Shown: positions 1-64,000 of the stretch, piece by piece | Position numbering within the stretch: position 1 is the stretch's first letter | Layout of the letters: every line of letters begins with the position of its first letter | DNA from: Candidatus Kapaibacterium sp. | GTDB taxonomy: Bacteria; Bacteroidota; Ignavibacteria; Kapaibacteriales; UBA2268 | Reading direction: 5' to 3' | NCBI GenBank assembly: GCA_963665665.1 | Contig: OY762428.1 | Location: forward strand, 128,001-192,000 | Length of the DNA stretch: 64,000 bases | Notes under the pieces: generated by a model | The model's database searches: none | Told to the model about the DNA's origin: nothing | Seen by the model: the letters and a program-made list of their open reading frames with translations, nothing else | Translations under genes and position numbers: made by a program

Positions 1-525
1 GGGCGCAAGGTCAATTTCTCCGATCAGGTTTTCAATCTGCATAATCTGCTCCTCGATCTCCCTGCCGCGTTTGCTGTAATATTTCAGGTTCCTGAGCAGG
101 TTGTCCGAAGCGCCGAGAACAATTTTTTTTGCCAGTTCCATCCGTTTTTTCTTGTTTTTATAATGCAACACCTGGCGCACCAGCAGGTATCCGCTGATAA
201 GTTTCTTCTTACATACGTAGCTGCCGTGGTAAAAGCCGTAGCGGTTAAAAAAATGGATATTAATATCGTTCGCGGAGCAGAACTCCAGGAAGCGGGTATT
301 GAACGAGGCCTCGGCCATGATATAGAAATTGGAAATATCATGTACCGGAACAACCTTTTTCCGGACGCTGTCGGCAAAGGGCTGGTCGCTGTCAATCGAT
401 AGCAGAATTTCTTCCTGAAGCTGAAAATCTTCTTCGGGCGGAACTTCGGCGAAGGGATGAAAAAAGACTGTATTGTCCTTTCGCATCAGTTTTCCGGGCG
501 TAAAAATATAGAGATTTTTCTTCAT
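1..525 (-). CDS. cas1: CRISPR-associated endonuclease Cas1 (type I-B-like), runs off the left window edge
   Basis: Manual translation from ATG at 525: MKKNLYIFTPGKLMRKDNTVFF...KVVPVHDISNFYIMAEASFNTRFLEFCSANDINIHFFNRYGFYHGSY...LVRQVLHY, a typical I-B Cas1 N-terminus. Directly downstream of cas4. Absent from the ORF track because there is no stop inside the window. Confidence 0.93.
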   Translation of the reverse strand, partial: MKKNLYIFTPGKLMRKDNTVFFHPFAEVPPEEDFQLQEEILLSIDSDQPFADSVRKKVVPVHDISNFYIMAEASFNTRFLEFCSANDINIHFFNRYGFYHGSYVCKKKLISGYLLVRQVLHYKNKKKRMELAKKIVLGASDNLLRNLKYYSKRGREIEEQIMQIENLIGEIDLAP

Positions 526-537
526 AAGCGCAATAAG

Positions 538-1053
538 TTAAATGAAACATAGCTCGTAGTAGGCGCATTTTTTGCAAACGCCGGTATTCTTTGGCAGCGC
601 GTCGGGCAGCCCGGCATTTTTCACATCCTCAACGCCTTTCAGAATATTCATCAGTTCGGGAATATCCTCGTCGGCAAGCGTGATTTTATTTTTTTTCTTC
701 AATTCAGGATAGTTCAATTCGCCGGTAAAATCACCAATGCCCTTAGTTTTGAAATACCAGATATAATACCTGAGCTGCCAGCCGTGGGCATCTTCCATGC
801 GGTCGGATTTTTTCACCTCGTGGATAATTTTTTTATCTAAGTCCAACCAGTCAACTTTGACTTTGTCAATCAGGAATTCTTTCTTTTTCCGCATATAATG
901 CGAGCTGTGCAAAAGGTTGCCAAGCGCGACGTTGTCGTGTTCGGCCTCGCAGTTGATATACTTTGCTGAATACCAAAGCTTCCGCTTACAGACAAAGAAA
1001 TAATTAATTTCAGTGCCTGTAGCGGAAAGCTGTAAATATAGTTCTTCGTTCAT
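538..1053 (-). CDS. cas4: CRISPR-associated exonuclease Cas4
   Basis: TGTEINYFFVCKRKLWY, RecB-like D...EVKKS, QLRYY, C-terminal CKKCAYYELC Fe-S cysteines. Confidence 0.96.
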   Translation of the reverse strand: MNEELYLQLSATGTEINYFFVCKRKLWYSAKYINCEAEHDNVALGNLLHSSHYMRKKKEFLIDKVKVDWLDLDKKIIHEVKKSDRMEDAHGWQLRYYIWYFKTKGIGDFTGELNYPELKKKNKITLADEDIPELMNILKGVEDVKNAGLPDALPKNTGVCKKCAYYELCFI

Positions 1054-3335
1054 AAGCTACTAAATTTGTTTTTCGTAATCGAAAGAGGCATATTAATGCC
1101 AATTTCATATTGATAAATATCATTATTCAAAATCAATATTGGTTCAACTTCACTACCAATTTGAATTTTTTGCAGATGGCATAAGCCATTTTTTAAAAGT
1201 TTTTCAATTTGATATAGAGGCAACTCGATTGAATGCTCAATTTTCCATGAGTTAAAATCATTGTAAGAATAGAAGAAATAATTATCTGGTTTGCATATAT
1301 AAATTGATTCTTGAGGCGGAATATCCCTGCTTTTCCAATCAAGATTTTCAAATCCTTCTTTATCAATTTGATTTACAGGATTAATTAGCCAATTATTTTT
1401 AAACATTTCTTTAAGAGTTCTGGCATTTTCTATTGATTTAACATTCTTCTCCTTATTGGTGTTATAAATAGTATTCAATAATTCGACAAGTTTATCAGGA
1501 TTGTATTTTTGCAATTTCAAAAGTTCTTTAGTTTTAGTTAATTCAATAACTGGTTCCCAATTTTTCTCTTTTCTTTGATAAGTTCCATAGGGAGCCGGGT
1601 ATATTTTGTTATCTTTTAAAGGAATTAAAACAAATAAATCACCGATTTTATCATTCTCAAACCTGCATAACCTTCCAGCCCTTTGTGTTAATCTGTCAAT
1701 TGGACATATTTCACTTATCATTATTTCAGCGCTGATATTAATACTCATTTCTCCGATCTGAGTCATAATAGCAATTCCTTGGGCATCATTTCTTTTCCAT
1801 GCTTCTTTACCGAGTTTTGAAATTAATTCATCTTCTTTTTTCTTCTTGTCCGGCTCGGTAAAACGGCTGTGGTATAGAATTGGTTTTACGCCCCTTGCTT
1901 CAAAATAGTCGTAATATTTACGAGCTGAATCAACTGTATTCGCATAAATTATTGCCACTCCTTTTTCAATACACTTGTCCAAAATATCTGAGATTTCGTC
2001 AATATAAGTATATTCGACAATTGATTTGACTTCGAACCGATCTCTATCCGAATCAGATTTATCCTCGTAAATCTGTGGTACATCGTATCCGATTTTTCTG
2101 TATTCTTCAATAACACATTCAGGAAGTGAGGCGCTCATAAGTAAAACGGGGACATTCCAAACTTTTAAAGCTCTGAGCAAGACCAATATATTTTCCTGTA
2201 CAAATTCATCATAGAAATCAGCTTCGTCAATAACAAGACAGGAATTAGCCATATTGAACGTAATATGGTGATGATCCTCTCGGCTCAATGTCAGAGCAGT
2301 AAGCAGATGATCTATTGTGCAAACAGTTGTAGTTGTTTCCAATAATCTTGCAAACTCATGGATAGACTTTGCATCTTCCTTGCGAATTTTATTGTTTTCA
2401 ATATCATCTTGAAATTTATTAAACCATGCGCTTGAATGATACAGTCCCGTTTCCGATAAAGATTCAGTTACGCTGATTGATAATGCTGTTGAAGTAAATC
2501 GGGTAGGCATAGCAATTATTAACCTGTCTGCCCGGCCATTTTGAATTTGTTTCTTTGCCCAAAGAAGTGAAGCGTCTGTTTTTCCTGCTCCTGTTGGTGC
2601 TCTTATAAGCAATAAATCAGAGTCCCATTTTTCATTAACCAGCGTTTGGACTCCTCTTTTATTTTCGAAAGGAAATTCATATACAAATTTTTTAAAATCA
2701 GGAAGCAAACAACCCTCTTCTTTCGCACTGGCTCTTCTGTCTGAAAGTTGCAACAAACTTCGTAAAGCAGCGGTTTCATATTGAACCTTTACTATCCGAT
2801 CAAAAGCATCCAAATCAAAGCATTCCGAATTTTTATTACTTTTAAGATCAAAATATTTCCAGTATTTTATTGCATCTTCATCTATCCACCGGTGTTGATG
2901 TTTTCTGCTTAGTTTTGAATGATGTGCAGCAATAGCAACAAGAACCGATAGTGGCAATTTTTCAATTTGTAATCTTTTAAGGCTTGCAATTTCATGCCTG
3001 ACTTTAGCATTACGAATATTCTTGCCAGCATCATCGCCAACATCTTTTTTAAAATTATCAAAATTCCCTTCATTACATTTCTTCCAAATTTTGTAATGTT
3101 GGTAATCTTTCTGACAGGCTGTTTGCCACTTGGGAGTTTTCTTTCCTTCATCATGATACTTACAAACGAATTCTAATCTTTTTTCAAGTGATTCCCCAGT
3201 TCTTTTATTATACTTACTGAAAGTATTTTGCCTGATTTTCTGAATAATTTTGGCCTCAGATATTACATTGGCAACATGTTCTTCCAATGTAATACCCGAG
3301 GGTTTTGCCAAAAATATTTTTTCTTTTTTAATCAC
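1050..3335 (-). CDS. cas3: CRISPR-associated HD nuclease/helicase Cas3
   Basis: N-terminal LAK..TLEEH and HDEGK HD domain, AAHH, Walker A APTGAGKT, DEAD-like IDEAD, SAS, YHSRF, QRAGR. Likely GTG start at 3335, overlapping the cas7 3' end (ORF track starts at 3353). Confidence 0.96.
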   Translation of the reverse strand: MIKKEKIFLAKPSGITLEEHVANVISEAKIIQKIRQNTFSKYNKRTGESLEKRLEFVCKYHDEGKKTPKWQTACQKDYQHYKIWKKCNEGNFDNFKKDVGDDAGKNIRNAKVRHEIASLKRLQIEKLPLSVLVAIAAHHSKLSRKHQHRWIDEDAIKYWKYFDLKSNKNSECFDLDAFDRIVKVQYETAALRSLLQLSDRRASAKEEGCLLPDFKKFVYEFPFENKRGVQTLVNEKWDSDLLLIRAPTGAGKTDASLLWAKKQIQNGRADRLIIAMPTRFTSTALSISVTESLSETGLYHSSAWFNKFQDDIENNKIRKEDAKSIHEFARLLETTTTVCTIDHLLTALTLSREDHHHITFNMANSCLVIDEADFYDEFVQENILVLLRALKVWNVPVLLMSASLPECVIEEYRKIGYDVPQIYEDKSDSDRDRFEVKSIVEYTYIDEISDILDKCIEKGVAIIYANTVDSARKYYDYFEARGVKPILYHSRFTEPDKKKKEDELISKLGKEAWKRNDAQGIAIMTQIGEMSINISAEIMISEICPIDRLTQRAGRLCRFENDKIGDLFVLIPLKDNKIYPAPYGTYQRKEKNWEPVIELTKTKELLKLQKYNPDKLVELLNTIYNTNKEKNVKSIENARTLKEMFKNNWLINPVNQIDKEGFENLDWKSRDIPPQESIYICKPDNYFFYSYNDFNSWKIEHSIELPLYQIEKLLKNGLCHLQKIQIGSEVEPILILNNDIYQYEIGINMPLSITKNKFSSL

Positions 3336-4245
3336 GGCCAAAAGCTTCGGCAAATGTTTTTACTTCATCACCCTCCGAAGGATCAAATAAGATATTATCT
3401 TCTAAGAATTTCATTGCTTCATCGTAAGCTTTTTGGACACTATTTTCAGTTTTATCATTTCCAATAAAATATTTTGCTCCTTGAGCATTAAGTTCAGCAA
3501 TAATATTTTGTTTTTCCTGATCGTCGGCAATAAAATATCGACTTGCTTTTCTGCCAAGTTTTTCATCAAACACAATTAATACTTCCTGTGGTTCCCCGCT
3601 TACGGCATTTCGTGCCTGGCTTGCGTAGTCATTCATATAACGGGTTGCTTCAAGATAAAGTTTTGCCCTTCGCTTTCTTTCGGAATCTTTGGCATGTTTG
3701 AAATATTTTGTACCGATATTGAAGCCTCCTTCATACTTAAATGCTTTGGAAATACTCAGTCCGGAAATATCCAGAAAGAAGTTCATGTGCATTAAATCAT
3801 ACTCCGAAAATTCCTTTGTCGCTAAGGATTGTTTTTTAGCATCTTCAGTTTCATCGAAACGAATTCTTACTAATAAATCGCGTCCTACATCGCTTGGTTT
3901 TATAGCAACAGCGGGTGTAACAGAAAGCGGCGCAGTTCTCCTTCCGGAATAATCGCCTTTAGACGGATGCATGAATCCGCCCATATCGGAGCGTAAATCC
4001 TTTTCAATTAAATTACTGACCCCATCCCCGTTTGAAACAAAAGTTTCGCCTCTATTTTCATCGAATTCATTCAGTCGGTCAATCGCTGAAAACAGAACAT
4101 GTCGTTGCATCTGACCCGATACATAAACTTTCCCGTCTGGTCTTCTTTTTATTGATGAAGCGTTGCCTAATAATTTTTCACCACCGTTAGCTATGTGGTT
4201 TTCGAAAGGTGCTAATATCGATACTAAGATTCCTTTGATTTTCAT
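3328..4245 (-). CDS. cas7: Type I (PGING-like) Cas7/Csp1 backbone subunit
   Basis: Position between cas8 and cas3. NHIANGGEKLLGNASSIK, YVSGQMQRH and DLRSDMGGFM resemble Cas7/Csp1 of Bacteroidota I-B variants. Confidence 0.88.
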   Translation of the reverse strand: MKIKGILVSILAPFENHIANGGEKLLGNASSIKRRPDGKVYVSGQMQRHVLFSAIDRLNEFDENRGETFVSNGDGVSNLIEKDLRSDMGGFMHPSKGDYSGRRTAPLSVTPAVAIKPSDVGRDLLVRIRFDETEDAKKQSLATKEFSEYDLMHMNFFLDISGLSISKAFKYEGGFNIGTKYFKHAKDSERKRRAKLYLEATRYMNDYASQARNAVSGEPQEVLIVFDEKLGRKASRYFIADDQEKQNIIAELNAQGAKYFIGNDKTENSVQKAYDEAMKFLEDNILFDPSEGDEVKTFAEAFGRD

Positions 4246-4264
4246 TTTTATACTCCAATTTTTA

Positions 4265-5737
4265 TTAATTTACAGTTTCAAAAATAATGTCATCTTCTTT
4301 AATTTCTTCTTCTTTAACTTCTTTTTCTGGCAGATTCTTTAGCCTTGAAAAAGCTATTATCAAATTTTTTGACTGTTCTAACGACAATTCTTCGCTTGCT
4401 GTTTTCTCGAAAAATAGTTCGGCTTCTTTTGGCGCCTCGCTATAAGAAAGCCTTCCTGCTCTGGTAACCGTTTGGGCAATAAGCGCAGTTCCGTCTTTTG
4501 CCGAAAAAGCGGCGCTTTCCAGTTCAATTAATGCCTTAGCTTTAGCCTCTCTGATTTTTTCAGGAGTAGCTCCATCTCCAATTTCATTCTTTGCGGCAAT
4601 ATATGCCACTCGATTAAGCCATCTGCCATAAGCCTTTGCAGATTCGATGATTTCAGGTTTGATTTTTTCCATTTTCTTAAAAAATATGTTGAACAAAATT
4701 TCTGTTTTTTCAGGATATTCGGCTCTAAAGGAAAGAAAATCTTTAAACGCCGGTCGGTTAAATAATTGCAAAAAGCGGCTTGTCATTAGGTCAAATTTTT
4801 GATACTCTGTATTATTATAGGTTCTTCTGTCCTGATTATATAACTTCGAATAATACAGACCGTCAATAATTGTTTTTAATACGCTATCCTTAGCAAGATC
4901 AATAATATAGTGATGAACGCTAAAAGGCTGCGCATCTCCATATTTAATTATATATAAGGTTGAATTCTTCAAACTTTCCAATACTGACTTTGCTAATTCA
5001 GAAGTTTCTTCTAATTTGGCAAATTCACCTATAGCGGCAATTAACCCAATACCACCAAGAATTGAACTTTTAGGAGCATTGGGAAAATTTCCATGATAAA
5101 TACTTGGTCTTTTAGGATAATATTTTTTATCTTTTTCTTCAACCTTCCCAAAATACAACTCTTTTGTGTTTTCCATGATTGTCATTTTTTTAAACAAACG
5201 AACAAAACTTATCATTTCATCAACATTTAAGTCAGGAATTATACAAAAATTATTATAATTGGGAAACGAACTCAAACATGGTTTTATAGGCGTTAGGGTT
5301 GTGACAGTTAACAAACCTCTTGTTTCGAGAGAAGCTTTACTTAATCCTCGAAAATCACTTTTTACAAAAGATAAATACTCACCAGCAATTGGCAACATAC
5401 CTTGTAATACATCTCTTTTACTATCTTTTTTTTGCTCATGAAATATTTTAATTAATTCATTAGCTTTATTCCAAATATTTACAGATTTTTTCGCAGAAGT
5501 AATGACATTGTATGCTAAAAAAATAAAATTTGGAGCATTATTTTTCTTTCGCGTGTATCTATACTGTATCTTATCCTTATTATTATAAGAATCTTTCGGT
5601 TCCATGCTAAAAAATTCCAAACAATATTCCAACTCTTTACAAATATGTTTTTTTGTAATCGCTGAAATATTTTCTAAATGATATTTGTCGCAAAGTATTG
5701 CTTGTGAATATCTACTATATACATTCTCATTCTCCAT
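4265..5737 (-). CDS. cas8: Type I (PGING-like) large subunit Cas8/Csp2
   Basis: About 490 aa between cas5 and cas7. RPSIYHGNFPNAP and FLSFRAEYP motifs, helical C-terminal domain. Likely start MENEN at 5737, overlapping the cas5 end. Confidence 0.82.
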   Translation of the reverse strand: MENENVYSRYSQAILCDKYHLENISAITKKHICKELEYCLEFFSMEPKDSYNNKDKIQYRYTRKKNNAPNFIFLAYNVITSAKKSVNIWNKANELIKIFHEQKKDSKRDVLQGMLPIAGEYLSFVKSDFRGLSKASLETRGLLTVTTLTPIKPCLSSFPNYNNFCIIPDLNVDEMISFVRLFKKMTIMENTKELYFGKVEEKDKKYYPKRPSIYHGNFPNAPKSSILGGIGLIAAIGEFAKLEETSELAKSVLESLKNSTLYIIKYGDAQPFSVHHYIIDLAKDSVLKTIIDGLYYSKLYNQDRRTYNNTEYQKFDLMTSRFLQLFNRPAFKDFLSFRAEYPEKTEILFNIFFKKMEKIKPEIIESAKAYGRWLNRVAYIAAKNEIGDGATPEKIREAKAKALIELESAAFSAKDGTALIAQTVTRAGRLSYSEAPKEAELFFEKTASEELSLEQSKNLIIAFSRLKNLPEKEVKEEEIKEDDIIFETVN

Positions 5738-6428
5738 ATTCAATCCTAGTATTAATCCAACCTTCACTGTTTCCTAAATATGTTATATTGTATTCGAATA
5801 AATGATTTTCAACTAATTCGAACAAATCAAAATCAAACCATAGTCTAAAAACAAAACTATGGTTATAATAATAATATTCTCTGTTTGTAGGTTTAGTATA
5901 ACAGAATGGATAATTTCGATGATTTTGATTAAAATATAATCCGAAATTAAAATCCTTATTTTTTTCTAATCTTCTTAGGTTCGGTATAAGTCGATAATCG
6001 AGATTTGGAGTTCCCTTAGGATGTGTATCAGAAATTTCATTATCTCCGGCTCTTCTTAAACATCTGCTCCACAGATCAATAAAAGAAAAATATTCGGGAA
6101 TTTCAACAGATTCAATTTCAAAATAATCCATAAGCAAGGGAATATAAGTTGAGCCGTGTTGATATTTTATATATGGAACTTTTTGCTTTTTTCGCAATTT
6201 TACTAAATCTTTTACAATTGCCATTCTATCTGCAATATCAATATGCCACCCTAAGATATTTTCAAACAAGCCACAAAGCATTTTTTTTGACGGGCTTTTC
6301 AAGGACTTGTAGAAAGATCCCGGTAAGTCGTTAACCATTGATAATGGAGCTAAGGGATCGATTATCAATTTCACTTTCTTTTCAGGTTTTGGTATTTTTT
6401 CCAATATAGATAAATTTATTTCTTGCAT
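5727..6428 (-). CDS. cas5: Type I (PGING-like) Cas5p
   Basis: PLAPLSMV..LPGSFYKS...PSKKMLCGLFENILGWH, C-terminal YLGNSEGW. AGGAG RBS before ATG at 6428. Confidence 0.88.
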   Translation of the reverse strand: MQEINLSILEKIPKPEKKVKLIIDPLAPLSMVNDLPGSFYKSLKSPSKKMLCGLFENILGWHIDIADRMAIVKDLVKLRKKQKVPYIKYQHGSTYIPLLMDYFEIESVEIPEYFSFIDLWSRCLRRAGDNEISDTHPKGTPNLDYRLIPNLRRLEKNKDFNFGLYFNQNHRNYPFCYTKPTNREYYYYNHSFVFRLWFDFDLFELVENHLFEYNITYLGNSEGWINTRIEYGE

Positions 6429-6436
6429 AATAACTC

Positions 6437-7093
6437 CTATAATCTTACAGCCCCGAAACCTGCCCCGGCACTCTCGCCAACGCCTACGTTGTAGGCAAAG
6501 CGGATCAGTTCGGGAGCGCCCTCGAGTATCACGGGGCACAGGTTGGCTTTGTTTTGAATATTATTGAAATTGACAATTTTTGTTTTCGCGCGCTGGTAGT
6601 CACGGTCGAATCGTATTCTAATATCGCCGCTCAGCCCGGCCAGCTTCATTTTGCTCTGCATTACTTCGGTCATTCGTTCGTCGGCTGCAGGATTATTCCA
6701 CTCCAGGTGCTCGCATCCCTTATCGGTTTTCCGGCGCACCAGGGCAGGGGAAGCCAGGTGCAGGTATTCCCTTTCCGAGAACTCGGGCCTGCTGCCGATA
6801 ATTATCTCCTGCGCGCGCATCCCGTTGAACATCGTCGGATCATCTCTTACCCCGGTGATAATGCGCTCCAATAAATCTCCCTCGTGCGCCGATATAAAGA
6901 AATTTGCGCCCTCAGGGAAGTTTAGCCCCTTCTTTGCCGGACGTGCTCCGCTCAGCCAGCTTATTGAGTAGAGCGATATGCCGTCGTGCTCTATATTCTC
7001 GCCAAGCCATTTGTGCAGCGCCCCGACCATTTTCTGTTGGTAATCGTAATGTACAAGCTCAGTGTTCCGGCTTGTTTGGAAATATAATCTCAA
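6437..7093 (-). CDS. cas6: CRISPR-associated endoribonuclease Cas6
   Basis: YDYQQKMVGALHKWLG, HDGISLYS, C-terminal G-rich loop GVGESAGAGFG. GGAGG RBS before TTG at 7093. Confidence 0.95.
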   Translation of the reverse strand: MRLYFQTSRNTELVHYDYQQKMVGALHKWLGENIEHDGISLYSISWLSGARPAKKGLNFPEGANFFISAHEGDLLERIITGVRDDPTMFNGMRAQEIIIGSRPEFSEREYLHLASPALVRRKTDKGCEHLEWNNPAADERMTEVMQSKMKLAGLSGDIRIRFDRDYQRAKTKIVNFNNIQNKANLCPVILEGAPELIRFAYNVGVGESAGAGFGAVRL

Positions 7094-7807
7094 TTGCGCC
7101 TCCAAAATTATAAATATTAGATGACTTGATATCAAAACCATGTATATCAAGGTTAGTTCAAGCCTCTGATTGCGACTTGATAATATTATATAAATAGTCA
7201 GTTAACTGATGACATCTGAATGTGATATCAATCCGGTAGCTGGATCAATTTCATCGAAAAATATTAAAATACAAGCATAAGAAAATCTCCCACAAATAAT
7301 ACCCCTCTTAAAATAAGATTTCTGCCCGATAAGCAGGAAATAAGACTATTTTTTTTCTTTTCACTGATTTTATTATTATATTATACAAAAAATAAATTAT
7401 AATTCCAATTATTTTGATATTTTTTGAAGTTAGTATTTTCTTCTGAATAAGTTTTTTTCCTGATCTTTATAAATTGAAGATTTTAAGCTAATAAATTTGA
7501 GAAATTGTCAGATAATGATAAAATATGAAATACAAAAGGAATCCAGACTGATTTTATTATTTTATTATTATTCTGAGAATTTTGAAATTCAATAGCATGA
7601 AAAAATTGTATTTTGCCATCTTAAAAACTGGGGTAAGAACTCTTGATCATTATCGATAATATTGAAGAGAATTGTCTTATATTGGATTTATGATAATGTT
7701 TACAATTATTGAATATAAAAAATATTGTTTAGAATAATGTTATATATAATTTATAATTATTTTATAAGTATATATAATATATAGAGTAATGATATTATTA
7801 CTACAGT

Positions 7808-8467
7808 CCCGAAGGGAGGGCTTTGAAGAAGAATAAGGCAACAACAGAATAAAACATCAGTACTTTGCTTCCGGACAAGGCAGCAATGAAGCAAAACATT
7901 GCTGCAATAGTGTCGACCAAGAGTTCATTATCTTCAAACATCGGTGCATCGATTTGGAACAATGCGTCATTATCTTCAACCAGGGCGGCAATGACTTTGA
8001 CCAAGGCGTCATTGACTTCGACCAAGGCGGCAATAGGTTAAACCTTTGGTACTTTGCTTCTGAACATCGGTGCATTATTCCTGACCCCTCCCAAACCCTC
8101 CCCAAAGGGGAGGGCTTTGAAGAAGAATAAGGCGGCAATGAAGCAAAACATTGCTGCAATAGTGTCGAACAAGACCTCAATACCTCTGACCCCTCCCAAA
8201 CCCTCCCCGAAGGAGAGGGCTTTGAAGAAGAATAAGGCGGCAATGGATTCGAACAAGAGTTCATTATCATCAAACATCAGTACATTGATTTGGAACAATG
8301 CGACAATAAAGCAAAACATTGCTGCAATAGCTTCAACCAAGAGTTCATTATCTTCAAACAAGGCGGCAATGACTCCGACCAAGGTAGCAATGACTCCGAC
8401 CAAGGCATCAATGGAATCAACCATTGGTGCATCGGCTTCGACCCCTCCCAAACCCTCCCCGAAGGGG
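7808..8467. repeat. 21-nt-period modular tandem array with embedded 42-nt hairpin units (left part, interrupted by IS)
   Basis: Units from 7825, e.g. GAAGCAAAACATTGCTGCAAT, AGTGTCGACCAAGAGTTCATT, ATCTTCAAACATCGGTGCATC, GACTCCGACCAAGGCATCAAT. Register is maintained through the CCCTCCCCRAAGGRGAGGG hairpins. Confidence 0.9.
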
Positions 8468-8475
8468 CATATGCG

Positions 8476-8709
8476 CTAACTTAGTGAAAATAAGTAATTC
8501 ATACTACTTTGCCTTTTTCGATGTCCTTCTTTTAGGCAATTAGAAACATCATCCCAGTTGTTAATACATTGATACAAAGTAATACCGGGACTGATGATTT
8601 TCAATAAAATATCTTTAACAAATACATTTTCACGCCATTGTGATGTACTCCTTTTATCATTCTCTTTTATTAAACCTGTAGCCCCAGGGGGAAAAACGCT
8701 CACCTTCAT
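8476..8709 (-). CDS. Possible frameshift extension or small second ORF of the IS4 element
   Basis: 77-codon +1-frame ORF overlapping the transposase end at a T5C5 run, with its stop codon inside the TIR. Confidence 0.4.
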   Translation of the reverse strand: MKVSVFPPGATGLIKENDKRSTSQWRENVFVKDILLKIISPGITLYQCINNWDDVSNCLKEGHRKRQSSMNYLFSLS

Positions 8710-9769
8710 CGATAATAGCCTGAGTAAGGAGAGCTGTGATCATCTTAGCATAAAGCCACGCTCGTGCAGAGTTTTTATCTTTTTTTGGTAAATGCCCCAA
8801 GCCAAATTGACTTTTTAGTTTTTTAAATGAAATTTCAACCTGCCATCTCATTCTATATAATTCTAAGATATTATTAGAAGATATATCATTAATCAAAGAA
8901 GTCACCAAAACAATATAATCATTAAGTCCTAAAGCTGTAGAACTGATTGTCTGTTGTTTTCTAGCAAAATTCTTTTTTGCTTTCTTTCTGGATAACTCAG
9001 CTTGCTCCTTGCTTTTTTTGATAGCACATATACGTACAGGAATCTTTTTATTTTTTGAGGAGGAGGAGGAAATATAAAATATTTTGTCAAATATTTGATC
9101 TAACTTTAAACTTTTTAATTCTTTAATAATATCAACTTTATCATTTTTACTATTATATAGTGTAAAACCTTTATGCTTATATCTGACAACAAAATTTGCT
9201 TTCTTTCCGAGAATTTCTGAAATACCCTTATAACTGCAATATGCTCTGTCAATTAAAAAAAGATCAGAAGAGTTAATTTTGAAATTAGATATAGACTCAC
9301 CGACTTTTGGGCTGGTAATAATAAATTCGTCACACTTGAGGTTGAACAGATTATGGCTGTAATGAAGTCTCCAGTCAGTACCTGTTGACCCCGGCTCAGT
9401 AACAACAGACGCATCGATACATCTTACATTGAAATCCGACAGCCATTCTGGGGAATCTAATGATATCCCCCTATTATGAATCAATCCTAATGCAATCCAG
9501 CGAAGCCAATCAGCAGACGTCCTCATTTTTTTTAATAACGCAACATCTGATATATCTATATTTCTTTCATATTTAAGCTTAGTAGCAACCACCCTCATAG
9601 AATGCCCCGTTGCTACATGCATAAGTATTGCTCGAAGTTGCTCAGAAGGTGAATCAAATGCCCTGCGACGTTGGAAAGCCTGGAGTTCTTTAGCCTTTAA
9701 TTCCCATCCCAAAGGAAGTAAGGTTGTAACTACATCCCATTCTTCTATATGCTTGTTGTACTTTTCCAT
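8657..9769 (-). CDS. IS4-family DDE transposase
   Basis: IDAS, DRAY and YRMRWQVEISFKKLKS (YREK signature) motifs. Enclosed by TIRs. Confidence 0.93.
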   Translation of the reverse strand: MEKYNKHIEEWDVVTTLLPLGWELKAKELQAFQRRRAFDSPSEQLRAILMHVATGHSMRVVATKLKYERNIDISDVALLKKMRTSADWLRWIALGLIHNRGISLDSPEWLSDFNVRCIDASVVTEPGSTGTDWRLHYSHNLFNLKCDEFIITSPKVGESISNFKINSSDLFLIDRAYCSYKGISEILGKKANFVVRYKHKGFTLYNSKNDKVDIIKELKSLKLDQIFDKIFYISSSSSKNKKIPVRICAIKKSKEQAELSRKKAKKNFARKQQTISSTALGLNDYIVLVTSLINDISSNNILELYRMRWQVEISFKKLKSQFGLGHLPKKDKNSARAWLYAKMITALLTQAIIDEGERFSPWGYRFNKRE

Positions 9770-9823
9770 TTACAAATATAAAAAAATTATATATAAAAAT
9801 CAAACACTAAGTTAGCGCTTATG

Positions 9824-9955
9824 CCCCGAAGGGGAGGGCTTTGAAGTAAAACAAGGCGGCAATAAAGCAAAATATTGCTGCAATAGTGTCGACCATCGGT
9901 GCATTGCCTTCGACTCATCCTACCTCCCCCCGACCACCTCCTTCGGAAGGAGGGA
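9824..9955. repeat. Continuation of the 21-nt modular array after the IS
   Basis: GAAGTAAAACAAGGCGGCAAT, AAAGCAAAATATTGCTGCAAT, AGTGTCGACCATCGGTGCATT, then a CCTCCTTCGGAAGGAGG hairpin. Confidence 0.85.
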
Positions 9956-10340
9956 AAAAGCTCCGTAGGATCGGAATTTTTGTAGATAATATTTACATAA
10001 CGAATATTAAAAGCTCCGCAGGAGCGACACAATCTTTTGCCAATGTCGCCCCTAAGGGGCTGTTGTTCATCCCGGGATCGATTTTCTACAAAAATGTCGC
10101 GGCTACGCCGCTTTCGGGATGGCTGATTTTATACTCCTTCCCAAGCCCCGCTTGGGAAGGCAAATACCACTGGGAAAAAAAGAAAACATCACATCTAAGC
10201 AGGGGCTTAGATGCGAGTATAAGGGCGGGGTGGATTCTTCGGTCGCAAGCTCCGGAAGCCTGCCCCTGCCTGCACCGATTTATCGGTGACGTGTCGGGGA
10301 AAGACAACATTAACTGTCCTCCGAAGGACGGGGAATGAAA
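9956..10340. repeat. Cluster of REP-like palindromic elements
   Basis: AGCTCCGTAGGA../CTCCGCAGGAGCGAC, TTCCCAAGCCCCGCTTGGGAA, GGATTCTTCGGTCGCAAGCTCC. Near-identical copies at about 27495-27590, 28347-28425 and 39060-39370. Confidence 0.85.
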
Positions 10341-10515
10341 ATTCTGCAATTATTCTTTTCAAAACAGAATAATATCATTTTATCATAGGGATACAAAATA
10401 TTAATTTCCTGCAAAACAAGTTTGAAAAATGATTTATATTTTGATTATGCGGATGATTTTATTATTTTGTTGATAAATGCTTTTGGGATTTAATACATTT
10501 TTCCAGGGAGGAATA

Positions 10516-11835
10516 ATGGCTCGTTCAATCTTATTTTTTGTTTTATTTTCAATATTTTTTAATCCTGTATTTGCCGAAAAGATCTGCCGCAAACATAACG
10601 TAATTACTGATGGATTCATTGAAATGGGTGAAAATTTTGGTAATAAATTGCAAGTGGTAAGTACCTCGTTCAACACCAAAGACGATGAAAGAAACCCTCA
10701 GCCATTCAAATACGGCGCTGCTATGTACTTCATTTCAGACCGCGTAGGCTCTCATGCAAGAAATAATAATGATGAAAGATATGAAGAAGCCTGGTATTCT
10801 GAAATATCATATACTGAAGATTCTCTGATATTTAATCCCGTTCTTTCCGGCCCCGGCAACATTGGTTCGCTGGTAAAGGGGCATGAAGGGCCATTTGGTA
10901 TTTCTCAGGACGGATCGGTTTGCTACTTAATCAGGTATACAAGGGGACGTACAAAAAAATCGTATGATATTTTTAAAAGTTCTTATGATACAAAAAAAGA
11001 TAAATGGTGTAAACCATCACATCTTGGAATTATTATTAATTCGGATATGTATGAATTAACTCCGGGGATAAATAGTGATAAAACCCGACTGTATTTTAGT
11101 TCCAACCGAAGAGGGCCAAACAGCCGCGGAGTTCATTATTTCGGAGAAAATTATGATATCTGGTATTCAGATTATTACCCGCAGACGCGTACATGGGGGG
11201 AAGCAGTTAATATAACAGATATTAATTCTGACGATGAAGATAGTTGTCCAAATATTTCTTTTGACGGAAAAACAATTGTTTTTGCATCTAAGGGCCTTGA
11301 ACCCAATTATGGCGGTTCGGATATTTATATAAGCAGGTTCGATGATTCAACAGGCAAATGGTGCAAACCAATTAATTTAGGCCCAAAAATAAACTCAGGA
11401 TCGGACGAAAACTTTCCATCACTGCTATATAACGGTGATATAATAATGTTCACCTCCAATGATGACGACAGGGACGGAGCAAAAGGAAAAACAGATATTT
11501 ATTATGCATTCCTTCCCCGCGATTGCGAGCTGTGCGGCGATAAAAACTTTTCCGAAGTTACTCCGGTTTCATTTACGAAATCGACAAAAATCCAGGTGGA
11601 AGTGCCGGATGCTTGTTTCGGAGAGTTGAATATTATTGATGAATCAGGCGAAGTCGTTAACAGGATTCACGCCGGTGAATTTAAAAAGGGCATGAATGAA
11701 TTTGAATGGAAGGGAAACACAACAAAGAAGAAATACCTTAGGAACGGAATCTATAAATCTGTTCTTACCGTTGAAATCAATAACGAATTTTATACCGAAG
11801 AAAGAATTGCCATTATCAGCGGCAGAAGAAGATAA
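10516..11835 (+). CDS. Secreted PD40 (TolB-like beta-propeller) repeat protein with C-terminal FlgD-like Ig domain
   Basis: Signal peptide, repeated P.IS.DG..LYF.S.R and DIY.S motifs, C-terminal EFEWKG.....LRNGIY. Confidence 0.8.
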   Translation: MARSILFFVLFSIFFNPVFAEKICRKHNVITDGFIEMGENFGNKLQVVSTSFNTKDDERNPQPFKYGAAMYFISDRVGSHARNNNDERYEEAWYSEISYTEDSLIFNPVLSGPGNIGSLVKGHEGPFGISQDGSVCYLIRYTRGRTKKSYDIFKSSYDTKKDKWCKPSHLGIIINSDMYELTPGINSDKTRLYFSSNRRGPNSRGVHYFGENYDIWYSDYYPQTRTWGEAVNITDINSDDEDSCPNISFDGKTIVFASKGLEPNYGGSDIYISRFDDSTGKWCKPINLGPKINSGSDENFPSLLYNGDIIMFTSNDDDRDGAKGKTDIYYAFLPRDCELCGDKNFSEVTPVSFTKSTKIQVEVPDACFGELNIIDESGEVVNRIHAGEFKKGMNEFEWKGNTTKKKYLRNGIYKSVLTVEINNEFYTEERIAIISGRRR

Positions 11836-11859
11836 ATTATATTTTCAAGGAGCAGTGAT

Positions 11860-13176
11860 ATGCGTATTTCAATTTTCTTAGTTTTGACATTTTCCATATT
11901 ATCAGCAGAATTATCTGCGAGCGACAATATACCCGACACAATTAATATTTTAGATGGATTTGCAAAATACGGGGAAGAATTCGGAGAGAAATTCATTGTC
12001 AGGAATTTTACATTTATAAACACCTCCGGAATTGAATATGCCCCGACAATAACGGGCGGCGGAGATATTATTATTTTTATATCGAACAGGCCCGGAAGTA
12101 TTAATTCCGACGAGAAACATGGTTCTATACCTACTCATGATTTCTGGAGCGCTCCTGTTGTTTTTGATCCGGACAGAGTTTTCGACCCGGAAAAGGATAA
12201 GGTTTACACCTTCGAAAATATCAACACAAATATTAACGAAGGCGCTCCTTCTTTGAGTCCTGACGGAAAACATTTGTATTTCACGTCATGTAACAAACCA
12301 GATGGCTATGGAGCTTGTGATATTTATGTATCCGATCTGGACAGGGGTATATGGAGTGCAGGCTATCCACTTTGCTGTGATATTAATACCGAATTCTGGG
12401 AATCTGCACCCGGTGTTAGCCCTGATGCTGACCGGATTTATTTTACCAGTACCAGAAAAGGCCCAAACAGCGATGGCAAATTCGATGGAAATTATGCTGA
12501 TAAAATGGATATATGGTACTCCGACAGAACTCCCGGATCAGATTCCTGGGAAGCTGCAATAAATATGAGTGAAATAAATACCGAAGGAATGGAAGCCTAC
12601 CCGTTTATTGCTCCTGACGGAAAAACCATATTTTTTTCATCTAATGAACTTTCCCCAAATTACGGTGGATTAGACCTCTATTTCAGCAGGTTTGACGATA
12701 AGACCGGCAAATGGTCCGAACCAGTGAATCTTGGAGAACCAATTAATTCGGAGGGTAATGAATCATTTGTTACAATACCGGAAAATGGAAATATTCTTTT
12801 CTTTTCTTCAGACAGAAAAGATATCGAGGGACATAAAGGCAATCTGGATATTTATTATGCCACTTTAAATGATAATTTTGTTCAACAACACGGCAAAGTC
12901 CATCCAATATGTTTTAAAAGAAAAACTACGCTCTTTTTGGAACTTGAGAAAAAATCCGTAGTATCTGTTCTGATCAGAAATGAGCAGGACGAAACAATCA
13001 GCGAATTATTCAATGGTGATTTGGAAGCCGGCAAACATGAAATTGAATGGAAAGGTACCGACATTAAAGGAAAATACCTGAGAAATGGCGCTTACTTTTT
13101 TACCATCATGATAGACGACGGAGAAAAATCATATACCGAAAAAAGAACCGCTGTTATAGTCGGCAGGAAACGCTAA
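11860..13176 (+). CDS. Secreted PD40 repeat protein with FlgD-like Ig domain (tandem paralog)
   Basis: Same architecture as the upstream gene. Shared PNYGG.D.Y.SRFDD.TGKW..P.NLG..INS and WKG..KYLRNG. Confidence 0.82.
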   Translation: MRISIFLVLTFSILSAELSASDNIPDTINILDGFAKYGEEFGEKFIVRNFTFINTSGIEYAPTITGGGDIIIFISNRPGSINSDEKHGSIPTHDFWSAPVVFDPDRVFDPEKDKVYTFENINTNINEGAPSLSPDGKHLYFTSCNKPDGYGACDIYVSDLDRGIWSAGYPLCCDINTEFWESAPGVSPDADRIYFTSTRKGPNSDGKFDGNYADKMDIWYSDRTPGSDSWEAAINMSEINTEGMEAYPFIAPDGKTIFFSSNELSPNYGGLDLYFSRFDDKTGKWSEPVNLGEPINSEGNESFVTIPENGNILFFSSDRKDIEGHKGNLDIYYATLNDNFVQQHGKVHPICFKRKTTLFLELEKKSVVSVLIRNEQDETISELFNGDLEAGKHEIEWKGTDIKGKYLRNGAYFFTIMIDDGEKSYTEKRTAVIVGRKR

Positions 13177-13282
13177 TAGCATTATCAGTTGGAATTCAAC
13201 AAATAATATATTTCAAATTCCTGACTTTTTATTAAATTAACGACGGAAATATTGGAATTGTGAAATTTATCATTGTAAGAAA

Positions 13283-13741
13283 ATGAAAAGAAGAGATTTT
13301 ATTAAGGCTGGCTCCCTTGCTACAGCTTGTGTATGCATGGGAGGCATAAACTCCTGCTCGATGATTTCCGGCACATCAGATGTACAGTCTGCTCCTGCAA
13401 ATGCTTTGAGTTTTAACGATGATAGTATAATTATCGACTGCTCGAAACTGCCAAATCTGGAACATGCCGGTTTTGCTACAAAATTTCATGATGAAGAAAG
13501 GGATATCAAATACATTCTAATTTGTCCTGAAAATGGAAAGCACCTGGCATTTCTTGATAAATGCACTCATTTCGGCAGAGAGCTGAATTATGATTATCCG
13601 GGTAAAAGGCTTGAGTGTTCAAGTTTCGGGCATTCAAAATTCACACTCGAAGGAGAAAGGATAGAAGGGCCGGCCGATGGGCCACTAACTTCTGTTCCAA
13701 TAAAGAAAGAAGGAAATAGATTGATTTTAAGCAGGGTATAA
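13283..13741 (+). CDS. Tat-exported Rieske [2Fe-2S] domain (lipo)protein
   Basis: MKRRDFIK twin-arginine signal, INSC lipobox-like, CTH...CSSFGHSKF...GPA..PL. Confidence 0.85.
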   Translation: MKRRDFIKAGSLATACVCMGGINSCSMISGTSDVQSAPANALSFNDDSIIIDCSKLPNLEHAGFATKFHDEERDIKYILICPENGKHLAFLDKCTHFGRELNYDYPGKRLECSSFGHSKFTLEGERIEGPADGPLTSVPIKKEGNRLILSRV

Positions 13742-13754
13742 TAATTATTCAACT

Positions 13755-14300
13755 TCCCGACAAGCCCTGTACCAAAAATGTCATTCCCCGATACTTCGGG
13801 GCAGGCTTCCTGAGCTTGCGACTGAAGAATCCATATTCCTTTGCAGGATAATAGATAAAGAATGGATACTTAGCTGCGATCAGTATGACAATCCATCCAG
13901 AGCATCGACAAATTCAATAACCAGGTGCTCTATCTCGTGGATTAAGGGTGCAACGTCCCAAAGCAAAGAGATAAAACCACCCCTTTAATCCCCTCCACCG
14001 GAGGGGAATTAACTCCATGATATGCATAAAATAAGAAAGGCGAATCCGGAAAGAACAACAGCCCCGTCGGTGAGACATTGACAAAAGATTTTGTCGCTTC
14101 TACGGAGCTTTTTCCCTCCTTCCCAAGCCCCGCTTGGTAAGGAATATTTCATACAAAGTTCTACTTTGAAACTATTTTGCCTTGGCTCTTTCGGATATCT
14201 TATCCGAAAGTAATAAGGATTGGGAAATACTTTCCATATTCTGTGTCGGGATACGGATATCCCGACAAGCAGTTTTAGCCCCCATCCCAAACATTGAAAC
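13755..14300. repeat. REP-like palindrome cluster
   Basis: TGTCATTCCCCGATACTTCGGGG..GAAGAATCC, CCCCTCCACCGGAGGGG, TGTCGCTTCTACGGAGC, TTCCCAAGCCCCGCTTGG, between convergent genes. Confidence 0.75.
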
Positions 14301-14328
14301 TAAAGAAATTATTATTCAGTAAAAATAA

Positions 14329-14353
14329 TGGCTCCCGGAAAACCCTGGAGCCA
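14329..14353 (-). terminator. Probable intrinsic terminator after porX
   Basis: TGGCTCC..GGAGCCA stem followed by a T-rich tract on the minus strand. Confidence 0.6.
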
Positions 14354-14385
14354 ATTTATTCATTTTAAATTTTTATTAAAAAGAA

Positions 14386-15960
14386 CTATCTCGGAGTAAG
14401 TTTTATCACCGGCAGGATCATTTCCTCAAGCGAAATACCGCCGTGCTGGAAACTGTCGCGATATTTCTGAAGGTAATGATGGTAATCAGTCGGGTAAACA
14501 AAGTAGTAATCTTCTTTGGCAACAATATTGTTTACAGTTATTCCGTGTTTTGGCAGACGGAAATCTCTCGGGTCGGATACCTGCATGGCATACCTCTTAT
14601 CTGCCTTTACGTTCTTGCCGAACTTATAGCGCAGGTTTGTAGATGTATCTCTGTCACCCAGAACTTTTACGCCTCTCATGCAGCGTATTGAACCGTGGTC
14701 GGTTGTGATCAGAACTTTTGCTCCTTTAATACCTGCAATAGTTTTAAGCATACCATGCAGGCTGGAATGTTTGAACCACGACTTTGTAAGCGAGCGATAG
14801 GCAGCCTCGTCGGGAGCAATTTCTTTTAATATGGCATAGTCAGACCTTGAATGTGCAATCATATCAACAGCATTTACAACGATCGCCGTTACTTTCGAAT
14901 TTGCATATTCCAGAATTTCTCGTTCAATTTTTTTACCGAACTCGGTTTCGAATATTTTAATAAAGTTTGATTTTCCTTCAAGATTTGTTCTTTTTCTTTT
15001 CAGCCATGTATTGAAAAGGTCTTTCTCGTAAGCGTTCAGCTTGTGTTCTTCTGTATTAATCTCGTTTTGCCAGTATTGGGGGTAATGCTTGTTAATATCA
15101 TCCGGCATCAGGCCCGCGAAAATGGCATTCCTGGCGTAAGGTGTGGCAGTAGGAAGTATTGAAGAGTAGTAGTCGATATTGAATGAATAGTAAGGGCTTA
15201 GAATTTCCTGCATAACCAGCCACTGGTCAAGCCTCATACAGTCAACAACTATAAAAAATACCGGCCCGTCGTCGTCTTTCAGCATTGGCAGCAGGTGTTT
15301 GGATGTTACCTGGTGCGAAAGCATGGGGCCATTATCGCCTTCATCGTGAATCCAGTCAATATAATTTCTTTCTACAAATTTCGAGAACTCTGAATTTCCA
15401 TTTCTCCATTGGTCCTGAAGTGTTTGTGAAAGTCCGGGTTCCTGAATATCATCAAGTTCAAGCGACCAGTTAACCAACTTAACATATATATCTTTCCACT
15501 CGTCCCAATCCATGGGCTGAAGCATTTGCCGTGAAACCTCATTAAATCCCATCAGGTAATCCTGGGTAAACTTTTCTGTTTCAATCCTTTTTGCTTCAAG
15601 GAATTTCTTGCATGCCATTAAAATCTGGGCCGGGTTAACCGGTTTGGTCAGGTAATCATCAATCTTCTGGCCTATTGCTTCTTCCATCAGGCTCTCTGCT
15701 TCATTTTTTGTAACCATAACAACCGGAGTTGCAGGGTCGGCTTCTTTTAAAAGCGGAAGGGTTTCCAGGCCACTGATGCCAACCATCATTTCATCAAGAA
15801 ATATCAGGTCGAAATGTTCATTCTTTACCATTTCCACGGCATCTTCACCATTCGAGGCTGTTGAAACATCGTAACCTCGCTGGCTCAATAAAATAGTGTG
15901 GGGCTTTAGCAGCTCAATTTCGTCATCGATCCAGAGTATTTTTCCTTTTGAATTTTCCAT
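14386..15960 (-). CDS. porX: T9SS response regulator PorX (REC + PglZ/alkaline-phosphatase domain)
   Basis: KILWIDDEIELLKPH REC domain, VDCMRLDQW, SILPTATPYARNAIFAG, TTDHGS, FQHGGISLEEM. Confidence 0.92.
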   Translation of the reverse strand: MENSKGKILWIDDEIELLKPHTILLSQRGYDVSTASNGEDAVEMVKNEHFDLIFLDEMMVGISGLETLPLLKEADPATPVVMVTKNEAESLMEEAIGQKIDDYLTKPVNPAQILMACKKFLEAKRIETEKFTQDYLMGFNEVSRQMLQPMDWDEWKDIYVKLVNWSLELDDIQEPGLSQTLQDQWRNGNSEFSKFVERNYIDWIHDEGDNGPMLSHQVTSKHLLPMLKDDDGPVFFIVVDCMRLDQWLVMQEILSPYYSFNIDYYSSILPTATPYARNAIFAGLMPDDINKHYPQYWQNEINTEEHKLNAYEKDLFNTWLKRKRTNLEGKSNFIKIFETEFGKKIEREILEYANSKVTAIVVNAVDMIAHSRSDYAILKEIAPDEAAYRSLTKSWFKHSSLHGMLKTIAGIKGAKVLITTDHGSIRCMRGVKVLGDRDTSTNLRYKFGKNVKADKRYAMQVSDPRDFRLPKHGITVNNIVAKEDYYFVYPTDYHHYLQKYRDSFQHGGISLEEMILPVIKLTPR

Positions 15961-16360
15961 ACCGTCACCACAATTTATAACTAAATATTTTCTAATCTTT
16001 TTCCTGAACAAATATAAGCAAAAAGCCCGTAACCGGCCTGCATCTATTCAGGCATTAACCGTTTAATTGTAAATGGGTATAAAAAATTTTCAGATGCAAC
16101 AATAAAAGTCAAACATATCTATGAAAAAAAGACTGATAAGAAGTAAAATTATTTCATTTTTTATATTTGCTTCCTGTAAGCAGGTTTTTTCCCTTGTTTG
16201 GCCAAATAAAAATTTAGCTTATGAATAATTGATAAAATAATGACATTTCTATTTTTGAATTTTACATTTTTCTATTTTGTCGGATAAGTGTAATTTTGAG
16301 AGATATTATATCAAATAGTTTGAAATAAAGAATTTATTGCAATTATATCTGGAAAAATTT

Positions 16361-16807
16361 ATGATAATCGACAAAATGGAAAGAGCTGCAAAATATTACT
16401 ACCTGAATGAAAATTTTAAAACCGCATTTGAATATATAGAATCCAATGACCTTACAAAACTGGATGCCGGTGAGTACAAAATTGACGGCGATAAGGCTAT
16501 TTTGATAATTGCAGAAGACGATGCTCGTGAACATCCGGGCAACAAACTGGAAGCGCATATTAAATATATTGATATCCAGATGGTTATAGAAGGTTTCTTT
16601 GGATTGACCTGGAAAGCTCTTGAAGAATGTGAAAATATTATTTCTGAATACGATCCGGAAATTGACGCTGCTCTTTATTCTGACGAAGCTGATTTTGAAA
16701 TAGAAATACGTCCCGGCACATTTGTTGTCCTTATGCCCGAAGATGCACACTTCCCCCAACCGCCAAAATCCAAGATCAAAAAAGCAATTTTAAAGATAAT
16801 GATGTGA
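16361..16807 (+). CDS. YhcH/YjgK/YiaL (DUF386) family protein
   Basis: MIIDK, LEAHIKYIDIQ, F..LMPEDAH.P, KAILKI. Confidence 0.9.
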   Translation: MIIDKMERAAKYYYLNENFKTAFEYIESNDLTKLDAGEYKIDGDKAILIIAEDDAREHPGNKLEAHIKYIDIQMVIEGFFGLTWKALEECENIISEYDPEIDAALYSDEADFEIEIRPGTFVVLMPEDAHFPQPPKSKIKKAILKIMM

Positions 16808-16917
16808 AATCAGGATCAGTAAACTGATATATGGTAATTAATTAAACATTTTGATTTAATTATGGTTTAGCTTATATTATCGTAATATAGGCTTTAATAA
16901 TACCTTTGGAGTTAGCC

Positions 16918-18237
16918 ATGAAAAACCTCTCAGTCTCTGTCTTCCTTATGTTCGCATATTGTTTTTTCCACACACAGGCACAGGTTATTACTGTTACCAG
17001 CTCAGGAGATTCCGGGCACGGTACTTTCCGCAATGCTATTGCATCCGCAAACCCCGGCGATGAAATTCAGTTTTCTTTGCCAACAGGTTCAACAATTAAC
17101 CTTAGTTCCGGCCCCCTTTCTATTTCAAAGTCGATAAAAATTACAGGCTCGGGAAGTAATGAATTAACTATTGATGCAAATAATTCTTCAGGAATATTTG
17201 AAATAAATAATACAAACTCGGTTGAAATATCCGGTTTAACCATTCAAAATGGTTCCGGTAGTGATGGCGGAGGAATATTACTGAACAACGCCGGAGCTTC
17301 TATTGCCGACCTTGTAATTCAGGCTTGCAGCAGTATCATTTCCGGTGGCGGGATTTTTGCAAGCAACAGTAATCTGGAGATAAGTAATTCAGAGATTTCA
17401 AATAATTCCGCCGGGCAGAATGGTGGGGGTATTATGGCTGCAAACAGCTCGTCGGTTACAATATCTGATACCAGGCTTGAAAACAACACTGCCGGTAATT
17501 CAGGCGGCGGAATTTGCTCCGGAAATAGCAGCAGCTATAGTTTGAGCGTTATGACATTCGGTTCCAACGAGGCCGGATTGGAATGCCCCACTATTTGTGT
17601 TTTAGATCCCGGAATGAGTAGCACAAAGTCGGATTCGCCGGTTTTTATTAGTTCGGGCTCTTTTGACCTTGCCGACCTTGATGATGTGGATTGTGACTGT
17701 GAGGGGCATGGCCCGCATGTTGCAACATCAAGATTCTCAACAGTCAGGTTCGAGACTAAAAGTCCGGTGGAAGTACCTTTGTATCTTGTTGGATACGGTC
17801 CAAGGCCATTGTCGGTAAATGCCCCTGCCGGAAATGTATTTACTGTAAGGCTAACCCGCTTTGATGCCCTGCCTTCCAGAGCTTACTGGGAAATTGAACA
17901 CCTCAGCGGCTCACTCGGATCCGGAGCAACCTTAGAACTTGTCTATGCCAAAGAAGATGTTCCCTCCTATTCCGGCAATATGGAGAGCGAATCCTATATA
18001 TTCAAACTCAGCAGAGGGCAGTGGTCCAATATCACTCCTTCCGGAGCAACTACAACCGACTGGTATGGCTCTTCCAGCTATTGGTCAACATCGGTAACCG
18101 GCATATCATCATTTTCAGGATTTGCACCCGTTGGTTTAAACATGGCTATTCCTGTATTGCCGGGTATAATGATATGGTTATTAATCAGCGCTTTAAGTAT
18201 CAGCGCTTTGATTATTTTATTTAAAAATTTCTCATAA
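16918..18237 (+). CDS. Surface protein with parallel beta-helix (GGG[I] repeats) and IPTL-CTERM-like C-terminal anchor
   Basis: Signal peptide, VTSSGDSG.GTFRNAI, repeated N.A...GGGI, terminal AIPVL + transmembrane helix + K. Confidence 0.75.
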   Translation: MKNLSVSVFLMFAYCFFHTQAQVITVTSSGDSGHGTFRNAIASANPGDEIQFSLPTGSTINLSSGPLSISKSIKITGSGSNELTIDANNSSGIFEINNTNSVEISGLTIQNGSGSDGGGILLNNAGASIADLVIQACSSIISGGGIFASNSNLEISNSEISNNSAGQNGGGIMAANSSSVTISDTRLENNTAGNSGGGICSGNSSSYSLSVMTFGSNEAGLECPTICVLDPGMSSTKSDSPVFISSGSFDLADLDDVDCDCEGHGPHVATSRFSTVRFETKSPVEVPLYLVGYGPRPLSVNAPAGNVFTVRLTRFDALPSRAYWEIEHLSGSLGSGATLELVYAKEDVPSYSGNMESESYIFKLSRGQWSNITPSGATTTDWYGSSSYWSTSVTGISSFSGFAPVGLNMAIPVLPGIMIWLLISALSISALIILFKNFS

Positions 18238-18300
18238 ATATTTGCTAATAATTCAGCTTTGGTGATATTATTCTGTTTAGAAAAATACTAATTGCAAAAT

Positions 18301-18412
18301 TGTCATTCCCCGATATATCGAGGCAGACTTTCGGAGCTTGCGACTACCGAATCCACTTGTTTTTGTATAAAACCATGAAAAATTGGCTTTTCACTTCGTT
18401 CAGAGCAACATT
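18301..18412. repeat. Degenerate REP-like element
   Basis: TGTCATTCCCCGATATATCGAGG..GGAGCTTGCGAC..GAATCC, similar to 13779-13830. Confidence 0.6.
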
Positions 18413-18537
18413 TCCCGTTTTATTTGAAGACATCTAACATATTACTATTTTACATTGTATAATAACAATATGTCAATATCTGATATTTTTCGTAGTGTTG
18501 AAATTTTGCAGCTCATTTACCGGGAAAATTAATCCGT

Positions 18538-19842
18538 TCACTCTTTGAACCTTTCCTTCCAGAGTATTTTCATTCTTCGCTGGAAACTTTCCTCCTTACC
18601 AAAATTCCCGGGCCTATAGTATGAAACAGGCCCGAAATTCTCGGGAAAATAGTTTTCTTTAATCCAGTGCCCCTCGTAATCGTGCGGATATTTATATCCT
18701 TTGCCATAGCCTTCATTCTTCATAAGTTTGGTCGGGGCATTTCGCAGGTGCATTGGCACAGTTCGCGGCACACCTCTTTTAATATCAGTTTCAGCCTGCT
18801 TAATAGCCATGTAGGATGCATTTGATTTCGCGGCGCAAGCCAGGTAGCTAACTCCCTGCGCCAGGTTAATCCTGCATTCCGGCATCCCAATACGTTCAAC
18901 CGCATCAAAAACCGAAACAGCCAGGGTAATTGCATAAGTATCTGCATTACCAATATCCTCGCTGGCAAAAATCAGCATACGCCTGGCAATAAACTTTGCG
19001 TCCTCGCCTGCGTCGAGCATTTTGGCAAGCCAGAATAGCGCAGCGTCAGGATCTGATCCCCGCAATGATTTAATAAAAGCTGAAATTGTATCATAATGGG
19101 CTTCCCCGTCTTTATCATATCTTGCAGTTTTCTGCTGCAGAGCCATTTCCAGAATATCACGATTTATCGTGGTAATACCTGAATTATCCTTTTTCGCTAT
19201 TTTTAACGAAAGGTCTATAGCATTCAGGGCCGTCCTGGCGTCCCCTCCTGAAATCTGAAGAAGAAATTCCCAGTCGTCAATTCGGACATTCTTTTCCTTT
19301 ATAATATCGTCTTCGCTTAAAGCTCTTTCAATCAACTCCCTTACATCTTCATCCGACAGAGGCCGCAGCCTGTACACCTGGCAGCGGCTAAGAAGTGCGG
19401 AATTCACTTCGAAAGACGGATTTTCCGTTGTTGCTCCTACAAGAGTGATAATTCCCCTTTCCACCGCGTGAAGTAGGGCATCCTGCTGCGATTTGTTGAA
19501 CCTGTGGATTTCATCAATAAACAGCAGAGTTTTCAATCCGAATGTAAGGTTTTCACTGGCAGTAGCAATAATCTTCCTTACTTCCCTAACTCCGGATTCC
19601 ACTGCCGAAATCCTAATAAATTCATAGTCTGACTGATTTGAGATCATAAGCGCCAGGGTTGTCTTGCCCACGCCCGGAGGCCCCCAGAAGATAATCGACG
19701 GGAAATTGCCGGATTCAAAAAAAAGCCTTAACGGAGCGCCATCGCCAACAAGGTGTTTCTGCCCTACCAGGTCGTCAATAGTAGCGGGCCTTATCCTGTC
19801 CGCCAGTGGGGGTGTTATATTCAATTTCGTATCTCTTGCCAT
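18538..19842 (-). CDS. rarA: Replication-associated recombination protein A (RarA/MgsA)
   Basis: [71 protein letters not shown]. Confidence 0.97.
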
Positions 19843-19947
19843 AATCATTGCTAAAAATCATGCAATATAACACTGCCCTGATAAATTGAAAAGGTATTAA
19901 AATATTTTTATTACACTGAAAATTCAAATCACCAATCAACCTTTCAC

Positions 19948-19987
19948 AAACTAAAAAAACGGAGCCTTTGCCCCGTTTTTTTAGTTT
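19948..19987. terminator. Intrinsic (possibly bidirectional) terminator
   Basis: AAACTAAAAAAACGG...CCGTTTTTTTAGTTT inverted repeat downstream of the T9SS cargo gene. Confidence 0.7.
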
Positions 19988-20005
19988 CATTGTTTGTTGA
20001 TGTTT

Positions 20006-22369
20006 CTATTCCTTCATCACCTTGCAGGTTGAGACAATTTTTCCGCCGGAACTTATTTTTAGTACATAAGCGCCGGAAGGGATTTCAGGAACTTTGAACG
20101 GCAGGCTGAATGTTCCGGGAGTCAGGTTGGTATAAGTCGTTCTGGCGGTTTCTATGCCCTGGATATTATAAAGAACTGCCTGTATTTCTGTTTCGGAGTT
20201 GTTTTCAAGGACGAATGTAAACCTGTCCCGGAAGGGATTTGGGTATGTAGATATATTCTGAGATTGTGGCATTTCTTCGATGATTACATTTGGGTCTGTA
20301 AAGTCAAATACTGTTATGAAGGCATTTTGAGTACATGATAAAGAATCTATTTGAGCATCTTCACTTAAATAAAAGTCAGAAGCCTTAGTAAAGCCTCCAA
20401 CATAGACTTTATAATTATCACAATAAACACTTCTGGCGCTTACTCTTCCGGAGCCTCCGATAAATGTTGAATATAGCAATGTATCGCCGGATGGATCTAC
20501 TTTCATAAAGGTAGCGTCGAAGTTCATATACTCATCAAACGGCGGTTGTTTTTCCTTCATTATAGCATCTTCGCTTACTTCAAGTTCCCTTCCCGAAGAA
20601 TAGCCCCCCATGTATATATATCCGGATGGGTCGGAATCAATAAACACCCCGTAATCATCACCGTCGTTTGTACCATATATAGCTGTAAATTCATTATCAT
20701 AGTTGCCGTCAAATCTTACAAGCATGTAATCGCTATCCGGACCATCATCAATAATATTTCCTTTCATATTCGGCAGATCTTTAGATCTGGTGTAACCTCC
20801 GAGATAAAAATTATTATCGTCAATATATAACAGTTTTGCTACCGAATCCATAAGAGTACCACCGAAATAGCTTAGATATTCCAGATTTTTGAAGTCAGAA
20901 CTTATCTCCATGAAAAATATATCAGTGTGCTTACTGTCCGCAAAACCTGTATCATTAGCTATTGTATCTCGGGCATTTACCGTTAGAGGCAATCCGGTAC
21001 AATATGTATTACCAGCAAATACCAAATTACCGTTACTCTTTCGGAAACCGTCCTTGATTTCAAAAAGGCCTGATCCATCACCTCCAACCCTTGCTGCGGA
21101 CAATAACGTTTTCATTCCGTGGTCAAATTTACAAATGAATTCATTTCCGACTATAAGAGTTGTTTTATCAAGGTCGCATTCGGGAAACTTTGTAGAACCA
21201 TGTTTACCAGCAATAATTATCCCATCATCATACACATCCATCCAATGGCAATATTCTCTATCAAAAACGCCAAAATAACTTGACATCAACAAACTATCCA
21301 AAGTGGAATTAAAACAGGAAACAAAAACATTTATCGTACCTTCATCATTTGTTGGCCCATCTTTTATTACCCCCTCTGTAACAGGAAAATTGTTTGAGGA
21401 TGTTTCTCCGGCAATATATAGCTTCCCATTGTATGTTTTGAAAGATTTTAACCTGTCCTTTTCAAATCCACCAATGTATGCTAATAAATTAACATGATTA
21501 TTTTTATTAAGCCTTGCAACAATGACTCCCATGTTGCCCCAAATTCTTGAACTGTAAGCTCCTTCTGTATAAGGTAATTTCCTGGAATAAGTATATCCAG
21601 CAACATAATTTGTATCACCAAGAGCAGCAAATTTTTCGAAAGAATCACCGATATCACCTCCAAAATATGATGAATACACAAGCGGGTCTATCACAAGTGG
21701 CAGATCCGGATCGTAATTGCCGGGGGAAAGCCCCACGCTGCCGTCGCTATTAAGTATGAATCGGCAGGGAACAGCGCTAAGGCGGCTGTCGCCGGGCTTG
21801 CCGCTCTCCTGGTAGGCAAATATCTGTCCGTGCTTTATTTCGCCGAGGCTTGTACCGAGTACAAGGCTGCCTTCCGCATCAATATCAATATAATCCTGGC
21901 CGGTGAATTTCATCATGATATTCTCCGGATCGGCTCCGGGATGAAGTATGAAGTCATATCTCATACCCGTGGCATCGAAATAATACCTGATATCAGTACC
22001 AGGATAAATATCTTTTGCAGTTACGGAAGAAAATGAAGCAACATGCTTTGCCCATTTTGTGGGGTCGTTCCCGGTGAAGTAGTTGCGAACAATTTTATTC
22101 CTGCCGGATGGAGCAAACTCAGGAACGGCTGAAGTGCCAGCAAGGCTGCACTTAATAACATGCCCCGCAAGGCTTGTATCCCGCCCGTTTACTTCCATTT
22201 TTGAATAATCATAAATCACGCTGCCGGGCATAATCCATGCCGTCATCCCGGCGCTTTCAGTCTTGTAGCGTACATCCGCATCCCACTGGCCACGGTTCTC
22301 GATGAATTCGGAGGCGAAGAGAGGGGATGAGAGGAAGAGTAACAATATTAAGTATTTTTTCTTTTTCAT
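20006..22369 (-). CDS. T9SS-secreted protein with SBBP-like beta-propeller repeats and C-terminal type A sorting domain
   Basis: Signal peptide, FIENRGQW, YDFILHPGADP..I, LVIDPLVYSSYFGG, repeated G.T.S.FP, C-terminal YPNPF...SGAYVLKI...KVMK. ATGA-coupled to the upstream gene. Confidence 0.88.
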   Translation of the reverse strand: MKKKKYLILLLFLSSPLFASEFIENRGQWDADVRYKTESAGMTAWIMPGSVIYDYSKMEVNGRDTSLAGHVIKCSLAGTSAVPEFAPSGRNKIVRNYFTGNDPTKWAKHVASFSSVTAKDIYPGTDIRYYFDATGMRYDFILHPGADPENIMMKFTGQDYIDIDAEGSLVLGTSLGEIKHGQIFAYQESGKPGDSRLSAVPCRFILNSDGSVGLSPGNYDPDLPLVIDPLVYSSYFGGDIGDSFEKFAALGDTNYVAGYTYSRKLPYTEGAYSSRIWGNMGVIVARLNKNNHVNLLAYIGGFEKDRLKSFKTYNGKLYIAGETSSNNFPVTEGVIKDGPTNDEGTINVFVSCFNSTLDSLLMSSYFGVFDREYCHWMDVYDDGIIIAGKHGSTKFPECDLDKTTLIVGNEFICKFDHGMKTLLSAARVGGDGSGLFEIKDGFRKSNGNLVFAGNTYCTGLPLTVNARDTIANDTGFADSKHTDIFFMEISSDFKNLEYLSYFGGTLMDSVAKLLYIDDNNFYLGGYTRSKDLPNMKGNIIDDGPDSDYMLVRFDGNYDNEFTAIYGTNDGDDYGVFIDSDPSGYIYMGGYSSGRELEVSEDAIMKEKQPPFDEYMNFDATFMKVDPSGDTLLYSTFIGGSGRVSARSVYCDNYKVYVGGFTKASDFYLSEDAQIDSLSCTQNAFITVFDFTDPNVIIEEMPQSQNISTYPNPFRDRFTFVLENNSETEIQAVLYNIQGIETARTTYTNLTPGTFSLPFKVPEIPSGAYVLKISSGGKIVSTCKVMKE

Positions 22370-23172
22370 TGTTTGATTTCCTTTAACGCTTTTTGTTTGT
22401 AGCAATCGTTGATATAAATCAGGGCTTCATCCTCGAGAATAATTTCTTTGGTTACCAACTGCAAATCCAAATTATATATGTATTTGGTAATTGTTTTGCC
22501 ATAAACATATTCCCCTTGAGACCAACGGCTTGCTATCATAGTATTCAACTCACTCAGGTTAGCCATGTCGATCTCTAAATTTACTGTGATTACAACGAAA
22601 TTATTTTTATCCTCTCCTGTATAAATAATTTCCTCATTTATAAACTCGAAATTCCCGGGTTTATCAGGGTATTTTCTGTTAAATAATATAATGCCGTCAA
22701 TATAGGGTTTGACCGGTTTTTTATATATACTTTTACCTCCAATATCATATTGAATACAATCATAGTTTTCTGATCTTCTAAGACTTGACCAAAATCCTGA
22801 AAAGTATATTTCATCAGTTGTACAAAATTTCTTTGTATTATTATTCAATATCTTAAAAGAATGATCCGGATGTTTCTTTTGACCAAAATCTGTGGTCCAA
22901 AAAATCCAATATTGTACAGAGGAATCGCTGCTTATCCAATAACTATATGGTGTAAAATTTGGAAATTTGTCAATTTCCTTCGGACAATTATTCAGACAAA
23001 AAGAATCTCTAACAAAAATCCCCTTATAACATTTAGGAACAGAAGAATATCCTCTGCTGCTGCAAGAATATAATAATATTGATAGAAAGATTAATACAAT
23101 GGTTTGATTATAAAATAATATCATTCGATTAATTTGTTTCATTTTGCTTTTCATTATTAGTGTCACCTCCAT
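22366..23172 (-). CDS. Putative lipoprotein, candidate Rhs immunity protein (true start probably 23154-23124)
   Basis: Overlaps the toxin ORF end, lipobox LLYSC, AT-rich. Confidence 0.6.
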   Translation of the reverse strand: MEVTLIMKSKMKQINRMILFYNQTIVLIFLSILLYSCSSRGYSSVPKCYKGIFVRDSFCLNNCPKEIDKFPNFTPYSYWISSDSSVQYWIFWTTDFGQKKHPDHSFKILNNNTKKFCTTDEIYFSGFWSSLRRSENYDCIQYDIGGKSIYKKPVKPYIDGIILFNRKYPDKPGNFEFINEEIIYTGEDKNNFVVITVNLEIDMANLSELNTMIASRWSQGEYVYGKTITKYIYNLDLQLVTKEIILEDEALIYINDCYKQKALKEIKQ

Positions 23173-23965
23173 TGGATGATCTTTCGGTATTCGTCAAAAA
23201 TTCTTTTCTCTTCTTTAGTGCATACATGATGTATTTTCTAGTTTTTATTTTAGACTTGCGTTCCGCAGCAGCCCCGTTTTCAGTTGCAGTTGGTAAATCG
23301 CCGAGTGTATGGACAACAGTATTTACAATATTTTTTCCAGAGGTCGCATCTCCACTAGGCCACACCTGCCAGCCTTCATGAGATGGACAGTCCTGATCCT
23401 GAACAGTATGTAGCGCTGCGCCGAGCTTTTTAAAATCTCCGGTTTCAATAAAATCGTTAATATTTGTTTCGATAAAATTTTTCATTTTTTTATCTGCTTT
23501 TTCAATTGCTGCTTCCCTATCGCCATCCACCGCCTCAAGATCATCTTGACTTAACATTGCATGCTTATATTGATTTTTCTGATCTTCATCAACTTCCACA
23601 TTACCTTCTACCATCTGCTCTATCTCGTTATCTGTTAAACCTAAATCTGCAGCAGCATCTTCTGTAATACTTTTGTGAACGTTTACTGGCCATACCGCTG
23701 CCCATCCTCCAGTATTATCTAAAAGATTTACAGGATTATTCATACAATAATGATATGGAGTCCATTCATAATACATTTCCCACAGCGGGTCAATGCTGGT
23801 AAAGCGGCCCAGGGCGTAGCTGTACTTGCGCACGCCAAAGTCGCTCCCGATTGACTTTTGGAATCAAATGCGCTCGGGATTTCGCTACGCTCAACCAGCC
23901 CGGTTTCAGCGTCTTTTTCCTTGCTCCCGACAAGTCGGGATTTCGCAAGCTCAACAATGAACGAG
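23129..23965 (-). pseudogene. Orphan Rhs core fragment + C-terminal toxin domain (Zn-phospholipase C/Het-C-like), interrupted by two REP-like insertions
   Basis: Removing the inserts at 23845-23894 and 23925-23954 restores SFIGKEKDAETGLGDFGVRKYSYALGRFTSIDPLW...TPYHYCMNNPVNLLDNTG. The toxin domain has W..H..IT..A, N..VD, HAM, LGAALHTVQD...SH. Confidence 0.85.
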
Positions 23966-24099
23966 GATTGAAACCACACAATTTCAAAGAACTGATTGTT
24001 TACCCTTTAATTTAATCATATTTATTATTATTTCAAAGGGGTAATCTAATAATATTTCAGTATCGTAGCCCGGGCATTTTTGTAGTTTAATGATTACGA

Positions 24100-24340
24100 A
24101 CGAGAACTAACAGCCCCGTAGCTGTGGCATATCTATCTTCTGTCGCTCCTACGGAACTTTTTTTATATAATTCCGATACTCTATCGTCTGTCCTATCCGA
24201 AAGAAAAGAGGACTTCCCTCATGGGGCCTTCTAAAAGGTTAGAAACCCGGTCATTCTGGAGGAGCGAATCGACCGAAGAATCCATCTTTGTTCGCAGATA
24301 ATGTAATAAGAATGCATCCTTCGCTTTGCTCAGGACTTTC
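24100..24340. repeat. REP-like palindrome cluster
   Basis: CAGCCCCGTAGCTG, TGTCGCTCCTACGGAAC, GTCATTCTGGAGG..CGAAGAATCC...CCTTCGCTTTGCTCAGGA. Confidence 0.7.
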
Positions 24341-24781
24341 ATAATTTTTGAAAAAATAATATATCTGAATAGGCATAAATTTTAAATCGTGGAAATTGTT
24401 TTGCAAATAATAATCAGAAATGTTTTGTATACCCGGAAACTGATTTGGGATTATTTAATATTTTGATATTACAAAAATACCTTGATGCCGTAGTTCTGAT
24501 GCTTCCTAAAAATCAATAACCCGGATATTTTTTTAATCAATTGTTAAGAAGAAAAAAAATTAGTGAAGCGTATGTATGAATTTTTATAAGGCCACTGGTA
24601 TTGAATATTAGTTTTTCATAAAATGATAAACCGTGGTTTATTGCATCACAATCCACTCTGATTTTACTCAATTTTTTTGTAATTTTGAAATTCCGTATTG
24701 TGGCATTATGATATATATCTGTTTGTCGTATTTGCGGAATCTCGGAACATATTGGTTTATAAATCTATCAGAGACAGGGGC

Positions 24782-25663
24782 ATGACATTACAAATCGACT
24801 TCGGTACTCAGACCTTTACCAACCAACAACGCTCTCCTGAAGAGTTCGCTGAAATAGCAAACACTATCAGGAAGGACATAATTAAAAGCCTCGTGCTGGC
24901 CAAATCCGGGCACAGCGGCGGGCCTCTCGGTGTTTCGGACATCATGGCCGTTCTTTTCTTTGGCGGATACATGAGATATAAAAATGATGATCCGAAATGG
25001 GACGGGCGCGACCGCTTCGTTCTTAGCGCAGGACACATGGCGCCGGTTCATTACTCGGTTCTGGCACGCGCCGGTTTTTTCCCGGTTGAAGAACTGGCAA
25101 CACTCAGAAAATTCGGAACAAGGCTTCAGGGCCATCCGGCACTTGATGTGGGGCTTCCCGGTATTGAAACTGCCTCCGGATCACTTGGGCAGGGCATTTC
25201 AATTGCAGTAGGTATGGCAATGAGCGATAAACTTGTTGATAAAAACGATAAACTTGTTTATTGTATCAGCGGCGACGGCGAGCTCCAGGAGGGAGCAGTC
25301 TGGGAAGCTGCTATGGCTGCGGCAAATTATAAGCTGGATAATCTTTGCTGGATAGTCGATAACAATGACTGCCAGATTGACGGCAGGGTAAAGGACGTTA
25401 TGAGTGTTTATCCCCTGAAAGAAAAGTTCGAGGCATTTAACTGCAACGTGATTGAAATTGACGGGCATGACTATTCACAGATAATTTCAGCCTTCGATAA
25501 ATTTAAAGAAAATGTCGGCTCCGGCAGGCCTGCTGTAATTATCGCTAACACATTCATGGGCAAAGGTGTTTCCTTTATGCATGATAAATACCAGTGGCAC
25601 GGCAACCCGCCTAAAGAAGACCAGGCAATTGAAGCACTGGCCGAACTTGGAGAAAAATTGTAA
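24782..25663 (+). CDS. Transketolase, N-terminal (TPP-binding) subunit
   Basis: SGHSGG, RDRFVLSAGH, LQGHP, GSLGQG, GDGELQEG..WEA, DNN..QIDG, WHG. Confidence 0.95.
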   Translation: MTLQIDFGTQTFTNQQRSPEEFAEIANTIRKDIIKSLVLAKSGHSGGPLGVSDIMAVLFFGGYMRYKNDDPKWDGRDRFVLSAGHMAPVHYSVLARAGFFPVEELATLRKFGTRLQGHPALDVGLPGIETASGSLGQGISIAVGMAMSDKLVDKNDKLVYCISGDGELQEGAVWEAAMAAANYKLDNLCWIVDNNDCQIDGRVKDVMSVYPLKEKFEAFNCNVIEIDGHDYSQIISAFDKFKENVGSGRPAVIIANTFMGKGVSFMHDKYQWHGNPPKEDQAIEALAELGEKL

Positions 25664-25685
25664 GTATATAATAATCATTATTATA

Positions 25686-26303
25686 ATGAAAAGACTACAA
25701 TATTCTATATTATTTTTAACCCTGATAATTTTATCAATTTCGGGACTTGTTTCCTGCAACGAAAAAGATAAATTCGATGTACAGGAAAACTATTCAAGGG
25801 AAAAGGCAATTAAAGAAGCGCCTAAAACAGATCCCAAAGTACTGCTTGAACCTGAACTGATGGAAGCTTTCCTGCCTAAGCAATTGACCAACTCGGAAAA
25901 ATATCCCTGGAGCGGAGGCTTCTCGTCGGATGATTTCCAAACCTGGTCTACTGTTGCCACGGATTATGTGTTCGACAACAGGGGATTTGCCCACGCGGCA
26001 ATTTTTGATTACGGCCCGGGCGGATATAATGACGATGAAGAAATGATCCACCAGATGCCTGAAATTCCTGGCCACATCGTTACAAGGATTAAAAATTCCT
26101 ACGGGCCCGGTTACCTGGCATGGATTCCTGACCTGAGAAAAGGAAGAATTGCTTTTCTTGCTGCTGACAGGTATGTAATAAAGATTGAAATTGATAAGCT
26201 ACCGGATTATATTAAAAACCCGGAAGAAATATTTAATAAATATGACCTGGCCGGACTTGTAAGAGCGGGAGATAACAGGGTTAATGAACTAAACAAGAAA
26301 TAA
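25686..26303 (+). CDS. Hypothetical lipoprotein
   Basis: MKRLQYSILFLTLIILSISGLVSC lipoprotein signal. Lies between the two transketolase halves. Confidence 0.75.
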   Translation: MKRLQYSILFLTLIILSISGLVSCNEKDKFDVQENYSREKAIKEAPKTDPKVLLEPELMEAFLPKQLTNSEKYPWSGGFSSDDFQTWSTVATDYVFDNRGFAHAAIFDYGPGGYNDDEEMIHQMPEIPGHIVTRIKNSYGPGYLAWIPDLRKGRIAFLAADRYVIKIEIDKLPDYIKNPEEIFNKYDLAGLVRAGDNRVNELNKK

Positions 26304-26329
26304 ATATCAAAAAACAATACAGAATTACT

Positions 26330-27346
26330 ATGAAAAAATTTGAACTTCTCGGAAAAAAACCAACGCGCCACGGATTTGGCGAAGCTCTGGCCGAACTTGG
26401 CGAAAAGCATGACAACGTGGTTGTTCTTGGCGGTGATATCACCGGTTCTGTAATGACTTCATACTTCAAAGAGAAATTCCCCGAAAGATTCTTTTCCTGC
26501 GGTATAGCCGAGCAGAATGCAACAACTATAGCAACTGGCCTGGCTTTATCAGGGAAGATAGCTTTCTTTTCCAGCTACAGCGCTTTCGCGGCGTTCAGGA
26601 ACTCCGATCAGCTCCGCATTTCTGTTTGCTATAATAATGCAAATGTAAAAATCGGAGGGGGGCATTCAGGTATTACAGTCGGACCTGACGGCGCTACCCA
26701 CCAATCGCTTGAAGAAATTTCATTTCTCAGGGCATTACCAAACATGACTCTTGTTGTTCCCTGCGACTTCCAGGAAGCCAAGAAAGCAACATGGGCGACA
26801 GGAGAGATGAACGGCCCTGCATACATCCGTTTCGGACGTTCGGCAATCCCCATGTTTACAACCGGGGAAACGCCATTTGAAATAGGTAAAGCAGAAGTTT
26901 TCCGCGAAGGAAATGACCTTGCTATCGTAGCCTGCGGCCTGATGGTTTGGGAAGCACTTATGGCAGCCGAAGAACTTGAAAAGAAACACGGCATACAGGC
27001 AAGAGTAATTAATAACCACACTATCAAGCCTATCGACGTGGAAACAATTACCACAGCCGCGAGGGAATGCGGCGCTATCGTTACTGCCGAGGAACACCAG
27101 GTTCACGGCGGGCTTGGTGCGGCTGTTTCAGAAGTTGTTGTTAAAAATCAGCCTGTTCCGATGGAATTTATCGGAGTTCCTGATCGCTTCGGCGAGAGTG
27201 GCGAACCCGACGAACTTCAGCAGGCATTCGGCCTGAACTGGAAATCTGTTTATGCCGCAGCCCTGAAAGCCATCGACAGGAAGAAAAACGGAAGCAGCGG
27301 TTTCCGTAAACTCACCGAAATGGAAGAGTATTCCGAAGGAATGTAA
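26330..27346 (+). CDS. Transketolase, C-terminal (pyrimidine-binding/C) subunit
   Basis: TRHGFGEAL, GIAEQN, GPDGATHQ, YIRFGR, TIKPID, EEHQ..GGLG, FGESG. Confidence 0.95.
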   Translation: MKKFELLGKKPTRHGFGEALAELGEKHDNVVVLGGDITGSVMTSYFKEKFPERFFSCGIAEQNATTIATGLALSGKIAFFSSYSAFAAFRNSDQLRISVCYNNANVKIGGGHSGITVGPDGATHQSLEEISFLRALPNMTLVVPCDFQEAKKATWATGEMNGPAYIRFGRSAIPMFTTGETPFEIGKAEVFREGNDLAIVACGLMVWEALMAAEELEKKHGIQARVINNHTIKPIDVETITTAARECGAIVTAEEHQVHGGLGAAVSEVVVKNQPVPMEFIGVPDRFGESGEPDELQQAFGLNWKSVYAAALKAIDRKKNGSSGFRKLTEMEEYSEGM

Positions 27347-27372
27347 TCCATATAGAGATATTTTATATATAT

Positions 27373-27400
27373 AATCCCTGCCATTCCGGCGGGGATTTTT
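27373..27400 (+). terminator. Intrinsic terminator
   Basis: AATCCCTGCC-ATTCC-GGCGGGGATT followed by a T-run, after the transketolase C subunit. Confidence 0.8.
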
Positions 27401-27494
27401 GTTATTCAAACCTCCGGAAGGTTTGTGTTTTATATCGCCGGTAATATTATTGGCAAAGTTCTTGAACAGGATACTTCCGAAGGTTTTGGCATTC

Positions 27495-28430
27495 AGCTCC
27501 GTAGGAGCGGAATTTTTGTAGATAATGTTTACATTGTGATTATTAAAAGCTCCGTAGGAGCGACAGAGTCTTTTGGCCATGTCGCCCCGAAAAAATTCCC
27601 CTCGTTGAGGGGTGGCGAGCGCAGCGAGTTCCCGACACGTCGGGACAGGCTGGGGTGGTTTCTTTTTCTTAGTCTTCGGGACGTTGCGTCTTTATCCACG
27701 AGCTAAAGCACGTGGCTATTGATTTTGACGATTATAAGGCTGGAAGGTCATTCTGAGCGCCAGCGAAGGATCCATTCTTCATAAATTATCCGCAAGGAAG
27801 ATGGATTCTTCGGTCTCAAGCTCCGTCAGAATGACGGATGGGAATGTCCCCCGCTGGCGGGGGTGTCCGAAGGACGGGGGTGGACTTCCGGAAAATTCCC
27901 CTCCCTTGGAGGGGATTAAAGGGGTGGTTTCTTTTTCTTAGCCTCCGCACCTTGCACATTTATCCACGAGCTAAAGCACGTGGCTATTGAACTTGACGAT
28001 GGTAAAACTGCATGTCATTCTGAGCGCCAGCGAAGAATCCATTCTTAATGCATTCCCTGCAAACGAAAATGGATTCTTCGGTCGCAAGCTCCTTCAGAAT
28101 GACGGATGGGAATGTCCCCCGCTGTCGCCGACGTGTCGGGAAAGGACGGGGGTGGACTTCCGGAAAAATTCCCCTCCTAATGTAGGAGGGAATTACAGGG
28201 GTGGTTTGCTTTCTTTGCCTTCGCACCTTGCACATTTATCCACGAGCTAAAGCACGTGGCTATTGAATTTGACGATTATAAAGCTGGGATGTCATTCTGA
28301 GCGCCAGCGAAGAATCCATTCTTATTACACTATCTGCAAACAAAGATGGATTCTTCGGTCGCAAGCTCCGGAAGCCTGCACCTGCCTGCACCGATTTATC
28401 GGTGACGTGTCGGGGAATGACAACATAATA
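27495..28430. repeat. BIME-like mosaic: three ~270-bp tandem units of REP-like palindromes
   Basis: Anchor TTTATCCACGAGCTAAAGCACGTGGCTATTGA at 27691, 27959 and 28235. Each is followed by GTCATTCTGAGCGCCAGCGAAG.ATCC...GGATTCTTCG..GAATGAC and preceded by a CCCCTC..GAGGGG hairpin. Confidence 0.92.
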
Positions 28431-28445
28431 CCTCCTTCTCCGGCT

Positions 28446-28657
28446 CTTACTCCCCGTTATTCCACCCCAATGAACAGGCCGCCGGCCTTAATTCCCCAAC
28501 CTGTGGTCTCAATGAATCGAATAATTTCCTTAATTCAACGCTGTTTTGAACCAGAATCCTGATGTTTGGGCTAATTGCTTGGATTGCAGGGCTTTAAACT
28601 GCCTTGGCCGGAGGTATTGAACTACTGTTTGGCCTTAATGTAGTGAAATTTGGCCTC
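28446..28657. repeat. Degenerate 21-nt-period array (CTYAAT-like anchor, variable remainder)
   Basis: Units at 28466, 28487, 28508, 28529, 28571, 28634 and 28655 begin CCCAAT/CTTAAT/CTCAAT/CTTAAT/CTAATT/CTTAAT/CTCATT. Confidence 0.65.
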
Positions 28658-28918
28658 ATTGAACACTTGGTTGGCTTTACTGAACACTTGGTTGATCTTA
28701 CTGAACACTTGGTTAATCTTACTGAACACTTGGTTGATCTTACTGAACACTTGGTTGATCTTACTGAACACTTGGTTGACCTTACTGAACACTTGGTTGA
28801 TCTTACTGAACACTTGGTTGACCTTACTGAACACTTGGTTGGCTTTACTGAACACTTGGTTGACCTTACTGAACACTTGGTTGATCTTACTGAACACTTG
28901 GTTGATCTTACTGAACAT
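28658..28918. repeat. Homogeneous 21-bp tandem repeat, about 12.5 copies of ACTGAACACTTGGTTGA(T/C)CTT
   Basis: Directly visible. Translates as (TEHLVDL)n, (LLNTWLI)n or (FSKINQV)n. Confidence 0.97.
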
Positions 28919-28925
28919 GTTCTTT

Positions 28926-29370
28926 GCCTCCGACCAAGAGTTCAATGACTTCGACCAAGGCAGCAATAACTTCGAACAAGGCATCAATAACTTCGAACAA
29001 GGCAGCAATATCATCAAACATCGGTGCAATAGCTTCAAACAAGAGTTCATTATCATCAAACATCGGTGCATCGATTTGGAACAAGACAGCAATGAAGCAA
29101 AACATTGCTGCAATAGCTTAGAACATCGGTGCAATGACTCCGACCAAGGCATCAATAATTCCGACCAAGGCGTCAATGAAGCAAAACATTGGTTCAATAG
29201 CTTCAACCAAGAGTTCATTATCTTCAAACAAGGCGGCAATGACTCCGACCAAGGCGTCAATAAAGCAAAACATTGCTGCAATAGTGTCGAACAAGGCATC
29301 ATTAAAATCAAACATCAGTGCAATGGCGTCGACCATTGTTACATTGATTTCAAACATCGGTGCATTGCCG
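28926..29370. repeat. 21-nt modular array, same unit vocabulary as 7825-9905
   Basis: 21 consecutive units, consensus N6-RA(A/C)CA-W-N5-CA(A/T)T. Confidence 0.92.
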
Positions 29371-29651
29371 CTGCCCCTTCCTACCTCCCCCCGGCCACCT
29401 CCTTCGGAAGAAGGAGGAGTTAATTCTATGATATTTAATTTCTTATCCCCTCCTAAAGTAGGAGGGGAATACAGGGGTGGTTTGCTTTCTTTGCTTCTGG
29501 TCAGTGCGCCATTATCTTCAAACATCGGTGCATTGCCTCTGCCCCTTCCTACCTCCCCCCGGCCACCTCCTTCGGAAGAAGGAGGAGTTAATTCTATGAT
29601 ATTTAATTTCTTATCCCCTCCTAAAGTAGGAGGGGAATACAGGGGTGGTTT
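29349..29651. repeat. Direct repeat (~133 bp, period 168 bp) of hairpin-rich unit
   Basis: CAAACATCGGTGCATTGCC..CCTCCTTCGGAAGAAGG..CCCCTCCTAAAGTAGGAGGGG..GGTGGTTT at 29351 and 29519. Confidence 0.92.
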
Positions 29652-29757
29652 TTTTATTCGCAAGAAAATAGAAAGAATTTTATGCATGGAAAAATTATCG
29701 ACAATTATCGCATTTTTTAACGATAAGTAATAATACTTTTATAATACAGATGGAATA

Positions 29758-30174
29758 TCAAATATCCAGAATAATATTAACTTCAAAATTTCCATTATCA
29801 TTTCTGATAATTTCCGCACCATGATAAGTTACGGCTTTCACATCATCATCGAAACCATCCACAGGAATTCCGGATAATTTGAAAATACAGTTTTTATCAT
29901 TTGGAAAGTTTATCCCGTCAGGAATTGCTATAACATTATAAGAGTGCATGAATGACAATGCGTCAGAAAGGAAATCGACAATCAACGCTGAACAGTCTAT
30001 TGACTTGATGTTAAATTCCTCGCTTACATGGCTTACAACATTTTCGGGCAGATCATTATGAAACATAACTTTGCAAAGCCCATCAAGTGCCGAGGCAAAA
30101 AGCCCTGCAAGTGAATCAGATTCAGAATGGATTATAAGATCTGCTGTGTGCGAAAGAAGTTTATATTTCTGCAT
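29758..30174 (-). CDS. Archease
   Basis: YKLLSHTADL, VKAVTYHG, terminal LDI. Confidence 0.93.
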   Translation of the reverse strand: MQKYKLLSHTADLIIHSESDSLAGLFASALDGLCKVMFHNDLPENVVSHVSEEFNIKSIDCSALIVDFLSDALSFMHSYNVIAIPDGINFPNDKNCIFKLSGIPVDGFDDDVKAVTYHGAEIIRNDNGNFEVNIILDI

Positions 30175-30585
30175 TATCTGAAAATCCCTGAATATAATTG
30201 AATCAATATAACAGTATATCCAAAAATAATTAAAAAAATCAACAACATATTATTATACAGATATTTTTTTTACAATTTACGGTTTTTATTTTTCCCTGAA
30301 ATAATTATATTCCCATGTAGTGGAATGCATTGAGCAGAGCAGTTTTTGACTTATTATTATTACGGGAATATTGATCAATAATTTTTTAAACATGATTGTA
30401 ATTTTTCATTTTCGTTGCTTAATGAAAATTTCTTTCGTATTTTAAAACTGCTGTGCTTTTTAACAACGGAACGTGTTTTTGACGAATAGCTTGCAGAAAA
30501 GAATATAACCGAACAGGAAAAAGACCATAAGACTTTATTATTGTTGAAATTAAGATTAATAGTATAAAATCAGACGAGAATCAAT

Positions 30586-32553
30586 ATGTATGAATTGATT
30601 AAATTTGTTCCTGCTTTGCCATTAATTGGTTTCCTGATCATTGGGCTAACCGGAAAATACCTTAAAAATGAAGGACTGATTGGAACGATTGCCAGCGCCG
30701 CAGTTGGGGGCGCATTTTTGATTACTGCTTCCATATTCTTCACAATGCTCGGCAATATGCCTGAAAAGGCCGTGATAGTTCCTGTTTACGAGTGGATTGC
30801 TGCCGGTGATTTTTCTGTTAACATCTCCTACCAGGTAGACCAGCTCTCTATCCTATTTTCAATGTTTATTACTCTTGTAGGTTTTCTTATTCATGTATAT
30901 TCCATTGGTTATATGCACGGAGACAGAAGTTACTACAGGTTTTTTGCATACCTGAACCTATTCGTGTTCATGATGCTGAACCTGGTCCTTTCAAGCAACC
31001 TGTTGCTTACATTCCTTGGCTGGGAAGGCGTTGGGCTGTGTTCCTACCTTCTTATCGGCTTTTGGTATGATAAAAAATTCGATGGTGTAAGAATTACATG
31101 GAATGGTGATGCCGGAAACAAAGCATTTATCGTCAACAGAATCGGCGACTTTGGTTTCCTTATCGCTATGTTCCTGATATTTGTAACCTTTGGAACTTTG
31201 GAATATACTCAGGTTAATGAGCTTGCAATCAGCGGAGCGTCAATTTATGCCGGCGGCGGCTTAATAACAGCTATCACATTATTAATGTTCCTTGGCTGTA
31301 CCGGTAAATCGGCTCAATTGCCTCTTGCAGTCTGGCTACCGGACGCAATGGCAGGCCCGACTCCGGTTTCGGCGCTTATTCATGCCGCTACAATGGTAAC
31401 AGCAGGGGTTTATCTTGTTGCAAGGAACTCAGTGCTTTACGCTCTTGCACCTGATTCGATGGCTGTAGTGGCTGTTGTAGGTGTGGCCACGGCATTTCTT
31501 GCCGCAAGCGTCGGCCTTGTTCAAAATGATATTAAAAAGGTACTTGCATATTCAACTGTCAGCCAGCTGGGCTTTATGTTCATTGCCCTTGGCGTAGGAG
31601 CATTCACAGCAGGTATCTTCCATGTTATGACCCATGCTTTCTTCAAGGGACTGCTCTTCCTCGGAGCCGGTTCGGTTATCCACGGAATGCATGAAATACA
31701 GAACATCAAGAAGATGGGCGGCCTAAAAAAATATATGCCGATCACTTATGGTACTTTTCTTGTGGCCACACTCGCCATTGCAGGTGTTCCGCCATTTGCA
31801 GGATTTTTCTCGAAAGATGAAATATTGTGGAAAGCCTTCGATCAGGGAAATATCTTCTTATGGCTGTTCGGTACAATAGCCGCTTTATTTACTGCATTCT
31901 ATATGTATCGCCTGATAATGCTCGTATTCCGCGGCGAGGAACGTTTTGACCATCATCATGTTCATCCCCACGAATCACCTAAAACAATGACTGTACCGCT
32001 GATAGTTCTTGCTGTTCTGTCAGCAATTGGCGGATTTCTCGGAGTTCCTCATGCCCTTGGGTTTGGCGTACTGCACGATACCAATTTAATCGAAAGCTGG
32101 CTGCACCCGATTTTTGCTGATGCACATCATATTATGAATATAATGCCTCATCATCATATACCAGTTGAAGAATACCTGCTAATGCTTCTATCGGTTGGTA
32201 TTGCAGTTCTTGGTATTTTTACCGCAAAATCATGGTATAAAGGCGACTGGGCAGTGCCAAAATCTCTTGCCAAAAATTTCAGTGGCATCTACAAGCTGCT
32301 TTTCAGGAAATATATGCTGGATGAATTCTATTTTAAAACAGTTATCGATCCGATTGTGAATACATCCCGCGGATTCCTTTGGAAATTTTTTGATGTTAAA
32401 CTGATTGACGGTATAGTTAACGGATCTGCAAGGATGATTGCCCTTACCGGCGAGGTTATCCGAAGGATGCAGACCGGTATCGCACAGAATTATGCGCTCG
32501 TGATGATGATAGGAATACTTGCCGTGCTTTCATGGCTTGTATTGTCTATATAA
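30586..32553 (+). CDS. nuoL: NADH-quinone oxidoreductase subunit L
   Basis: HVYSIGYM, GWEGVGLCSYLLIGFW, KAFIVNRIGDFG, GKSAQLPL..WLPDAMAGPTPVSALIHAATMV. Confidence 0.97.
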   Translation: MYELIKFVPALPLIGFLIIGLTGKYLKNEGLIGTIASAAVGGAFLITASIFFTMLGNMPEKAVIVPVYEWIAAGDFSVNISYQVDQLSILFSMFITLVGFLIHVYSIGYMHGDRSYYRFFAYLNLFVFMMLNLVLSSNLLLTFLGWEGVGLCSYLLIGFWYDKKFDGVRITWNGDAGNKAFIVNRIGDFGFLIAMFLIFVTFGTLEYTQVNELAISGASIYAGGGLITAITLLMFLGCTGKSAQLPLAVWLPDAMAGPTPVSALIHAATMVTAGVYLVARNSVLYALAPDSMAVVAVVGVATAFLAASVGLVQNDIKKVLAYSTVSQLGFMFIALGVGAFTAGIFHVMTHAFFKGLLFLGAGSVIHGMHEIQNIKKMGGLKKYMPITYGTFLVATLAIAGVPPFAGFFSKDEILWKAFDQGNIFLWLFGTIAALFTAFYMYRLIMLVFRGEERFDHHHVHPHESPKTMTVPLIVLAVLSAIGGFLGVPHALGFGVLHDTNLIESWLHPIFADAHHIMNIMPHHHIPVEEYLLMLLSVGIAVLGIFTAKSWYKGDWAVPKSLAKNFSGIYKLLFRKYMLDEFYFKTVIDPIVNTSRGFLWKFFDVKLIDGIVNGSARMIALTGEVIRRMQTGIAQNYALVMMIGILAVLSWLVLSI

Positions 32554-32589
32554 AATTGAATAGTATTGTTAGATTGTATAGATATTAAA

Positions 32590-34176
32590 ATGGCTGCGTT
32601 ATTACTGACACTATTTCTGCCTTTTGCCGGCGCAATACTGCTGATGTTCTTCGGCAGGGACGCCCGCAATGCCATTCGGAATACCGCGTTGGGAATTTCA
32701 GCGATAACTTTTATCATATCGTTGAGCCTCTGGTTCGGATTTAATTCCGAGAACCCGGGATTTCAGTTTGTAATTGACCAGGTCTGGATACCTTCCATTG
32801 ATGCAGGTTTCCGGGTTGGTATGGACGGGATGTCTTTATTGCTTGTAATGCTTACAACATTCATCTCGCCAATATCCATTCTGGCTTCTTTTGACGCAAT
32901 TAAAAAGCGCGACAAAGAATATTATATCATGATTCTGCTTCTGCAGTTCGGAATGACAGGTGTATTTATTTCTATGGATATTTTCCTTTTCTACATTTTT
33001 TGGGAAATAATCCTTATACCGATGTATTTCATGATAGGCCTTTGGGGTGGTAAAAACAGAATCTATGCTGCTGTGAAGTTTTTCCTATTCACCGTTGTAG
33101 GTTCTTTGTTCATGCTTATCGCTATTGTATGGCTTGGATATTACACGGGAACCTATCTTGTACCTAATGATGCAGGCTTCACAACAAACCTGATGGTAAT
33201 AAGAGAAGTTGCCCACACAATCCCCTTTGAAATTCAGAGATGGATGTTCCTGGCTTTCGCGTTGTCATTTCTAATAAAAGTACCTCTATTCCCTCTTCAC
33301 ACATGGCTGGCGGATGCTCATACCGAGGCACCAACGCCGGGATCTGTTATCCTGGCAGGCGTACTACTGAAAATGGGTACTTACGGCCTTATCCGATTCA
33401 ACCTGGAATTATTCCCGCAGTCGGCAATTGCTTATGCATCCCCAATTGCATGGCTTGCTGTGATAGGCATTGTTTACGGAGCGCTTGTTGCCATGGTACA
33501 AACTGATGTTAAACGCCTCGTGGCTTTTTCGTCGGTAAGCCACCTGGGGTTTGTTGTACTTGGAATATTTTCAATGACTGCAGCCGGAATCCAGGGCGCT
33601 ATCATCCAGATGGTCAACCACGGATTGTCAACAGGCATGCTCTTCCTTGCCGTGGGTATGATATATGAAAGGCGTCATACAAGAGATATTAAAGAATTCG
33701 GAGGTATTGCCCGGGTTATGCCTGCTTACACTGTATTCTTTGCAATAGCGATGCTGGCTTCGGTAGGGCTTCCGGGACTTAACGGTTTCGTGGGCGAATA
33801 CCTGACGCTTATCGGTGCATTCAAATCACCATTCCTCAACTCATACTGGTATGCAATAATTGCTGCCACAGGAGTGATATTTGCAGCCTGTTACCTGCTT
33901 TGGATGTTCCAGCGCGTTATGTTTGGTGAAAACACCAACCCGGCAAACCATAATTTGAAAGATGTTAACACCCGCGAAGTTATGATGCTTGTTCCGCTGG
34001 TATTATTTATTGTATGGATTGGAGTTTACCCTTCAACATTTATGGGTAAATCTGAAAACTCCACTAAAGCGCTCATCAATAAGCTGCAAATTGTAAAATT
34101 CGGTAAAGCCAAATACGATTTGCCAAAAGTTATTGATAAAAACGAAGAAGAAGTCGGTTTACTCGAAGATAAATAA
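32590..34176 (+). CDS. nuoM: NADH-quinone oxidoreductase subunit M
   Basis: FYIFWE..LIPMYFMIGLWG, KVPLFPLHTWL.DAHTEAPT, LLKMGTYG, SSVSHLG. Confidence 0.97.
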   Translation: MAALLLTLFLPFAGAILLMFFGRDARNAIRNTALGISAITFIISLSLWFGFNSENPGFQFVIDQVWIPSIDAGFRVGMDGMSLLLVMLTTFISPISILASFDAIKKRDKEYYIMILLLQFGMTGVFISMDIFLFYIFWEIILIPMYFMIGLWGGKNRIYAAVKFFLFTVVGSLFMLIAIVWLGYYTGTYLVPNDAGFTTNLMVIREVAHTIPFEIQRWMFLAFALSFLIKVPLFPLHTWLADAHTEAPTPGSVILAGVLLKMGTYGLIRFNLELFPQSAIAYASPIAWLAVIGIVYGALVAMVQTDVKRLVAFSSVSHLGFVVLGIFSMTAAGIQGAIIQMVNHGLSTGMLFLAVGMIYERRHTRDIKEFGGIARVMPAYTVFFAIAMLASVGLPGLNGFVGEYLTLIGAFKSPFLNSYWYAIIAATGVIFAACYLLWMFQRVMFGENTNPANHNLKDVNTREVMMLVPLVLFIVWIGVYPSTFMGKSENSTKALINKLQIVKFGKAKYDLPKVIDKNEEEVGLLEDK

Positions 34177-34199
34177 GAAATTTTATTTACAATATACAC

Positions 34200-35678
34200 A
34201 TGACCATGGGAAATGAAATTCAATTATCGCTGCCATTAATATTGATCTCGGTACTGTCTGTTGCGGCAATCGTAATCGATGCATTATCCGGGAAAAACAA
34301 AGGCCTGCTATACCTGTTTTCTATTGCGGGATTGATAATCACTGCCGCCGCCGCAGGGGCAAGCATGACTATCCCCCTTGAAACAGTTAACAGCATACTG
34401 CCCGAAGAAAGCCTGACAAAAGGTATGATCAGCTTCGGAGGCTACGCGGCATTTTTTGATATCCTGTTCTGCCTGGCTGGAATTATGACTTTATTCGCGG
34501 CCCGGCAATACATGATTAAAGAATATCAGGAGTATAAAGAATTCTATTCCTTAATACTTCTGGCAATTAGCGGCATGATGTATATCGTTCATGCAGCAAA
34601 TATGATCATTCTTTTCATTGGTATAGAGATAATGTCCCTGGCATTTTACGTTTTGTCGGGATTTATTCGTACTAACCTGAAATCAGTGGAAGCTGCCCTG
34701 AAATATTTCCTTCTCGGAGCTTTTGCCACCGGGTTCCTTCTTTACGGAATAGCGATGATATACGGTGCAACAGGATCTATTGATATTGGCATTATTGCCG
34801 AAAAAGTAAGAGCAGCCGACTACAACCTGCTTTACCTTACCATCGGTTTCGGGCTAATGATAATAGGCCTTAGTTTCAAAGTTGCGGCATTTCCTTTCCA
34901 CCAGTGGGCTCCGGATGTTTACGAGGGAGCACCAACAGTTGTTACTGCATTCATGAGCACAGCTGGTAAAGCTGCAGCCGTTACTGCTTTCATAATCGTC
35001 GGAAGGGCTATTATGCCCCAGGTTTCCGACCAGGTAGTGGCAGCAGCATCAACAGACACGGCCAGACTAATTATTGCCATTATATCCGCAGCTACAATGC
35101 TTGTTGGTAATATCAGCGCCGTGGTCCAGAAAAATGTAAAAAGAATGCTCGCATATTCCTCAGTTGCACACGCCGGATATATGCTTATGGGCATTGTGGC
35201 CAACAACGACCGCGGCTGGGCCGGGATAGCATTCTATGCAAGCGCATATCTTTTCATGCAGATCGGTTCCTTTGTGGTTGTATCTCTGATCGAAAACAAA
35301 GAGAAAAACTTAATGCTTGATGATTACGCGGGCCTTAGCAAAACGCAGCCTGCTCTTGCCGCAATGATGGCTTTATTCATGTTCTCGCTGGCAGGCATTC
35401 CGCCAATGGCTGGTTTCTTCGGCAAATATTACCTGTTTGCAGCCGCAATCGAAGCCGGGTTTACATGGCTGACAATACTTGCCGTTATATCCTCAATTAT
35501 CTCAGTTTACTTCTATATCGGACTCGTTGTTCAGATGTATTTCAAAGAACAGGGCGAAACAGAGATAAAAGTAAAAACCGGCGCGGCGGGAATCACACTG
35601 GCAATTTCAGTGGCAGGAATACTTATTTTCGGTTTCTTCCCCTCCCTGCTTATGAATATAGCCGAAAAGATTTTCTAA
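34200..35678 (+). CDS. nuoN: NADH-quinone oxidoreductase subunit N
   Basis: EAALKYFLLG, FKVAAFPFHQWAPDVYEGAPT, KRMLAYSSVAHAGY, SLAGIPP.AGFFGK. Confidence 0.97.
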   Translation: MTMGNEIQLSLPLILISVLSVAAIVIDALSGKNKGLLYLFSIAGLIITAAAAGASMTIPLETVNSILPEESLTKGMISFGGYAAFFDILFCLAGIMTLFAARQYMIKEYQEYKEFYSLILLAISGMMYIVHAANMIILFIGIEIMSLAFYVLSGFIRTNLKSVEAALKYFLLGAFATGFLLYGIAMIYGATGSIDIGIIAEKVRAADYNLLYLTIGFGLMIIGLSFKVAAFPFHQWAPDVYEGAPTVVTAFMSTAGKAAAVTAFIIVGRAIMPQVSDQVVAAASTDTARLIIAIISAATMLVGNISAVVQKNVKRMLAYSSVAHAGYMLMGIVANNDRGWAGIAFYASAYLFMQIGSFVVVSLIENKEKNLMLDDYAGLSKTQPALAAMMALFMFSLAGIPPMAGFFGKYYLFAAAIEAGFTWLTILAVISSIISVYFYIGLVVQMYFKEQGETEIKVKTGAAGITLAISVAGILIFGFFPSLLMNIAEKIF

Positions 35679-35702
35679 CCAACATAAAAATTTATCACAA
35701 CT

Positions 35703-35730
35703 AAGCCTCCGATTCTCGGGGGCTTTTTTA
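35703..35730 (+). terminator. Intrinsic terminator after nuoN
   Basis: AAGCCTCCGA-TTC-TCGGGGGCTT followed by a T-run. Confidence 0.8.
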
Positions 35731-35859
35731 ATTGCATTCTTTCCTTTCTATTGATGGCTGGGGACAATTTTTCCTCTCCTTCCCAAGCCCCGCTTGGGAA
35801 TGTAATTCCACAAAAAATAGAATTTTAATGGGAATTAACCCACATATTTTTCCTGCCGC

Positions 35860-36763
35860 CTATCCCACCGCCACCACAGCGCTTATCAGCCCGTAACCAT
35901 TATGGTTGCGCGCACGGACGGCATACTCTGCCGGAATCTCCGCCGGTGGCAGCATAGCGCTCAGATCGCGGCCCCGCCAGGCTTTCCGCCATTTTTTACC
36001 CTTTTTTGTGCCGCGCGTCACAATCTCGTAACTCGTCGCGCCCTCCACTTCCGGCCATGAAAAAACTTCCTGCGCGGCATCATAGTCAAAATCCGCCGGA
36101 GCCTCGGGCCTGTGCGGGTTTCCGCGCCTTTTCAGGTTCACCATCCCGATTTTCTGGATCAGCACCGAATCCTTGCCCATCACCCCGCGCCACCAGCCCT
36201 TCAGCAAGGTCAGCAGCCACTCGTCGGCCTTCATCAGCTCCTTCAGCTCCGCAGTGCTGTGCATCGCGCGCTTCTTTTTCTGCTCCTGTTCCTCCAGCGC
36301 CAGCTCCGTATCGGCAATCGCCGCAGCCAGCCTGTCTATCATCAGCTGCGGAATAGTTTTCGGCAGCCCCTCCTGAACGTGCCGATTGTACACTTCAACA
36401 ACCAGCTCGGCCCTCGAAAGCATCTCCAGGCGCGACTTTGGGAACCTCAGCCCAAAATCAAAATCCTTCAGATGCTTCTGATCATCCGCGTAAATCGGAA
36501 TACCCAACGCCCGCACAATCTGATAACATTCCGTCAGTTCCCTAAGCATATTCTGCACCAAAAAGGTCTGTGAATGCCACTGCGCAGTGTCCACCGCCGA
36601 CGAACTAATCTTATTCATGAATATATCATAACAGTCCTCAGCCCAAATACAGATTTCCTGCGGCGCATGAAGCTCATCACGAATAAAATCATGATTATCC
36701 TGGATTTTCCTAAGCCTTTCAGCCCTGATATCATGAGTATCCTGCAAGAAATTATTGTTTAGT
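35860..36763 (-). pseudogene. Alpha-helical/coiled-coil protein with C-terminal fibronectin type III domain; 5' end separated by the IS3 insertion
   Basis: C-terminal P.AP..F...FSW..VEGATSYE....W......Y.VRARN..GYG..S FN3 pattern. The frame is open up to the IS end (LNNNFLQDTHDIRAERL) with no evident RBS. A probable start (RBS GGGGAG + MSVILERLP) lies at 38220. Confidence 0.7.
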
Positions 36764-37003
36764 TGAAATGCTCCCTATTGCTTAGACAAATAAAAGTATA
36801 GTTTATGGTGTTTATTAATCTATACTTCTTCTCTAATAAAATAAGAAAAAAATATGTAATAATATTAATTTTTCTTTTTTTTGCTACTTTTTTTTCTTTT
36901 TGTTAACAACCTGGAAATTGTGGATAACTTTCACTCTCCTTTCTATTTCTTTTTTTATCAATTGCTTACCGGATTGCATTTTTTCACTTTTCCAACAAAG
37001 TTT

Positions 37004-37849
37004 TCAATTAACGAACCGCTGTTCGTTCATATATTTTTCAGCCGGAATCTGGTATTCAATTCCTGCGTGCGGCCTCGTGTTGTTATACCAATCGACATAA
37101 GCCTTTATACCGCCATAGAGCTCTTTTCCGTCTTCGTAAGACTTCAGATACAGGTCTTCGTATTTAAAGCTCCGCCAGAAGCGTTCTATGTAAACATTGT
37201 CCAAGGCGCGGCCCTTGCCGTCCATGCTTACCTTAACATCAGCATCCAGAATCGTTTTCACAAAATCATTGCTCGTGAACTGACTGCCCTGATCCGTGTT
37301 TGTTATTTCCGGTTTCCTGGTTTTCAAAGACCTTTTTATTGTATCTATGCAGAACTCCTTCTCAAGGTTATTCGATAATTCCCAGTCGACGATATACCTG
37401 CTATAAACATCTATAATTGCTATAAGATACATAAATCCTTTACGCATCGGAATATATGTTATATCCAGGCTCCAAACCTGATCCGGACGACTTATTTTCA
37501 TATCCCTCAACAGGTATGGATAAATTTTGTGCTCCTTGTTCGGTTTGCTCGTGTCCGGTTGGGGATATATTGCCCGAAGTCCCAATAATTTCATTAATCG
37601 CCTGATTCGTTTATAGTTAACATGGTATCCCAAAGAACGTAAGTGTGCTGTCATTTTTCTGGCTCCATAAAATGGAGTAATCGCGAATTGTTCTTTGATC
37701 AGCTTCATATATAGAATATTTGCTTCACTTTCACCCTTGGGTTTGTAATAATAACAGCTCCTGCTAATACCCAAAAGCTCGCACTGCCGGCTTATGCTAA
37801 TTTCTTTATTATCAGCATCTACCATCTTCCTGCGTTCTTCTTTACTCAC
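37004..37849 (-). CDS. IS3-family transposase OrfB (integrase core, DDE)
   Basis: SISRQCELLGISRS, WSLDITYIP, NTDQGSQFTS, SMDGKGRALDNVYIERFWRSFKYE, YN..RPH. Confidence 0.96.
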   Translation of the reverse strand: MSKEERRKMVDADNKEISISRQCELLGISRSCYYYKPKGESEANILYMKLIKEQFAITPFYGARKMTAHLRSLGYHVNYKRIRRLMKLLGLRAIYPQPDTSKPNKEHKIYPYLLRDMKISRPDQVWSLDITYIPMRKGFMYLIAIIDVYSRYIVDWELSNNLEKEFCIDTIKRSLKTRKPEITNTDQGSQFTSNDFVKTILDADVKVSMDGKGRALDNVYIERFWRSFKYEDLYLKSYEDGKELYGGIKAYVDWYNNTRPHAGIEYQIPAEKYMNEQRFVN

Positions 37850-38129
37850 GTCCCAATTTTTTTTTTAACCAGTCTAATTCAATTTTTAGCCGGCCTATTT
37901 CTTCATATAATACTGATTCGTCTTTTTCTTTTTTATTCTTCCCTGGCCCACGCTTGTTTTCAAATACTTCCTTTTCACTTTCTTTTAAATGCTTTTTCCA
38001 CATGCTTATCTGGTTTGGATGAACCCCGTACTCCGATGCCAGCTCGGTTATTGTTTTTCTCTCTTGGACTGCCTCCAGGGCTACCTGCATTTTGAATTTT
38101 GAACTGTAATTTCTTCGTTTGTTTGCCAT
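37842..38129 (-). CDS. IS3-family transposase OrfA (HTH)
   Basis: RRNYSSKFKMQVALEA...ELASEYGVHPNQISMWKK...LYEEIGRLKIELDWLKKK, AGGAG RBS. Confidence 0.94.
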   Translation of the reverse strand: MANKRRNYSSKFKMQVALEAVQERKTITELASEYGVHPNQISMWKKHLKESEKEVFENKRGPGKNKKEKDESVLYEEIGRLKIELDWLKKKLGRE

Positions 38130-38191
38130 TTGATGCTCCTTTTGATTTTTTGCAAGTTAAGATTATTTCACCTTAAATCGCTGTTTTTTTT

Positions 38192-38220
38192 AAAGGAAGC
38201 CGTTCAAGTATTACAGACAT
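38192..38220 (-). pseudogene. Displaced 5' end of a gene (MSVILERLP...), probably of the FN3-domain gene
   Basis: GGGGAG RBS (38226-38231), ATG at 38220, frame runs into IS sequence and stops. Confidence 0.55.
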
Positions 38221-38814
38221 TAAATCTCCCCGATATATAATATGATTACTAATATTAATATAAGTAATTAAATTATAAGTTCAAAGCAATAATCTACTTA
38301 TACAACAAATTAAATAATAACAATTAATATTTATCTTAAATAATTGAGTAATTCCCTAAGCAAAAACCATAAATAATCAATCAGAAATATTAAATAACAT
38401 ATTCATATTAGTAAATAATTAACTCATAATATCAATTCCAATTTATTTCATATTAAATAAACAGCCTGATTTAGTAAAAAACAGATTAGCCTAATAAATT
38501 ATAATACTTTATTATATAATAGGACAAATAATATATACAATTAGCATAACTTACTATTTTATCATATACATAAATAAATTAATAATATGAATAAGGAATT
38601 TAGTTAGATAAACTATATCAAGCATAAAATAGATTAAATATTTAATAAAATATAACGATAAAATATAAATTTATGATGATTATATACTCTGATAAATAAA
38701 ATATATAATAAATTATACTAACTAAATATTAACCCGATTATCCGATACCAGCAAATTGCACACACCAAATCATTTACAGGATTAGGCTTCATTCAAATAA
38801 TCCGTGTATTTATT

Positions 38815-39003
38815 ATTTTGAAATAAAGAATCGGAATTATAATTCAAATGATCAGTCTTTCCCGACATTGATTCACAATTTTGAAAGTAAGAATCATAAT
38901 TATGGGATAAAAAATTGATATTCTCAGCAATCAGATCACTATTTTAATATAAAAAATCGAAATTGTGGGATATATGATTGTTATTTTGAAAGAAATAAAG
39001 GCA
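38815..39003. repeat. Degenerate 21-nt-period array (9 units)
   Basis: Units start ATT (one CTT) every 21 nt, and most have AT(C/T) at positions 16-18: ATTTTGAAATAAAGAATCGGA, ATTTTGAAAGTAAGAATCATA, ATTATGGGATAAAAAATTGAT, ATTGTGGGATATATGATTGTT. Confidence 0.7.
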
Positions 39004-39059
39004 AATCCGTCGCCGGAAGACATTCTTATCCGCCATCCCCCTATTCATCGGAATGAAGG

Positions 39060-39540
39060 ATAGCGGCGTAGCCGCGACATTTTTGTAGTAAATCGATCCC
39101 GAAAAGAACAACAGCCCCGTCGGGGCGGCATTTACATTTCAGATGTCGCTCCTACGGAGCTTTGAATGAAGATTATGCAAATATTATCTACAAAAATTCC
39201 GCTCCTACGGAGCTTTTTTATATGATTTCGCTGCTCTTGCAACAGAGGAAGTCCACATTTACTTTGCAGATAATGTATAAAGAATGGATACTTCGCTTCG
39301 CTCAGTATGACAATCCATGCGCCGGCGTGGGACAGGTGATTTTCCCTCCTTCCCAAGCCCCGCTTGGGAAGGAATATTTCCTGCAAAGTTCTACTTTGGA
39401 ATTATGAAGCTCAGCTTCAAAAGAAAACTGCATTACGAAGTACAAGTTCGTAATGAGGGGGAATGTATATAGAATGGATACTTCGCTTCGCTCAGTATGA
39501 CATTCCATCCCTTTAATCCCCTACGGCGAAGGTGAATTAT
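39060..39540. repeat. REP-like palindrome cluster
   Basis: GCGGCGTAGCCGC, TGTCGCTCCTACGGAGC and CCGCTCCTACGGAGC, GGATACTTCGCTTCGCTCAGTATGAC x2, TTCCCAAGCCCCGCTTGGGAA. Partly the reverse complement of 9958-10120. Confidence 0.85.
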
Positions 39541-39582
39541 CCGGTATAACTTCTTTATCTGTTTTAGTGAAAGTATTATAAT

Positions 39583-40359
39583 TTATTTCGGCAGCCTGAA
39601 AGCAAGCCCTGCACCGACAAACATATCTTCTGTTATTTCAGATAAGGCATAGCCCCCGGCAATATCAAATTGAAGGTTATCCATCAGCGAGTAAGTAAAA
39701 CCACAATCAAACTGATGGTTGGGTTTAAAATCCGATGCAGCATCGCCGTATAATTCAACAAATGCTCCCAATTTATCAGTAAGGCCGATACCAAGGGCAC
39801 ATGAATAAATGTACGAAGGTATTCCGCCTTCCCACGCCATACCAAGATTGGCACATGTAGACAGGGTTTCATTCAAGCCCTTTTCAAAGCTGAAACGAAA
39901 ACCTGGTTCGGCATACTCGGGTACAAGAGCTTCTTCTCCATGAGGCAGTGCGGTTGATACCAGTACAGCAATTTTAGGGATCAGGTCATCTCCTTCGGTT
40001 ATCTTTACCTTGAAACCTAATTCTGTATCGCTTAGCCCTGATATATCATTTTCCATATCATTATACTTGCTGGTTATCTTGCTGTAGGCAAAGCCAAAGC
40101 GCAATTCCATTGCCTCGAAAACACCAAACCTGAAAAGTGTTGTTGCCAGGCCGAGGTTGGTTGTTTCAAGTCCGTCCATATCATCCATTCCAAGTGTAAA
40201 GCCGGTTTCTACCTGAAGCCAGCCTGGAACAACTATATTCGCAGATTCTGACTGATCGGGACGGTCAGTAACCATTTCCGGTATTTCTTCGGATAAGAGA
40301 TTTCTTGTTAATATCAAGAACAGTATGAGCGTGAAGATTGTGTAATTAGTTTTTTTCAT
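39583..40359 (-). CDS. Outer-membrane beta-barrel transporter (phenol-degradation MetA-pathway-like family)
   Basis: Signal peptide, MVTDRPDQSESA..V..G.LQVETG, alternating beta-strand pattern. Confidence 0.8.
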   Translation of the reverse strand: MKKTNYTIFTLILFLILTRNLLSEEIPEMVTDRPDQSESANIVVPGWLQVETGFTLGMDDMDGLETTNLGLATTLFRFGVFEAMELRFGFAYSKITSKYNDMENDISGLSDTELGFKVKITEGDDLIPKIAVLVSTALPHGEEALVPEYAEPGFRFSFEKGLNETLSTCANLGMAWEGGIPSYIYSCALGIGLTDKLGAFVELYGDAASDFKPNHQFDCGFTYSLMDNLQFDIAGGYALSEITEDMFVGAGLAFRLPK

Positions 40360-40451
40360 AGTTATTTCCATTTTAAAACGTTATATTTAGTAATTATAAT
40401 CGAAAATGTGTAATTATAATTGCAAATCAACAAAATCATTCAATAATCAAT

Positions 40452-40805
40452 ATGAAAAAAAATATAATAACCAAAATTATCCGTCTGATAATGGCCATCT
40501 GGGCAGTTGCACTTCTTGCAATGATTTACCTGTTGGGAATGAGTGGATCGGGATTTTCAATAGAAATGCTGGTATTCATGCCCTTACTTGCCGTGCCTGT
40601 CATTCTTATCTGGAAATGGGAATATTTGGGTGGAATTATTGTTTTCGCTTTTTCATTAACGCTGATTCTGATCTTCGATTGGAAATTCACAGACCTGACA
40701 AATCCCGGCTTTATCAGTTTTATTATTCCATTATTTACAGGTATTGCATCATTCCTTAATAGTGATAAATTCCGGGGAAGGAAGAGAGAAAAAAATATAA
40801 ATTAA
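40452..40805 (+). CDS. Small membrane protein (~4 TM)
   Basis: Hydrophobic segments, IWKWEYLGGI. Confidence 0.7.
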   Translation: MKKNIITKIIRLIMAIWAVALLAMIYLLGMSGSGFSIEMLVFMPLLAVPVILIWKWEYLGGIIVFAFSLTLILIFDWKFTDLTNPGFISFIIPLFTGIASFLNSDKFRGRKREKNIN

Positions 40806-42541
40806 CTCTCATCAAGTTCGCTAACCAGTTTCTGCTTCATGTACAGATCAAGATATTTGCCAATGCCTTTGAGTAACTGTTCATTTGTTCCGGATTCAGT
40901 TATATTTCCGTTTTCCATGTATATAATATTATCACAGCCGGATATGGCGCTCAGGCGGTGGCTGACGATGATCGTTGTTTTTCCTGCCATTTTATTCTTT
41001 AAATTTTCCAGTATTCGGCTCTCCATTTTTCCGTCAACTGCCGAAAAAGCATCGTCAAGGATCAGTATTTCCGGCTTGGATGTAAGGGCACGGGCTATTG
41101 CCAGCCTTTGCTTTTGCCCCCCCGACAGGCTAATTCCTTTTTCTCCGAGAAGAGTATCGTAAGCTTCGGGAAAAGTCATTATTTCATCGTGAATTCCGGC
41201 AATACGGGCACAGTCAATAATAATACTCCGGTCAATATCACTTCTGCCGAAACTGATATTATTTGCAATCGTATCAGAAAACAGGAATGGTTCCTGCGCT
41301 ACGAATGAAACAGAATTTCTAAGCGACTTTATATCATAATCATTAATATCAATATCATTAATTAAAACTGATCCTTCCTGAGGTTTATCATTTCCCGTTA
41401 GCAGTGATGTTAAAATCGTTTTCCCACAGCCTACAGGCCCTGTTATCCCGAGGCTGCTTCCCTCCGGAATATTAAGGCTTATACCATTGATAATCGGAAT
41501 TTCCGGATCAATTCGGAAATGTATATCCCTGAATTCAATATTCCCTCTTATTTTTTCAACTCTTTGCTTTTTCGGGGAATCAGGAGTGATTCTTTGTTCG
41601 AAAACAGTTTGCAGCCTTGCTGCCGATGCAGATGCCCTTTGGATCAGGTTAATAATCCATCCCAGGGCTGCTACGGGCCAGATAAGGAGGTTCAGATATA
41701 TAAAGAACTGGGCAAGTCCTCCTATTGTAAGACCGCCGTTAATAACCATCCTGCCGCCGAATATCAGGACAAGTACCAGTGATGAACCGACAAGAACCAT
41801 TATCACGGGGATGGTCAGCGCCTGGATTCTGACCATAGCCATATTTTTTCGGTAATAATCCTTATTGAATTTTTCAAAATTATCTTCATCATCCCTTTCG
41901 CGTGCGTAGGCTCTGAGTATTCGAATTCCGGTAACCGATTCCCTGACTTTTTCTGTCATTGATGCAAATGCCTGCTGCACATCGGTAAAAGCAAAATGCA
42001 CTTTTTTCCCGAGTATATAAGTCAGCAGTGCTACTACAGGAAGAGGAATCAGAGCAATTCCCGTAACCCCCGGATCCAGCTTTATCATGAAATAAATCGA
42101 GAGGGCGAACATACTGATAGAATTAGCACCGAACATTACTGCCGGCCCGAGAAACTCACGTGCAGCAGCAATATCATTCGAAGAAAACGCCATCAGATCA
42201 CCAGTCTTCATCTTCCTGAAAAAATTGAGCGGCATCGAAACAATTAGTTCGAAGAAATCCTTTCTCAGGTCGTATTCAATTTTTCTGGACACAGATATTA
42301 TAAACCGCCTGGTAAGCGACATGAAAAAAGCAGAAAACAAAGTCAGGCTGATAATGATCAATATGTCCCAAAGGACAACATCCATATCAATGTTCCCACC
42401 GCTGATTAAATCAATTACCTTCCCGACAAACCTCGGAGACAGTGTTGCGGCAACATTGGATATCAGCACAAATATAAATCCGGCAGCTATTTGCAGCCTG
42501 TACTTCCTGATATATGGTAATATAATCCTGAGGTTCTTCAA
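40802..42541 (-). CDS. ABC exporter, fused permease/ATP-binding (MdlA-like)
   Basis: N-terminal TMD, GPVGCGKT, LSGGQKQRLAIARAL, ILDDAFSAVD, SHR. Confidence 0.95.
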   Translation of the reverse strand: MKNLRIILPYIRKYRLQIAAGFIFVLISNVAATLSPRFVGKVIDLISGGNIDMDVVLWDILIIISLTLFSAFFMSLTRRFIISVSRKIEYDLRKDFFELIVSMPLNFFRKMKTGDLMAFSSNDIAAAREFLGPAVMFGANSISMFALSIYFMIKLDPGVTGIALIPLPVVALLTYILGKKVHFAFTDVQQAFASMTEKVRESVTGIRILRAYARERDDEDNFEKFNKDYYRKNMAMVRIQALTIPVIMVLVGSSLVLVLIFGGRMVINGGLTIGGLAQFFIYLNLLIWPVAALGWIINLIQRASASAARLQTVFEQRITPDSPKKQRVEKIRGNIEFRDIHFRIDPEIPIINGISLNIPEGSSLGITGPVGCGKTILTSLLTGNDKPQEGSVLINDIDINDYDIKSLRNSVSFVAQEPFLFSDTIANNISFGRSDIDRSIIIDCARIAGIHDEIMTFPEAYDTLLGEKGISLSGGQKQRLAIARALTSKPEILILDDAFSAVDGKMESRILENLKNKMAGKTTIIVSHRLSAISGCDNIIYMENGNITESGTNEQLLKGIGKYLDLYMKQKLVSELDES

Positions 42542-42862
42542 GGCAAAATGTTCAGTACTTTATTTTACAAAAGCCAAAATTACTATTGTAATATAAAACT
42601 AATTTTTATCTATTGCTAATCTGAAAAATCACAGGTACACGAACTACACTACAACTCATCAAGCGATATTTTTATTCTTTTCAAAATTATTAATGTGCAG
42701 TTTACCACATAGTATTAGCCAAACCGACAATTAAAGCTAAAAAAATTCTGAATAAGATTAAAACAGTTATTTATTTTATACTTATTGTGCCAGGCTTGTA
42801 TTTATTAAATTTTCATTATATTTAAAAAATTGAATTTTGTGGTATTATTTTTTGGTTTAAAC

Positions 42863-43573
42863 ATGAAATTAATTTTAATGCTTATGATTTCGCTTGGATT
42901 GATCTTTATTCCCGGATTAGCTCCAACAAACGCTTTTGCTCAGCAGGAGGAAGAATATTACGAGGAAGAAGAATATGAAGAGGATGAATATGAATACGAA
43001 TATGAGGACGAAGAAGAGGAAGAGGATGATTACCAGTGGGATGCCAAGCCAAAACAAAAAAAATGGGCTGTGGGTTTGCAATTGGGATTCAATTTCAATT
43101 TAAGTGAAAACAGTGATTTCTGGGGAAATTCATTTAGCTTCTTTTTGGGAATTGAAAGAGAAATTACAAAGAATTTCTATATGGGATTGAATCTTGGCTT
43201 TATTAACTGGACAGCCGAGTATGATAATGATATTGATGAGTATGCATTGCGTGTATATCCCCTGAATATTACCGCCAATTATTACTTTCCAAGTACTCCC
43301 AATTTCAGGCCTTATGCAGGAATTGAAACAGGAATGAATTATGTTCATTATAAGCATGAGGATTACGAGTTCCTTGAAGATCAGACAAACAGAAAAACAC
43401 TGGTACATAAAACAATTGACGATACCAAGGATTTCGGATTTGCACCAGTTCTGGGTATGACAATGCCCTGGGGAGCTTTCGATATGAATTTCAACTTGAA
43501 ATATTACACAATTTTCAGAACAAAAAACGTTAGCTTCTTAGCAATAAATGGCGGGTTAACTTATAGATTCTAA
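42863..43573 (+). CDS. Outer-membrane beta-barrel protein with acidic N-terminal tract
   Basis: Signal peptide, E/D/Y tract, FRPYAG, C-terminal GLTYRF BAM signal. Confidence 0.8.
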   Translation: MKLILMLMISLGLIFIPGLAPTNAFAQQEEEYYEEEEYEEDEYEYEYEDEEEEEDDYQWDAKPKQKKWAVGLQLGFNFNLSENSDFWGNSFSFFLGIEREITKNFYMGLNLGFINWTAEYDNDIDEYALRVYPLNITANYYFPSTPNFRPYAGIETGMNYVHYKHEDYEFLEDQTNRKTLVHKTIDDTKDFGFAPVLGMTMPWGAFDMNFNLKYYTIFRTKNVSFLAINGGLTYRF

Positions 43574-43576
43574 TCA

Positions 43577-43610
43577 TTTCCAGGCCCGGTATTTTCCGGG
43601 CCTGAAATTT
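43577..43610 (+). terminator. Stem-loop/terminator
   Basis: CAGGCCCGG-TATTTT-CCGGGCCTG. Confidence 0.65.
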
Positions 43611-43692
43611 GAATAATAATTTTTCCTGAGACCAAAATACTTTTTGAGTGTTCTTCCTGAAAAGGTGTTTTTGATAATTAAGGTAACATGAG

Positions 43693-45300
43693 GTGAAAAA
43701 TAAGCTCAGTCATATAAATCCGGAAGTAGCAATAATCCTGCTTTCCTCGCTGTATATGGGAATATATATTTTTATGTCCAGCATGGAAATAGGCGCTATC
43801 AGGTATTTCGTCCTGTTCGACGACCAGATGATTTCCATGCGCTATGCAAAAAATTTTACCGAAGGATTCGGGCTTGTTTGGAATCCCGGTGACTTGCCGG
43901 TTGAAGGTTATTCGAACCTGCTATGGGTTTTGATAATGAGCATAATTCATCTGTTTAACATTCCGGATAACTTGGTTTCTTTACCGATACAGCTGATTGG
44001 CGCTGTTTGCCATACATTGGCTATCATTCTTGCAGGAAAAATTGCAATGATTTTCAGCAATGGTGACCGAAGAGTAAAAATACTCAGCATGATATTCACC
44101 GCATTTTATTTACCCATAATTACATGGGCTTTGCAGGGAACCGAGACTTCTTTGATCACAGTTTTACTTCTTCTGGCAATTTTTATTCTATTCAGTCCAG
44201 GAATAAACAATATTAAAGCATTGCTGCCGGCAGTTATCCTTCTGGGTTTAAGGCCGGATATGATCACATATTATGCAATAATTACTGTTTATGCGATAAT
44301 TGTATCAAAAAACAGAAGAAAAGATGTCAGTTTGTGGTTAAGTACCGGAATATTGGTATTGATTCTGTTATTAGCTTTCAGGTATTCCTACTACGGTGAA
44401 TTATTCCCAAATACCTATTACCTGAAAATGACGGGATACCCGTTTGTTTCCAGGTTGCTGAGAGGACTGGCTTATTCGTTTAAGTTTATATTACTATTCA
44501 ATCCGATAATTTTTCTTTTACCTTTCTTTTTCTACAGGAAATATCGGGACAGAAGGCAGGCCGGCTTATTATTAATACTGCCGATAGTTCAGATATTTTA
44601 CAGCATTTACGTAGGTGGCGACGCGTGGGAATGGTGGGGCGGATCAAACCGCTTTCTCAGCCCCGCCATACCCGGGTTCTTTATAGTACTCAGCGTCGCC
44701 CTGATTTATTATTCTGAAAAAATTATCAATTTTATTCAAAAGTTTAACCACTTTCAAAATAATAAAAAATCATCAGTTTACCTTGCCAAATTATTTATTC
44801 CCGCATTATCATTGGCAGTACTATTGAATGTTAATATGTCGGACGGGCCTGAATCTCTTATGGATTTTATTTTTGCCAGGCCTACAATTCATTTCCAGGA
44901 TAACCGCAACTGTATTGAACTTGCCCTTGCAACAAATAGAATGGCCGATAATAATACTGTTGTTGATATTGTAAATGCCGGAATTATACCCTATTTCTGT
45001 CATGCACGCTTCCACGACATGCTTGGTAAAAATGACAAGAGGATTGCAAAAATGGAAGCCGTCAGGAATGGCTGCAGGATATTTATGCCTGAATCCATCC
45101 CCGGCCATAATAAATATGATTATCATTATTCCATTAAAGAAATTTCTCCCGATATTATTCTCCAGTTCTGGCATGACAGAGAATCAGCGCAAGAGTATCT
45201 CAGAGATTACAGCCTGATTTTCCTTAAGGGTTTCCCGGTTTATATAAAAAATAATAGCGGCGCTAATGACAACCTGCGCAAATTAAATTTCAAAGAATGA
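43693..45300 (+). CDS. GT-C fold membrane glycosyltransferase
   Basis: LFDDQMISMRYAKN..EG.GLVWN....VEGYSN, RPD, YYGELFPNTYY.K, VGGD, multiple TM helices. Confidence 0.8.
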   Translation: MKNKLSHINPEVAIILLSSLYMGIYIFMSSMEIGAIRYFVLFDDQMISMRYAKNFTEGFGLVWNPGDLPVEGYSNLLWVLIMSIIHLFNIPDNLVSLPIQLIGAVCHTLAIILAGKIAMIFSNGDRRVKILSMIFTAFYLPIITWALQGTETSLITVLLLLAIFILFSPGINNIKALLPAVILLGLRPDMITYYAIITVYAIIVSKNRRKDVSLWLSTGILVLILLLAFRYSYYGELFPNTYYLKMTGYPFVSRLLRGLAYSFKFILLFNPIIFLLPFFFYRKYRDRRQAGLLLILPIVQIFYSIYVGGDAWEWWGGSNRFLSPAIPGFFIVLSVALIYYSEKIINFIQKFNHFQNNKKSSVYLAKLFIPALSLAVLLNVNMSDGPESLMDFIFARPTIHFQDNRNCIELALATNRMADNNTVVDIVNAGIIPYFCHARFHDMLGKNDKRIAKMEAVRNGCRIFMPESIPGHNKYDYHYSIKEISPDIILQFWHDRESAQEYLRDYSLIFLKGFPVYIKNNSGANDNLRKLNFKE

Positions 45301-45345
45301 CACCAATTGGTTATTTTTGATTTTTTAGGATAAGCGGAAACTGAA

Positions 45346-46791
45346 TTGACCGGGATACTTTTAATATTAATATTTATTTCTTATTACATCAATGTTTTCC
45401 AGGTGTTCTCAATCGGGACTTATGGCGTGATAGTATCGGATTTATTCGTACTCGCATATTTTTTAGTTTTTCTGAAGAGAGTTATCTGGAACGGTGACAG
45501 TCTGAAAATTGTCCGAAATCCTGCAATGTATTTATACATAGCGTTTATAGCTTCAATTTTCCTTTCGGCGATGAATCCTTTGATTGGCGGTAATTCACAT
45601 GAATTGCAGCAGTTTTTCAAGAGCTTTGCTCATTTGATATTTATAGCATTATTTGCATTGATTCTTGCCGTTTATCCCGAAAACAGGAAAACATGGGAAA
45701 ATGTAATTAAAGCATGGCTTATAATGTCCCTGCTGATAAATATATTTGGTATCTACCAGATTGCAGCCCGCGCATGGGATTTGCCGCTTGCCTGGCTGGA
45801 CACCACTAACGTCAGCTTTGCCACACGAGGCCTTGTAGATGTGAATGAAATTACCCAGCTTAGCCTGAAGTTTGAAGATTTTTATCGCGCCACGTCAATT
45901 TTTTCCGAACCCTCAGCTTTGGCATCTTATAATGTGATAATTTTTATCTTTCTTTTGGTACCCATAATCCAAGGTAAGAAACCTTTTTTAAAATCAAAGT
46001 TTCTGAATATTCTTGTATTCTCGGCAGCTTTGGTTGCTATTTTCCTTACTTTCTCACTTACGGGGGCAGTAGGGCTTTCAATGATTATTGGTGGTATGTT
46101 CCTTATTCAGAGAAATAAAAAACTACTCCGTATTATTTATGTTGGAATGATAGCAATTGTACTGATAGTTGCCTCCGACAGCGTGGTTGAGAAAAATATG
46201 GGAATATCTGTTGTGAACTTATTTTCCGAAAGAATTGGCGGTATCGTGAAGGGTGGCGGAGGTATGTCCGGCGAATCATTTACTACCAGGATGGAAAGCG
46301 GATCAATAACAATGGATATATGGAAAAAAAGGCCGGTTACAGGCGTTGGCATCGGGCTGACATCGTATTATTCCGATGGAAAGATAAAATTCAGCGATAT
46401 GGGAGTGCTCGCTGCTTTCGCTGAACTTGGCATAATCGGCGGCTCGGTGTTTATCCTTCTGCATATATTTTTATTTGTTCTGAGTATAAGGGAAATATTG
46501 ATTCAAAGAAAAATTCCGGGTGTGGCCGATCCTGACGATGAAAGGCTTTTCGGGATTGTTTATTATTTCATGTTTACAATGCTGCTTATCAATTTTATCA
46601 GCGGTAACAACCTGGCTTCGTCATTTTTCTATATTCCTCTTGGTATGCTGCTTGCAATACTTAACCTGAATATGCAGGCAAGAGGCTCGAAAGTATATGA
46701 ATTAAAACTATTTAAAATGCCGCTTAAAGATTATTTCGGAACATTTGTCAGCCACACTGTATCAAATCTCAAATTGAAATCGAAGAAGTGA
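45346..46791 (+). CDS. O-antigen ligase/polymerase family membrane protein
   Basis: Multi-TM, RATSIFSEPS, P.TGVGIG, AELGIIG. Confidence 0.82.
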   Translation: MTGILLILIFISYYINVFQVFSIGTYGVIVSDLFVLAYFLVFLKRVIWNGDSLKIVRNPAMYLYIAFIASIFLSAMNPLIGGNSHELQQFFKSFAHLIFIALFALILAVYPENRKTWENVIKAWLIMSLLINIFGIYQIAARAWDLPLAWLDTTNVSFATRGLVDVNEITQLSLKFEDFYRATSIFSEPSALASYNVIIFIFLLVPIIQGKKPFLKSKFLNILVFSAALVAIFLTFSLTGAVGLSMIIGGMFLIQRNKKLLRIIYVGMIAIVLIVASDSVVEKNMGISVVNLFSERIGGIVKGGGGMSGESFTTRMESGSITMDIWKKRPVTGVGIGLTSYYSDGKIKFSDMGVLAAFAELGIIGGSVFILLHIFLFVLSIREILIQRKIPGVADPDDERLFGIVYYFMFTMLLINFISGNNLASSFFYIPLGMLLAILNLNMQARGSKVYELKLFKMPLKDYFGTFVSHTVSNLKLKSKK

Positions 46792-47151
46792 TATTTCGAG
46801 CAATTCATTATAAAAGGCTTAGCATAAAAGTAATAGTCATTTTGATAAGTTCAGAAAAATAAAAACTAATTACACTATTCAAGCTAACTATTAACCTTTG
46901 GGCCAAGTTTGGATTACTATTTCAAATTCTCTATAAGGGACTAATCCTCAACCGGGATGGGGGGCAATGGAGATATCGACCAACCCGCTAGTTTTACAGC
47001 TAAATATTTTTCCATGATTATTAACCTTTCTGTAAAAATATGATGATTCAAATCGCGGAATTTATCAAAAATACCAGTCAAATTTGCAGCAAAAGCAAGT
47101 GAGATATGATAACCTGCGATAATGTGATTTTGAGTAACTTTCCGGTAATGA

Positions 47152-48138
47152 CTAATTTTTTCTATCCCTGTTGCCAATAGATATTGAAATATCCTCCAAC
47201 CAGGAATCAATTTTTTCATTCACTTTCTTAACCAGATCCTTATCTTCTTTTAAAACCAGATCGCCTCCCTTATGATAATTTTCAATAATTTGCTTCATGT
47301 TCAGTTCCATAAAGTGCAAATCAATCCATACAATTTGATAATCATCCGACAATTTATACGCGGATCGAGCTCTCATTTCAAATCCACAAATAACACAATC
47401 GACATAAGGTTCCCGATAATAAATATTTATCTGGCTGCCATCATTCTTTACAATTGTCCATCCCGGTGTCAGGTTATGATCATCATCACCATAAATTATA
47501 ATCTCTTTAACATCATCGTGCGCTATGACAATTCCTGAGCTATCGTACTTGAGATAATTATCATTCCTGACATAAGATGCAAAATACTTTGATTGCCCAG
47601 GTAAAATATCAGTTTCAAGCATTATCGAATTAACCTGCAACTGATATCCCACAACAGCTCCAAGGGCCGGTTTTCCAACTACGCGGCCAGCCAATAATTG
47701 TATCAATGGAGTGGAATACAAAGCAATTCCTAATTTTATACTCTGCCCGACACCATCTCTTTCATATCCCAAGGCGCCGTCAAGTTCAACTGTTGGATTC
47801 CAGTCATTCATGAAAACATTGTTTAAATGAAATTGCAAATTGCCATAATTATTATCGTATCTGCTATTTAAATACCTTATGTACGAGAAAGATGAAGGCC
47901 AAAGGAAATTGTTGAAAGTAAAACCTACAGCATTGTTTTCCGATATTCCAAAATACGATCCTAATTGAAAAGAAGGAGTCGAGAAGTTACATGTTGACAT
48001 ACCAAAACTAAACCTCAGTTCATAATCGCCGGTTTTTATTGGCTTTATAGGTACGAAATGCTGAGTAGTCCCGCATGAAGATATCAATGTTAAAATCAAC
48101 AAAAAGAAAATATATTTAATTCTAAAAATTTCCTTCAT
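47152..48138 (-). CDS. Hypothetical lipoprotein
   Basis: LISSC lipobox, 328-aa ORF. Confidence 0.7.
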   Translation of the reverse strand: MKEIFRIKYIFFLLILTLISSCGTTQHFVPIKPIKTGDYELRFSFGMSTCNFSTPSFQLGSYFGISENNAVGFTFNNFLWPSSFSYIRYLNSRYDNNYGNLQFHLNNVFMNDWNPTVELDGALGYERDGVGQSIKLGIALYSTPLIQLLAGRVVGKPALGAVVGYQLQVNSIMLETDILPGQSKYFASYVRNDNYLKYDSSGIVIAHDDVKEIIIYGDDDHNLTPGWTIVKNDGSQINIYYREPYVDCVICGFEMRARSAYKLSDDYQIVWIDLHFMELNMKQIIENYHKGGDLVLKEDKDLVKKVNEKIDSWLEDISISIGNRDRKN

Positions 48139-48209
48139 AATATTATCCCTTTAATCATTCAGTTATTATTCAAACTTCCCCGATATCTTTGGATATATAA
48201 TTCCTCCTC

Positions 48210-49544
48210 CTAAATCAGCCTTCTGGATTTTATTTCTATATACTTGTTAATGGTTTCTGCGCTGAGGTTCTCGGGAGCGGTGTATATTGTCTGTATTCCG
48301 CGTTTATTCAGTTCGTTGATTATCTGTAATTTCTCGAATGCAAGCTGCTCGCCTGTCACCTGGTAATAAATATCTTTCAGCTTTACGGGAGTGGATTCAA
48401 GCAGGTCGTTCATTTCCGTGTTCTTGAAAATAACCACAACCATCAGGTGGTACTTTGCTATCGAGCTCAGGTAGCGCATGTTGCGGCGCATGGAAGATAT
48501 TGTCTCGAAATTAGTATATAAAACAACGAGAGAGCGCTGCCTGACCTTGCGTGTAAAGTAGATAGCAGCTTTCTCGTAATCGCATTCCAGGAATCCGGTT
48601 TCTGATTTATAGAGCAGTTCCATGATTTTATTCAGTTGTCCCGGCCTTTTGCTGGCGGGAAGGAAAGATGATATCTGGTTCGAAAATGATAGCAACCCTG
48701 CCTTATCCTGTTTCATCACGGCAATATCCGATAGGACAAGGGTGGAATTAATGGCATAATCCACAAGGCTCATGCCCCTGAAGGGCATTTTCATGGTTCG
48801 CCCCATATCTATCATGCTGTAAACATTCTGCGACTTCTCGTCCGTGTATTGGTTTACCATCAGGGAATTTTTCCTTGCGGTGGCTTTCCAGTTTATCAGC
48901 CTGTAATCGTCTCCGGGTACGTACTGACGAATCTGCTCAAATTCCATGGACTGCCCCATTTTTCTTATCTGCTTTACGCCGAATTCTGTCAGGCGGTTGG
49001 AAATAGCCATCAGCTCGAACTGCCGCATTTGCAGGAATGCCGGGTAAACTTTTACTTTCTGCTCTTCGCCCCTGCTAATTTTTCTTTCGGCGAATCCAAT
49101 TTTTGATCTCACGAGGAAATAAATTCTGCCGAATACATATTCACCCCTTTTCACCGGGCGGATATAATAAATTTTCTCAATTTTCTGAAATTTCTTAAGC
49201 CATGTATTGATCCTGAAATTCCTCATCTGGAACTGGTCGGGTATGTCGTCAATTATTGTAAGGTCAACATCATAGCGATAACCTGATTCAACATTCAGCT
49301 GAACAGGATTTTCATCACCATTGGAAAATCTTTCAGGGACAACTCTTTCTGACTTTATGCCGTCCCGTGATGAATAGAGGAAAACAATATCGGCAATTGT
49401 AAGAAATATAAATATATAAAGCGCAATTTTTGTTAAATAGTAAATAAACGGGAAATAGAAGCCAAACCCAAAAAGGATGACCATTATTCCCCCGGCAATG
49501 AAGAAACGCGGAGTGAAGAAAATACTTTTCAGTATCTTTTTCAT
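48210..49544 (-). CDS. DUF58 domain protein (MoxR-associated)
   Basis: EFEQIRQYVPGDD.R.INWKATAR, D.GRTM. Follows moxR. Confidence 0.92.
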   Translation of the reverse strand: MKKILKSIFFTPRFFIAGGIMVILFGFGFYFPFIYYLTKIALYIFIFLTIADIVFLYSSRDGIKSERVVPERFSNGDENPVQLNVESGYRYDVDLTIIDDIPDQFQMRNFRINTWLKKFQKIEKIYYIRPVKRGEYVFGRIYFLVRSKIGFAERKISRGEEQKVKVYPAFLQMRQFELMAISNRLTEFGVKQIRKMGQSMEFEQIRQYVPGDDYRLINWKATARKNSLMVNQYTDEKSQNVYSMIDMGRTMKMPFRGMSLVDYAINSTLVLSDIAVMKQDKAGLLSFSNQISSFLPASKRPGQLNKIMELLYKSETGFLECDYEKAAIYFTRKVRQRSLVVLYTNFETISSMRRNMRYLSSIAKYHLMVVVIFKNTEMNDLLESTPVKLKDIYYQVTGEQLAFEKLQIINELNKRGIQTIYTAPENLSAETINKYIEIKSRRLI

Positions 49545-50536
49545 CGCGGAACCTCGATTTTCTTCAATATCTCCCTGATAATAGCATCGGCTGTTGTTCC
49601 TTCCATTTCTTTTTCAGGAGTTAGTATCAGTCTGTGCCGCAGCACATAAGGTGTAAGGAACTGAACGTCTTCAGGCGAAATAAAATCCCTGCCGTTTACT
49701 GCTGCAAAAGCTTTTGCAGCCGCCATCAGGTAGATAGACGCCCTGGGCGAACCGCCAAGCAGTATGCCCGGGTATGATCTGGTCTGGGTAATTATTTCGG
49801 CAATATATTTCATCAGTTTATCGTTTACGCGCACTTCATGAGCCATTTTTTTATATTCAGCCAATTCTTCAACTTTTATCACGGGATGAATATCTTCAAC
49901 CGAGCTGTGGTTGATATTGGCATGTTTCATCTTAAGTATGTTTACTTCTTCATCCAGGTTGGGGTATTCCAGATCAATTTTGAAAATAAACCTGTCAAGC
50001 TGAGCTTCCGGCAGGCGGTAAGTACCTTCCTGCTCAATAGGATTTTGCGTGGCTATAACAAAGAAAGGCTGCTCCAGAGTATGTGTAAGCCCGTCTATGG
50101 TTATCTGCCTTTCCTCCATGGATTCGAACAGAGCTGCCTGGGTTTTGGCGGGGGAACGGTTTATCTCGTCCACGTGGAGTATATTTGTAAAAACCGGCCC
50201 CTTTTTCAATTCAAAATCAGCTGATTTAGGATTGAATACTGAAGTACCGAGAATATCCGACGGCATCAGGTCTGGTGTAAACTGAACTCGGTTGTGCCGG
50301 GCGGCAATACTTTTTGCCAGTATCTTTGCTATAAGTGTTTTGGCAATGCCGGGAACACCCTCAAGAAGTACGTGTCCGTCAGCAAGAAGTGCAGTAAGCA
50401 GGAGGTCTGTCAGTTTTTTCTGGCCAACAATTTTCGAGGAAATGTTTTGCCTTACCCTGTCGGCGCCATCCTTTAGTTTGCCGAGATTCAGCCTTGGGGC
50501 GAAATCTTTTTCTATATTATTTTCAAAATCAGCCAT
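49541..50536 (-). CDS. MoxR-family AAA+ ATPase
   Basis: GHVLLEGVPGIAKT, QFTPDLMPSD, DEINRSPAKTQAAL, ATQNPIEQEGTYRLPEAQLDRF. Confidence 0.96.
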   Translation of the reverse strand: MADFENNIEKDFAPRLNLGKLKDGADRVRQNISSKIVGQKKLTDLLLTALLADGHVLLEGVPGIAKTLIAKILAKSIAARHNRVQFTPDLMPSDILGTSVFNPKSADFELKKGPVFTNILHVDEINRSPAKTQAALFESMEERQITIDGLTHTLEQPFFVIATQNPIEQEGTYRLPEAQLDRFIFKIDLEYPNLDEEVNILKMKHANINHSSVEDIHPVIKVEELAEYKKMAHEVRVNDKLMKYIAEIITQTRSYPGILLGGSPRASIYLMAAAKAFAAVNGRDFISPEDVQFLTPYVLRHRLILTPEKEMEGTTADAIIREILKKIEVPR

Positions 50537-51731
50537 AATTAACCTTTTTATAGAATTTATTTATTGTTTCGTTCAGATCTTTGAGTTCATCTATTTTTAT
50601 TTCAATACCTTTATCTATTTTTGATTGGGTTGTAAATATCCTGATAATATCCTGAACCGGGAATCCTGATTTTAAGCTAATAATGTTTGCTGTATCAGGA
50701 TTGAGATTTGTTGTGTTTACGAATAATTTCCTACGAACAAAACCGAGAAAATGATCAATTTTTTTCTTTGCTGTCAGGCCGTGGTTTTTATTCGAGAAGT
50801 ATAGGTTTGCCAGAGTTCGTACAAAATCAAGCGTCATATTGCTTAGCGGCCTGATAATAGGTATAGCCGCCTGTCTTCTTTTCACGTTGAAAACCAATGC
50901 AATTAGCAGCAGGATAGTGATCAGGTATATCATATTCCTAAGAGAATCCTGACTAAGGAAAAACCTGAGCGGGCTTTGTGATTCACCAAATTTTTCGTTG
51001 TAATATGCATCCCGGATAATTACGGGCGAGTCTATATATGACAGGCACTTATAAGTATACTCGCCGTTCTTTTCATTTAGAATATGATAATTCGTAAATG
51101 AATATGGCGACAAATGTAGGAAAAATTCTCCTTTGCCGTATTTCACTTTGATAAAATTGATTTTATCCAATCCGAAAAATCCGAGAGCTGTTGTATTGGT
51201 AGTATCAAATTTTGAGAAATACCACTGGAAACTACCCCGCGCGAAATCATAGCTTGTTTTGGAAGCAAGTGCGGGATTATAAAAATTCAGGCTGGCAGTA
51301 TCGTACTGAATCTTTTCCGGAGTAATTTTTTCCATTACAAAATGAACATTTATCCTTACATTCAATGAGTCGGTAAACAAATAATCCCCAAAATAATTTG
51401 ATGAAATAAAAGCCGAAGCGCCTTGTTTTACCCGTTTGAACAATTTAAAAACACTATAATGATCGATTTCAGCAATACCCGTATAAAAATAGCAAAAATC
51501 GTTGTTCTCAACGGAATTCAGAGTTTCGTAAACAGATTTGCTGCTTTCCATTATTTTCCTGTCCGGAAAAACATCAGTCAAAGTATTGTTCAGCACGTAA
51601 GCGCCAAAAGGAATTTTATCATTTTGGGAAAAAGTCGGAGTCCAGTCAATCTGCTTTGGCGCTGATAACTCAACAATAACCATCAGGGCGAATAGCAGTA
51701 TGATAAACAATATGTATAATTTTTTAGTCAT
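50529..51731 (-). CDS. DUF4350-like domain protein
   Basis: IDW.PTF...DKIPFG.Y, KRRQ..IP, TLDFVRT.ANLY. Conserved position in the MoxR cluster. Confidence 0.75.
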   Translation of the reverse strand: MTKKLYILFIILLFALMVIVELSAPKQIDWTPTFSQNDKIPFGAYVLNNTLTDVFPDRKIMESSKSVYETLNSVENNDFCYFYTGIAEIDHYSVFKLFKRVKQGASAFISSNYFGDYLFTDSLNVRINVHFVMEKITPEKIQYDTASLNFYNPALASKTSYDFARGSFQWYFSKFDTTNTTALGFFGLDKINFIKVKYGKGEFFLHLSPYSFTNYHILNEKNGEYTYKCLSYIDSPVIIRDAYYNEKFGESQSPLRFFLSQDSLRNMIYLITILLLIALVFNVKRRQAAIPIIRPLSNMTLDFVRTLANLYFSNKNHGLTAKKKIDHFLGFVRRKLFVNTTNLNPDTANIISLKSGFPVQDIIRIFTTQSKIDKGIEIKIDELKDLNETINKFYKKVNYG

Positions 51732-52479
51732 TTGTTTCCAACTCTTCCATTATACTGACAACTGAATTTTTCACCTTATTATATATTTCTCTTGAAGGTT
51801 CGAACTCTCCGTAATAAACATATTCGAAATATATCGTCATACCCGAGAAAATATCCCTTAGCCTGTTGCTTTCAATTTCATAGATATAATCCCTGTTTGT
51901 TTTATCCCTACTGTAAGTAATTATTTCTCTGTCTGCCATATTTTTCAGAGCCTTCAGATAATTAAGCCGCAGGGCCAGTTTTATATCGTCCTTTTTCTCG
52001 GCCTTGGCTATCAGTTCGTCGAAATCAGGTTCTGAATCAATTAATTCATCATCAATATTCAGGCTTATATCGTTTCCGCCCCTGCCAATAGGTTTGGATA
52101 TACGGCTTTCAATTATTTTTAATATGATAATTACGGCAACCAGCACCATAGCGCCGTATAGAATACCCTTTCCGATTGGATTGGCTCTTGCACCAAAGAA
52201 GAATCGGAGAATTTTGTTATAGAGCCACCTCCAGATTTCATCAATGATAGATGGCTTCTGCTCCCGTTCATCAAGATAATTAAAATCATTATCAGAACGG
52301 TAGTTCTCTAATTTATCATTTGGCGGTGCAAACGGATCAATTTGGGAATTATCGCAATGTACTTCCTTGAACAAAACCGTAGATGCTTCTTCAACAGCTA
52401 AGCTGTCCTGAGCGGTCAACCCGGGTAAAGCAAAAAAACATGATAATAAAACAATATGTATAAGCAAGAATATTCTCAC
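51724..52479 (-). CDS. DUF4129-like domain membrane protein
   Basis: ALRLNYL..L, KTNRDY..E, FEYVYYGEF. Confidence 0.78.
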   Translation of the reverse strand: MRIFLLIHIVLLSCFFALPGLTAQDSLAVEEASTVLFKEVHCDNSQIDPFAPPNDKLENYRSDNDFNYLDEREQKPSIIDEIWRWLYNKILRFFFGARANPIGKGILYGAMVLVAVIIILKIIESRISKPIGRGGNDISLNIDDELIDSEPDFDELIAKAEKKDDIKLALRLNYLKALKNMADREIITYSRDKTNRDYIYEIESNRLRDIFSGMTIYFEYVYYGEFEPSREIYNKVKNSVVSIMEELETND

Positions 52480-53489
52480 TATATATCCTTTGGCATAAAT
52501 CGTTCAGGATTTTCTTTGTCCTCTTCCCCGTCGTCTTTATTATCACTTTCATTTTTTTCTTCCGGCATATCTTTTTCCAGTTTCGCAGCGAGAGAATCTA
52601 CTTTTGCTGTCAGCCCGCAGGCTTCTTTGCGCTCCCTCATATTGAAGAAATGCAAAGCATTAAAAACATCAATAATCAGCGTTGAAACATATCCCAGGCT
52701 GGAAATTGCCGAAGCAATAATTATTACTGTTAATCCAAAATATCCCGATTCGGTTGACTCATTTATAAAGAGAATCGAATTAACAACTACTATAACAACC
52801 TGCGGAATACTAAATATAAAATTAACTACCTGGATAATTATACCGAGGAGCAGTAGTATTCCAAATGTAAACCACCACTTTCCCTTTATAAGGAAAAAGG
52901 ACCTTTTGGGCGCATCGATTACTTTTTGTTCTTCGAAAGCAATAGAGGGGATGCAGAATATCATTGTAATCATGAAATATAAGGCTAATGGTGTAAGTAC
53001 AAAACCTAAAAATATTCCCATGCCAATACTACCTGAAAAGGTAAGCATAAATGTAGGAACGGCAACAATCGCGGGAATCAAAATTAGCAAAAGTGTAAGA
53101 CCGAGGAATTTTTTAAAAAACGGCCATATATATTTTTTGATTATCTGCTCGTCAGGCGAGTGGCCTTCCTCGAGATAAGCTTTTATATAGGCGTTCGGAA
53201 CAGTTCTTAACATTACACCGAAAATTATCATAACAGCATAGAGTATAATAAGTTCCATGCCGGAATAAGGCAGATATGAAAACCCCTGCATTAATTCGGG
53301 ATTAAAACTAAACGGCGCAATATTAACCAGTCCGCTGATTATACCCACTATTAAAGCAAAAGGAAATACATATATAAACATCATTTTCAACAATTGTTTA
53401 AGTTCATTCCTGACAAATGTAAAAGTATCAGAAAACAGTTCATTGAAATTTCTGACTTTCTCGAATTCAATTTTTTGATGATGTTCCAT
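52479..53489 (-). CDS. Membrane protein of the SpoIIM/MoxR cluster
   Basis: IEFEKVRNF.ELFSDTF.F, RSF.LIKGKWW.TFG, multi-TM. Confidence 0.75.
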   Translation of the reverse strand: MEHHQKIEFEKVRNFNELFSDTFTFVRNELKQLLKMMFIYVFPFALIVGIISGLVNIAPFSFNPELMQGFSYLPYSGMELIILYAVMIIFGVMLRTVPNAYIKAYLEEGHSPDEQIIKKYIWPFFKKFLGLTLLLILIPAIVAVPTFMLTFSGSIGMGIFLGFVLTPLALYFMITMIFCIPSIAFEEQKVIDAPKRSFFLIKGKWWFTFGILLLLGIIIQVVNFIFSIPQVVIVVVNSILFINESTESGYFGLTVIIIASAISSLGYVSTLIIDVFNALHFFNMRERKEACGLTAKVDSLAAKLEKDMPEEKNESDNKDDGEEDKENPERFMPKDI

Positions 53490-54441
53490 CTTGTTTCCTC
53501 TGTAAATTGTAGGGATAAATAATAAAATAGTAGATCATAAAAGCAAATGACGAAATAATGATTGGAAATGCTATCCAGTCCGACATTTCAGTGTGTCGGG
53601 TAACAAATCCTTCAAGAAATCCTGCTACTATGAATATCGGAATAAGCCCGAAGACTATTTTCACTCCGTTTTTTGCTCCGAACCTGAACGAATCCCGACG
53701 CTTGAAAGTACCCGGGAACAGAATACTGTTACCTATCACCATACCCGCAGCACCGGCTATTACAATGGCAGATATTTCCAAAGCACCATGTATCCAGACT
53801 GTCCGGAAGCTCTCGTAGAACAGGCCCCGCTGAATAAAGAAATAAAAAAAAGCTCCAAGCATTACGCCGTTTGAGAATAAAATATAGCCAGCTCCAACCG
53901 AAAAGAAAACCCCAAAAGCGAAAGCATAGAAAGATACCCTTACATTATTCAGCGTGATGCCAAGAAACATTTCAATTTCGTTAGCTTTTTTGTAAACAGC
54001 CATGGGATCGTTGTTCTTTATATTTTCTATCGTCATATTCACGTAGGCATCGCCCATGATCAGCCTGACAAAACCATCGTCAAAAGCAGTGGACATACCT
54101 CCGATGAATACCCCGAAAAGCGTTACTATAAACGAAATTATTATTTCCCGACGGGAACGGGCAAGTATCAAAGGCAGTTCAATTAAAATGAATTTTTTTA
54201 GCCTGCTGCTGTCTTCTTTTTTATTTCTGTAAATAATTCTGTGTATCTTTGCAGAAAGCTGGTTCAGATACCTTGTGGTTTTACTTGAAGGATAGAAGGT
54301 TCTTGCATAAGAAAGATCGTCCATGGTTTGAATATACAATCCCGCTAACTGATCGGGGTCGGGAGTTTCTTTCGAGTCAATCATGGATTCAAACTCTTCC
54401 CACTTATCCTTGTTTTCCTTAAGAAACCTTACTTCTTTCAT
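53467..54441 (-). CDS. Stage II sporulation protein M family membrane protein
   Basis: MKE..F...NK.KW, DDLSYARTFYP, NNVRV, WIHG.LEI, AGFLEGFVTR. Confidence 0.92.
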   Translation of the reverse strand: MKEVRFLKENKDKWEEFESMIDSKETPDPDQLAGLYIQTMDDLSYARTFYPSSKTTRYLNQLSAKIHRIIYRNKKEDSSRLKKFILIELPLILARSRREIIISFIVTLFGVFIGGMSTAFDDGFVRLIMGDAYVNMTIENIKNNDPMAVYKKANEIEMFLGITLNNVRVSFYAFAFGVFFSVGAGYILFSNGVMLGAFFYFFIQRGLFYESFRTVWIHGALEISAIVIAGAAGMVIGNSILFPGTFKRRDSFRFGAKNGVKIVFGLIPIFIVAGFLEGFVTRHTEMSDWIAFPIIISSFAFMIYYFIIYPYNLQRKQDGTSSKN

Positions 54442-54497
54442 TCGGCTCTGAGCTTGTTTAAAACAACAAAATTGTAAATTAATAAATTTTTTTGGAT

Positions 54498-55238
54498 ATG
54501 GAAAATATTAATATTGATACCACGCAAAATGTTAGTATCAGCTACAATGCCGCCAGCGTTGGTGAAAGGATACTTGCTTACTTCGTTGATGCAATTTTTC
54601 TTATAATATATGCCATTGCTGTTATCTTTTTCATTGATTTCATTAAAGATAAAATAGATATTCCGTGGATTGGTATTTCTCTGCTAATAATTCTGGCAAT
54701 TCCTTTTCTCTTTTATGATCTTCTATGCGAGCAATTCATGGAAGGGCAAAGCTTTGGCAAGAAAATCGTAAAATTAAAAGTAGTAAAACTCGATGGTTCT
54801 GCGCCCGGATTCAGTTCATATTTTCTTCGCTGGATACTCAGGCCGGTTGATATCAGCTTATTTAATGGTGTGATATCAATTGTAACTATTTTAATCAATG
54901 GTAAAGGACAGAGGCTCGGGGATATTGCTGCTCATACCTGTGTGATAACTTTGAAGGAAGACGTATCGATTAGGGATACGATATATTACGAGACCGATGA
55001 TGATTATCAGCCGCTATTCCCTCAGGCAGAACAGCTTGATGAAGAAGATATTGTTATTATTAAAGAACTTATCGACAGTGGCTCCGGTATTGATATACCT
55101 GAAAATGTTGTTGAAAACGAGTGGAAAGCCAAGAAAATTATCTGCCAACGCCTTGAGATTGAATCTGACCTAAGGCCTTTGGATTTCTTCCGCGTTCTGA
55201 TCAGGGATTATAATCATATTCACGGCAGGCTGGATTGA
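54498..55238 (+). CDS. RDD family protein
   Basis: I.TTQNV.I.Y..ASVGERILAY.VD, GQSFGK, QRLGD.AA.T.VI. Confidence 0.92.
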   Translation: MENINIDTTQNVSISYNAASVGERILAYFVDAIFLIIYAIAVIFFIDFIKDKIDIPWIGISLLIILAIPFLFYDLLCEQFMEGQSFGKKIVKLKVVKLDGSAPGFSSYFLRWILRPVDISLFNGVISIVTILINGKGQRLGDIAAHTCVITLKEDVSIRDTIYYETDDDYQPLFPQAEQLDEEDIVIIKELIDSGSGIDIPENVVENEWKAKKIICQRLEIESDLRPLDFFRVLIRDYNHIHGRLD

Positions 55239-55440
55239 TAAATTAATCTGTGTTTTAAATAATCACATACTAAGCAGAAAAATTGGGAGATTTCATTAAG
55301 CAGCATATCTGCAAAATTTACCACCAGGAATTATTTCCCGAACCAAAGTATGCATAGCCATTCCTTGTACTTTTTTCTTTCGTATCTATTGTCCGGAAGA
55401 ATACATACAATGTTTAGCAGGTATCTGGTTGGCCAGAAAA

Positions 55441-56301
55441 TTAATTATCGCTTTTATAAAAGTATCCGTCCAAAAAAGCTTTGCGAACGGTTTTCTTTTC
55501 CTCCTGAGTAGCGACTCTTTTCAACCAACGGAAAAGATAGCCGAAAGGCCGGATAAGCCTTACGGGCAAGGAGCCGTGAAGAATATCAATGGCAATAATG
55601 TTCCGCACAATATAATATAATTTCCAACCGTATTCTGTGTTCGTATCAGGAGCTTGCAGCTTCCTGTTCAGCCTGGCATCGCGAACGATAGCTATATCAA
55701 AACCCTTTTTAAACGCACGAATGAAATATTCCGTATCATCGCCGTAAATAAAGAATTTCTTCTCCGGCAGGCCGCATTTACTGATTACATCGCGGTGCAT
55801 CATGGGGCCTTCGAAGGTTATTCCCTCGGCAGGTATAAGTTCCTTATCCAGATCTTTTTTTGAAATAATGTCTATCCAGATACTTGAAAATGGATTGGAC
55901 ATATTATAATGCAGGGCATCGTTGATGAACATTTCGCCATCCGGCCTGTACCTTAGCGGCGTTCTGATCAAATTAGTATCCGGGAACCGTAAAAGCTGCT
56001 CAAGGCAGTCCTGCGCCGGTACAACGTCGTCGTCCATAGTCCAAATCCAATAGTGCCCGGTTTCATAAGCAGTTTTTATCCCCGTGTATTGCCCTCCGGA
56101 ACTTCCAACATTGTCCTGAGTTACAACGGTCAGACCTTCCTGCTCTTTCAGCCATTCGCCCGTACCATCTGTACTTGAATTATTAACAACAATTATTTCA
56201 TCCGGTTTTCGGGTCTGATTCTTAATAGCGCCAATTATCTCCTTCAGGAAATCTAATCTGTTGAACGTTATTACAACAACTCCTACTGTTTGATCTTTCA
56301 T
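55441..56301 (-). CDS. Glycosyltransferase family 2
   Basis: VVITFNR, VNNSSTDGT, MDDD, FFIYGDD.EY. Confidence 0.92.
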   Translation of the reverse strand: MKDQTVGVVVITFNRLDFLKEIIGAIKNQTRKPDEIIVVNNSSTDGTGEWLKEQEGLTVVTQDNVGSSGGQYTGIKTAYETGHYWIWTMDDDVVPAQDCLEQLLRFPDTNLIRTPLRYRPDGEMFINDALHYNMSNPFSSIWIDIISKKDLDKELIPAEGITFEGPMMHRDVISKCGLPEKKFFIYGDDTEYFIRAFKKGFDIAIVRDARLNRKLQAPDTNTEYGWKLYYIVRNIIAIDILHGSLPVRLIRPFGYLFRWLKRVATQEEKKTVRKAFLDGYFYKSDN

Positions 56302-56780
56302 TTCTTCACGTATAATTTTTCAGGTATAACAAACATCGAATTATTATCATTATCAATTATAAATTTCTTGATAATTTCCTGCGCCTCGTTGTGGGATGGT
56401 ATCAATATTCTGCCGAAGCATTCCGGGTAGGAAAGCCAAAGATAATCGTCATGCTCATGCGACAATTCCACATTTCCCCTGCCTGTTTCAACTGCAAAAA
56501 CAGGCGAGAAATTAACTTCGTCTGTATATGGATTAAAAAATCTGCCAACATAAGGAACGTTCCATACCGTTTCCGGAACCAGCCCTGTTTCCTCTTTCAA
56601 TTCCCGGACTGCACACTGAACAGCCGTTTCACCATCATTCAGAGTACCGGTAACAAATTGCCAGACACCGGGGTAAATTTCTTCATCATCAGCACGCCTT
56701 AGTATAAGGAATTCATAATTCCCTAAATCATCTCTGCGAAAAACATGAACCTGTACAGTATTTGACCTGAATCCGGGCAT
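56298..56780 (-). CDS. NUDIX hydrolase (NudB-like)
   Basis: WQFVTG, Nudix box G.....GET...CAVRELKEETG, LSHEH..Y.W. Confidence 0.9.
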   Translation of the reverse strand: MPGFRSNTVQVHVFRRDDLGNYEFLILRRADDEEIYPGVWQFVTGTLNDGETAVQCAVRELKEETGLVPETVWNVPYVGRFFNPYTDEVNFSPVFAVETGRGNVELSHEHDDYLWLSYPECFGRILIPSHNEAQEIIKKFIIDNDNNSMFVIPEKLYVKK

Positions 56781-57940
56781 CAGCAATATCTTTCCGTAAA
56801 TTCCAGAAGAACTTTCTCATCGGACTGCCAGTTGTATTTTTCTCTGAACGCTTTAATACCGTTTTCAGAAAATATTTTATAATCCAAATTTGAATAGTTC
56901 AGTATATTATCAGCTATAATATCGGGATCCGAACAATCAACGGAAATTCCGGCATTTGTTTCATTTACAATTCTTTCCAGGGGCTTGGCTTTCGATACAA
57001 AAACCGGCTTGCCCGCCGCGAAATAATCAAATATCTTGTTATGTATGGTATAATTATTAAAATCATTCACCTGGTATGGAATCACGCCAATATCAAATCC
57101 TGATATAATTCCGCTAAGTTCTGAAAATTCATACCTTCCTGACAGATTGATTTTATCGCGATGCGCAGAAGAAGCAACTATCTGCTTCACATCATCAAAA
57201 ACATCTCCCTCGCCAGCAAGATGCAAACGGATATTTTCATTTTCTGAAGCTGCAATAATAAAACCTTTTACGAAATTTGCAACACTTTTCTCGGCAGTCA
57301 TATTCCCGTGGTGGCCGAAAACAACCGGCGGTTCAGAGCAGCCTGTCCTGATATTTTTAAAAGAATCAAAATCCGGCGTATTATGCACGACAACAATATT
57401 ATCAGTTTTATAGTTAAAATCATCAGCAAGGCGCTGAATTTGTTCGCTGCAAACCACAATTACGCCGTCCATATATTTCAGGCTGTTTCTTTCGGTAATA
57501 TCCGGCACCTTTGCCTTGTGCATCAGGAATCTGCGGAAAGCATTTGAATTATATTTTTTCCATTCGCGCATTGCAGCAGGATAATTTTCAGCCATATCCA
57601 TTATTACGGGTATGTCATATTTTCTGCCAGCTTTGCCGGCTGCAACACCAAGCATGATTTCGCGGGGCATTATAACATCTGGTTTAAATCTTTGTACTGC
57701 CTTTTCAATTTCACTTTTCCAGTTCGGATTGAAAGAAACAGGCTCCATTAAATGGCGTTTTTTTCCATATCCTGCACGGTAAATATTTATACCGTCAATA
57801 ATTTCTTCTTGTTGGTCTTCGCCGTTCCAGCGGGCAAGCATCAATACTTCCCAGCCGTTATTAACGAAAGATTTGCAAACTTTTTCCACCCTGACATCCC
57901 AGGGATAAGGGCCTTTCCATATATATAATACTTTTTTCAA
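56780..57940 (-). CDS. Glycosyltransferase family 4
   Basis: YPWDVRVEK, NK.FDY.AAGKPV GT-B signature. Confidence 0.9.
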   Translation of the reverse strand: MKKVLYIWKGPYPWDVRVEKVCKSFVNNGWEVLMLARWNGEDQQEEIIDGINIYRAGYGKKRHLMEPVSFNPNWKSEIEKAVQRFKPDVIMPREIMLGVAAGKAGRKYDIPVIMDMAENYPAAMREWKKYNSNAFRRFLMHKAKVPDITERNSLKYMDGVIVVCSEQIQRLADDFNYKTDNIVVVHNTPDFDSFKNIRTGCSEPPVVFGHHGNMTAEKSVANFVKGFIIAASENENIRLHLAGEGDVFDDVKQIVASSAHRDKINLSGRYEFSELSGIISGFDIGVIPYQVNDFNNYTIHNKIFDYFAAGKPVFVSKAKPLERIVNETNAGISVDCSDPDIIADNILNYSNLDYKIFSENGIKAFREKYNWQSDEKVLLEFTERYC

Positions 57941-58830
57941 GCAGCAGATTCACCGGGTTTCTTTATTCTGCTCAGGCCGTAGGAAACAGCAGCTCCGACA
58001 ATCAGGAACACAGTGCTGATAATTATAATAATCGGATTGAAGTTGATAATATCCTTCACTTCTACTCCAATCTGGAAATTTGAAGCAAGAATAAGCCCGA
58101 GAATAAAATAGTAAGTTGCAGGAGGATATTTTTTCAGAAGTATATTAATTACTTTCGCGCATACAACAATGCCAAGAACAACGCCAATACCGATAAAGAT
58201 AATCGGAACAATCATTCTCTGGTCAACAAAATAAACAACATTGTTATATTCCCCGAGGCTAAGCAGCAGGGCCGATCCGGAAAATCCCGGCAAAACCATT
58301 GAACCGCCACCAAGAAAACCGCAAAGCGTCAGCCACAAACCGTAGCCGAAATCAATATCAGTCATTTTTAAGATTCCGAACAATTCTCCTGTTACTTCAT
58401 AATTTGCAGATGAGCCGCCGTCGGAGCCAAGCAATGCCGTGGCAACTACCATTACAAAAGCAAGTATGATCAATGAAAATCTCCTGATATTGAATTTCAT
58501 ATCCGGGTGAAGCTTTAATATCAACGGTATGGAACCGAGTATAAGGCCGAAGAAGAAGAAATAAGTATGCTGTTTTAAAACTTCGGATGCAAAAAGATAT
58601 GTAAATATTTTTGCGAAGATTACAACACCCGCACCGGCTCCGAGGCCGATTGTCAAGAGAAGAATAATATATTTTAGCCGGTTTTTTTTATCTGTTGCAA
58701 AATTTCCGATAGCACCGGTCAGTTCTTCGTAAATTCCGAAAATCACAGCCATTGTGCCGCCGGATACCCCCGGAATAATATTCGCGATACCGATGCCGAT
58801 ACCGCGCAGAAAATTTAATATCAGTTTCAT
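57937..58830 (-). CDS. DUF368 family membrane protein
   Basis: G.ANIIPGVSGGTMA..FGIYE, MVLPGFSGS.LLL.LG.Y. Confidence 0.92.
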   Translation of the reverse strand: MKLILNFLRGIGIGIANIIPGVSGGTMAVIFGIYEELTGAIGNFATDKKNRLKYIILLLTIGLGAGAGVVIFAKIFTYLFASEVLKQHTYFFFFGLILGSIPLILKLHPDMKFNIRRFSLIILAFVMVVATALLGSDGGSSANYEVTGELFGILKMTDIDFGYGLWLTLCGFLGGGSMVLPGFSGSALLLSLGEYNNVVYFVDQRMIVPIIFIGIGVVLGIVVCAKVINILLKKYPPATYYFILGLILASNFQIGVEVKDIINFNPIIIIISTVFLIVGAAVSYGLSRIKKPGESAA

Positions 58831-58884
58831 TTGCCTGCCTGTTTATATTTTTTTACTATCAAAATATCAATTAAAGCTAAAAAA

Positions 58885-58955
58885 TCTGTCATTCTTAGCA
58901 AAGCGAAGTATCTATATCATTATATATGGATTCTTCACTTCGTTCAGAATAACAA
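58885..58955. repeat. Isolated REP-like inverted pair
   Basis: TGTCATTCTTAGCAAAGCGAAGTATC...GATTCTTCACTTCGTTCAGAATAACA. Confidence 0.65.
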
Positions 58956-58987
58956 ATTGCCAAATTAAATAATTTCTAACTTTCAAC

Positions 58988-59941
58988 TTACTTTTCCTCG
59001 TAAACGCCCATTGCGTAGAACTTTTCCCTACGCTTCCTTACAAGTTCCACAGCATCAATACCAATCAGTGCTTTAATTTCATCAATGAAATCCTTTTTCA
59101 AAATTTCATACATCTTTTTCGGGTTTTTGTGAGCGCCGCCAATAGGTTCCTTCACAATTTTATCAATTATTCCCTGTTCCAGTAAATCCGGGGCTGTAAG
59201 TTTCAGAGCTTCTGCGGCCTGCTCTTTGTAGTCCCAGCTTCTCCATAAAATACTGGAGCATGATTCAGGAGAAATAACCGAATACCAGGCATTTTCGAGC
59301 ATCAATATCCTGTCACCAACGCCAATGCCAATAGCTCCGCCCGAAGCTCCCTCGCCAAGGACGCAAACTATTATCGGAACTTTCAACCCGGACATTTGAA
59401 GAAGATTCGCTGCAATTGCTTCGGCCTGTCCCCTGTCCTCGGCTTCAATACCGGGATATGCGCCGGGTGTATCGAGCAGGGTTATCACCGGCCTCTTGAA
59501 TTTTTCAGCCATTGCAAACAGCCTTGCTGCCTTGCGGTATCCTTCGGGGTGCGGCATACCAAAATTATGATGGATATTCGATTTGGTATCTTTGCCTTTC
59601 TGGTGGCCAATCACCATAACCGGCTGATCGTCAATAAATGCCATGCCACCAATTATTGACGGATCGTCGCGGAAATTTCGATCTCCGTGAAGTTCAGTAA
59701 AATCCGTGAAAATATTGTTGATAAACTCTCTTGAAGTAGGCCTGTCCGGATGGCGTGCTATCTGAACTCTCTGCCACCGGGTAAGATTCTTATAAATATC
59801 CTTTTTCAAGTCTTCAACCCTGGATTCCAGGAATGTGATTTCTTTGCTAATATCAATATCTTCCAAAGACCTCATTTCCTGAATTTTCTTTTCCAATTCA
59901 ATGATCGGCTTTTCGAAATCTAATATTTGGTTATTTGCCAC
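58988..59941 (-). CDS. accA: Acetyl-CoA carboxylase carboxyltransferase alpha subunit
   Basis: [61 protein letters not shown]. Confidence 0.98.
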
Positions 59942-61889
59942 GGTTTTTCCTGAATAAATATTTTAAACATATATCAGTATCTAATAAAAAACTATAGTTT
60001 TGCACGTAGTAATCATTTAATTTTTTTATAGCCGACTGAGCCAGGCTTTCCGGCCTGCTGATACCGGCTATACTGATTATTCCCGGCTTTGCTATGCCAT
60101 TTGTTTCCTTTTCAACCGGATAAATCCCTACTACAGAATAATCACCTTTTAAAGTCATAACTAATTTACGAAGCAAAACCTTCTTATAGTTTGCAAACAA
60201 ATATACTATAGGAAGTCCAATAGTCAAAAGAAAAACGGAAATTCCAATATCCGCAAGCCTTTTTATTAGTTGGTATCTTAGCTTTGCCAGGTTGGATTTT
60301 TCAATATCTCCTCTTTTCACTGATAAATTATCAATGATCTTGGAAGATACCAGGTCCTCGTAATCATGAGCCACATGAAACTTCACCCTGGGATTAGAAA
60401 TTCCGGATATAATCTTGATAATATCAGTTTTCGAAAGTTCCGGATCGGTAATAATTATTTCCTTAATTTTTTTATCTTCAATTATCGAAGAAAGATAATC
60501 CACATGGCCAATTTCCGGAATGCCTGCAATATTTTCAATTTTCCTGCTTTTTGTTCTGATAAGCCCGACAATATTTACATTCATCGATTCGGCAGATTGC
60601 AAGGCCTTTACAAACTTTCCGGTTTGATTGTTAATTCCTACAATAGCAATTTTTTTATCAGCATTGCTTCCACTCAGATTGTCAAACAATGAAAGCAATA
60701 TCCTGCTGATCGTGGAAAATGCAATACCCAATCCGGAAGTCATTAGCAATATTCCCCTGCTAAATCCATACTCCTCTTTGAAGAAGTAAGTCATTGTTGA
60801 TAATATAAAGAAGGAGGATAGATGGGAAAAAGTAGATTTCCTGACGGTCGGATTGTTCTCGAAATACTCACCGCTTGCAACCATTGATACAAAGAGGACA
60901 ACCGAGATCACTATAAAAACAGTAGGATAAGCATATTCAGGGAAGTTGAAAAACTCTCCGAACCTATATTTAGTGGATAACAAAAGTGCAAGATTGATAC
61001 CGATCATATCTGTAAGAATAATAAATATATCCCTGCGATATTTGCTCAGATATGCCATCAAGGTTCTAAGAATAATACCAAATCTCAGAAATGACAGGAA
61101 AAATACTGATTTCCCATAGTGCTTCTCGGCAAATATCTCCATTGCCTTGTAGAAATGCTTTACCGAGTTTATTGATGACCTTCGGGTTGACTCGCCCTTG
61201 AAGTGAATAATTGAAGTTTCGTGGTAATATACTATCTTCCAGCCTGAGTTCTTGGCCCTGAAACAAAGGTCAATATCTTCTGCATACATAAAGAAATCTT
61301 CGTCAAATCCATCAATGGCATCGATTGTTTCTTTACGGCAGAACATGAAAGCGCCAATAACGGCGTCGATTTCATAAGTATCATCGATACTACGAAAAGT
61401 TTGATTATACTTTGCAAAAAGTCTGGATTTCGGAAATAAGGACTGCAAGCCAAACAATTTGCTGAATGATGCCCAGGGAGTAGGAAATCCCCTGCGGCAG
61501 GCAAGCTGGAAAGTACCGTCAGGATTCAATACCTTACAGCCGGATATTCCAATATCAGGATTACTTTCCATAAAATCGAACATTTTCCGGAGCGTATTGT
61601 CCTCAAGAATTGTGTCAGGATTTAGTATAAGGATATATTTGCCGATAGATTCCCTGAATCCGATATTATTCGCTTTTCCAAACCCAAGGTTTTTACCGGT
61701 ACTGATAAATTTTACATTCGGAAATATCGGGCTTAGTTCTTCAACAGAAGCATCTATTGAATTATTATCAACAACAATAGTTTCCACATTCAACTCAGTT
61801 TTCGACTGGTCTATCGAACGCAGGCACTGTAGAAGAAAATCCTTTACGTTGTAATTAACAATTACTATTGATATATCTGTTTTATCCAT
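59931..61889 (-). CDS. GT2 glycosyltransferase fused to TM/CoA-binding/sugar-transferase-like C-terminal region
   Basis: [37 protein letters not shown]-terminal KR..DI..S and YVQNYS..LD..I. Confidence 0.88.
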
Positions 61890-61902
61890 ATATTCCGGAT
61901 TA

Positions 61903-62595
61903 CTATATCCCCATTTCAATACTAAGCATAGTTACGGCAGCAATAGCGGCGGTTTCGGCTCTTAACCTTTTATTGGAAAGCCAAAGTTGCTTTAAATTTT
62001 TTATATCGTGTAATAATTTGAACTCATTCGGCGAAAATCCTCCCTCGGGACCAATAAGTATAATTGAATTATTATCTATTTCATTAATACAGCCACCGTT
62101 TATGTCAGCCAGAATAAAATCCCAATCCCCGGAATAAACATCTATCAGTTCTTCCAGTGCCATAGGCTCTTCAACTGTCGGCAGATAAGCTCTTTTACAT
62201 TGCTTCATAGCTGCAATTGTTTTTTTTCTCAGCCGGTCGGTATTAACTTTTCTTTTTTGTGAAAAATCGCATATCAATGGAATTATCCTGCTTACTCCAA
62301 GCTCAACGGCTTTTTCCACTGCAAACTCGAATCTATCGCGATTGTCAAGAATTCCGAGAGCCATTCCCAGTTCTTGTTCCGGAAGATAGTCTTCGCATAC
62401 ATCCATAATTTCCAGGATACAGCTTTTCTTATTAATTTCATTGATTAGCGCCGTAGCTAATAGCCCCGTCCCCGAACTTAACGAAATGGAATCCCCGGAT
62501 TTAAGCCGTAAAGCCTTTATATGGCGAAATTCCTGATCGAAAATTTCTATTTTGTGATCTTCCCCGCTTAGTTGAGGATAATAGATACATTCCAT
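61903..62595 (-). CDS. rsmE: 16S rRNA m3U1498 methyltransferase RsmE
   Basis: H..ALRL..GD, EKAVELGV, A.KQC.R, IGPEGGFS, LRAETA. Confidence 0.95.
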   Translation of the reverse strand: MECIYYPQLSGEDHKIEIFDQEFRHIKALRLKSGDSISLSSGTGLLATALINEINKKSCILEIMDVCEDYLPEQELGMALGILDNRDRFEFAVEKAVELGVSRIIPLICDFSQKRKVNTDRLRKKTIAAMKQCKRAYLPTVEEPMALEELIDVYSGDWDFILADINGGCINEIDNNSIILIGPEGGFSPNEFKLLHDIKNLKQLWLSNKRLRAETAAIAAVTMLSIEMGI

Positions 62596-62674
62596 ACAAA
62601 AAATAATTTTTGAAAAAAACTCAACTTCAAATTATGAAAACTTTGGCAATTTAGGAAGGACTTTACATAAATAA

Positions 62675-62752
62675 GAAGTCCCCCTTACTGATACGCTTGT
62701 GCTTTTGGGGGAATTGTGGGAGGGTTTAGCCCTAAGCGTAAGGGGGACTCAG
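62675..62752. other. Structured intergenic element (candidate ncRNA or cis-regulatory RNA)
   Basis: 12-bp inverted repeat AGTCCCCCTTAC (62677-62688) / GTAAGGGGGACT (62738-62749) enclosing a TACGCTT/AAGCGTA pairing and an AGGGTTTAGCCCT hairpin. Confidence 0.45.
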
Positions 62753-63121
62753 GTTTTTTATCATTTTCCGAAATTTATATCAATTTATCTTGCCTTTATT
62801 TTTTTCCTTCTCATTATCTCTTGTATTAAGGAACGTATCAGAAATAAATTTATTGACGGCAAAGAGTTAAATTTTTGAATTTTTTTTGTTATTTATTAAA
62901 CATGCTGTTTTTTGTCAAAAAACGAAGGAAATTAAATTTAGAAATTACAAATAATATTCGTATATTGCTGTTTCGGAGTAAATAGGCGGATTATTTTCTT
63001 TTTATCTTAGAATATTTTTGTTTTACCGCTTTTACCCCTCTACGTTTCAAAATAAAAATATTTTGCGGAATATTGAACATAAAAAAAATTATTTTTTGGT
63101 TACGTTAAGGACTAATATCAA

Positions 63122-64000
63122 ATGAAGCTTTCAGAATTCAAATATAATGCCCCTAAAACTGTAGCAGCTACCCAACCGGCAGATCCGAGAGATTCGTCAA
63201 AACTGATGATTTTGGATGTTAATAAAGAAAAAATTGAGAACAAGGTATTCTCGGATATTTATGACCAGTTTCAGAAAGGTGATTGCTTAGTACTTAACCA
63301 GACAAAAGTTTTTCCGGCCCGACTTTACGGTAATAAAGAAAAAACCAATGCAAAAATTGAAGTTATGCTTCTTAGAGAATTGAAATCTGAAGATCGTATC
63401 TGGGATGTTCTGGTAGAGCCCGCAAGAAAAGTAAGAATTGGAAATAAAATATATTTCGACGACGGAAAATTTTATTGTGAAGTAATCGACAACACTACAT
63501 CTCGTGGCAGAACTGTTCGATTCAGTTATGATGGCAACCTGTTCAGCGTGATTGAAAGAATCGGTGAAATGCCACTTCCATCCTATATCAGCAGAGAACC
63601 TGATGAATCAGATAAACAAAAATACCAGTGCGTTTTTGCTAATGAGAAATACTTAGCCTCGATAGCGCCTCCAACCAGCGGCCTGCACTTCACCGAAGAA
63701 ATGCTGCAAAAACTTGAGGAAAAAGGCGTAAGAATTGCAAAAATCAATCTGACTATCGGACAGGGTGTTTTCGAGAATATTGAAGTTGAAGACCTGACAA
63801 AACACAGGATGTATTCTGAAAACTTCGAAATATCTATGGAGGCAGCCGAAACGATCAATAAATCACTACTGAGCAAGAAAAATATTTTTGCTGTTGGTGC
63901 AAGTGTTGTAAGAGCTCTTGAAGCATCAGTTCTGACAACCGGGAAAGTTAAGCCCAATAAAGGCTGGACAGATAAGTTTATCTATCCTCCCTACGAGTTC
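63122..64000 (+). CDS. queA: S-adenosylmethionine:tRNA ribosyltransferase-isomerase QueA, runs off the right window edge
   Basis: Manual translation MKLSEFKY...PRDSSKLM...LVLNQTKVFPARLYG...GEMPLPSYI.R...APPTSGLHFT. Confidence 0.95.
   Translation, partial: MKLSEFKYNAPKTVAATQPADPRDSSKLMILDVNKEKIENKVFSDIYDQFQKGDCLVLNQTKVFPARLYGNKEKTNAKIEVMLLRELKSEDRIWDVLVEPARKVRIGNKIYFDDGKFYCEVIDNTTSRGRTVRFSYDGNLFSVIERIGEMPLPSYISREPDESDKQKYQCVFANEKYLASIAPPTSGLHFTEEMLQKLEEKGVRIAKINLTIGQGVFENIEVEDLTKHRMYSENFEISMEAAETINKSLLSKKNIFAVGASVVRALEASVLTTGKVKPNKGWTDKFIYPPYEF

Follow-up and report, generated by a model that had tools for sequence, protein, structure and literature searches.

In CRISPR arrays, direct repeats of 23-50 nt that are identical to each other alternate with unique spacers of about the same length, and REP/BIME elements and REPINs are mobilised by RAYT (Y1) transposases; to our knowledge, REP elements do not carry long 21-nt arrays. 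In the report of Rehm et al. (2015; PMC4692102), the GGGNATC heptanucleotide repeats of Xanthomonas and Nostoc are described as repeats of a dispersed simple-sequence type. Klein et al. (2015; PMC4596501) describe the BrickBuilt element of Porphyromonas gingivalis, whose 23-nt units combine conserved with variable sites; it has a leader and a tail and is present in 19 intergenic, species-restricted copies making up 0.44% of the genome.

We analysed a 64,000-nt stretch of a Candidatus Kapaibacterium genome (hereafter the window), in which the original prediction had placed one array of about 28 units of exactly 21 nt at 7808-9955 (array 1), next to the cas operon. The exact period was borne out by autocorrelation; identity at lag 21 in array 1 was 0.49, whereas 1000 shuffles averaged 0.255 ± 0.017 and never exceeded 0.31; in the region 28926-29370 the identity was 0.62. 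At lags 7 and 14 identity was below background, which ruled out a heptanucleotide substructure of the 21-nt unit. The proposed consensus N6-RAMCA-W-N5-CAWT also stood, with 39 plus-strand matches in the window, of which 7894-9891 holds 18 and 28932-29520 holds 21, and 3 in the opposite orientation, and the vocabulary of 28926-29370 was confirmed to equal that of array 1.

A 1356-bp insertion sequence (IS) of the IS4 type (8468-9823, minus strand) splits the interval 7808-9955, which therefore does not form a single array. This IS carries a DDE transposase ORF (8657-9769, minus strand, PF01609) and imperfect 19-bp terminal inverted repeats, and its 11-bp target duplication (8457-8467 and 9824-9834) sits within the loop of a GC hairpin element of array 1; the IS is foreign to the 21-nt repeat family. 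With the IS and one copy of the target duplication taken out, array 1 was found to run in a single register. The predicted 21-nt units are real, but their number had to be revised, since the restored array has 37 slots of 21 nt, 18 of which are strict units; it also holds four hairpin elements of about three slots each, one of them truncated. The left part (7804-8467, minus strand) comprises slots 1-32, with hairpin elements at 7804-7845 (the truncated one), 8077-8139 and 8182-8244; at 8434-8467 the fourth element is cut after its first half. In the minus-strand frame of this part, (I/N)xx(L/M)(V/F)xx is interrupted by a single stop, in slot 12. The right part (9835-9955, minus strand) comprises slots 33-37, which contain what remains of the hairpin element cut by the IS, together with three units and the beginning of the large hairpin module hp1. 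Over the whole array the minus frame contains two stops. Array 1 has no partner array, and the 700 nt on its cas6 side are unique DNA; it is a broken, IS-disrupted orphan copy of a dispersed family. Assemblies of four read runs over 6400-11400 were uninformative, the contigs all breaking within arrays; in two of these runs (X1 and X3), which probably derive from the source sample, the IS was present as its own 1356-nt contig, and in two runs from another study (X4 and X5) the cas6 side was without cover.

Across the genome, 83 arrays with at least five strict matches were found, and in 79 of them all matches share one register. Array intervals numbered 135 and totalled 52,563 nt, or 1.0% of the genome. 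A conserved flank (CR) is common to 41 loci, so that at least 41 loci exist, and the family is put at about 41-55. Copies of the hairpins lie within 400 nt of arrays in 97/116 cases for hp2, 47/55 for hp1 and 62/72 for the small hairpin; because they cluster in this way, all three were assigned to the family. Comparison of the flanks of the 41 loci showed no common gene, and the flank DNA that is shared consists of other repeat modules. The replication-strand bias of the loci (26/41, p = 0.12, versus 56% for long ORFs) was not significant. A full-text literature search turned up no description of such 21-nt arrays, in line with the view that the repeat system is undescribed; a large, apparently undescribed repeat family amounting to about 1% of a complete genome is documented here.

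The proposed tie to the cas operon found no support. The genome has one cas1 locus, near which only one of the at least 41 family loci lies, and with 83 arrays set against this single locus the cas adjacency of array 1 looks coincidental. Since array 1 is one broken copy of a dispersed family, it is probably unrelated to CRISPR, and the earlier statement that it is not a CRISPR is upheld. Like CRISPR arrays, array 1 consists of short repeated units adjoining cas genes. CRISPR arrays, however, have spacers and are consistently associated with cas genes, whereas the 21-nt units are contiguous, themselves variable and without spacers; neither identical spaced repeats nor a cas association was found for the 21-nt arrays. 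A false lead is removed in this way, as array 1 is not a new cas-associated repeat system.

A complete locus was delimited at 28440-29660. It runs from the conserved flank through a homogeneous 21-nt array, a palindromic junction and an inverted variable array to GC-rich hairpin modules, and its boundary with unique DNA at about 29660 is sharp. The flank (28440-28640) shows no indels across about 230 nt in 41 copies, and it is equally conserved on both sides of a candidate stop codon. The homogeneous array (28622-28918, minus strand) holds 12.3 copies of TGAACACTTGGTTGAYCTTAC and corresponds to candidate ORF2, which reads on the minus strand MFSKINQVFS...NEAKFHYIKAKQ up to its stop (98 aa). 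The two inverted arrays meet at the palindromic junction GAACATGTTC (28913-28922), which presents an ATG on either strand. The variable array (28926-29370, minus strand) has 21 slots with all 20 strict matches in a single register, periods of 42 and 84 nt, and one minus-frame stop. Two copies of the hairpin module follow (29371-29660) with a period of 168 nt, equal to 8 slots, and a short array between them; each module is made of hp1 (CCTCCTTCGGAAGAAGGAGG), hp2 (TCCCCTCCTAAAGTAGGAGGGGA) and GGGGTGGTTT.

Neither the 63-nt hairpin elements nor the 168-nt duplications of the module break the 21-nt register, and higher-order periods of 42, 84 and 168 nt were detected. A genome-wide census gave 2068 units, 768 of them distinct, and when paralogous arrays were aligned, 1431 of the 1752 mismatches fell at unit positions 0, 1, 4, 6, 8, 15 and 16; variation between copies is concentrated on these seven, which come back in numerous combinations. 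The original prediction had also proposed that left and right halves of the units are re-paired combinatorially. This was upheld in that the common left halves each pair with 6-17 different right halves, but the pairing is not independent (mutual information 2.61 bits versus entropies of 5.36 and 4.68). The explanation that we favour, with about even confidence, is a mosaic minisatellite family like BrickBuilt, on which a heptad coding frame has left its imprint and in which recombination in register generates the diversity. Expansion, contraction and reshuffling of the arrays would come about through unequal recombination in register and gene conversion, both among units and among loci.

The conserved positions had been said to fit no codon frame, which proved incorrect, as the boxes are whole minus-strand codons (AWT, WTG and KTY). 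In coiled-coil heptads, hydrophobic residues occupy positions a and d. The minus-strand frame of the arrays reads as (I/N)xx(L/M)(V/F)xx heptads with Ile/Asn at a and Leu/Met at d, the spacing of the boxes matching the 3/4-residue spacing of these positions; further hydrophobic residues occur at e and g, and the variable residues sit at the exposed b and f positions. AlphaFold2 predicted one long helix for this frame with a mean pLDDT of 92.7, as against 43 for the plus-strand ORF. Between paralogues, pN/pS was lowest in the minus-strand frame '-0' (0.50, with 0.90-3.89 in the other five), and this frame contained 104 stops versus 215 ± 8.5 in column shuffles. Such evidence marks the imprint of a coding frame that belongs to the favoured explanation; it also speaks for live one-strand two-gene cassettes, a reading that we regard as possible but doubtful. 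ORF1, reading the variable array, would then be predicted to encode a long α-helix of (I/N)xx(L/M)(V/F)xx heptads that are both acidic and hydrophobic, ORF2 would read the homogeneous inverted array as basic K(I/V/A)NQVFS heptads, and recombination would give rise to many coiled-coil variants. It is also consistent with this reading that in the main subfamily GGAGG is located 8 nt 5′ of the ORF2 ATG, that in 30 of 35 junction-bearing loci ORF2 starts at the junction and stays open as far as its stop in the flank, that in every subfamily the stop of ORF1 and the start of ORF2 overlap, and that one minus-frame ORF of the window is annotated by NCBI.

Against live cassettes, recent mutations gave no sign of purifying selection. 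Among 78 single-step rare variants, a sample of modest size in a 55-copy family in which selection per copy may be weak, the synonymous, nonsynonymous and stop changes numbered 15/61/2 versus 20/56/2 under neutrality, with all frames alike, whereas purifying selection with omega 0.5 would predict about 33 synonymous changes. The pN/pS value of 0.50 between paralogues is a reflection of the standing vocabulary. In ATT, TTG and GCC the synonymous sites are no less invariant than other sites. The codon-usage score of the minus frame (-0.003 versus 0.10 ± 0.03 in 940 long ORFs) falls below the first percentile of long ORFs. ORF1 is open from the hairpin module to the junction in only about 10 of 35 loci, 13 loci share a stop immediately before a hairpin element, and in type B loci, which have an A+T-rich spacer of roughly 560 bp, the second array lacks a start codon. 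Heptads are, moreover, equally plausible on both strands, as complementary codons predict.

Searches of protein collections also count against the cassettes. A search of 5.8 billion proteins with ORF1 returned 2 matches, both from its own genome, and no relatives outside it; of ten window ORFs tried, one was found in the protein collection. No Pfam family was matched by the main-array ORFs, and two ORFs reading the constant array gave weak, low-complexity coiled-coil matches only. The language-model recognition score was 1029, below the level of 2300 that is reached by 91% of known families, and look-alikes in the atlas belonged to no named family (best score 0.80). Prediction of an ORF1-ORF2 complex, which scored 0.01 in a run without controls, speaks neither for nor against the cassettes. 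The minus frame resembles coiled-coil heptad proteins in its Ile/Asn at a, its Leu/Met at d and its modelled single long helix, but differs from them in having no Pfam match or homologues outside the genome, in recent mutations without purifying selection, and in its many broken copies.

A DNA search of 40 relatives gave a single, marginal match. In a genome of the same order and another family (G033), the two-array architecture was present, stop/start overlap included, with an otherwise different unit sequence; its QEVIASL array keeps Leu with CTA, where our genome uses TTG. This recurrence argues for a selected function and favours the cassettes. Even so, the version in which combinatorially variable acidic ORF1 proteins and constant basic ORF2 proteins are translationally coupled, with the architecture kept at order level, seems unlikely to us. 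If it were true, recombination in register among about 55 loci would give the genome its own means of producing diverse coiled coils, which might serve in recognition or exclusion, and ORF2 would read an inverted copy of the ORF1 repeat through complementary codons. A pattern scan of genome contigs returned at least 74 stretches, and among the matches listed most were homogeneous 21-nt repeats with no relation to the family beyond their fit to the pattern. A Saprospiraceae array (L021) was rejected as a relative, as its boxes fit, yet other frames are open; a Kapaibacterium array (L081 in G041) shares 17/21 unit positions but is single-copy there and was rejected as a family copy. Two pattern scans of metagenome contigs gave no matches, and one of viral contigs gave 8 stretches. 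In the draft assemblies of relatives the family has probably gone unseen, for the matches there sit at contig ends.

Twenty-one bp equal two helical turns, and the strict 21-bp period with its conserved boxes is consistent with functional non-coding DNA, in which a box pair per 21 bp would form phased sites for a polymerising or nucleoid-organising protein. We consider this improbable. Rare variants at box positions numbered 12 of 78 versus 22 expected, which hints at some constraint, and the boxes ATTG..N5..WTG recur in arrays of four other genomes (G018, G033, G133 and G236) with the remainder of the unit differing; these matches were picked by the box pattern, however, so the similarity is partly circular. 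The boxes lie 9 and 12 nt apart, in the whole-codon 3/4 pattern and not at 10-11 nt, which suits codons better than helical turns. An iteron- or centromere-like array would be expected beside the gene of its cognate protein (Rep or ParB/ParR type), but no candidate gene for a binding protein consistently adjoins the arrays, whose flanks are unique or made of other repeats.

Slightly less probable again is a functional RNA, by which a transcript of both arrays would act as a long imperfect hairpin or be cut into unit-length guide-like RNAs. The minus strand of 28640-29200 was predicted to fold as one long imperfect hairpin of -155.5 kcal/mol, versus -131.9 ± 6.7 in 100 shuffles (z = -3.5), but its arms are merely about 62% complementary, and orphan arrays such as array 1 near cas lack a partner arm. 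Terminator-like hairpins lie 3′ of the variable array on the plus strand, and one hp2 variant, judged by eye and uncounted, appears to exchange a closing A-T pair for C-G. The suggested guide-RNA arrays found no support, and no Rfam family was assigned; the whole window gave no match at the gathering score, 27300-29800 gave just two chance-level matches and one type B locus gave none. Promoter-like sites showed no excess over shuffles.

The least probable reading, which we think very improbable, is a hypervariable protein under diversifying selection in another frame, either a plus-strand frame of the form (D/N)(F/S)(D/N/E/K)QG(S/I/V/G)N or a long minus-strand frame through both arrays. It would fit the pN/pS values of 3.07 and 3.89 and, for the plus frame, the ATG at the junction. 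The plus frame, however, shows no stop avoidance (82 versus 93) and has the worst codon score (-0.148) together with the pLDDT of 43; most hairpin elements close it with TAA, and in type B loci a TGA lies near its start. The long minus frame has the strongest stop avoidance of all (70 versus 257), with ORFs of 226-328 aa spanning both arrays in many loci, but it has Pro and Trp in every heptad, and that it stays open is a consequence of which residues the neighbouring frame admits.

The mosaic minisatellite family remains our preferred explanation. The unit vocabulary would derive from a minus-strand heptad-repeat coding sequence of coiled-coil type, from whose coding constraint the present copies have probably been freed, acting as neutral or selfish DNA, and the position of array 1 beside cas would be due to chance. 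Counting against decay are the unit length divisible by three, the four largely open frames and the GGAGG before the junction ATG, all of which would be unexpected of junk, and also the ORF2 frame kept open in most junction loci and the architecture shared with G033. With its clear heptad-codon imprint and a two-array inverted design that recurs in another family of the order, the repeat family is well suited to studying how a coding repeat may become a selfish minisatellite, or a minisatellite a coding repeat. Gene callers need to be used with care on such arrays, since the four open frames can yield hypothetical proteins on either strand.

Among known systems, REP/BIME elements and REPINs are likewise many-copy intergenic mosaics of small GC-rich palindromic modules in variable order. 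On either side of the only Y1-transposase gene of the genome (1821817-1822161) lies another palindromic family (AGCTCCGTAGGAGCG...), with none of hp1, hp2 or the small hairpin within 900 nt, and the array-locus hairpins are 84-86% confined to array loci; a REP/REPIN-RAYT system was ruled out, as the RAYT belongs to another palindrome family. GGGNATC repeats, as described by Rehm et al. (PMC4692102), also form genome-wide, mainly intergenic tandem-repeat families of varying copy number. Their period is 7, unlike the period of 21 found here with identity at lags 7 and 14 under background, and our units are not G-rich and have no quadruplex motif.

BrickBuilt comes closest. Like a MITE of this type, the family has dispersed copies with a spacer-less tandem array of conserved and variable sites, distinct conserved flanks (CR in 41 loci on one side, the hairpin module on the other), no internal transposase or recognisable gene, and a restricted host range. 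Its mobility as a MITE is putative, because terminal inverted repeats and target duplications could not be delimited: only an inverted match of 7 nt (CCACCCC/GGGGTGG) was seen, and the element edges are mosaic and unlike between loci. By comparison with the BrickBuilt report (PMC4596501), both are dispersed, intergenic and species-restricted in hosts of the FCB group, with a spacer-less tandem core of units of about 20 nt, in which some sites are conserved and others not, a conserved 'leader' and a conserved 'tail' around the array, many partial copies, predicted long stem-loops, and hypothetical genes called inside at times by annotation pipelines. Unlike BrickBuilt, with 19 copies and 0.44%, our family has about 41-55 loci that take up 1% of the genome, a second, homogeneous inverted array abutting the variable one at a palindromic junction, and GC-rich hairpin modules that keep the register within the arrays and next to them. 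Terminal inverted repeats of an IS-like kind were not found in it, nor were target duplications, and one of its copies is bisected by an IS, of which no counterpart was seen in BrickBuilt. Its unit is 21 nt instead of 23, which is why the frames stay open. It may be seen as a lineage-restricted, BrickBuilt-like family, with 21-nt arrays of a kind apparently undescribed.

Lag-21 self-identity supported the presence of 21-nt units of the form N6-RAMCA-W-N5-CAWT in array 1, the repeat array near cas6 at 7808-9955; the value was 0.49 (0.62 for 28926-29370), and 1000 shuffles of array 1 averaged 0.255 ± 0.017 and never exceeded 0.31. Identity at lags 7 and 14 was below background, indicating that the 21-nt unit is not made of heptanucleotides, and Tandem Repeats Finder returned periods of 21, 42, 84 and 168 nt. 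The strict motif matched the plus strand of the window 39 times, 18 in 7894-9891 and 21 in 28932-29520, and the opposite orientation three times. The original prediction had treated 7808-9955 as a single array; it was found to be interrupted at 8468-9823 by a 1356-bp IS4-type insertion sequence with 19-bp imperfect inverted ends, an 11-bp target duplication and a minus-strand DDE transposase ORF (8657-9769, PF01609). When this element and one target duplication were removed, 18 of 18 motif matches shared one register, and the restored array comprised 37 slots, in which 18 units fit the motif strictly and several more loosely, besides four hairpin elements and the beginning of a bigger hairpin module. 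Seven full-length copies of the insertion sequence were present in the genome, six of them inside GC-rich hairpins with a target ending in GGGG and five of these six in array loci, which suggests that target choice is directed by structure or by the G-run. As to the proposed shuffling of half-units, common left halves did pair with 6-17 partners, but the halves were not independent of each other (mutual information 2.61 bits).

The source genome is complete (5.46 Mb, 38.6% G+C). The strict motif formed 83 clusters of at least five matches in it, with a single register throughout in 79 of the 83; that such arrays are phased DNA-binding sites is a minor alternative, which we consider improbable. 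A looser scan recovered 135 intervals with five units or more, 52,563 nt in total or 1.0% of the genome, and a 16-nt anchor inside the conserved flank of the arrays was common to 41 loci. The suggested link with cas was thus unsupported, as these 83 clusters and 41 anchored loci stand against a single cas1 locus in the genome. Since the family is dispersed and the 700-nt gap between array 1 and cas6 is unique sequence, the position of array 1 beside the cas genes is regarded as a coincidence; the guide-RNA reading of the arrays found no support either. The neighbouring type I cas operon (window 1-7150, minus strand) comprises Cas6 (6437-7150, minus), a 500-aa ORF, Cas3 with an HD domain (1050-3353, minus) and cas1 at the left edge, and no CRISPR array was found inside the 64-kb window.

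The variable array at 28926-29370 proved to be part of a complete type A locus (window 28440-29660), which is made up of five parts. First comes the conserved flank (CR), about 230 nt long, and then a homogeneous array with the unit TGAACACTTGGTTGAYCTTAC (12.3 copies in the window locus). A palindromic junction (GAACATGTTC) separates it from the variable array, which runs in the opposite orientation, and at least one hairpin module completes the locus; terminator-like hairpins are found there on the plus strand, and the border with unique DNA is sharp. The homogeneous array falls into several subfamilies, and its unit and the variable unit are inverted relatives, 13 of 21 positions being equal in a by-eye comparison of the sequences. 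Type B loci (genome 1025572-1026994 and 12 further loci) carry between their two arrays a conserved spacer, about 560 bp long and about 85% A+T (13 spacers aligned), flanked by the variable array and by an NEAEQAS-type array without a start codon; the spacer gave no Rfam match, and promoter-like sites were not in excess in it. The GC-rich hairpins hp1, hp2 and the small hairpin are members of the repeat family, an array being no more than 400 nt away from 47 of 55, 97 of 116 and 62 of 72 of them, respectively. With a length of exactly 63 nt the small hairpin element fills 3 slots, and the module duplicated at 29349-29651 repeats every 168 nt, equal to 8 slots, so the register survives both; a longer hairpin variant moves it by 16-17 nt. 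A fold z of -3.5 speaks for a long hairpin or processed RNA, a minor reading that we hold to be decidedly improbable. Adjoining the complete locus, window 27652-28370 contains a 268-bp mosaic module repeated 2.6 times in tandem. Each copy combines a GGGGTGGTTT piece with a CCACGAGCTAAAGCACGTGG hairpin and the palindrome GTCATTCTGAGCG...GAAGAATCC (197 genome-wide motif matches), and the module was found again on the downstream side of most array loci. Array 1 is a variable array left as an orphan, without homogeneous partner or CR and truncated at one end; split by the insertion sequence, carrying two stops and having no partner array, it is a dead copy.

The claim that the conserved positions fit no codon frame was wrong. 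In the unit-aligned frame the boxes are whole minus-strand codons, AWT (Ile/Asn), WTG (Leu/Met) and KTY (Val/Phe), spaced by 3/4 residues as heptad positions a and d; this frame of the variable array is called ORF1. Four of the six frames were largely open, with 66, 81, 101 and 153 stops in 10,563 codons (more than 1000 in the other two). When paralogous variable arrays were aligned (89 pairs), 1431 of 1752 mismatches fell at unit positions 0, 1, 4, 6, 8, 15 and 16; three of these seven are synonymous third positions in the minus frame, and the remaining ones switch Ala/Asp, Val/Phe and Glu/Gly. The pN/pS was 0.50 in the minus frame and 0.90, 0.98, 1.38, 3.07 and 3.89 in the other five, and minus-frame stops numbered 104 versus 215 ± 8.5 in column shuffles. 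AlphaFold2 without alignment modelled a 128-residue minus-frame ORF as a single helix (mean pLDDT 92.7); the plus-strand ORF of the window locus had a pLDDT of 43. On the same strand as ORF1, the homogeneous array carries a candidate ORF2, MFSKINQVFS...NEAKFHYIKAKQ*, whose candidate ATG lies inside the junction with GGAGG 8 nt upstream in the main subfamily and whose start overlaps the stop of the first frame. Among 35 junction loci, ORF2 ran to its usual stop in 26 and read through to the next in four; three were without the junction ATG and two were broken.

Neutrality was assessed with rare unit variants one base from a common unit (78 variable-array, 32 homogeneous-array). Their synonymous, non-synonymous and stop counts fitted neutral expectation in all frames; the minus frame gave 15/61/2 versus a neutral 20/56/2, whereas an omega of 0.5 would predict about 33 synonymous changes. 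Between paralogues, synonymous sites of ATT, TTG and GCC were as invariant as any other site, and the low minus-frame pN/pS is therefore standing vocabulary, not ongoing selection. Codon-usage scores were -0.003 for the best frame and -0.148 for the plus frame; 940 long ORFs scored 0.10 ± 0.03 (first percentile 0.016). Only about 10 of 35 loci had an uninterrupted minus frame between hairpin module and junction, and in 13 loci a common stop stood immediately upstream of a hairpin element. Conservation of CR was equal on both sides of the ORF2 stop, without indels and without a three-base rhythm. One of ten window ORFs looked up was present in the protein collection; the search with ORF1 gave two matches, both from this genome, and that with ORF2 a single match in another genome with different flanks. 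No Pfam family was found for the variable-array ORFs, and the language-model recognition score was low. Complementary codons of an amphipathic heptad yield another amphipathic heptad, so plausible peptides from either strand carry no weight as evidence; that other frames encode hypervariable proteins is a minor and highly improbable reading. The 21-nt arrays now evolve without detectable coding constraint.

A DNA search for the locus gave a marginal match in one of 40 related genomes, to a 21-nt array in G018. There (locus L119, 1216-1672), a 21-nt array of IDVLNTL type adjoins a 42-nt array, and 144-codon ORFs are open on both strands, a further instance of arrays of this sort being open in the two directions. 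The six-frame search with ORF1 found matches, mostly weak, in 7 of 300 genomes of the class. The box pattern ATTG-N5-WTG-N9, repeated three times, occurred 505 times in this genome (control 0) and 1-8 times apiece in 4 of 300 others. G033, from another family of the same order, carries several 21-nt arrays, some at contig ends. Two of its loci (L101 1380-1780, L103 1440-1720) share the design seen here: two inverted arrays abut at a near-palindromic, ATG-bearing junction, where the stop of a PIDAMTT or PIVAMTK frame overlaps the start of a MSIESPRSR IETPRSR... frame; the units are unlike those of this genome except for ATTG..N5..ATG. This conserved architecture, together with the ATG/GGAGG at the junction, keeps alive the main rival explanation, that some copies are live ORF1-ORF2 cassettes, which we judge rather unlikely. 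The first G033 frame has proline in nearly all heptads, a misfit with a coiled coil, and a third G033 array (QEVIASL) has an internal stop and CTA for Leu where this genome has TTG. Two metagenome scans with the unit vocabulary of this genome gave no matches; draft assemblies probably hide arrays of this kind.

The arrays are dispersed, in register, built from a small vocabulary in many recombined orders and associated with hairpin modules of their own, and we put the chance that they are a mosaic minisatellite family at about even. In-register unequal recombination and gene conversion would account for the shuffling and the higher-order periods, and the codon-aligned boxes, low pN/pS and helix model may be traces left by an ancestral coding sequence of heptad repeats. 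The repeat feature is genuine and is classed with minisatellite-bearing mosaic or MITE-like repeats; the family appears to be undescribed in the literature.

Among known systems, REP/RAYT was rejected, as the only clear Y1 transposase of the genome is flanked by a different palindrome family. That family, AGCTCCGTAGGAGCG... / ...GCCCCTACGGGGC (52 motif hits), lies on both sides of the Y1 (IS200/RAYT-like) gene at genome 1821400-1822370, likely forming a REP-RAYT pair with it, and has further copies in the window, at about 9955-10130 and 27500-27590. The heptanucleotide repeat of Xanthomonas/Nostoc type, as outlined in PMC4692102, was rejected on the lag-7 and lag-14 values. The nearest described element is BrickBuilt of Porphyromonas gingivalis, which, as described in PMC4596501, consists of spacer-less 23-nt repeats, some of whose sites are conserved and others variable, with leader and tail segments. 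Its 19 copies, partly incomplete, make up 0.44% of the genome; the element is confined to one species and lies in intergenic DNA, with hypothetical genes occasionally called inside and long stem-loops predicted. Compared with BrickBuilt as described there, no terminal inverted repeats or target duplications could be recognised here at the 41 anchored loci compared, the unit is 21 nt, whereby frames are kept open, and the present family has a second, inverted array, in-register hairpin modules and a higher copy number.

Follow-up and report, generated by a model that had tools for sequence, protein, structure and literature searches.

The block at 28446..29651 of the window (the whole 64,000-nucleotide stretch of DNA that was analysed) is, on balance, probably a member of an interspersed repeat family that is high in copy number and specific to its lineage, a MITE-like, non-coding mosaic with internal minisatellite arms. 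The block is most likely repeat DNA rather than a spacer array or an ordinary protein gene, and its closest known relative in kind appears to be BrickBuilt of Porphyromonas gingivalis. The block is non-genic, as had been read from the sequence alone; it lies between a transketolase-like gene that ends at 27346 and an archease gene at 29758-30174 on the minus strand (Pfam). Neither Rfam at gathering thresholds nor a tRNA scan of the window returned anything, and sigma-70-like promoters were not enriched (7 versus 6.8 expected).

The sequence-only reading had described the block as a tripartite 21-nt array, and the parts, their copy numbers and their period were recovered, whereas the spacer-like nature of the first part and a register shift before the third were not. 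Upstream of the array, the leader part at 28290..28445 carries a REP-type nested hairpin (GTCATTCTGAGCG...GAAGAATCCAT / ATGGATTCTTC...GAATGAC; inverted repeat I4), whose GTCATTCTGA motif occurs 197 times in the genome. Alignment of 53 copies showed that a short conserved stretch precedes part (i) and that conservation extends upstream of this part. Part (i), the conserved leader (28446..28655, plus strand), consists of ten degenerate 21-nt rows, recognised by their recurrence and their lag-21 periodicity, and its stop codons are conserved across frames and across copies. The most plausible view is that these rows are fossils of the common ancestral unit, having dropped out of homogenisation, and that its active copies make up the other parts of the block. 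Part (ii), the left arm (28656..28917, plus strand), is the homogenised expansion that had been described: TRF detected 12.3 copies of a 21-nt unit with 94% matches at 28660-28917, and the row print likewise displayed homogenised units of TTACTGAACACTTGGTTGATC. The homogenised variant differs locus by locus, each locus having its own.

At the foldback centre (28913..28922), direct reading of the sequence revealed a perfect palindrome, GAACATGTTC, in which each strand carries an ATG. Part (iii), the right arm (28929..29369, minus strand), comprises 21 rows of shuffled modular 21-nt units that share their unit types with the 7.8-kb array, in agreement with the earlier description. These units are related to the part (ii) unit in reverse complement. 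The tail (29349..29651, plus strand) contains 1.8 copies of a 168-bp repeat at 99% (TRF; inverted repeats I3 and I7), which upholds the proposed 8x21 spacing of the terminal hairpin repeats. Each tail copy includes two GC-rich hairpins, CCTCCTTCGGAAGAAGGAGG and CCCCTCCTAAAGTAGGAGGGG, and a like tail was seen in other copies of the element. Terminator-like sites numbered 13, compared with 3.2±2.2 in shuffles. A second array of the same family is present in the window at 7857..8480; it is composed of part (iii)-type units and 42-nt hairpin modules, is devoid of parts (i) and (ii), and has an IS4-like insertion sequence (DDE_Tnp_1, Pfam) interrupting it at a hairpin.

The element is a foldback, because the part (ii) units are the reverse complement (approximately 70%) of the part (iii) units. 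Inverted repeats I2, I5, and I6, which join the two arms, are 76-89% complementary. The predicted fold had an MFE of -148.5 versus -112.9±4.9 for shuffled sequences (z -7.3), and 123 of its 172 pairs were formed arm to arm. The long inverted arms of short tandem repeats that characterise a foldback are present, and the central module is optional. A conserved AT-rich central module of 546 bp (26x21), with stops in all six frames, is present across the genome in 17 full-length copies; its length is 546 bp in most of these copies (about 13 by coordinates), in some of them despite gapped alignments. Palindromy was absent from the AT-rich module (0.40 versus 0.369±0.026 in shuffles).

The entire 210 bp of part (i), stops included, recurs 53 times in the genome at 84-95% identity, and the earlier description of its units as nearly unique and spacer-like is thereby refuted. 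About 60 arrays occupy 47,974 bp, or 0.88% of the genome, and the reversed-genome control produced 0 clusters. The copies are built in the same order, from leader through array and inverted array to tail; the arrays are spacer-less, with a leader that is conserved in 53 copies and a hairpin tail that recurs. The genes flanking the 53 copies are convergent in 23 cases, tandem in 23, and divergent in 7, and no orientation bias relative to replication was detected (22 of 53 copies, p = 0.27). Inside the arrays, 42-nt GC hairpin modules are placed in register, and an IS4-like element is inserted at such modules in at least three arrays. Short GC-rich imperfect palindromes clustered in 3' intergenic regions, the hallmark of REP-type sequences, were found, and the hairpin families occur 26-197 times in the genome. 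A Y1_Tnp gene (genome 1821817-1822161) was considered as a RAYT link and rejected, being flanked by GCTCCGTAGGAGC-type hairpins of a different family.

All 44 rows between 28446 and 29369 fall on one unbroken 21-nt lattice. The 2-nt register shift that had been placed before part (iii) is only apparent, and it arises because the unit type of part (ii) continues in part (iii) as its reverse complement. Genome-wide, adjacent unit pairs were in register in 1284 of 1290 cases; all 6 breaks were at hairpin modules, with shifts of -4, -5, -5, +1, -1, and +9, five of which are not multiples of 3. Part (i) is significantly 21-periodic: its lag-21 identity was 0.397 versus 0.253±0.043 at other lags and was matched by none of 500 shuffles, the top three lags being 21, 63, and 42. 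The corresponding value for the AT-rich module was 0.490 versus 0.371±0.029, again matched by none of 500 shuffles. The top autocorrelation lags of parts (i) and (iii) were 21, 42, and 63, followed by 50 or 30; a heptanucleotide STRR-type repeat with a 7-nt unit was rejected, as lags 7 and 14 were outside the top four in both parts. The core A.TG-N6-TG.T is fixed in parts (i), (ii), and (iii), in opposite orientations, and the variation among units has no period-3 pattern. It had been argued that different sequence families with one period would make the 21-nt length itself functional. The premise fails, since parts (i)-(iii) are one family with one core, and their shared period can be explained by common descent and whole-unit slippage. 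Two observations still leave room for a possible DNA-level role of the period: the periodicity crosses sequence that is unable to encode protein, namely part (i) with its conserved stops and the 546-bp module, and the lattice is respected by every kind of insertion (hairpin modules of 42 nt, the tail of 168 bp, and the module of 546 bp).

In the layout on which the interspersed-repeat reading builds, a leader (the REP-type hairpin plus part (i)) is followed by the part (ii) array, the inverted part (iii) array, and the GC-hairpin tail. Both arms, which would derive from a single ancestral 21-bp unit, either meet at the short palindrome or have the 546-bp AT-rich module between them, and a single strand of the element is predicted to fold back on itself. 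The whole element would have been copied to approximately 53-60 intergenic sites, and the arrays inside each copy may gain or lose entire units through slipped-strand mispairing or unequal recombination. Part (ii) would be homogenised locally, and part (iii) unit types may be swapped between loci via gene conversion. Because all of these processes would act on whole units, the 21-nt lattice would persist even in the fossil part (i) and in the AT-rich centre. Copies would survive where they are least harmful, at the 3' ends of genes and among other REP-type hairpins, and the long open frames would be a by-product of a stop-poor unit. Alignment of the 53 leaders and an inverted-repeat scan revealed neither a terminal inverted repeat conserved across copies nor a target-site duplication, and we therefore infer mobility only from copy number and dispersed positions. 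In the window copy, the left edge and the tail hairpin match over 14 nt at 86% (I10 and I11); this match is absent from the 53-leader consensus.

BrickBuilt is described by Klein et al. (2015, PMC4596501) as a leader, a 23-nt minisatellite, and a tail, present in P. gingivalis as 19 intergenic copies that make up 0.44% of the genome, and its predicted ORFs were not seen in proteomics. The two elements are alike in belonging to Bacteroidota-group bacteria, in having a conserved leader, a spacer-less tandem array, and a conserved tail, and in being present as tens of dispersed, strictly intergenic copies of at most about 1 kb. They also share a repeat number that varies among copies, a limited host range, and ORFs called by annotation pipelines. 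The unit is 21 nt in the block element but 23 nt in BrickBuilt, and heptad ORFs are possible in the former because of this length. The block element has two inverted arrays, which make it a foldback, whereas BrickBuilt is described with one array; shuffled modular unit types, in-register 42-nt hairpin modules, and the optional 546-bp AT-rich centre also distinguish it, and its copies revealed no conserved terminal inverted repeats. Its 53-60 copies constitute 0.88% of the genome, compared with the 19 copies and 0.44% given for BrickBuilt.

Several other classes of repeat resemble the element in part. The REP/BIME sequences of enterobacteria and the BOX sequences of pneumococcus are mosaics of hairpins and variable-number internal modules, are located in 3' intergenic regions, and are targets of specific insertion sequences; the block element is likewise a hairpin mosaic and an insertion-sequence target, and it is enriched between convergent genes (23 of 53 copies here). 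The internal modules of REP/BIME and BOX are present in few copies and form no inverted long arrays, in contrast to the 20-100 units and long inverted arrays of the block element, and the hairpins on either side of the RAYT-type transposase gene in this genome belong to another family than those of the element. The foldback (FB) transposons found in Drosophila have long inverted arms of short tandem repeats, a variable arm length, and an optional central segment, all of which are found in the block element; unlike in the eukaryotic transposons, no transposase or loop ORF was seen in it, and its conserved outer ends are not mutually inverted. The MIRU-type minisatellites of mycobacteria are dispersed intergenic tandem units with short ORFs whose stops and starts abut or overlap, and the block element has the same features. 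However, MIRU units are 40-100 bp long, are located within operons, and have no foldback, leader, or tail, whereas the block element has 21-nt units and all three of these structures. In iteron and operator arrays, units of roughly 20 bp recur every two helical turns, a size and phasing similar to those of the block, but these arrays occupy one or few loci and have a known binding protein; the block element occupies about 60 loci, and no binding protein was found here. Word searches of the literature returned nothing on such arrays or on repeats of Kapabacteria.

The range of the family is narrow. Part (i) was detected in none of 40 relatives, and a two-unit pattern with 488 matches in the source genome had none in 400 genomes of the phylum. 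A family-specific pattern had 0 matches in a collection of species representatives, and a metagenome scan with the part (i) pattern also gave 0 matches. Metagenome matches to the two-unit pattern were rejected, as they were either single chance matches or an unrelated 21-nt satellite on (TG)n contigs with no BLAST match to the genome. The relatives examined are distant from the source (archease 30-38% identical), and the source genome is 5.46 Mb; in the first set of 40 relatives, genome sizes were 1.9-4.6 Mb with three exceptions. A relative of approximately 94% identity is present in the second sequencing study as short contigs. Arrays of 21 nt that matched the core over three units were found at 18 loci of other genomes, against about 0.002 expected by chance, although they share the core by construction because the search pattern was built from the core of the source genome. 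According to the record titles, nine of the 18 loci, spread over six genomes, belong to Bacteroidota and one to Kapaibacterium, and two more come from one bin; each of the other genomes with such arrays has 1-3 of them. In the Flavobacterium array, five conserved codons never vary at wobble positions and one codon varies freely.

The main rival, which we regard as possible but doubtful, is that the type A element is a minus-strand operon encoding two translationally coupled heptad-repeat proteins in overlapping ORFs; it implies some 35-50 hypervariable, coiled-coil-like gene pairs in the genome. ORF1 would occupy part (iii) in frame -2, with an acidic, hydrophobic product of heptads like V-I-D-A-L-V-E and a start at an A-P-M-F unit, and ORF2 would occupy part (ii) in frame -1, with heptads like S-K-I-N-Q-V-F or A-E-Q-D-I-S-K. 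In the window, candidate ORF2 (28622..28918, minus strand) is intact and would encode 98 aa, MFSK(INQVFSK)n...EAKFHYIKAKQ, from an ATG in the palindrome to a conserved stop in part (i), where both the stop and the C-terminal peptide are conserved. Candidate ORF1 (28908..29357, minus strand; heptads IDALVGV and IAALFED) has a stop at 28908-28910 that overlaps the ORF2 start, but it is interrupted by a TAA at 29118-29120. The ORF1 stop overlaps the ORF2 ATG (ATGTTCAGTAA or ATGAGTAA) in 26 of 53 copies: the J1 junction, in which the ATG is 8 nt upstream of the -2 stop within the palindrome GAACATGTTC, accounts for 20 copies, and a 5-nt overlap at a second junction for 6 more. These two junction sequences, however, amount to only two independent observations. 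At the palindromic junction, a GGAGG precedes the ATG of ORF2 by 8 nt, in a genome that uses Shine-Dalgarno sequences moderately (25.8% of starts versus 9% background). In almost every type A copy, frame -1 stays open across both arms and the hairpin modules until it reaches a conserved terminal stop. In contrast, TTAG and TTAA units place frame -2 stops in many copies, and ORF2 of the type B copies lacks a start codon (ATG, GTG, or TTG) where it borders the AT-rich module, though its frame looks most protein-like there.

Measures of coding constraint were divided. The ratio pN/pS among distinct units was lowest in the two proposed frames (0.49-0.67 and 0.68, versus 0.64-1.34 in the others), but values of 0.5-0.7 represent weak constraint, and unit variation and entropy show no period-3 pattern. 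Codon-usage log-odds were 0.072 for part (iii) in frame -2 and 0.104 for type B part (ii) in frame -1, compared with 0.205±0.105 for real genes; type A part (ii) nevertheless favoured frame +2 (0.285) over -1 (-0.161), so that the best frame differs between homologous arrays. The 21-nt periodicity also continues through parts that are untranslatable. Rows 7-9 of part (i) contain too few variable sites for minor-allele phase.

In protein searches, neither the frame -1 product nor the ORF of the Flavobacterium array had homologues, and frame -2 had a single array-like match. Pfam coiled-coil matches were sub-threshold only, the one match above cut-off being a low-complexity hit of ApoB100_C on a TEHLVDL repeat in frame +2. 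An exhaustive protein search with the Flavobacterium array ORF gave 397 matches, which were set aside; the six inspected were generic heptad repeats in unrelated proteins. ESM Atlas queried with ORF2 (recognition 844) returned nothing at >=0.9 and was uninformative. Several frames are open on both strands, as the ORF list and translations confirm, and the earlier caution about ORF calls in this block was right. Compared with random substitutions, stops were depleted in several mutually overlapping frames on both strands; this depletion reflects the fixed core nucleotides and therefore says nothing about which frame might be coding. A comparison of open frames among the 18 foreign arrays provides no evidence either, because the search pattern nearly forbids frame -2 stops.

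A further explanation, which we consider unlikely, is that the arrays have a function as non-coding DNA and form a phased lattice, with one site per two helical turns, for a predicted DNA-binding protein. Such a protein might be nucleoid-associated or a cooperative regulator, and the arrays might act as insulators, sinks, or organisers. The low-copy arrays of Chitinophagaceae, Flavobacterium, and Kapaibacterium would then be normal sites of a protein common to Bacteroidota-group bacteria, and the source genome would represent a runaway, foldback-forming expansion, spread over about 60 loci, with a role in organising or insulating the chromosome. A core that is fixed while adjacent positions vary freely is consistent with this proposal, as are a 21-bp lattice respected by all insertions, an AT-rich module kept at 546 bp in most of 17 copies, and core-matching arrays at 18 loci elsewhere, with conserved Flavobacterium codons invariant at wobble positions. 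However, the analysis identified no candidate for the binding protein, the core lacks dyad symmetry, the foreign matches owe their core to the construction of the search pattern, just 1-3 arrays are present in each other genome, and whole-unit slippage preserves a lattice without selection. A phased guide-RNA hairpin locus was also considered and dropped, there being no Argonaute (Piwi) in the genome.

An assembly artefact is a very improbable explanation of the block. The locus is not spanned by any contig from four public runs; short-read contigs from two studies break at 27516-27524 and 29623-29643, and the counts of 12 and 21 units are those of this assembly only. In all four runs, from both studies, however, the depth of the repeat bins was mostly about 15- to 140-fold above that of the unique flanks, with a dip in the 29320-29420 bin, indicating that the repeat family is real and high-copy. 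The 53 copies with distinct flanks in a single-contig genome also argue against an artefact. Least credible of all is a CRISPR-like array that acquires spacers and whose captured sequences would be recorded in part (i): the part (i) units do differ among themselves and a cas6 gene is located beside the other array of the window, but part (i) is one fixed block at 53 loci, the row print displays no repeat/spacer alternation, the array beside cas6 belongs to the same 21-nt family and is IS-interrupted, and phage and plasmid collections contained no match.

If the ORF-pair reading were true, one genome would contain dozens of hypervariable two-gene heptad-repeat modules, a new kind of protein family, with proteins read from both strands' versions of a single ancestral unit. 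If the block is instead a copy of a non-coding interspersed repeat, as we favour, the family would surpass in size and elaboration every minisatellite-bearing interspersed repeat seen so far in bacteria, with about 60 foldback elements derived from one 21-bp unit. The element would be a clean system for studying array homogenisation within loci and shuffling between loci in bacteria. Such DNA misleads gene callers, as open stretches of 100-320 codons occur in four of the six frames. Under either reading, the 21-bp arrays with a common core in several Bacteroidota merit a systematic survey.

The block at 28446..29651 is real and statistically solid: a foldback repeat of 21-bp units that is specific to its lineage. 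Pfam places a transketolase-like gene on one side of it and an archease gene on the other, and searches of the window with Rfam (gathering thresholds) and a tRNA scan gave no match. When rows were printed from 28446, a single 21-nt lattice extended over 44 rows, from 28446 to 29369. Part (i), the leader (rows 0-9, 28446-28655), consists of ten dissimilar units; part (ii), the left arm (rows 10-21), is a homogenised run of TTACTGAACACTTGGTTGATC (TRF, 12.3 copies, 94% matches); row 22 contains the perfect palindrome GAACATGTTC (28913-28922); and part (iii), the right arm (rows 23-43), comprises 21 modular units that fall into a few repeatedly used types. The sequence-only reading had described the homogenised run and the 21 modular units, and both were borne out, with a TRF copy number of 12.3 against the approximately 12.5 claimed. 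Likewise, the hairpin repeats that it placed at the end of the block with 8x21 spacing were recovered as a tail repeat of 168 bp (8x21) bearing two GC hairpins (TRF, 1.8 copies at 99%). The 2-nt register shift that it saw before part (iii) disappeared: there is no net shift, all 44 rows share one lattice, and the seeming shift arises because the units of part (iii) are related to the part (ii) unit as reverse complements. Both kinds of unit contain the core A.TG-N6-TG.T, and the arm segments of the window copy are 76-89% complementary as inverted repeats. A single strand of this copy folded arm on arm (123 of 172 pairs arm-to-arm), with an MFE of -148.5 versus -112.9±4.9 in shuffles (z -7.3); the minus-strand fold gave z -4.0.

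The 21-nt periodicity of part (i) was checked separately and held. Lag-21 identity was 0.397 versus 0.253±0.043 at other lags, a value reached by none of 500 shuffles, and the top lags were 21, 63, and 42; for rows 0-7 alone, the lag-21 value was reached by 12 of 500 shuffles. Two controls, one gene and the neighbouring 268-bp repeat, showed no 21-nt signal. Genome-wide, 1284 of 1290 adjacent units were in register, and the six breaks all fell at variant hairpin modules, five of them being not multiples of three.

A BLAST and motif census identified approximately 60 arrays of 127-2101 bp that together occupy 47,974 bp (0.88%) of the genome, a single contig of 5.46 Mb; the reversed genome yielded 0 clusters. 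The 210-bp block of part (i) occurs in 53 copies at 84-95% identity that have its stop codons in common, and their conservation extends upstream into a REP-type hairpin. The units of part (i), read at first as spacer-like and nearly unique, therefore belong to a block that recurs whole. In the type A layout the arms are joined directly, via GAACATGTTC or via ...GAGGTTACTCATTATC..., and in type B arms of diverse units are parted by a conserved AT-rich module. This module has 17 full-length copies (82-92% identity), is exactly 546 bp (26x21) by coordinates in about 13 of the 17, some despite gapped alignments, and is closed by stops in all six frames; it is itself 21-periodic (lag-21 identity 0.490 versus 0.371±0.029, a value that none of 500 shuffles attained). 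The arrays also contain 42-nt hairpin modules, placed in register. Each locus has its own homogenised variant of part (ii), and the unit types of part (iii) are common to, and shuffled among, loci.

We consider the block non-coding as the most likely reading, by a modest preference. The six-frame stop map confirmed that several frames are open on both strands, as first noticed. In nearly all type A copies, a conserved stop in row 8 of part (i) bounds an open frame -1 that spans the two arms together with the hairpin modules; frame +0 is open save for TAA in hairpin modules. Frames +2 and -0 are open in part (ii) only, and frames +1 and -2 in part (iii) only; the latter pair have stops in common, located at TTAG and TTAA units, and the TAA/TAG at 29118-29121 in the window is an example. 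Depletion of stops relative to random substitutions was rejected as a coding sign: several overlapping frames were depleted at once, which reflects the fixed core rather than translation. Codon-usage log-odds, with 1403 long ORFs as the training set, gave +0.205±0.105 for real genes and -0.56 to -1.46 for off-frames. The top frame in part (ii) was +2 in type A (0.285) and -1 in type B (0.104); part (iii) gave 0.072 in frame -2 and 0.015 in frame +0, and every frame of the AT-rich module fell below -1.1. Thus, the best codon-usage frame differs between homologous arrays. No period-3 pattern was found in unit entropy. Among distinct units, pN/pS was lowest in frame -1 for part (ii) (type A 0.67, type B 0.49) and in frame -2 for part (iii) (0.68), with 0.64-1.34 in the remaining frames, implying weak constraint at best. 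No homologue of the frame -1 product was found, and the frame -2 product had one array-like match, on another contig. Coiled-coil matches in Pfam were all sub-threshold, and one low-complexity match exceeded the cut-off (ApoB100_C on the TEHLVDL repeat, frame +2).

A pair of heptad-repeat ORFs on the minus strand, ORF1 in part (iii) (frame -2) and ORF2 in part (ii) (frame -1), is an unlikely but substantive alternative. The stop of ORF1 lies past the ORF2 ATG in 26 of 53 copies, by 8 nt in 20 of them and by 5 nt in 6, the window copy having the 8-nt form; however, the two junction sequences involved amount to only two independent observations. At the palindromic junction GGAGG stands 8 nt before the ORF2 ATG, in a genome where Shine-Dalgarno sites are used moderately (at 25.8% of crude starts versus 9% background). 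ORF2 is intact in the window (28622-28918, minus strand, 98 aa), but ORF1 is interrupted by TAA there, and type B copies have no ATG, GTG, or TTG at the expected ORF2 start. A putative protein-binding lattice is a further alternative, still to be considered but improbable. A spacer array was rejected, part (i) recurring whole in 53 copies and phage and plasmid collections having given no match, and so was an assembly artefact.

Contigs from four DNA runs of two studies end at 27516-27524 and restart at 29623-29643, so that the unit numbers given for the locus are provisional. In all four runs, the summed depth of the repeat bins exceeded that of unique flanks mostly by a factor of about 15 to 140 (mostly ~1600-4200 versus 34-45 in run X1; ~135-360 versus 2.5-5 in run X4), with a dip in the 29320-29420 bin. 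The flanks from the second study differ at 13 of 225 positions, indicating that the family is also present in a close relative.

Klein et al. (2015; PMC4596501) describe BrickBuilt of Porphyromonas gingivalis as a 23-nt minisatellite of 1-22.8 units set between a leader and a tail, with 19 intergenic copies of 84-991 nt making up 0.44% of the genome, and state that its pipeline-predicted ORFs went undetected by proteomics. In architecture and lifestyle the present element matches it, but it differs in its 21-nt unit, its two arrays arranged as a foldback, the shuffling of its unit types, hairpin modules kept in register, an optional AT-rich centre, and a roughly threefold higher copy number.

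Part (i) DNA was found in none of 40 relatives. A degenerate two-unit pattern gave 488 matches in this genome versus none in 400 genomes of the phylum (control pattern, 0), and a family-specific pattern gave 0 matches in the species-representative collection. A degenerate three-unit pattern matched 18 loci versus about 0.002 expected by chance, the latter being our estimate from the information content of the pattern. Nine loci in six genomes are labelled Bacteroidota: Chitinophagaceae/Chitinophagales including Ilyomonas (7 loci, 4 genomes), Flavobacterium, and Tannerellaceae; the others are one Candidatus Kapaibacterium, two from bin KTt_bin-0590, and six from other phyla. Because the pattern was built from the core of this genome, the core common to these loci is partly imposed by the search, and the comparison of their open frames is likewise biased. 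The two-unit pattern gave 2-17 matches in 1-3 arrays in each of five genomes checked, and the array in Kapaibacterium is flanked by convergent genes, with REP-type hairpins next to it. Arrays of 21-nt units with the core of the present genome were seen at low copy in other genomes, at loci L149, L165 (Chitinophagaceae MAG chromosome OY970196.1), L161, L164, L152/L159, and L162. Two unit families alternate in blocks at the Chitinophagaceae loci; the reverse frame in Flavobacterium sp. RSB2_4_14 (L161) gives G-I-E-x-L-F-G some 17 times over, a repeat with fixed codons and a single free one; and in Candidatus Kapaibacterium NRBC_bin_5 (L162) a second, unrelated 21-nt array of CGAAGACGGAAGACTTAAAAA (1666-1790, ~5 units) abuts the first. 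Another unrelated 21-nt satellite, ATAGGCACATTGAACACGACC, with dozens of units adjoining (TG)n microsatellites in one metagenome contig series (L082, L083, L095, L047, L077), is probably eukaryotic and showed no similarity to this genome.

By crude ORF calls, the 53 copies are flanked by convergent (23), tandem (23), or divergent (7) genes, and their orientation showed no bias relative to replication (22/53, p = 0.27). Terminator-like hairpins were enriched in the region (13 versus 3.2±2.2); sigma-70-like promoters there were not (7 versus 6.8). The GC hairpins of the element belong to families present 26-197 times genome-wide. The sole RAYT-like Y1 transposase gene (genome 1,821,817-1,822,161, L023; 155-aa open frame, Y1_Tnp 75.7 bits) has GCTCCGTAGGAGC and GCCGCCCCTACGGGGC hairpins on either side, a family distinct from those of the element; some array tails likewise contain inserted copies of these hairpins. 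At window 27652-28370, a 268-bp unit made of three REP-type hairpins is repeated 2.6 times at 85%. The first of these hairpins also occurs as the tail hairpin of the 21-nt element, which means that the arrays form part of a wider mosaic of hairpin modules.

REP-targeting IS elements are a known kind of hairpin-targeting IS. An IS4-like element at window 8460-9830 (DDE_Tnp_1 transposase 8657-9769, minus strand) recurs at GC hairpin modules of at least three arrays, among them the 7.8-kb array (window 7857..8480) and those near genome positions 996,194 and 2,213,492, and directly follows CCCCGAAGGGG in the first two, which suggests that it is hairpin-targeting. A minus-strand ORF run (538-7150) ends in a Cas6-family gene (6437-7150; Pfam Cas_Cas6_C at 1e-11, the check covering Cas6 alone), followed by a 0.7-kb AT-rich stretch (7150-7860). 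TRF found no CRISPR array in the whole window, and the place beside the Cas6 gene that one might occupy is taken by the 7.8-kb array and the IS. The genome measures 5.46 Mb versus 1.9-4.6 Mb in 37 of the 40 family/order relatives first examined (4.9-5.6 Mb in the other three). Its richness in IS, REP-type hairpins, and 21-nt arrays suggests that repeat DNA has expanded greatly in this lineage.
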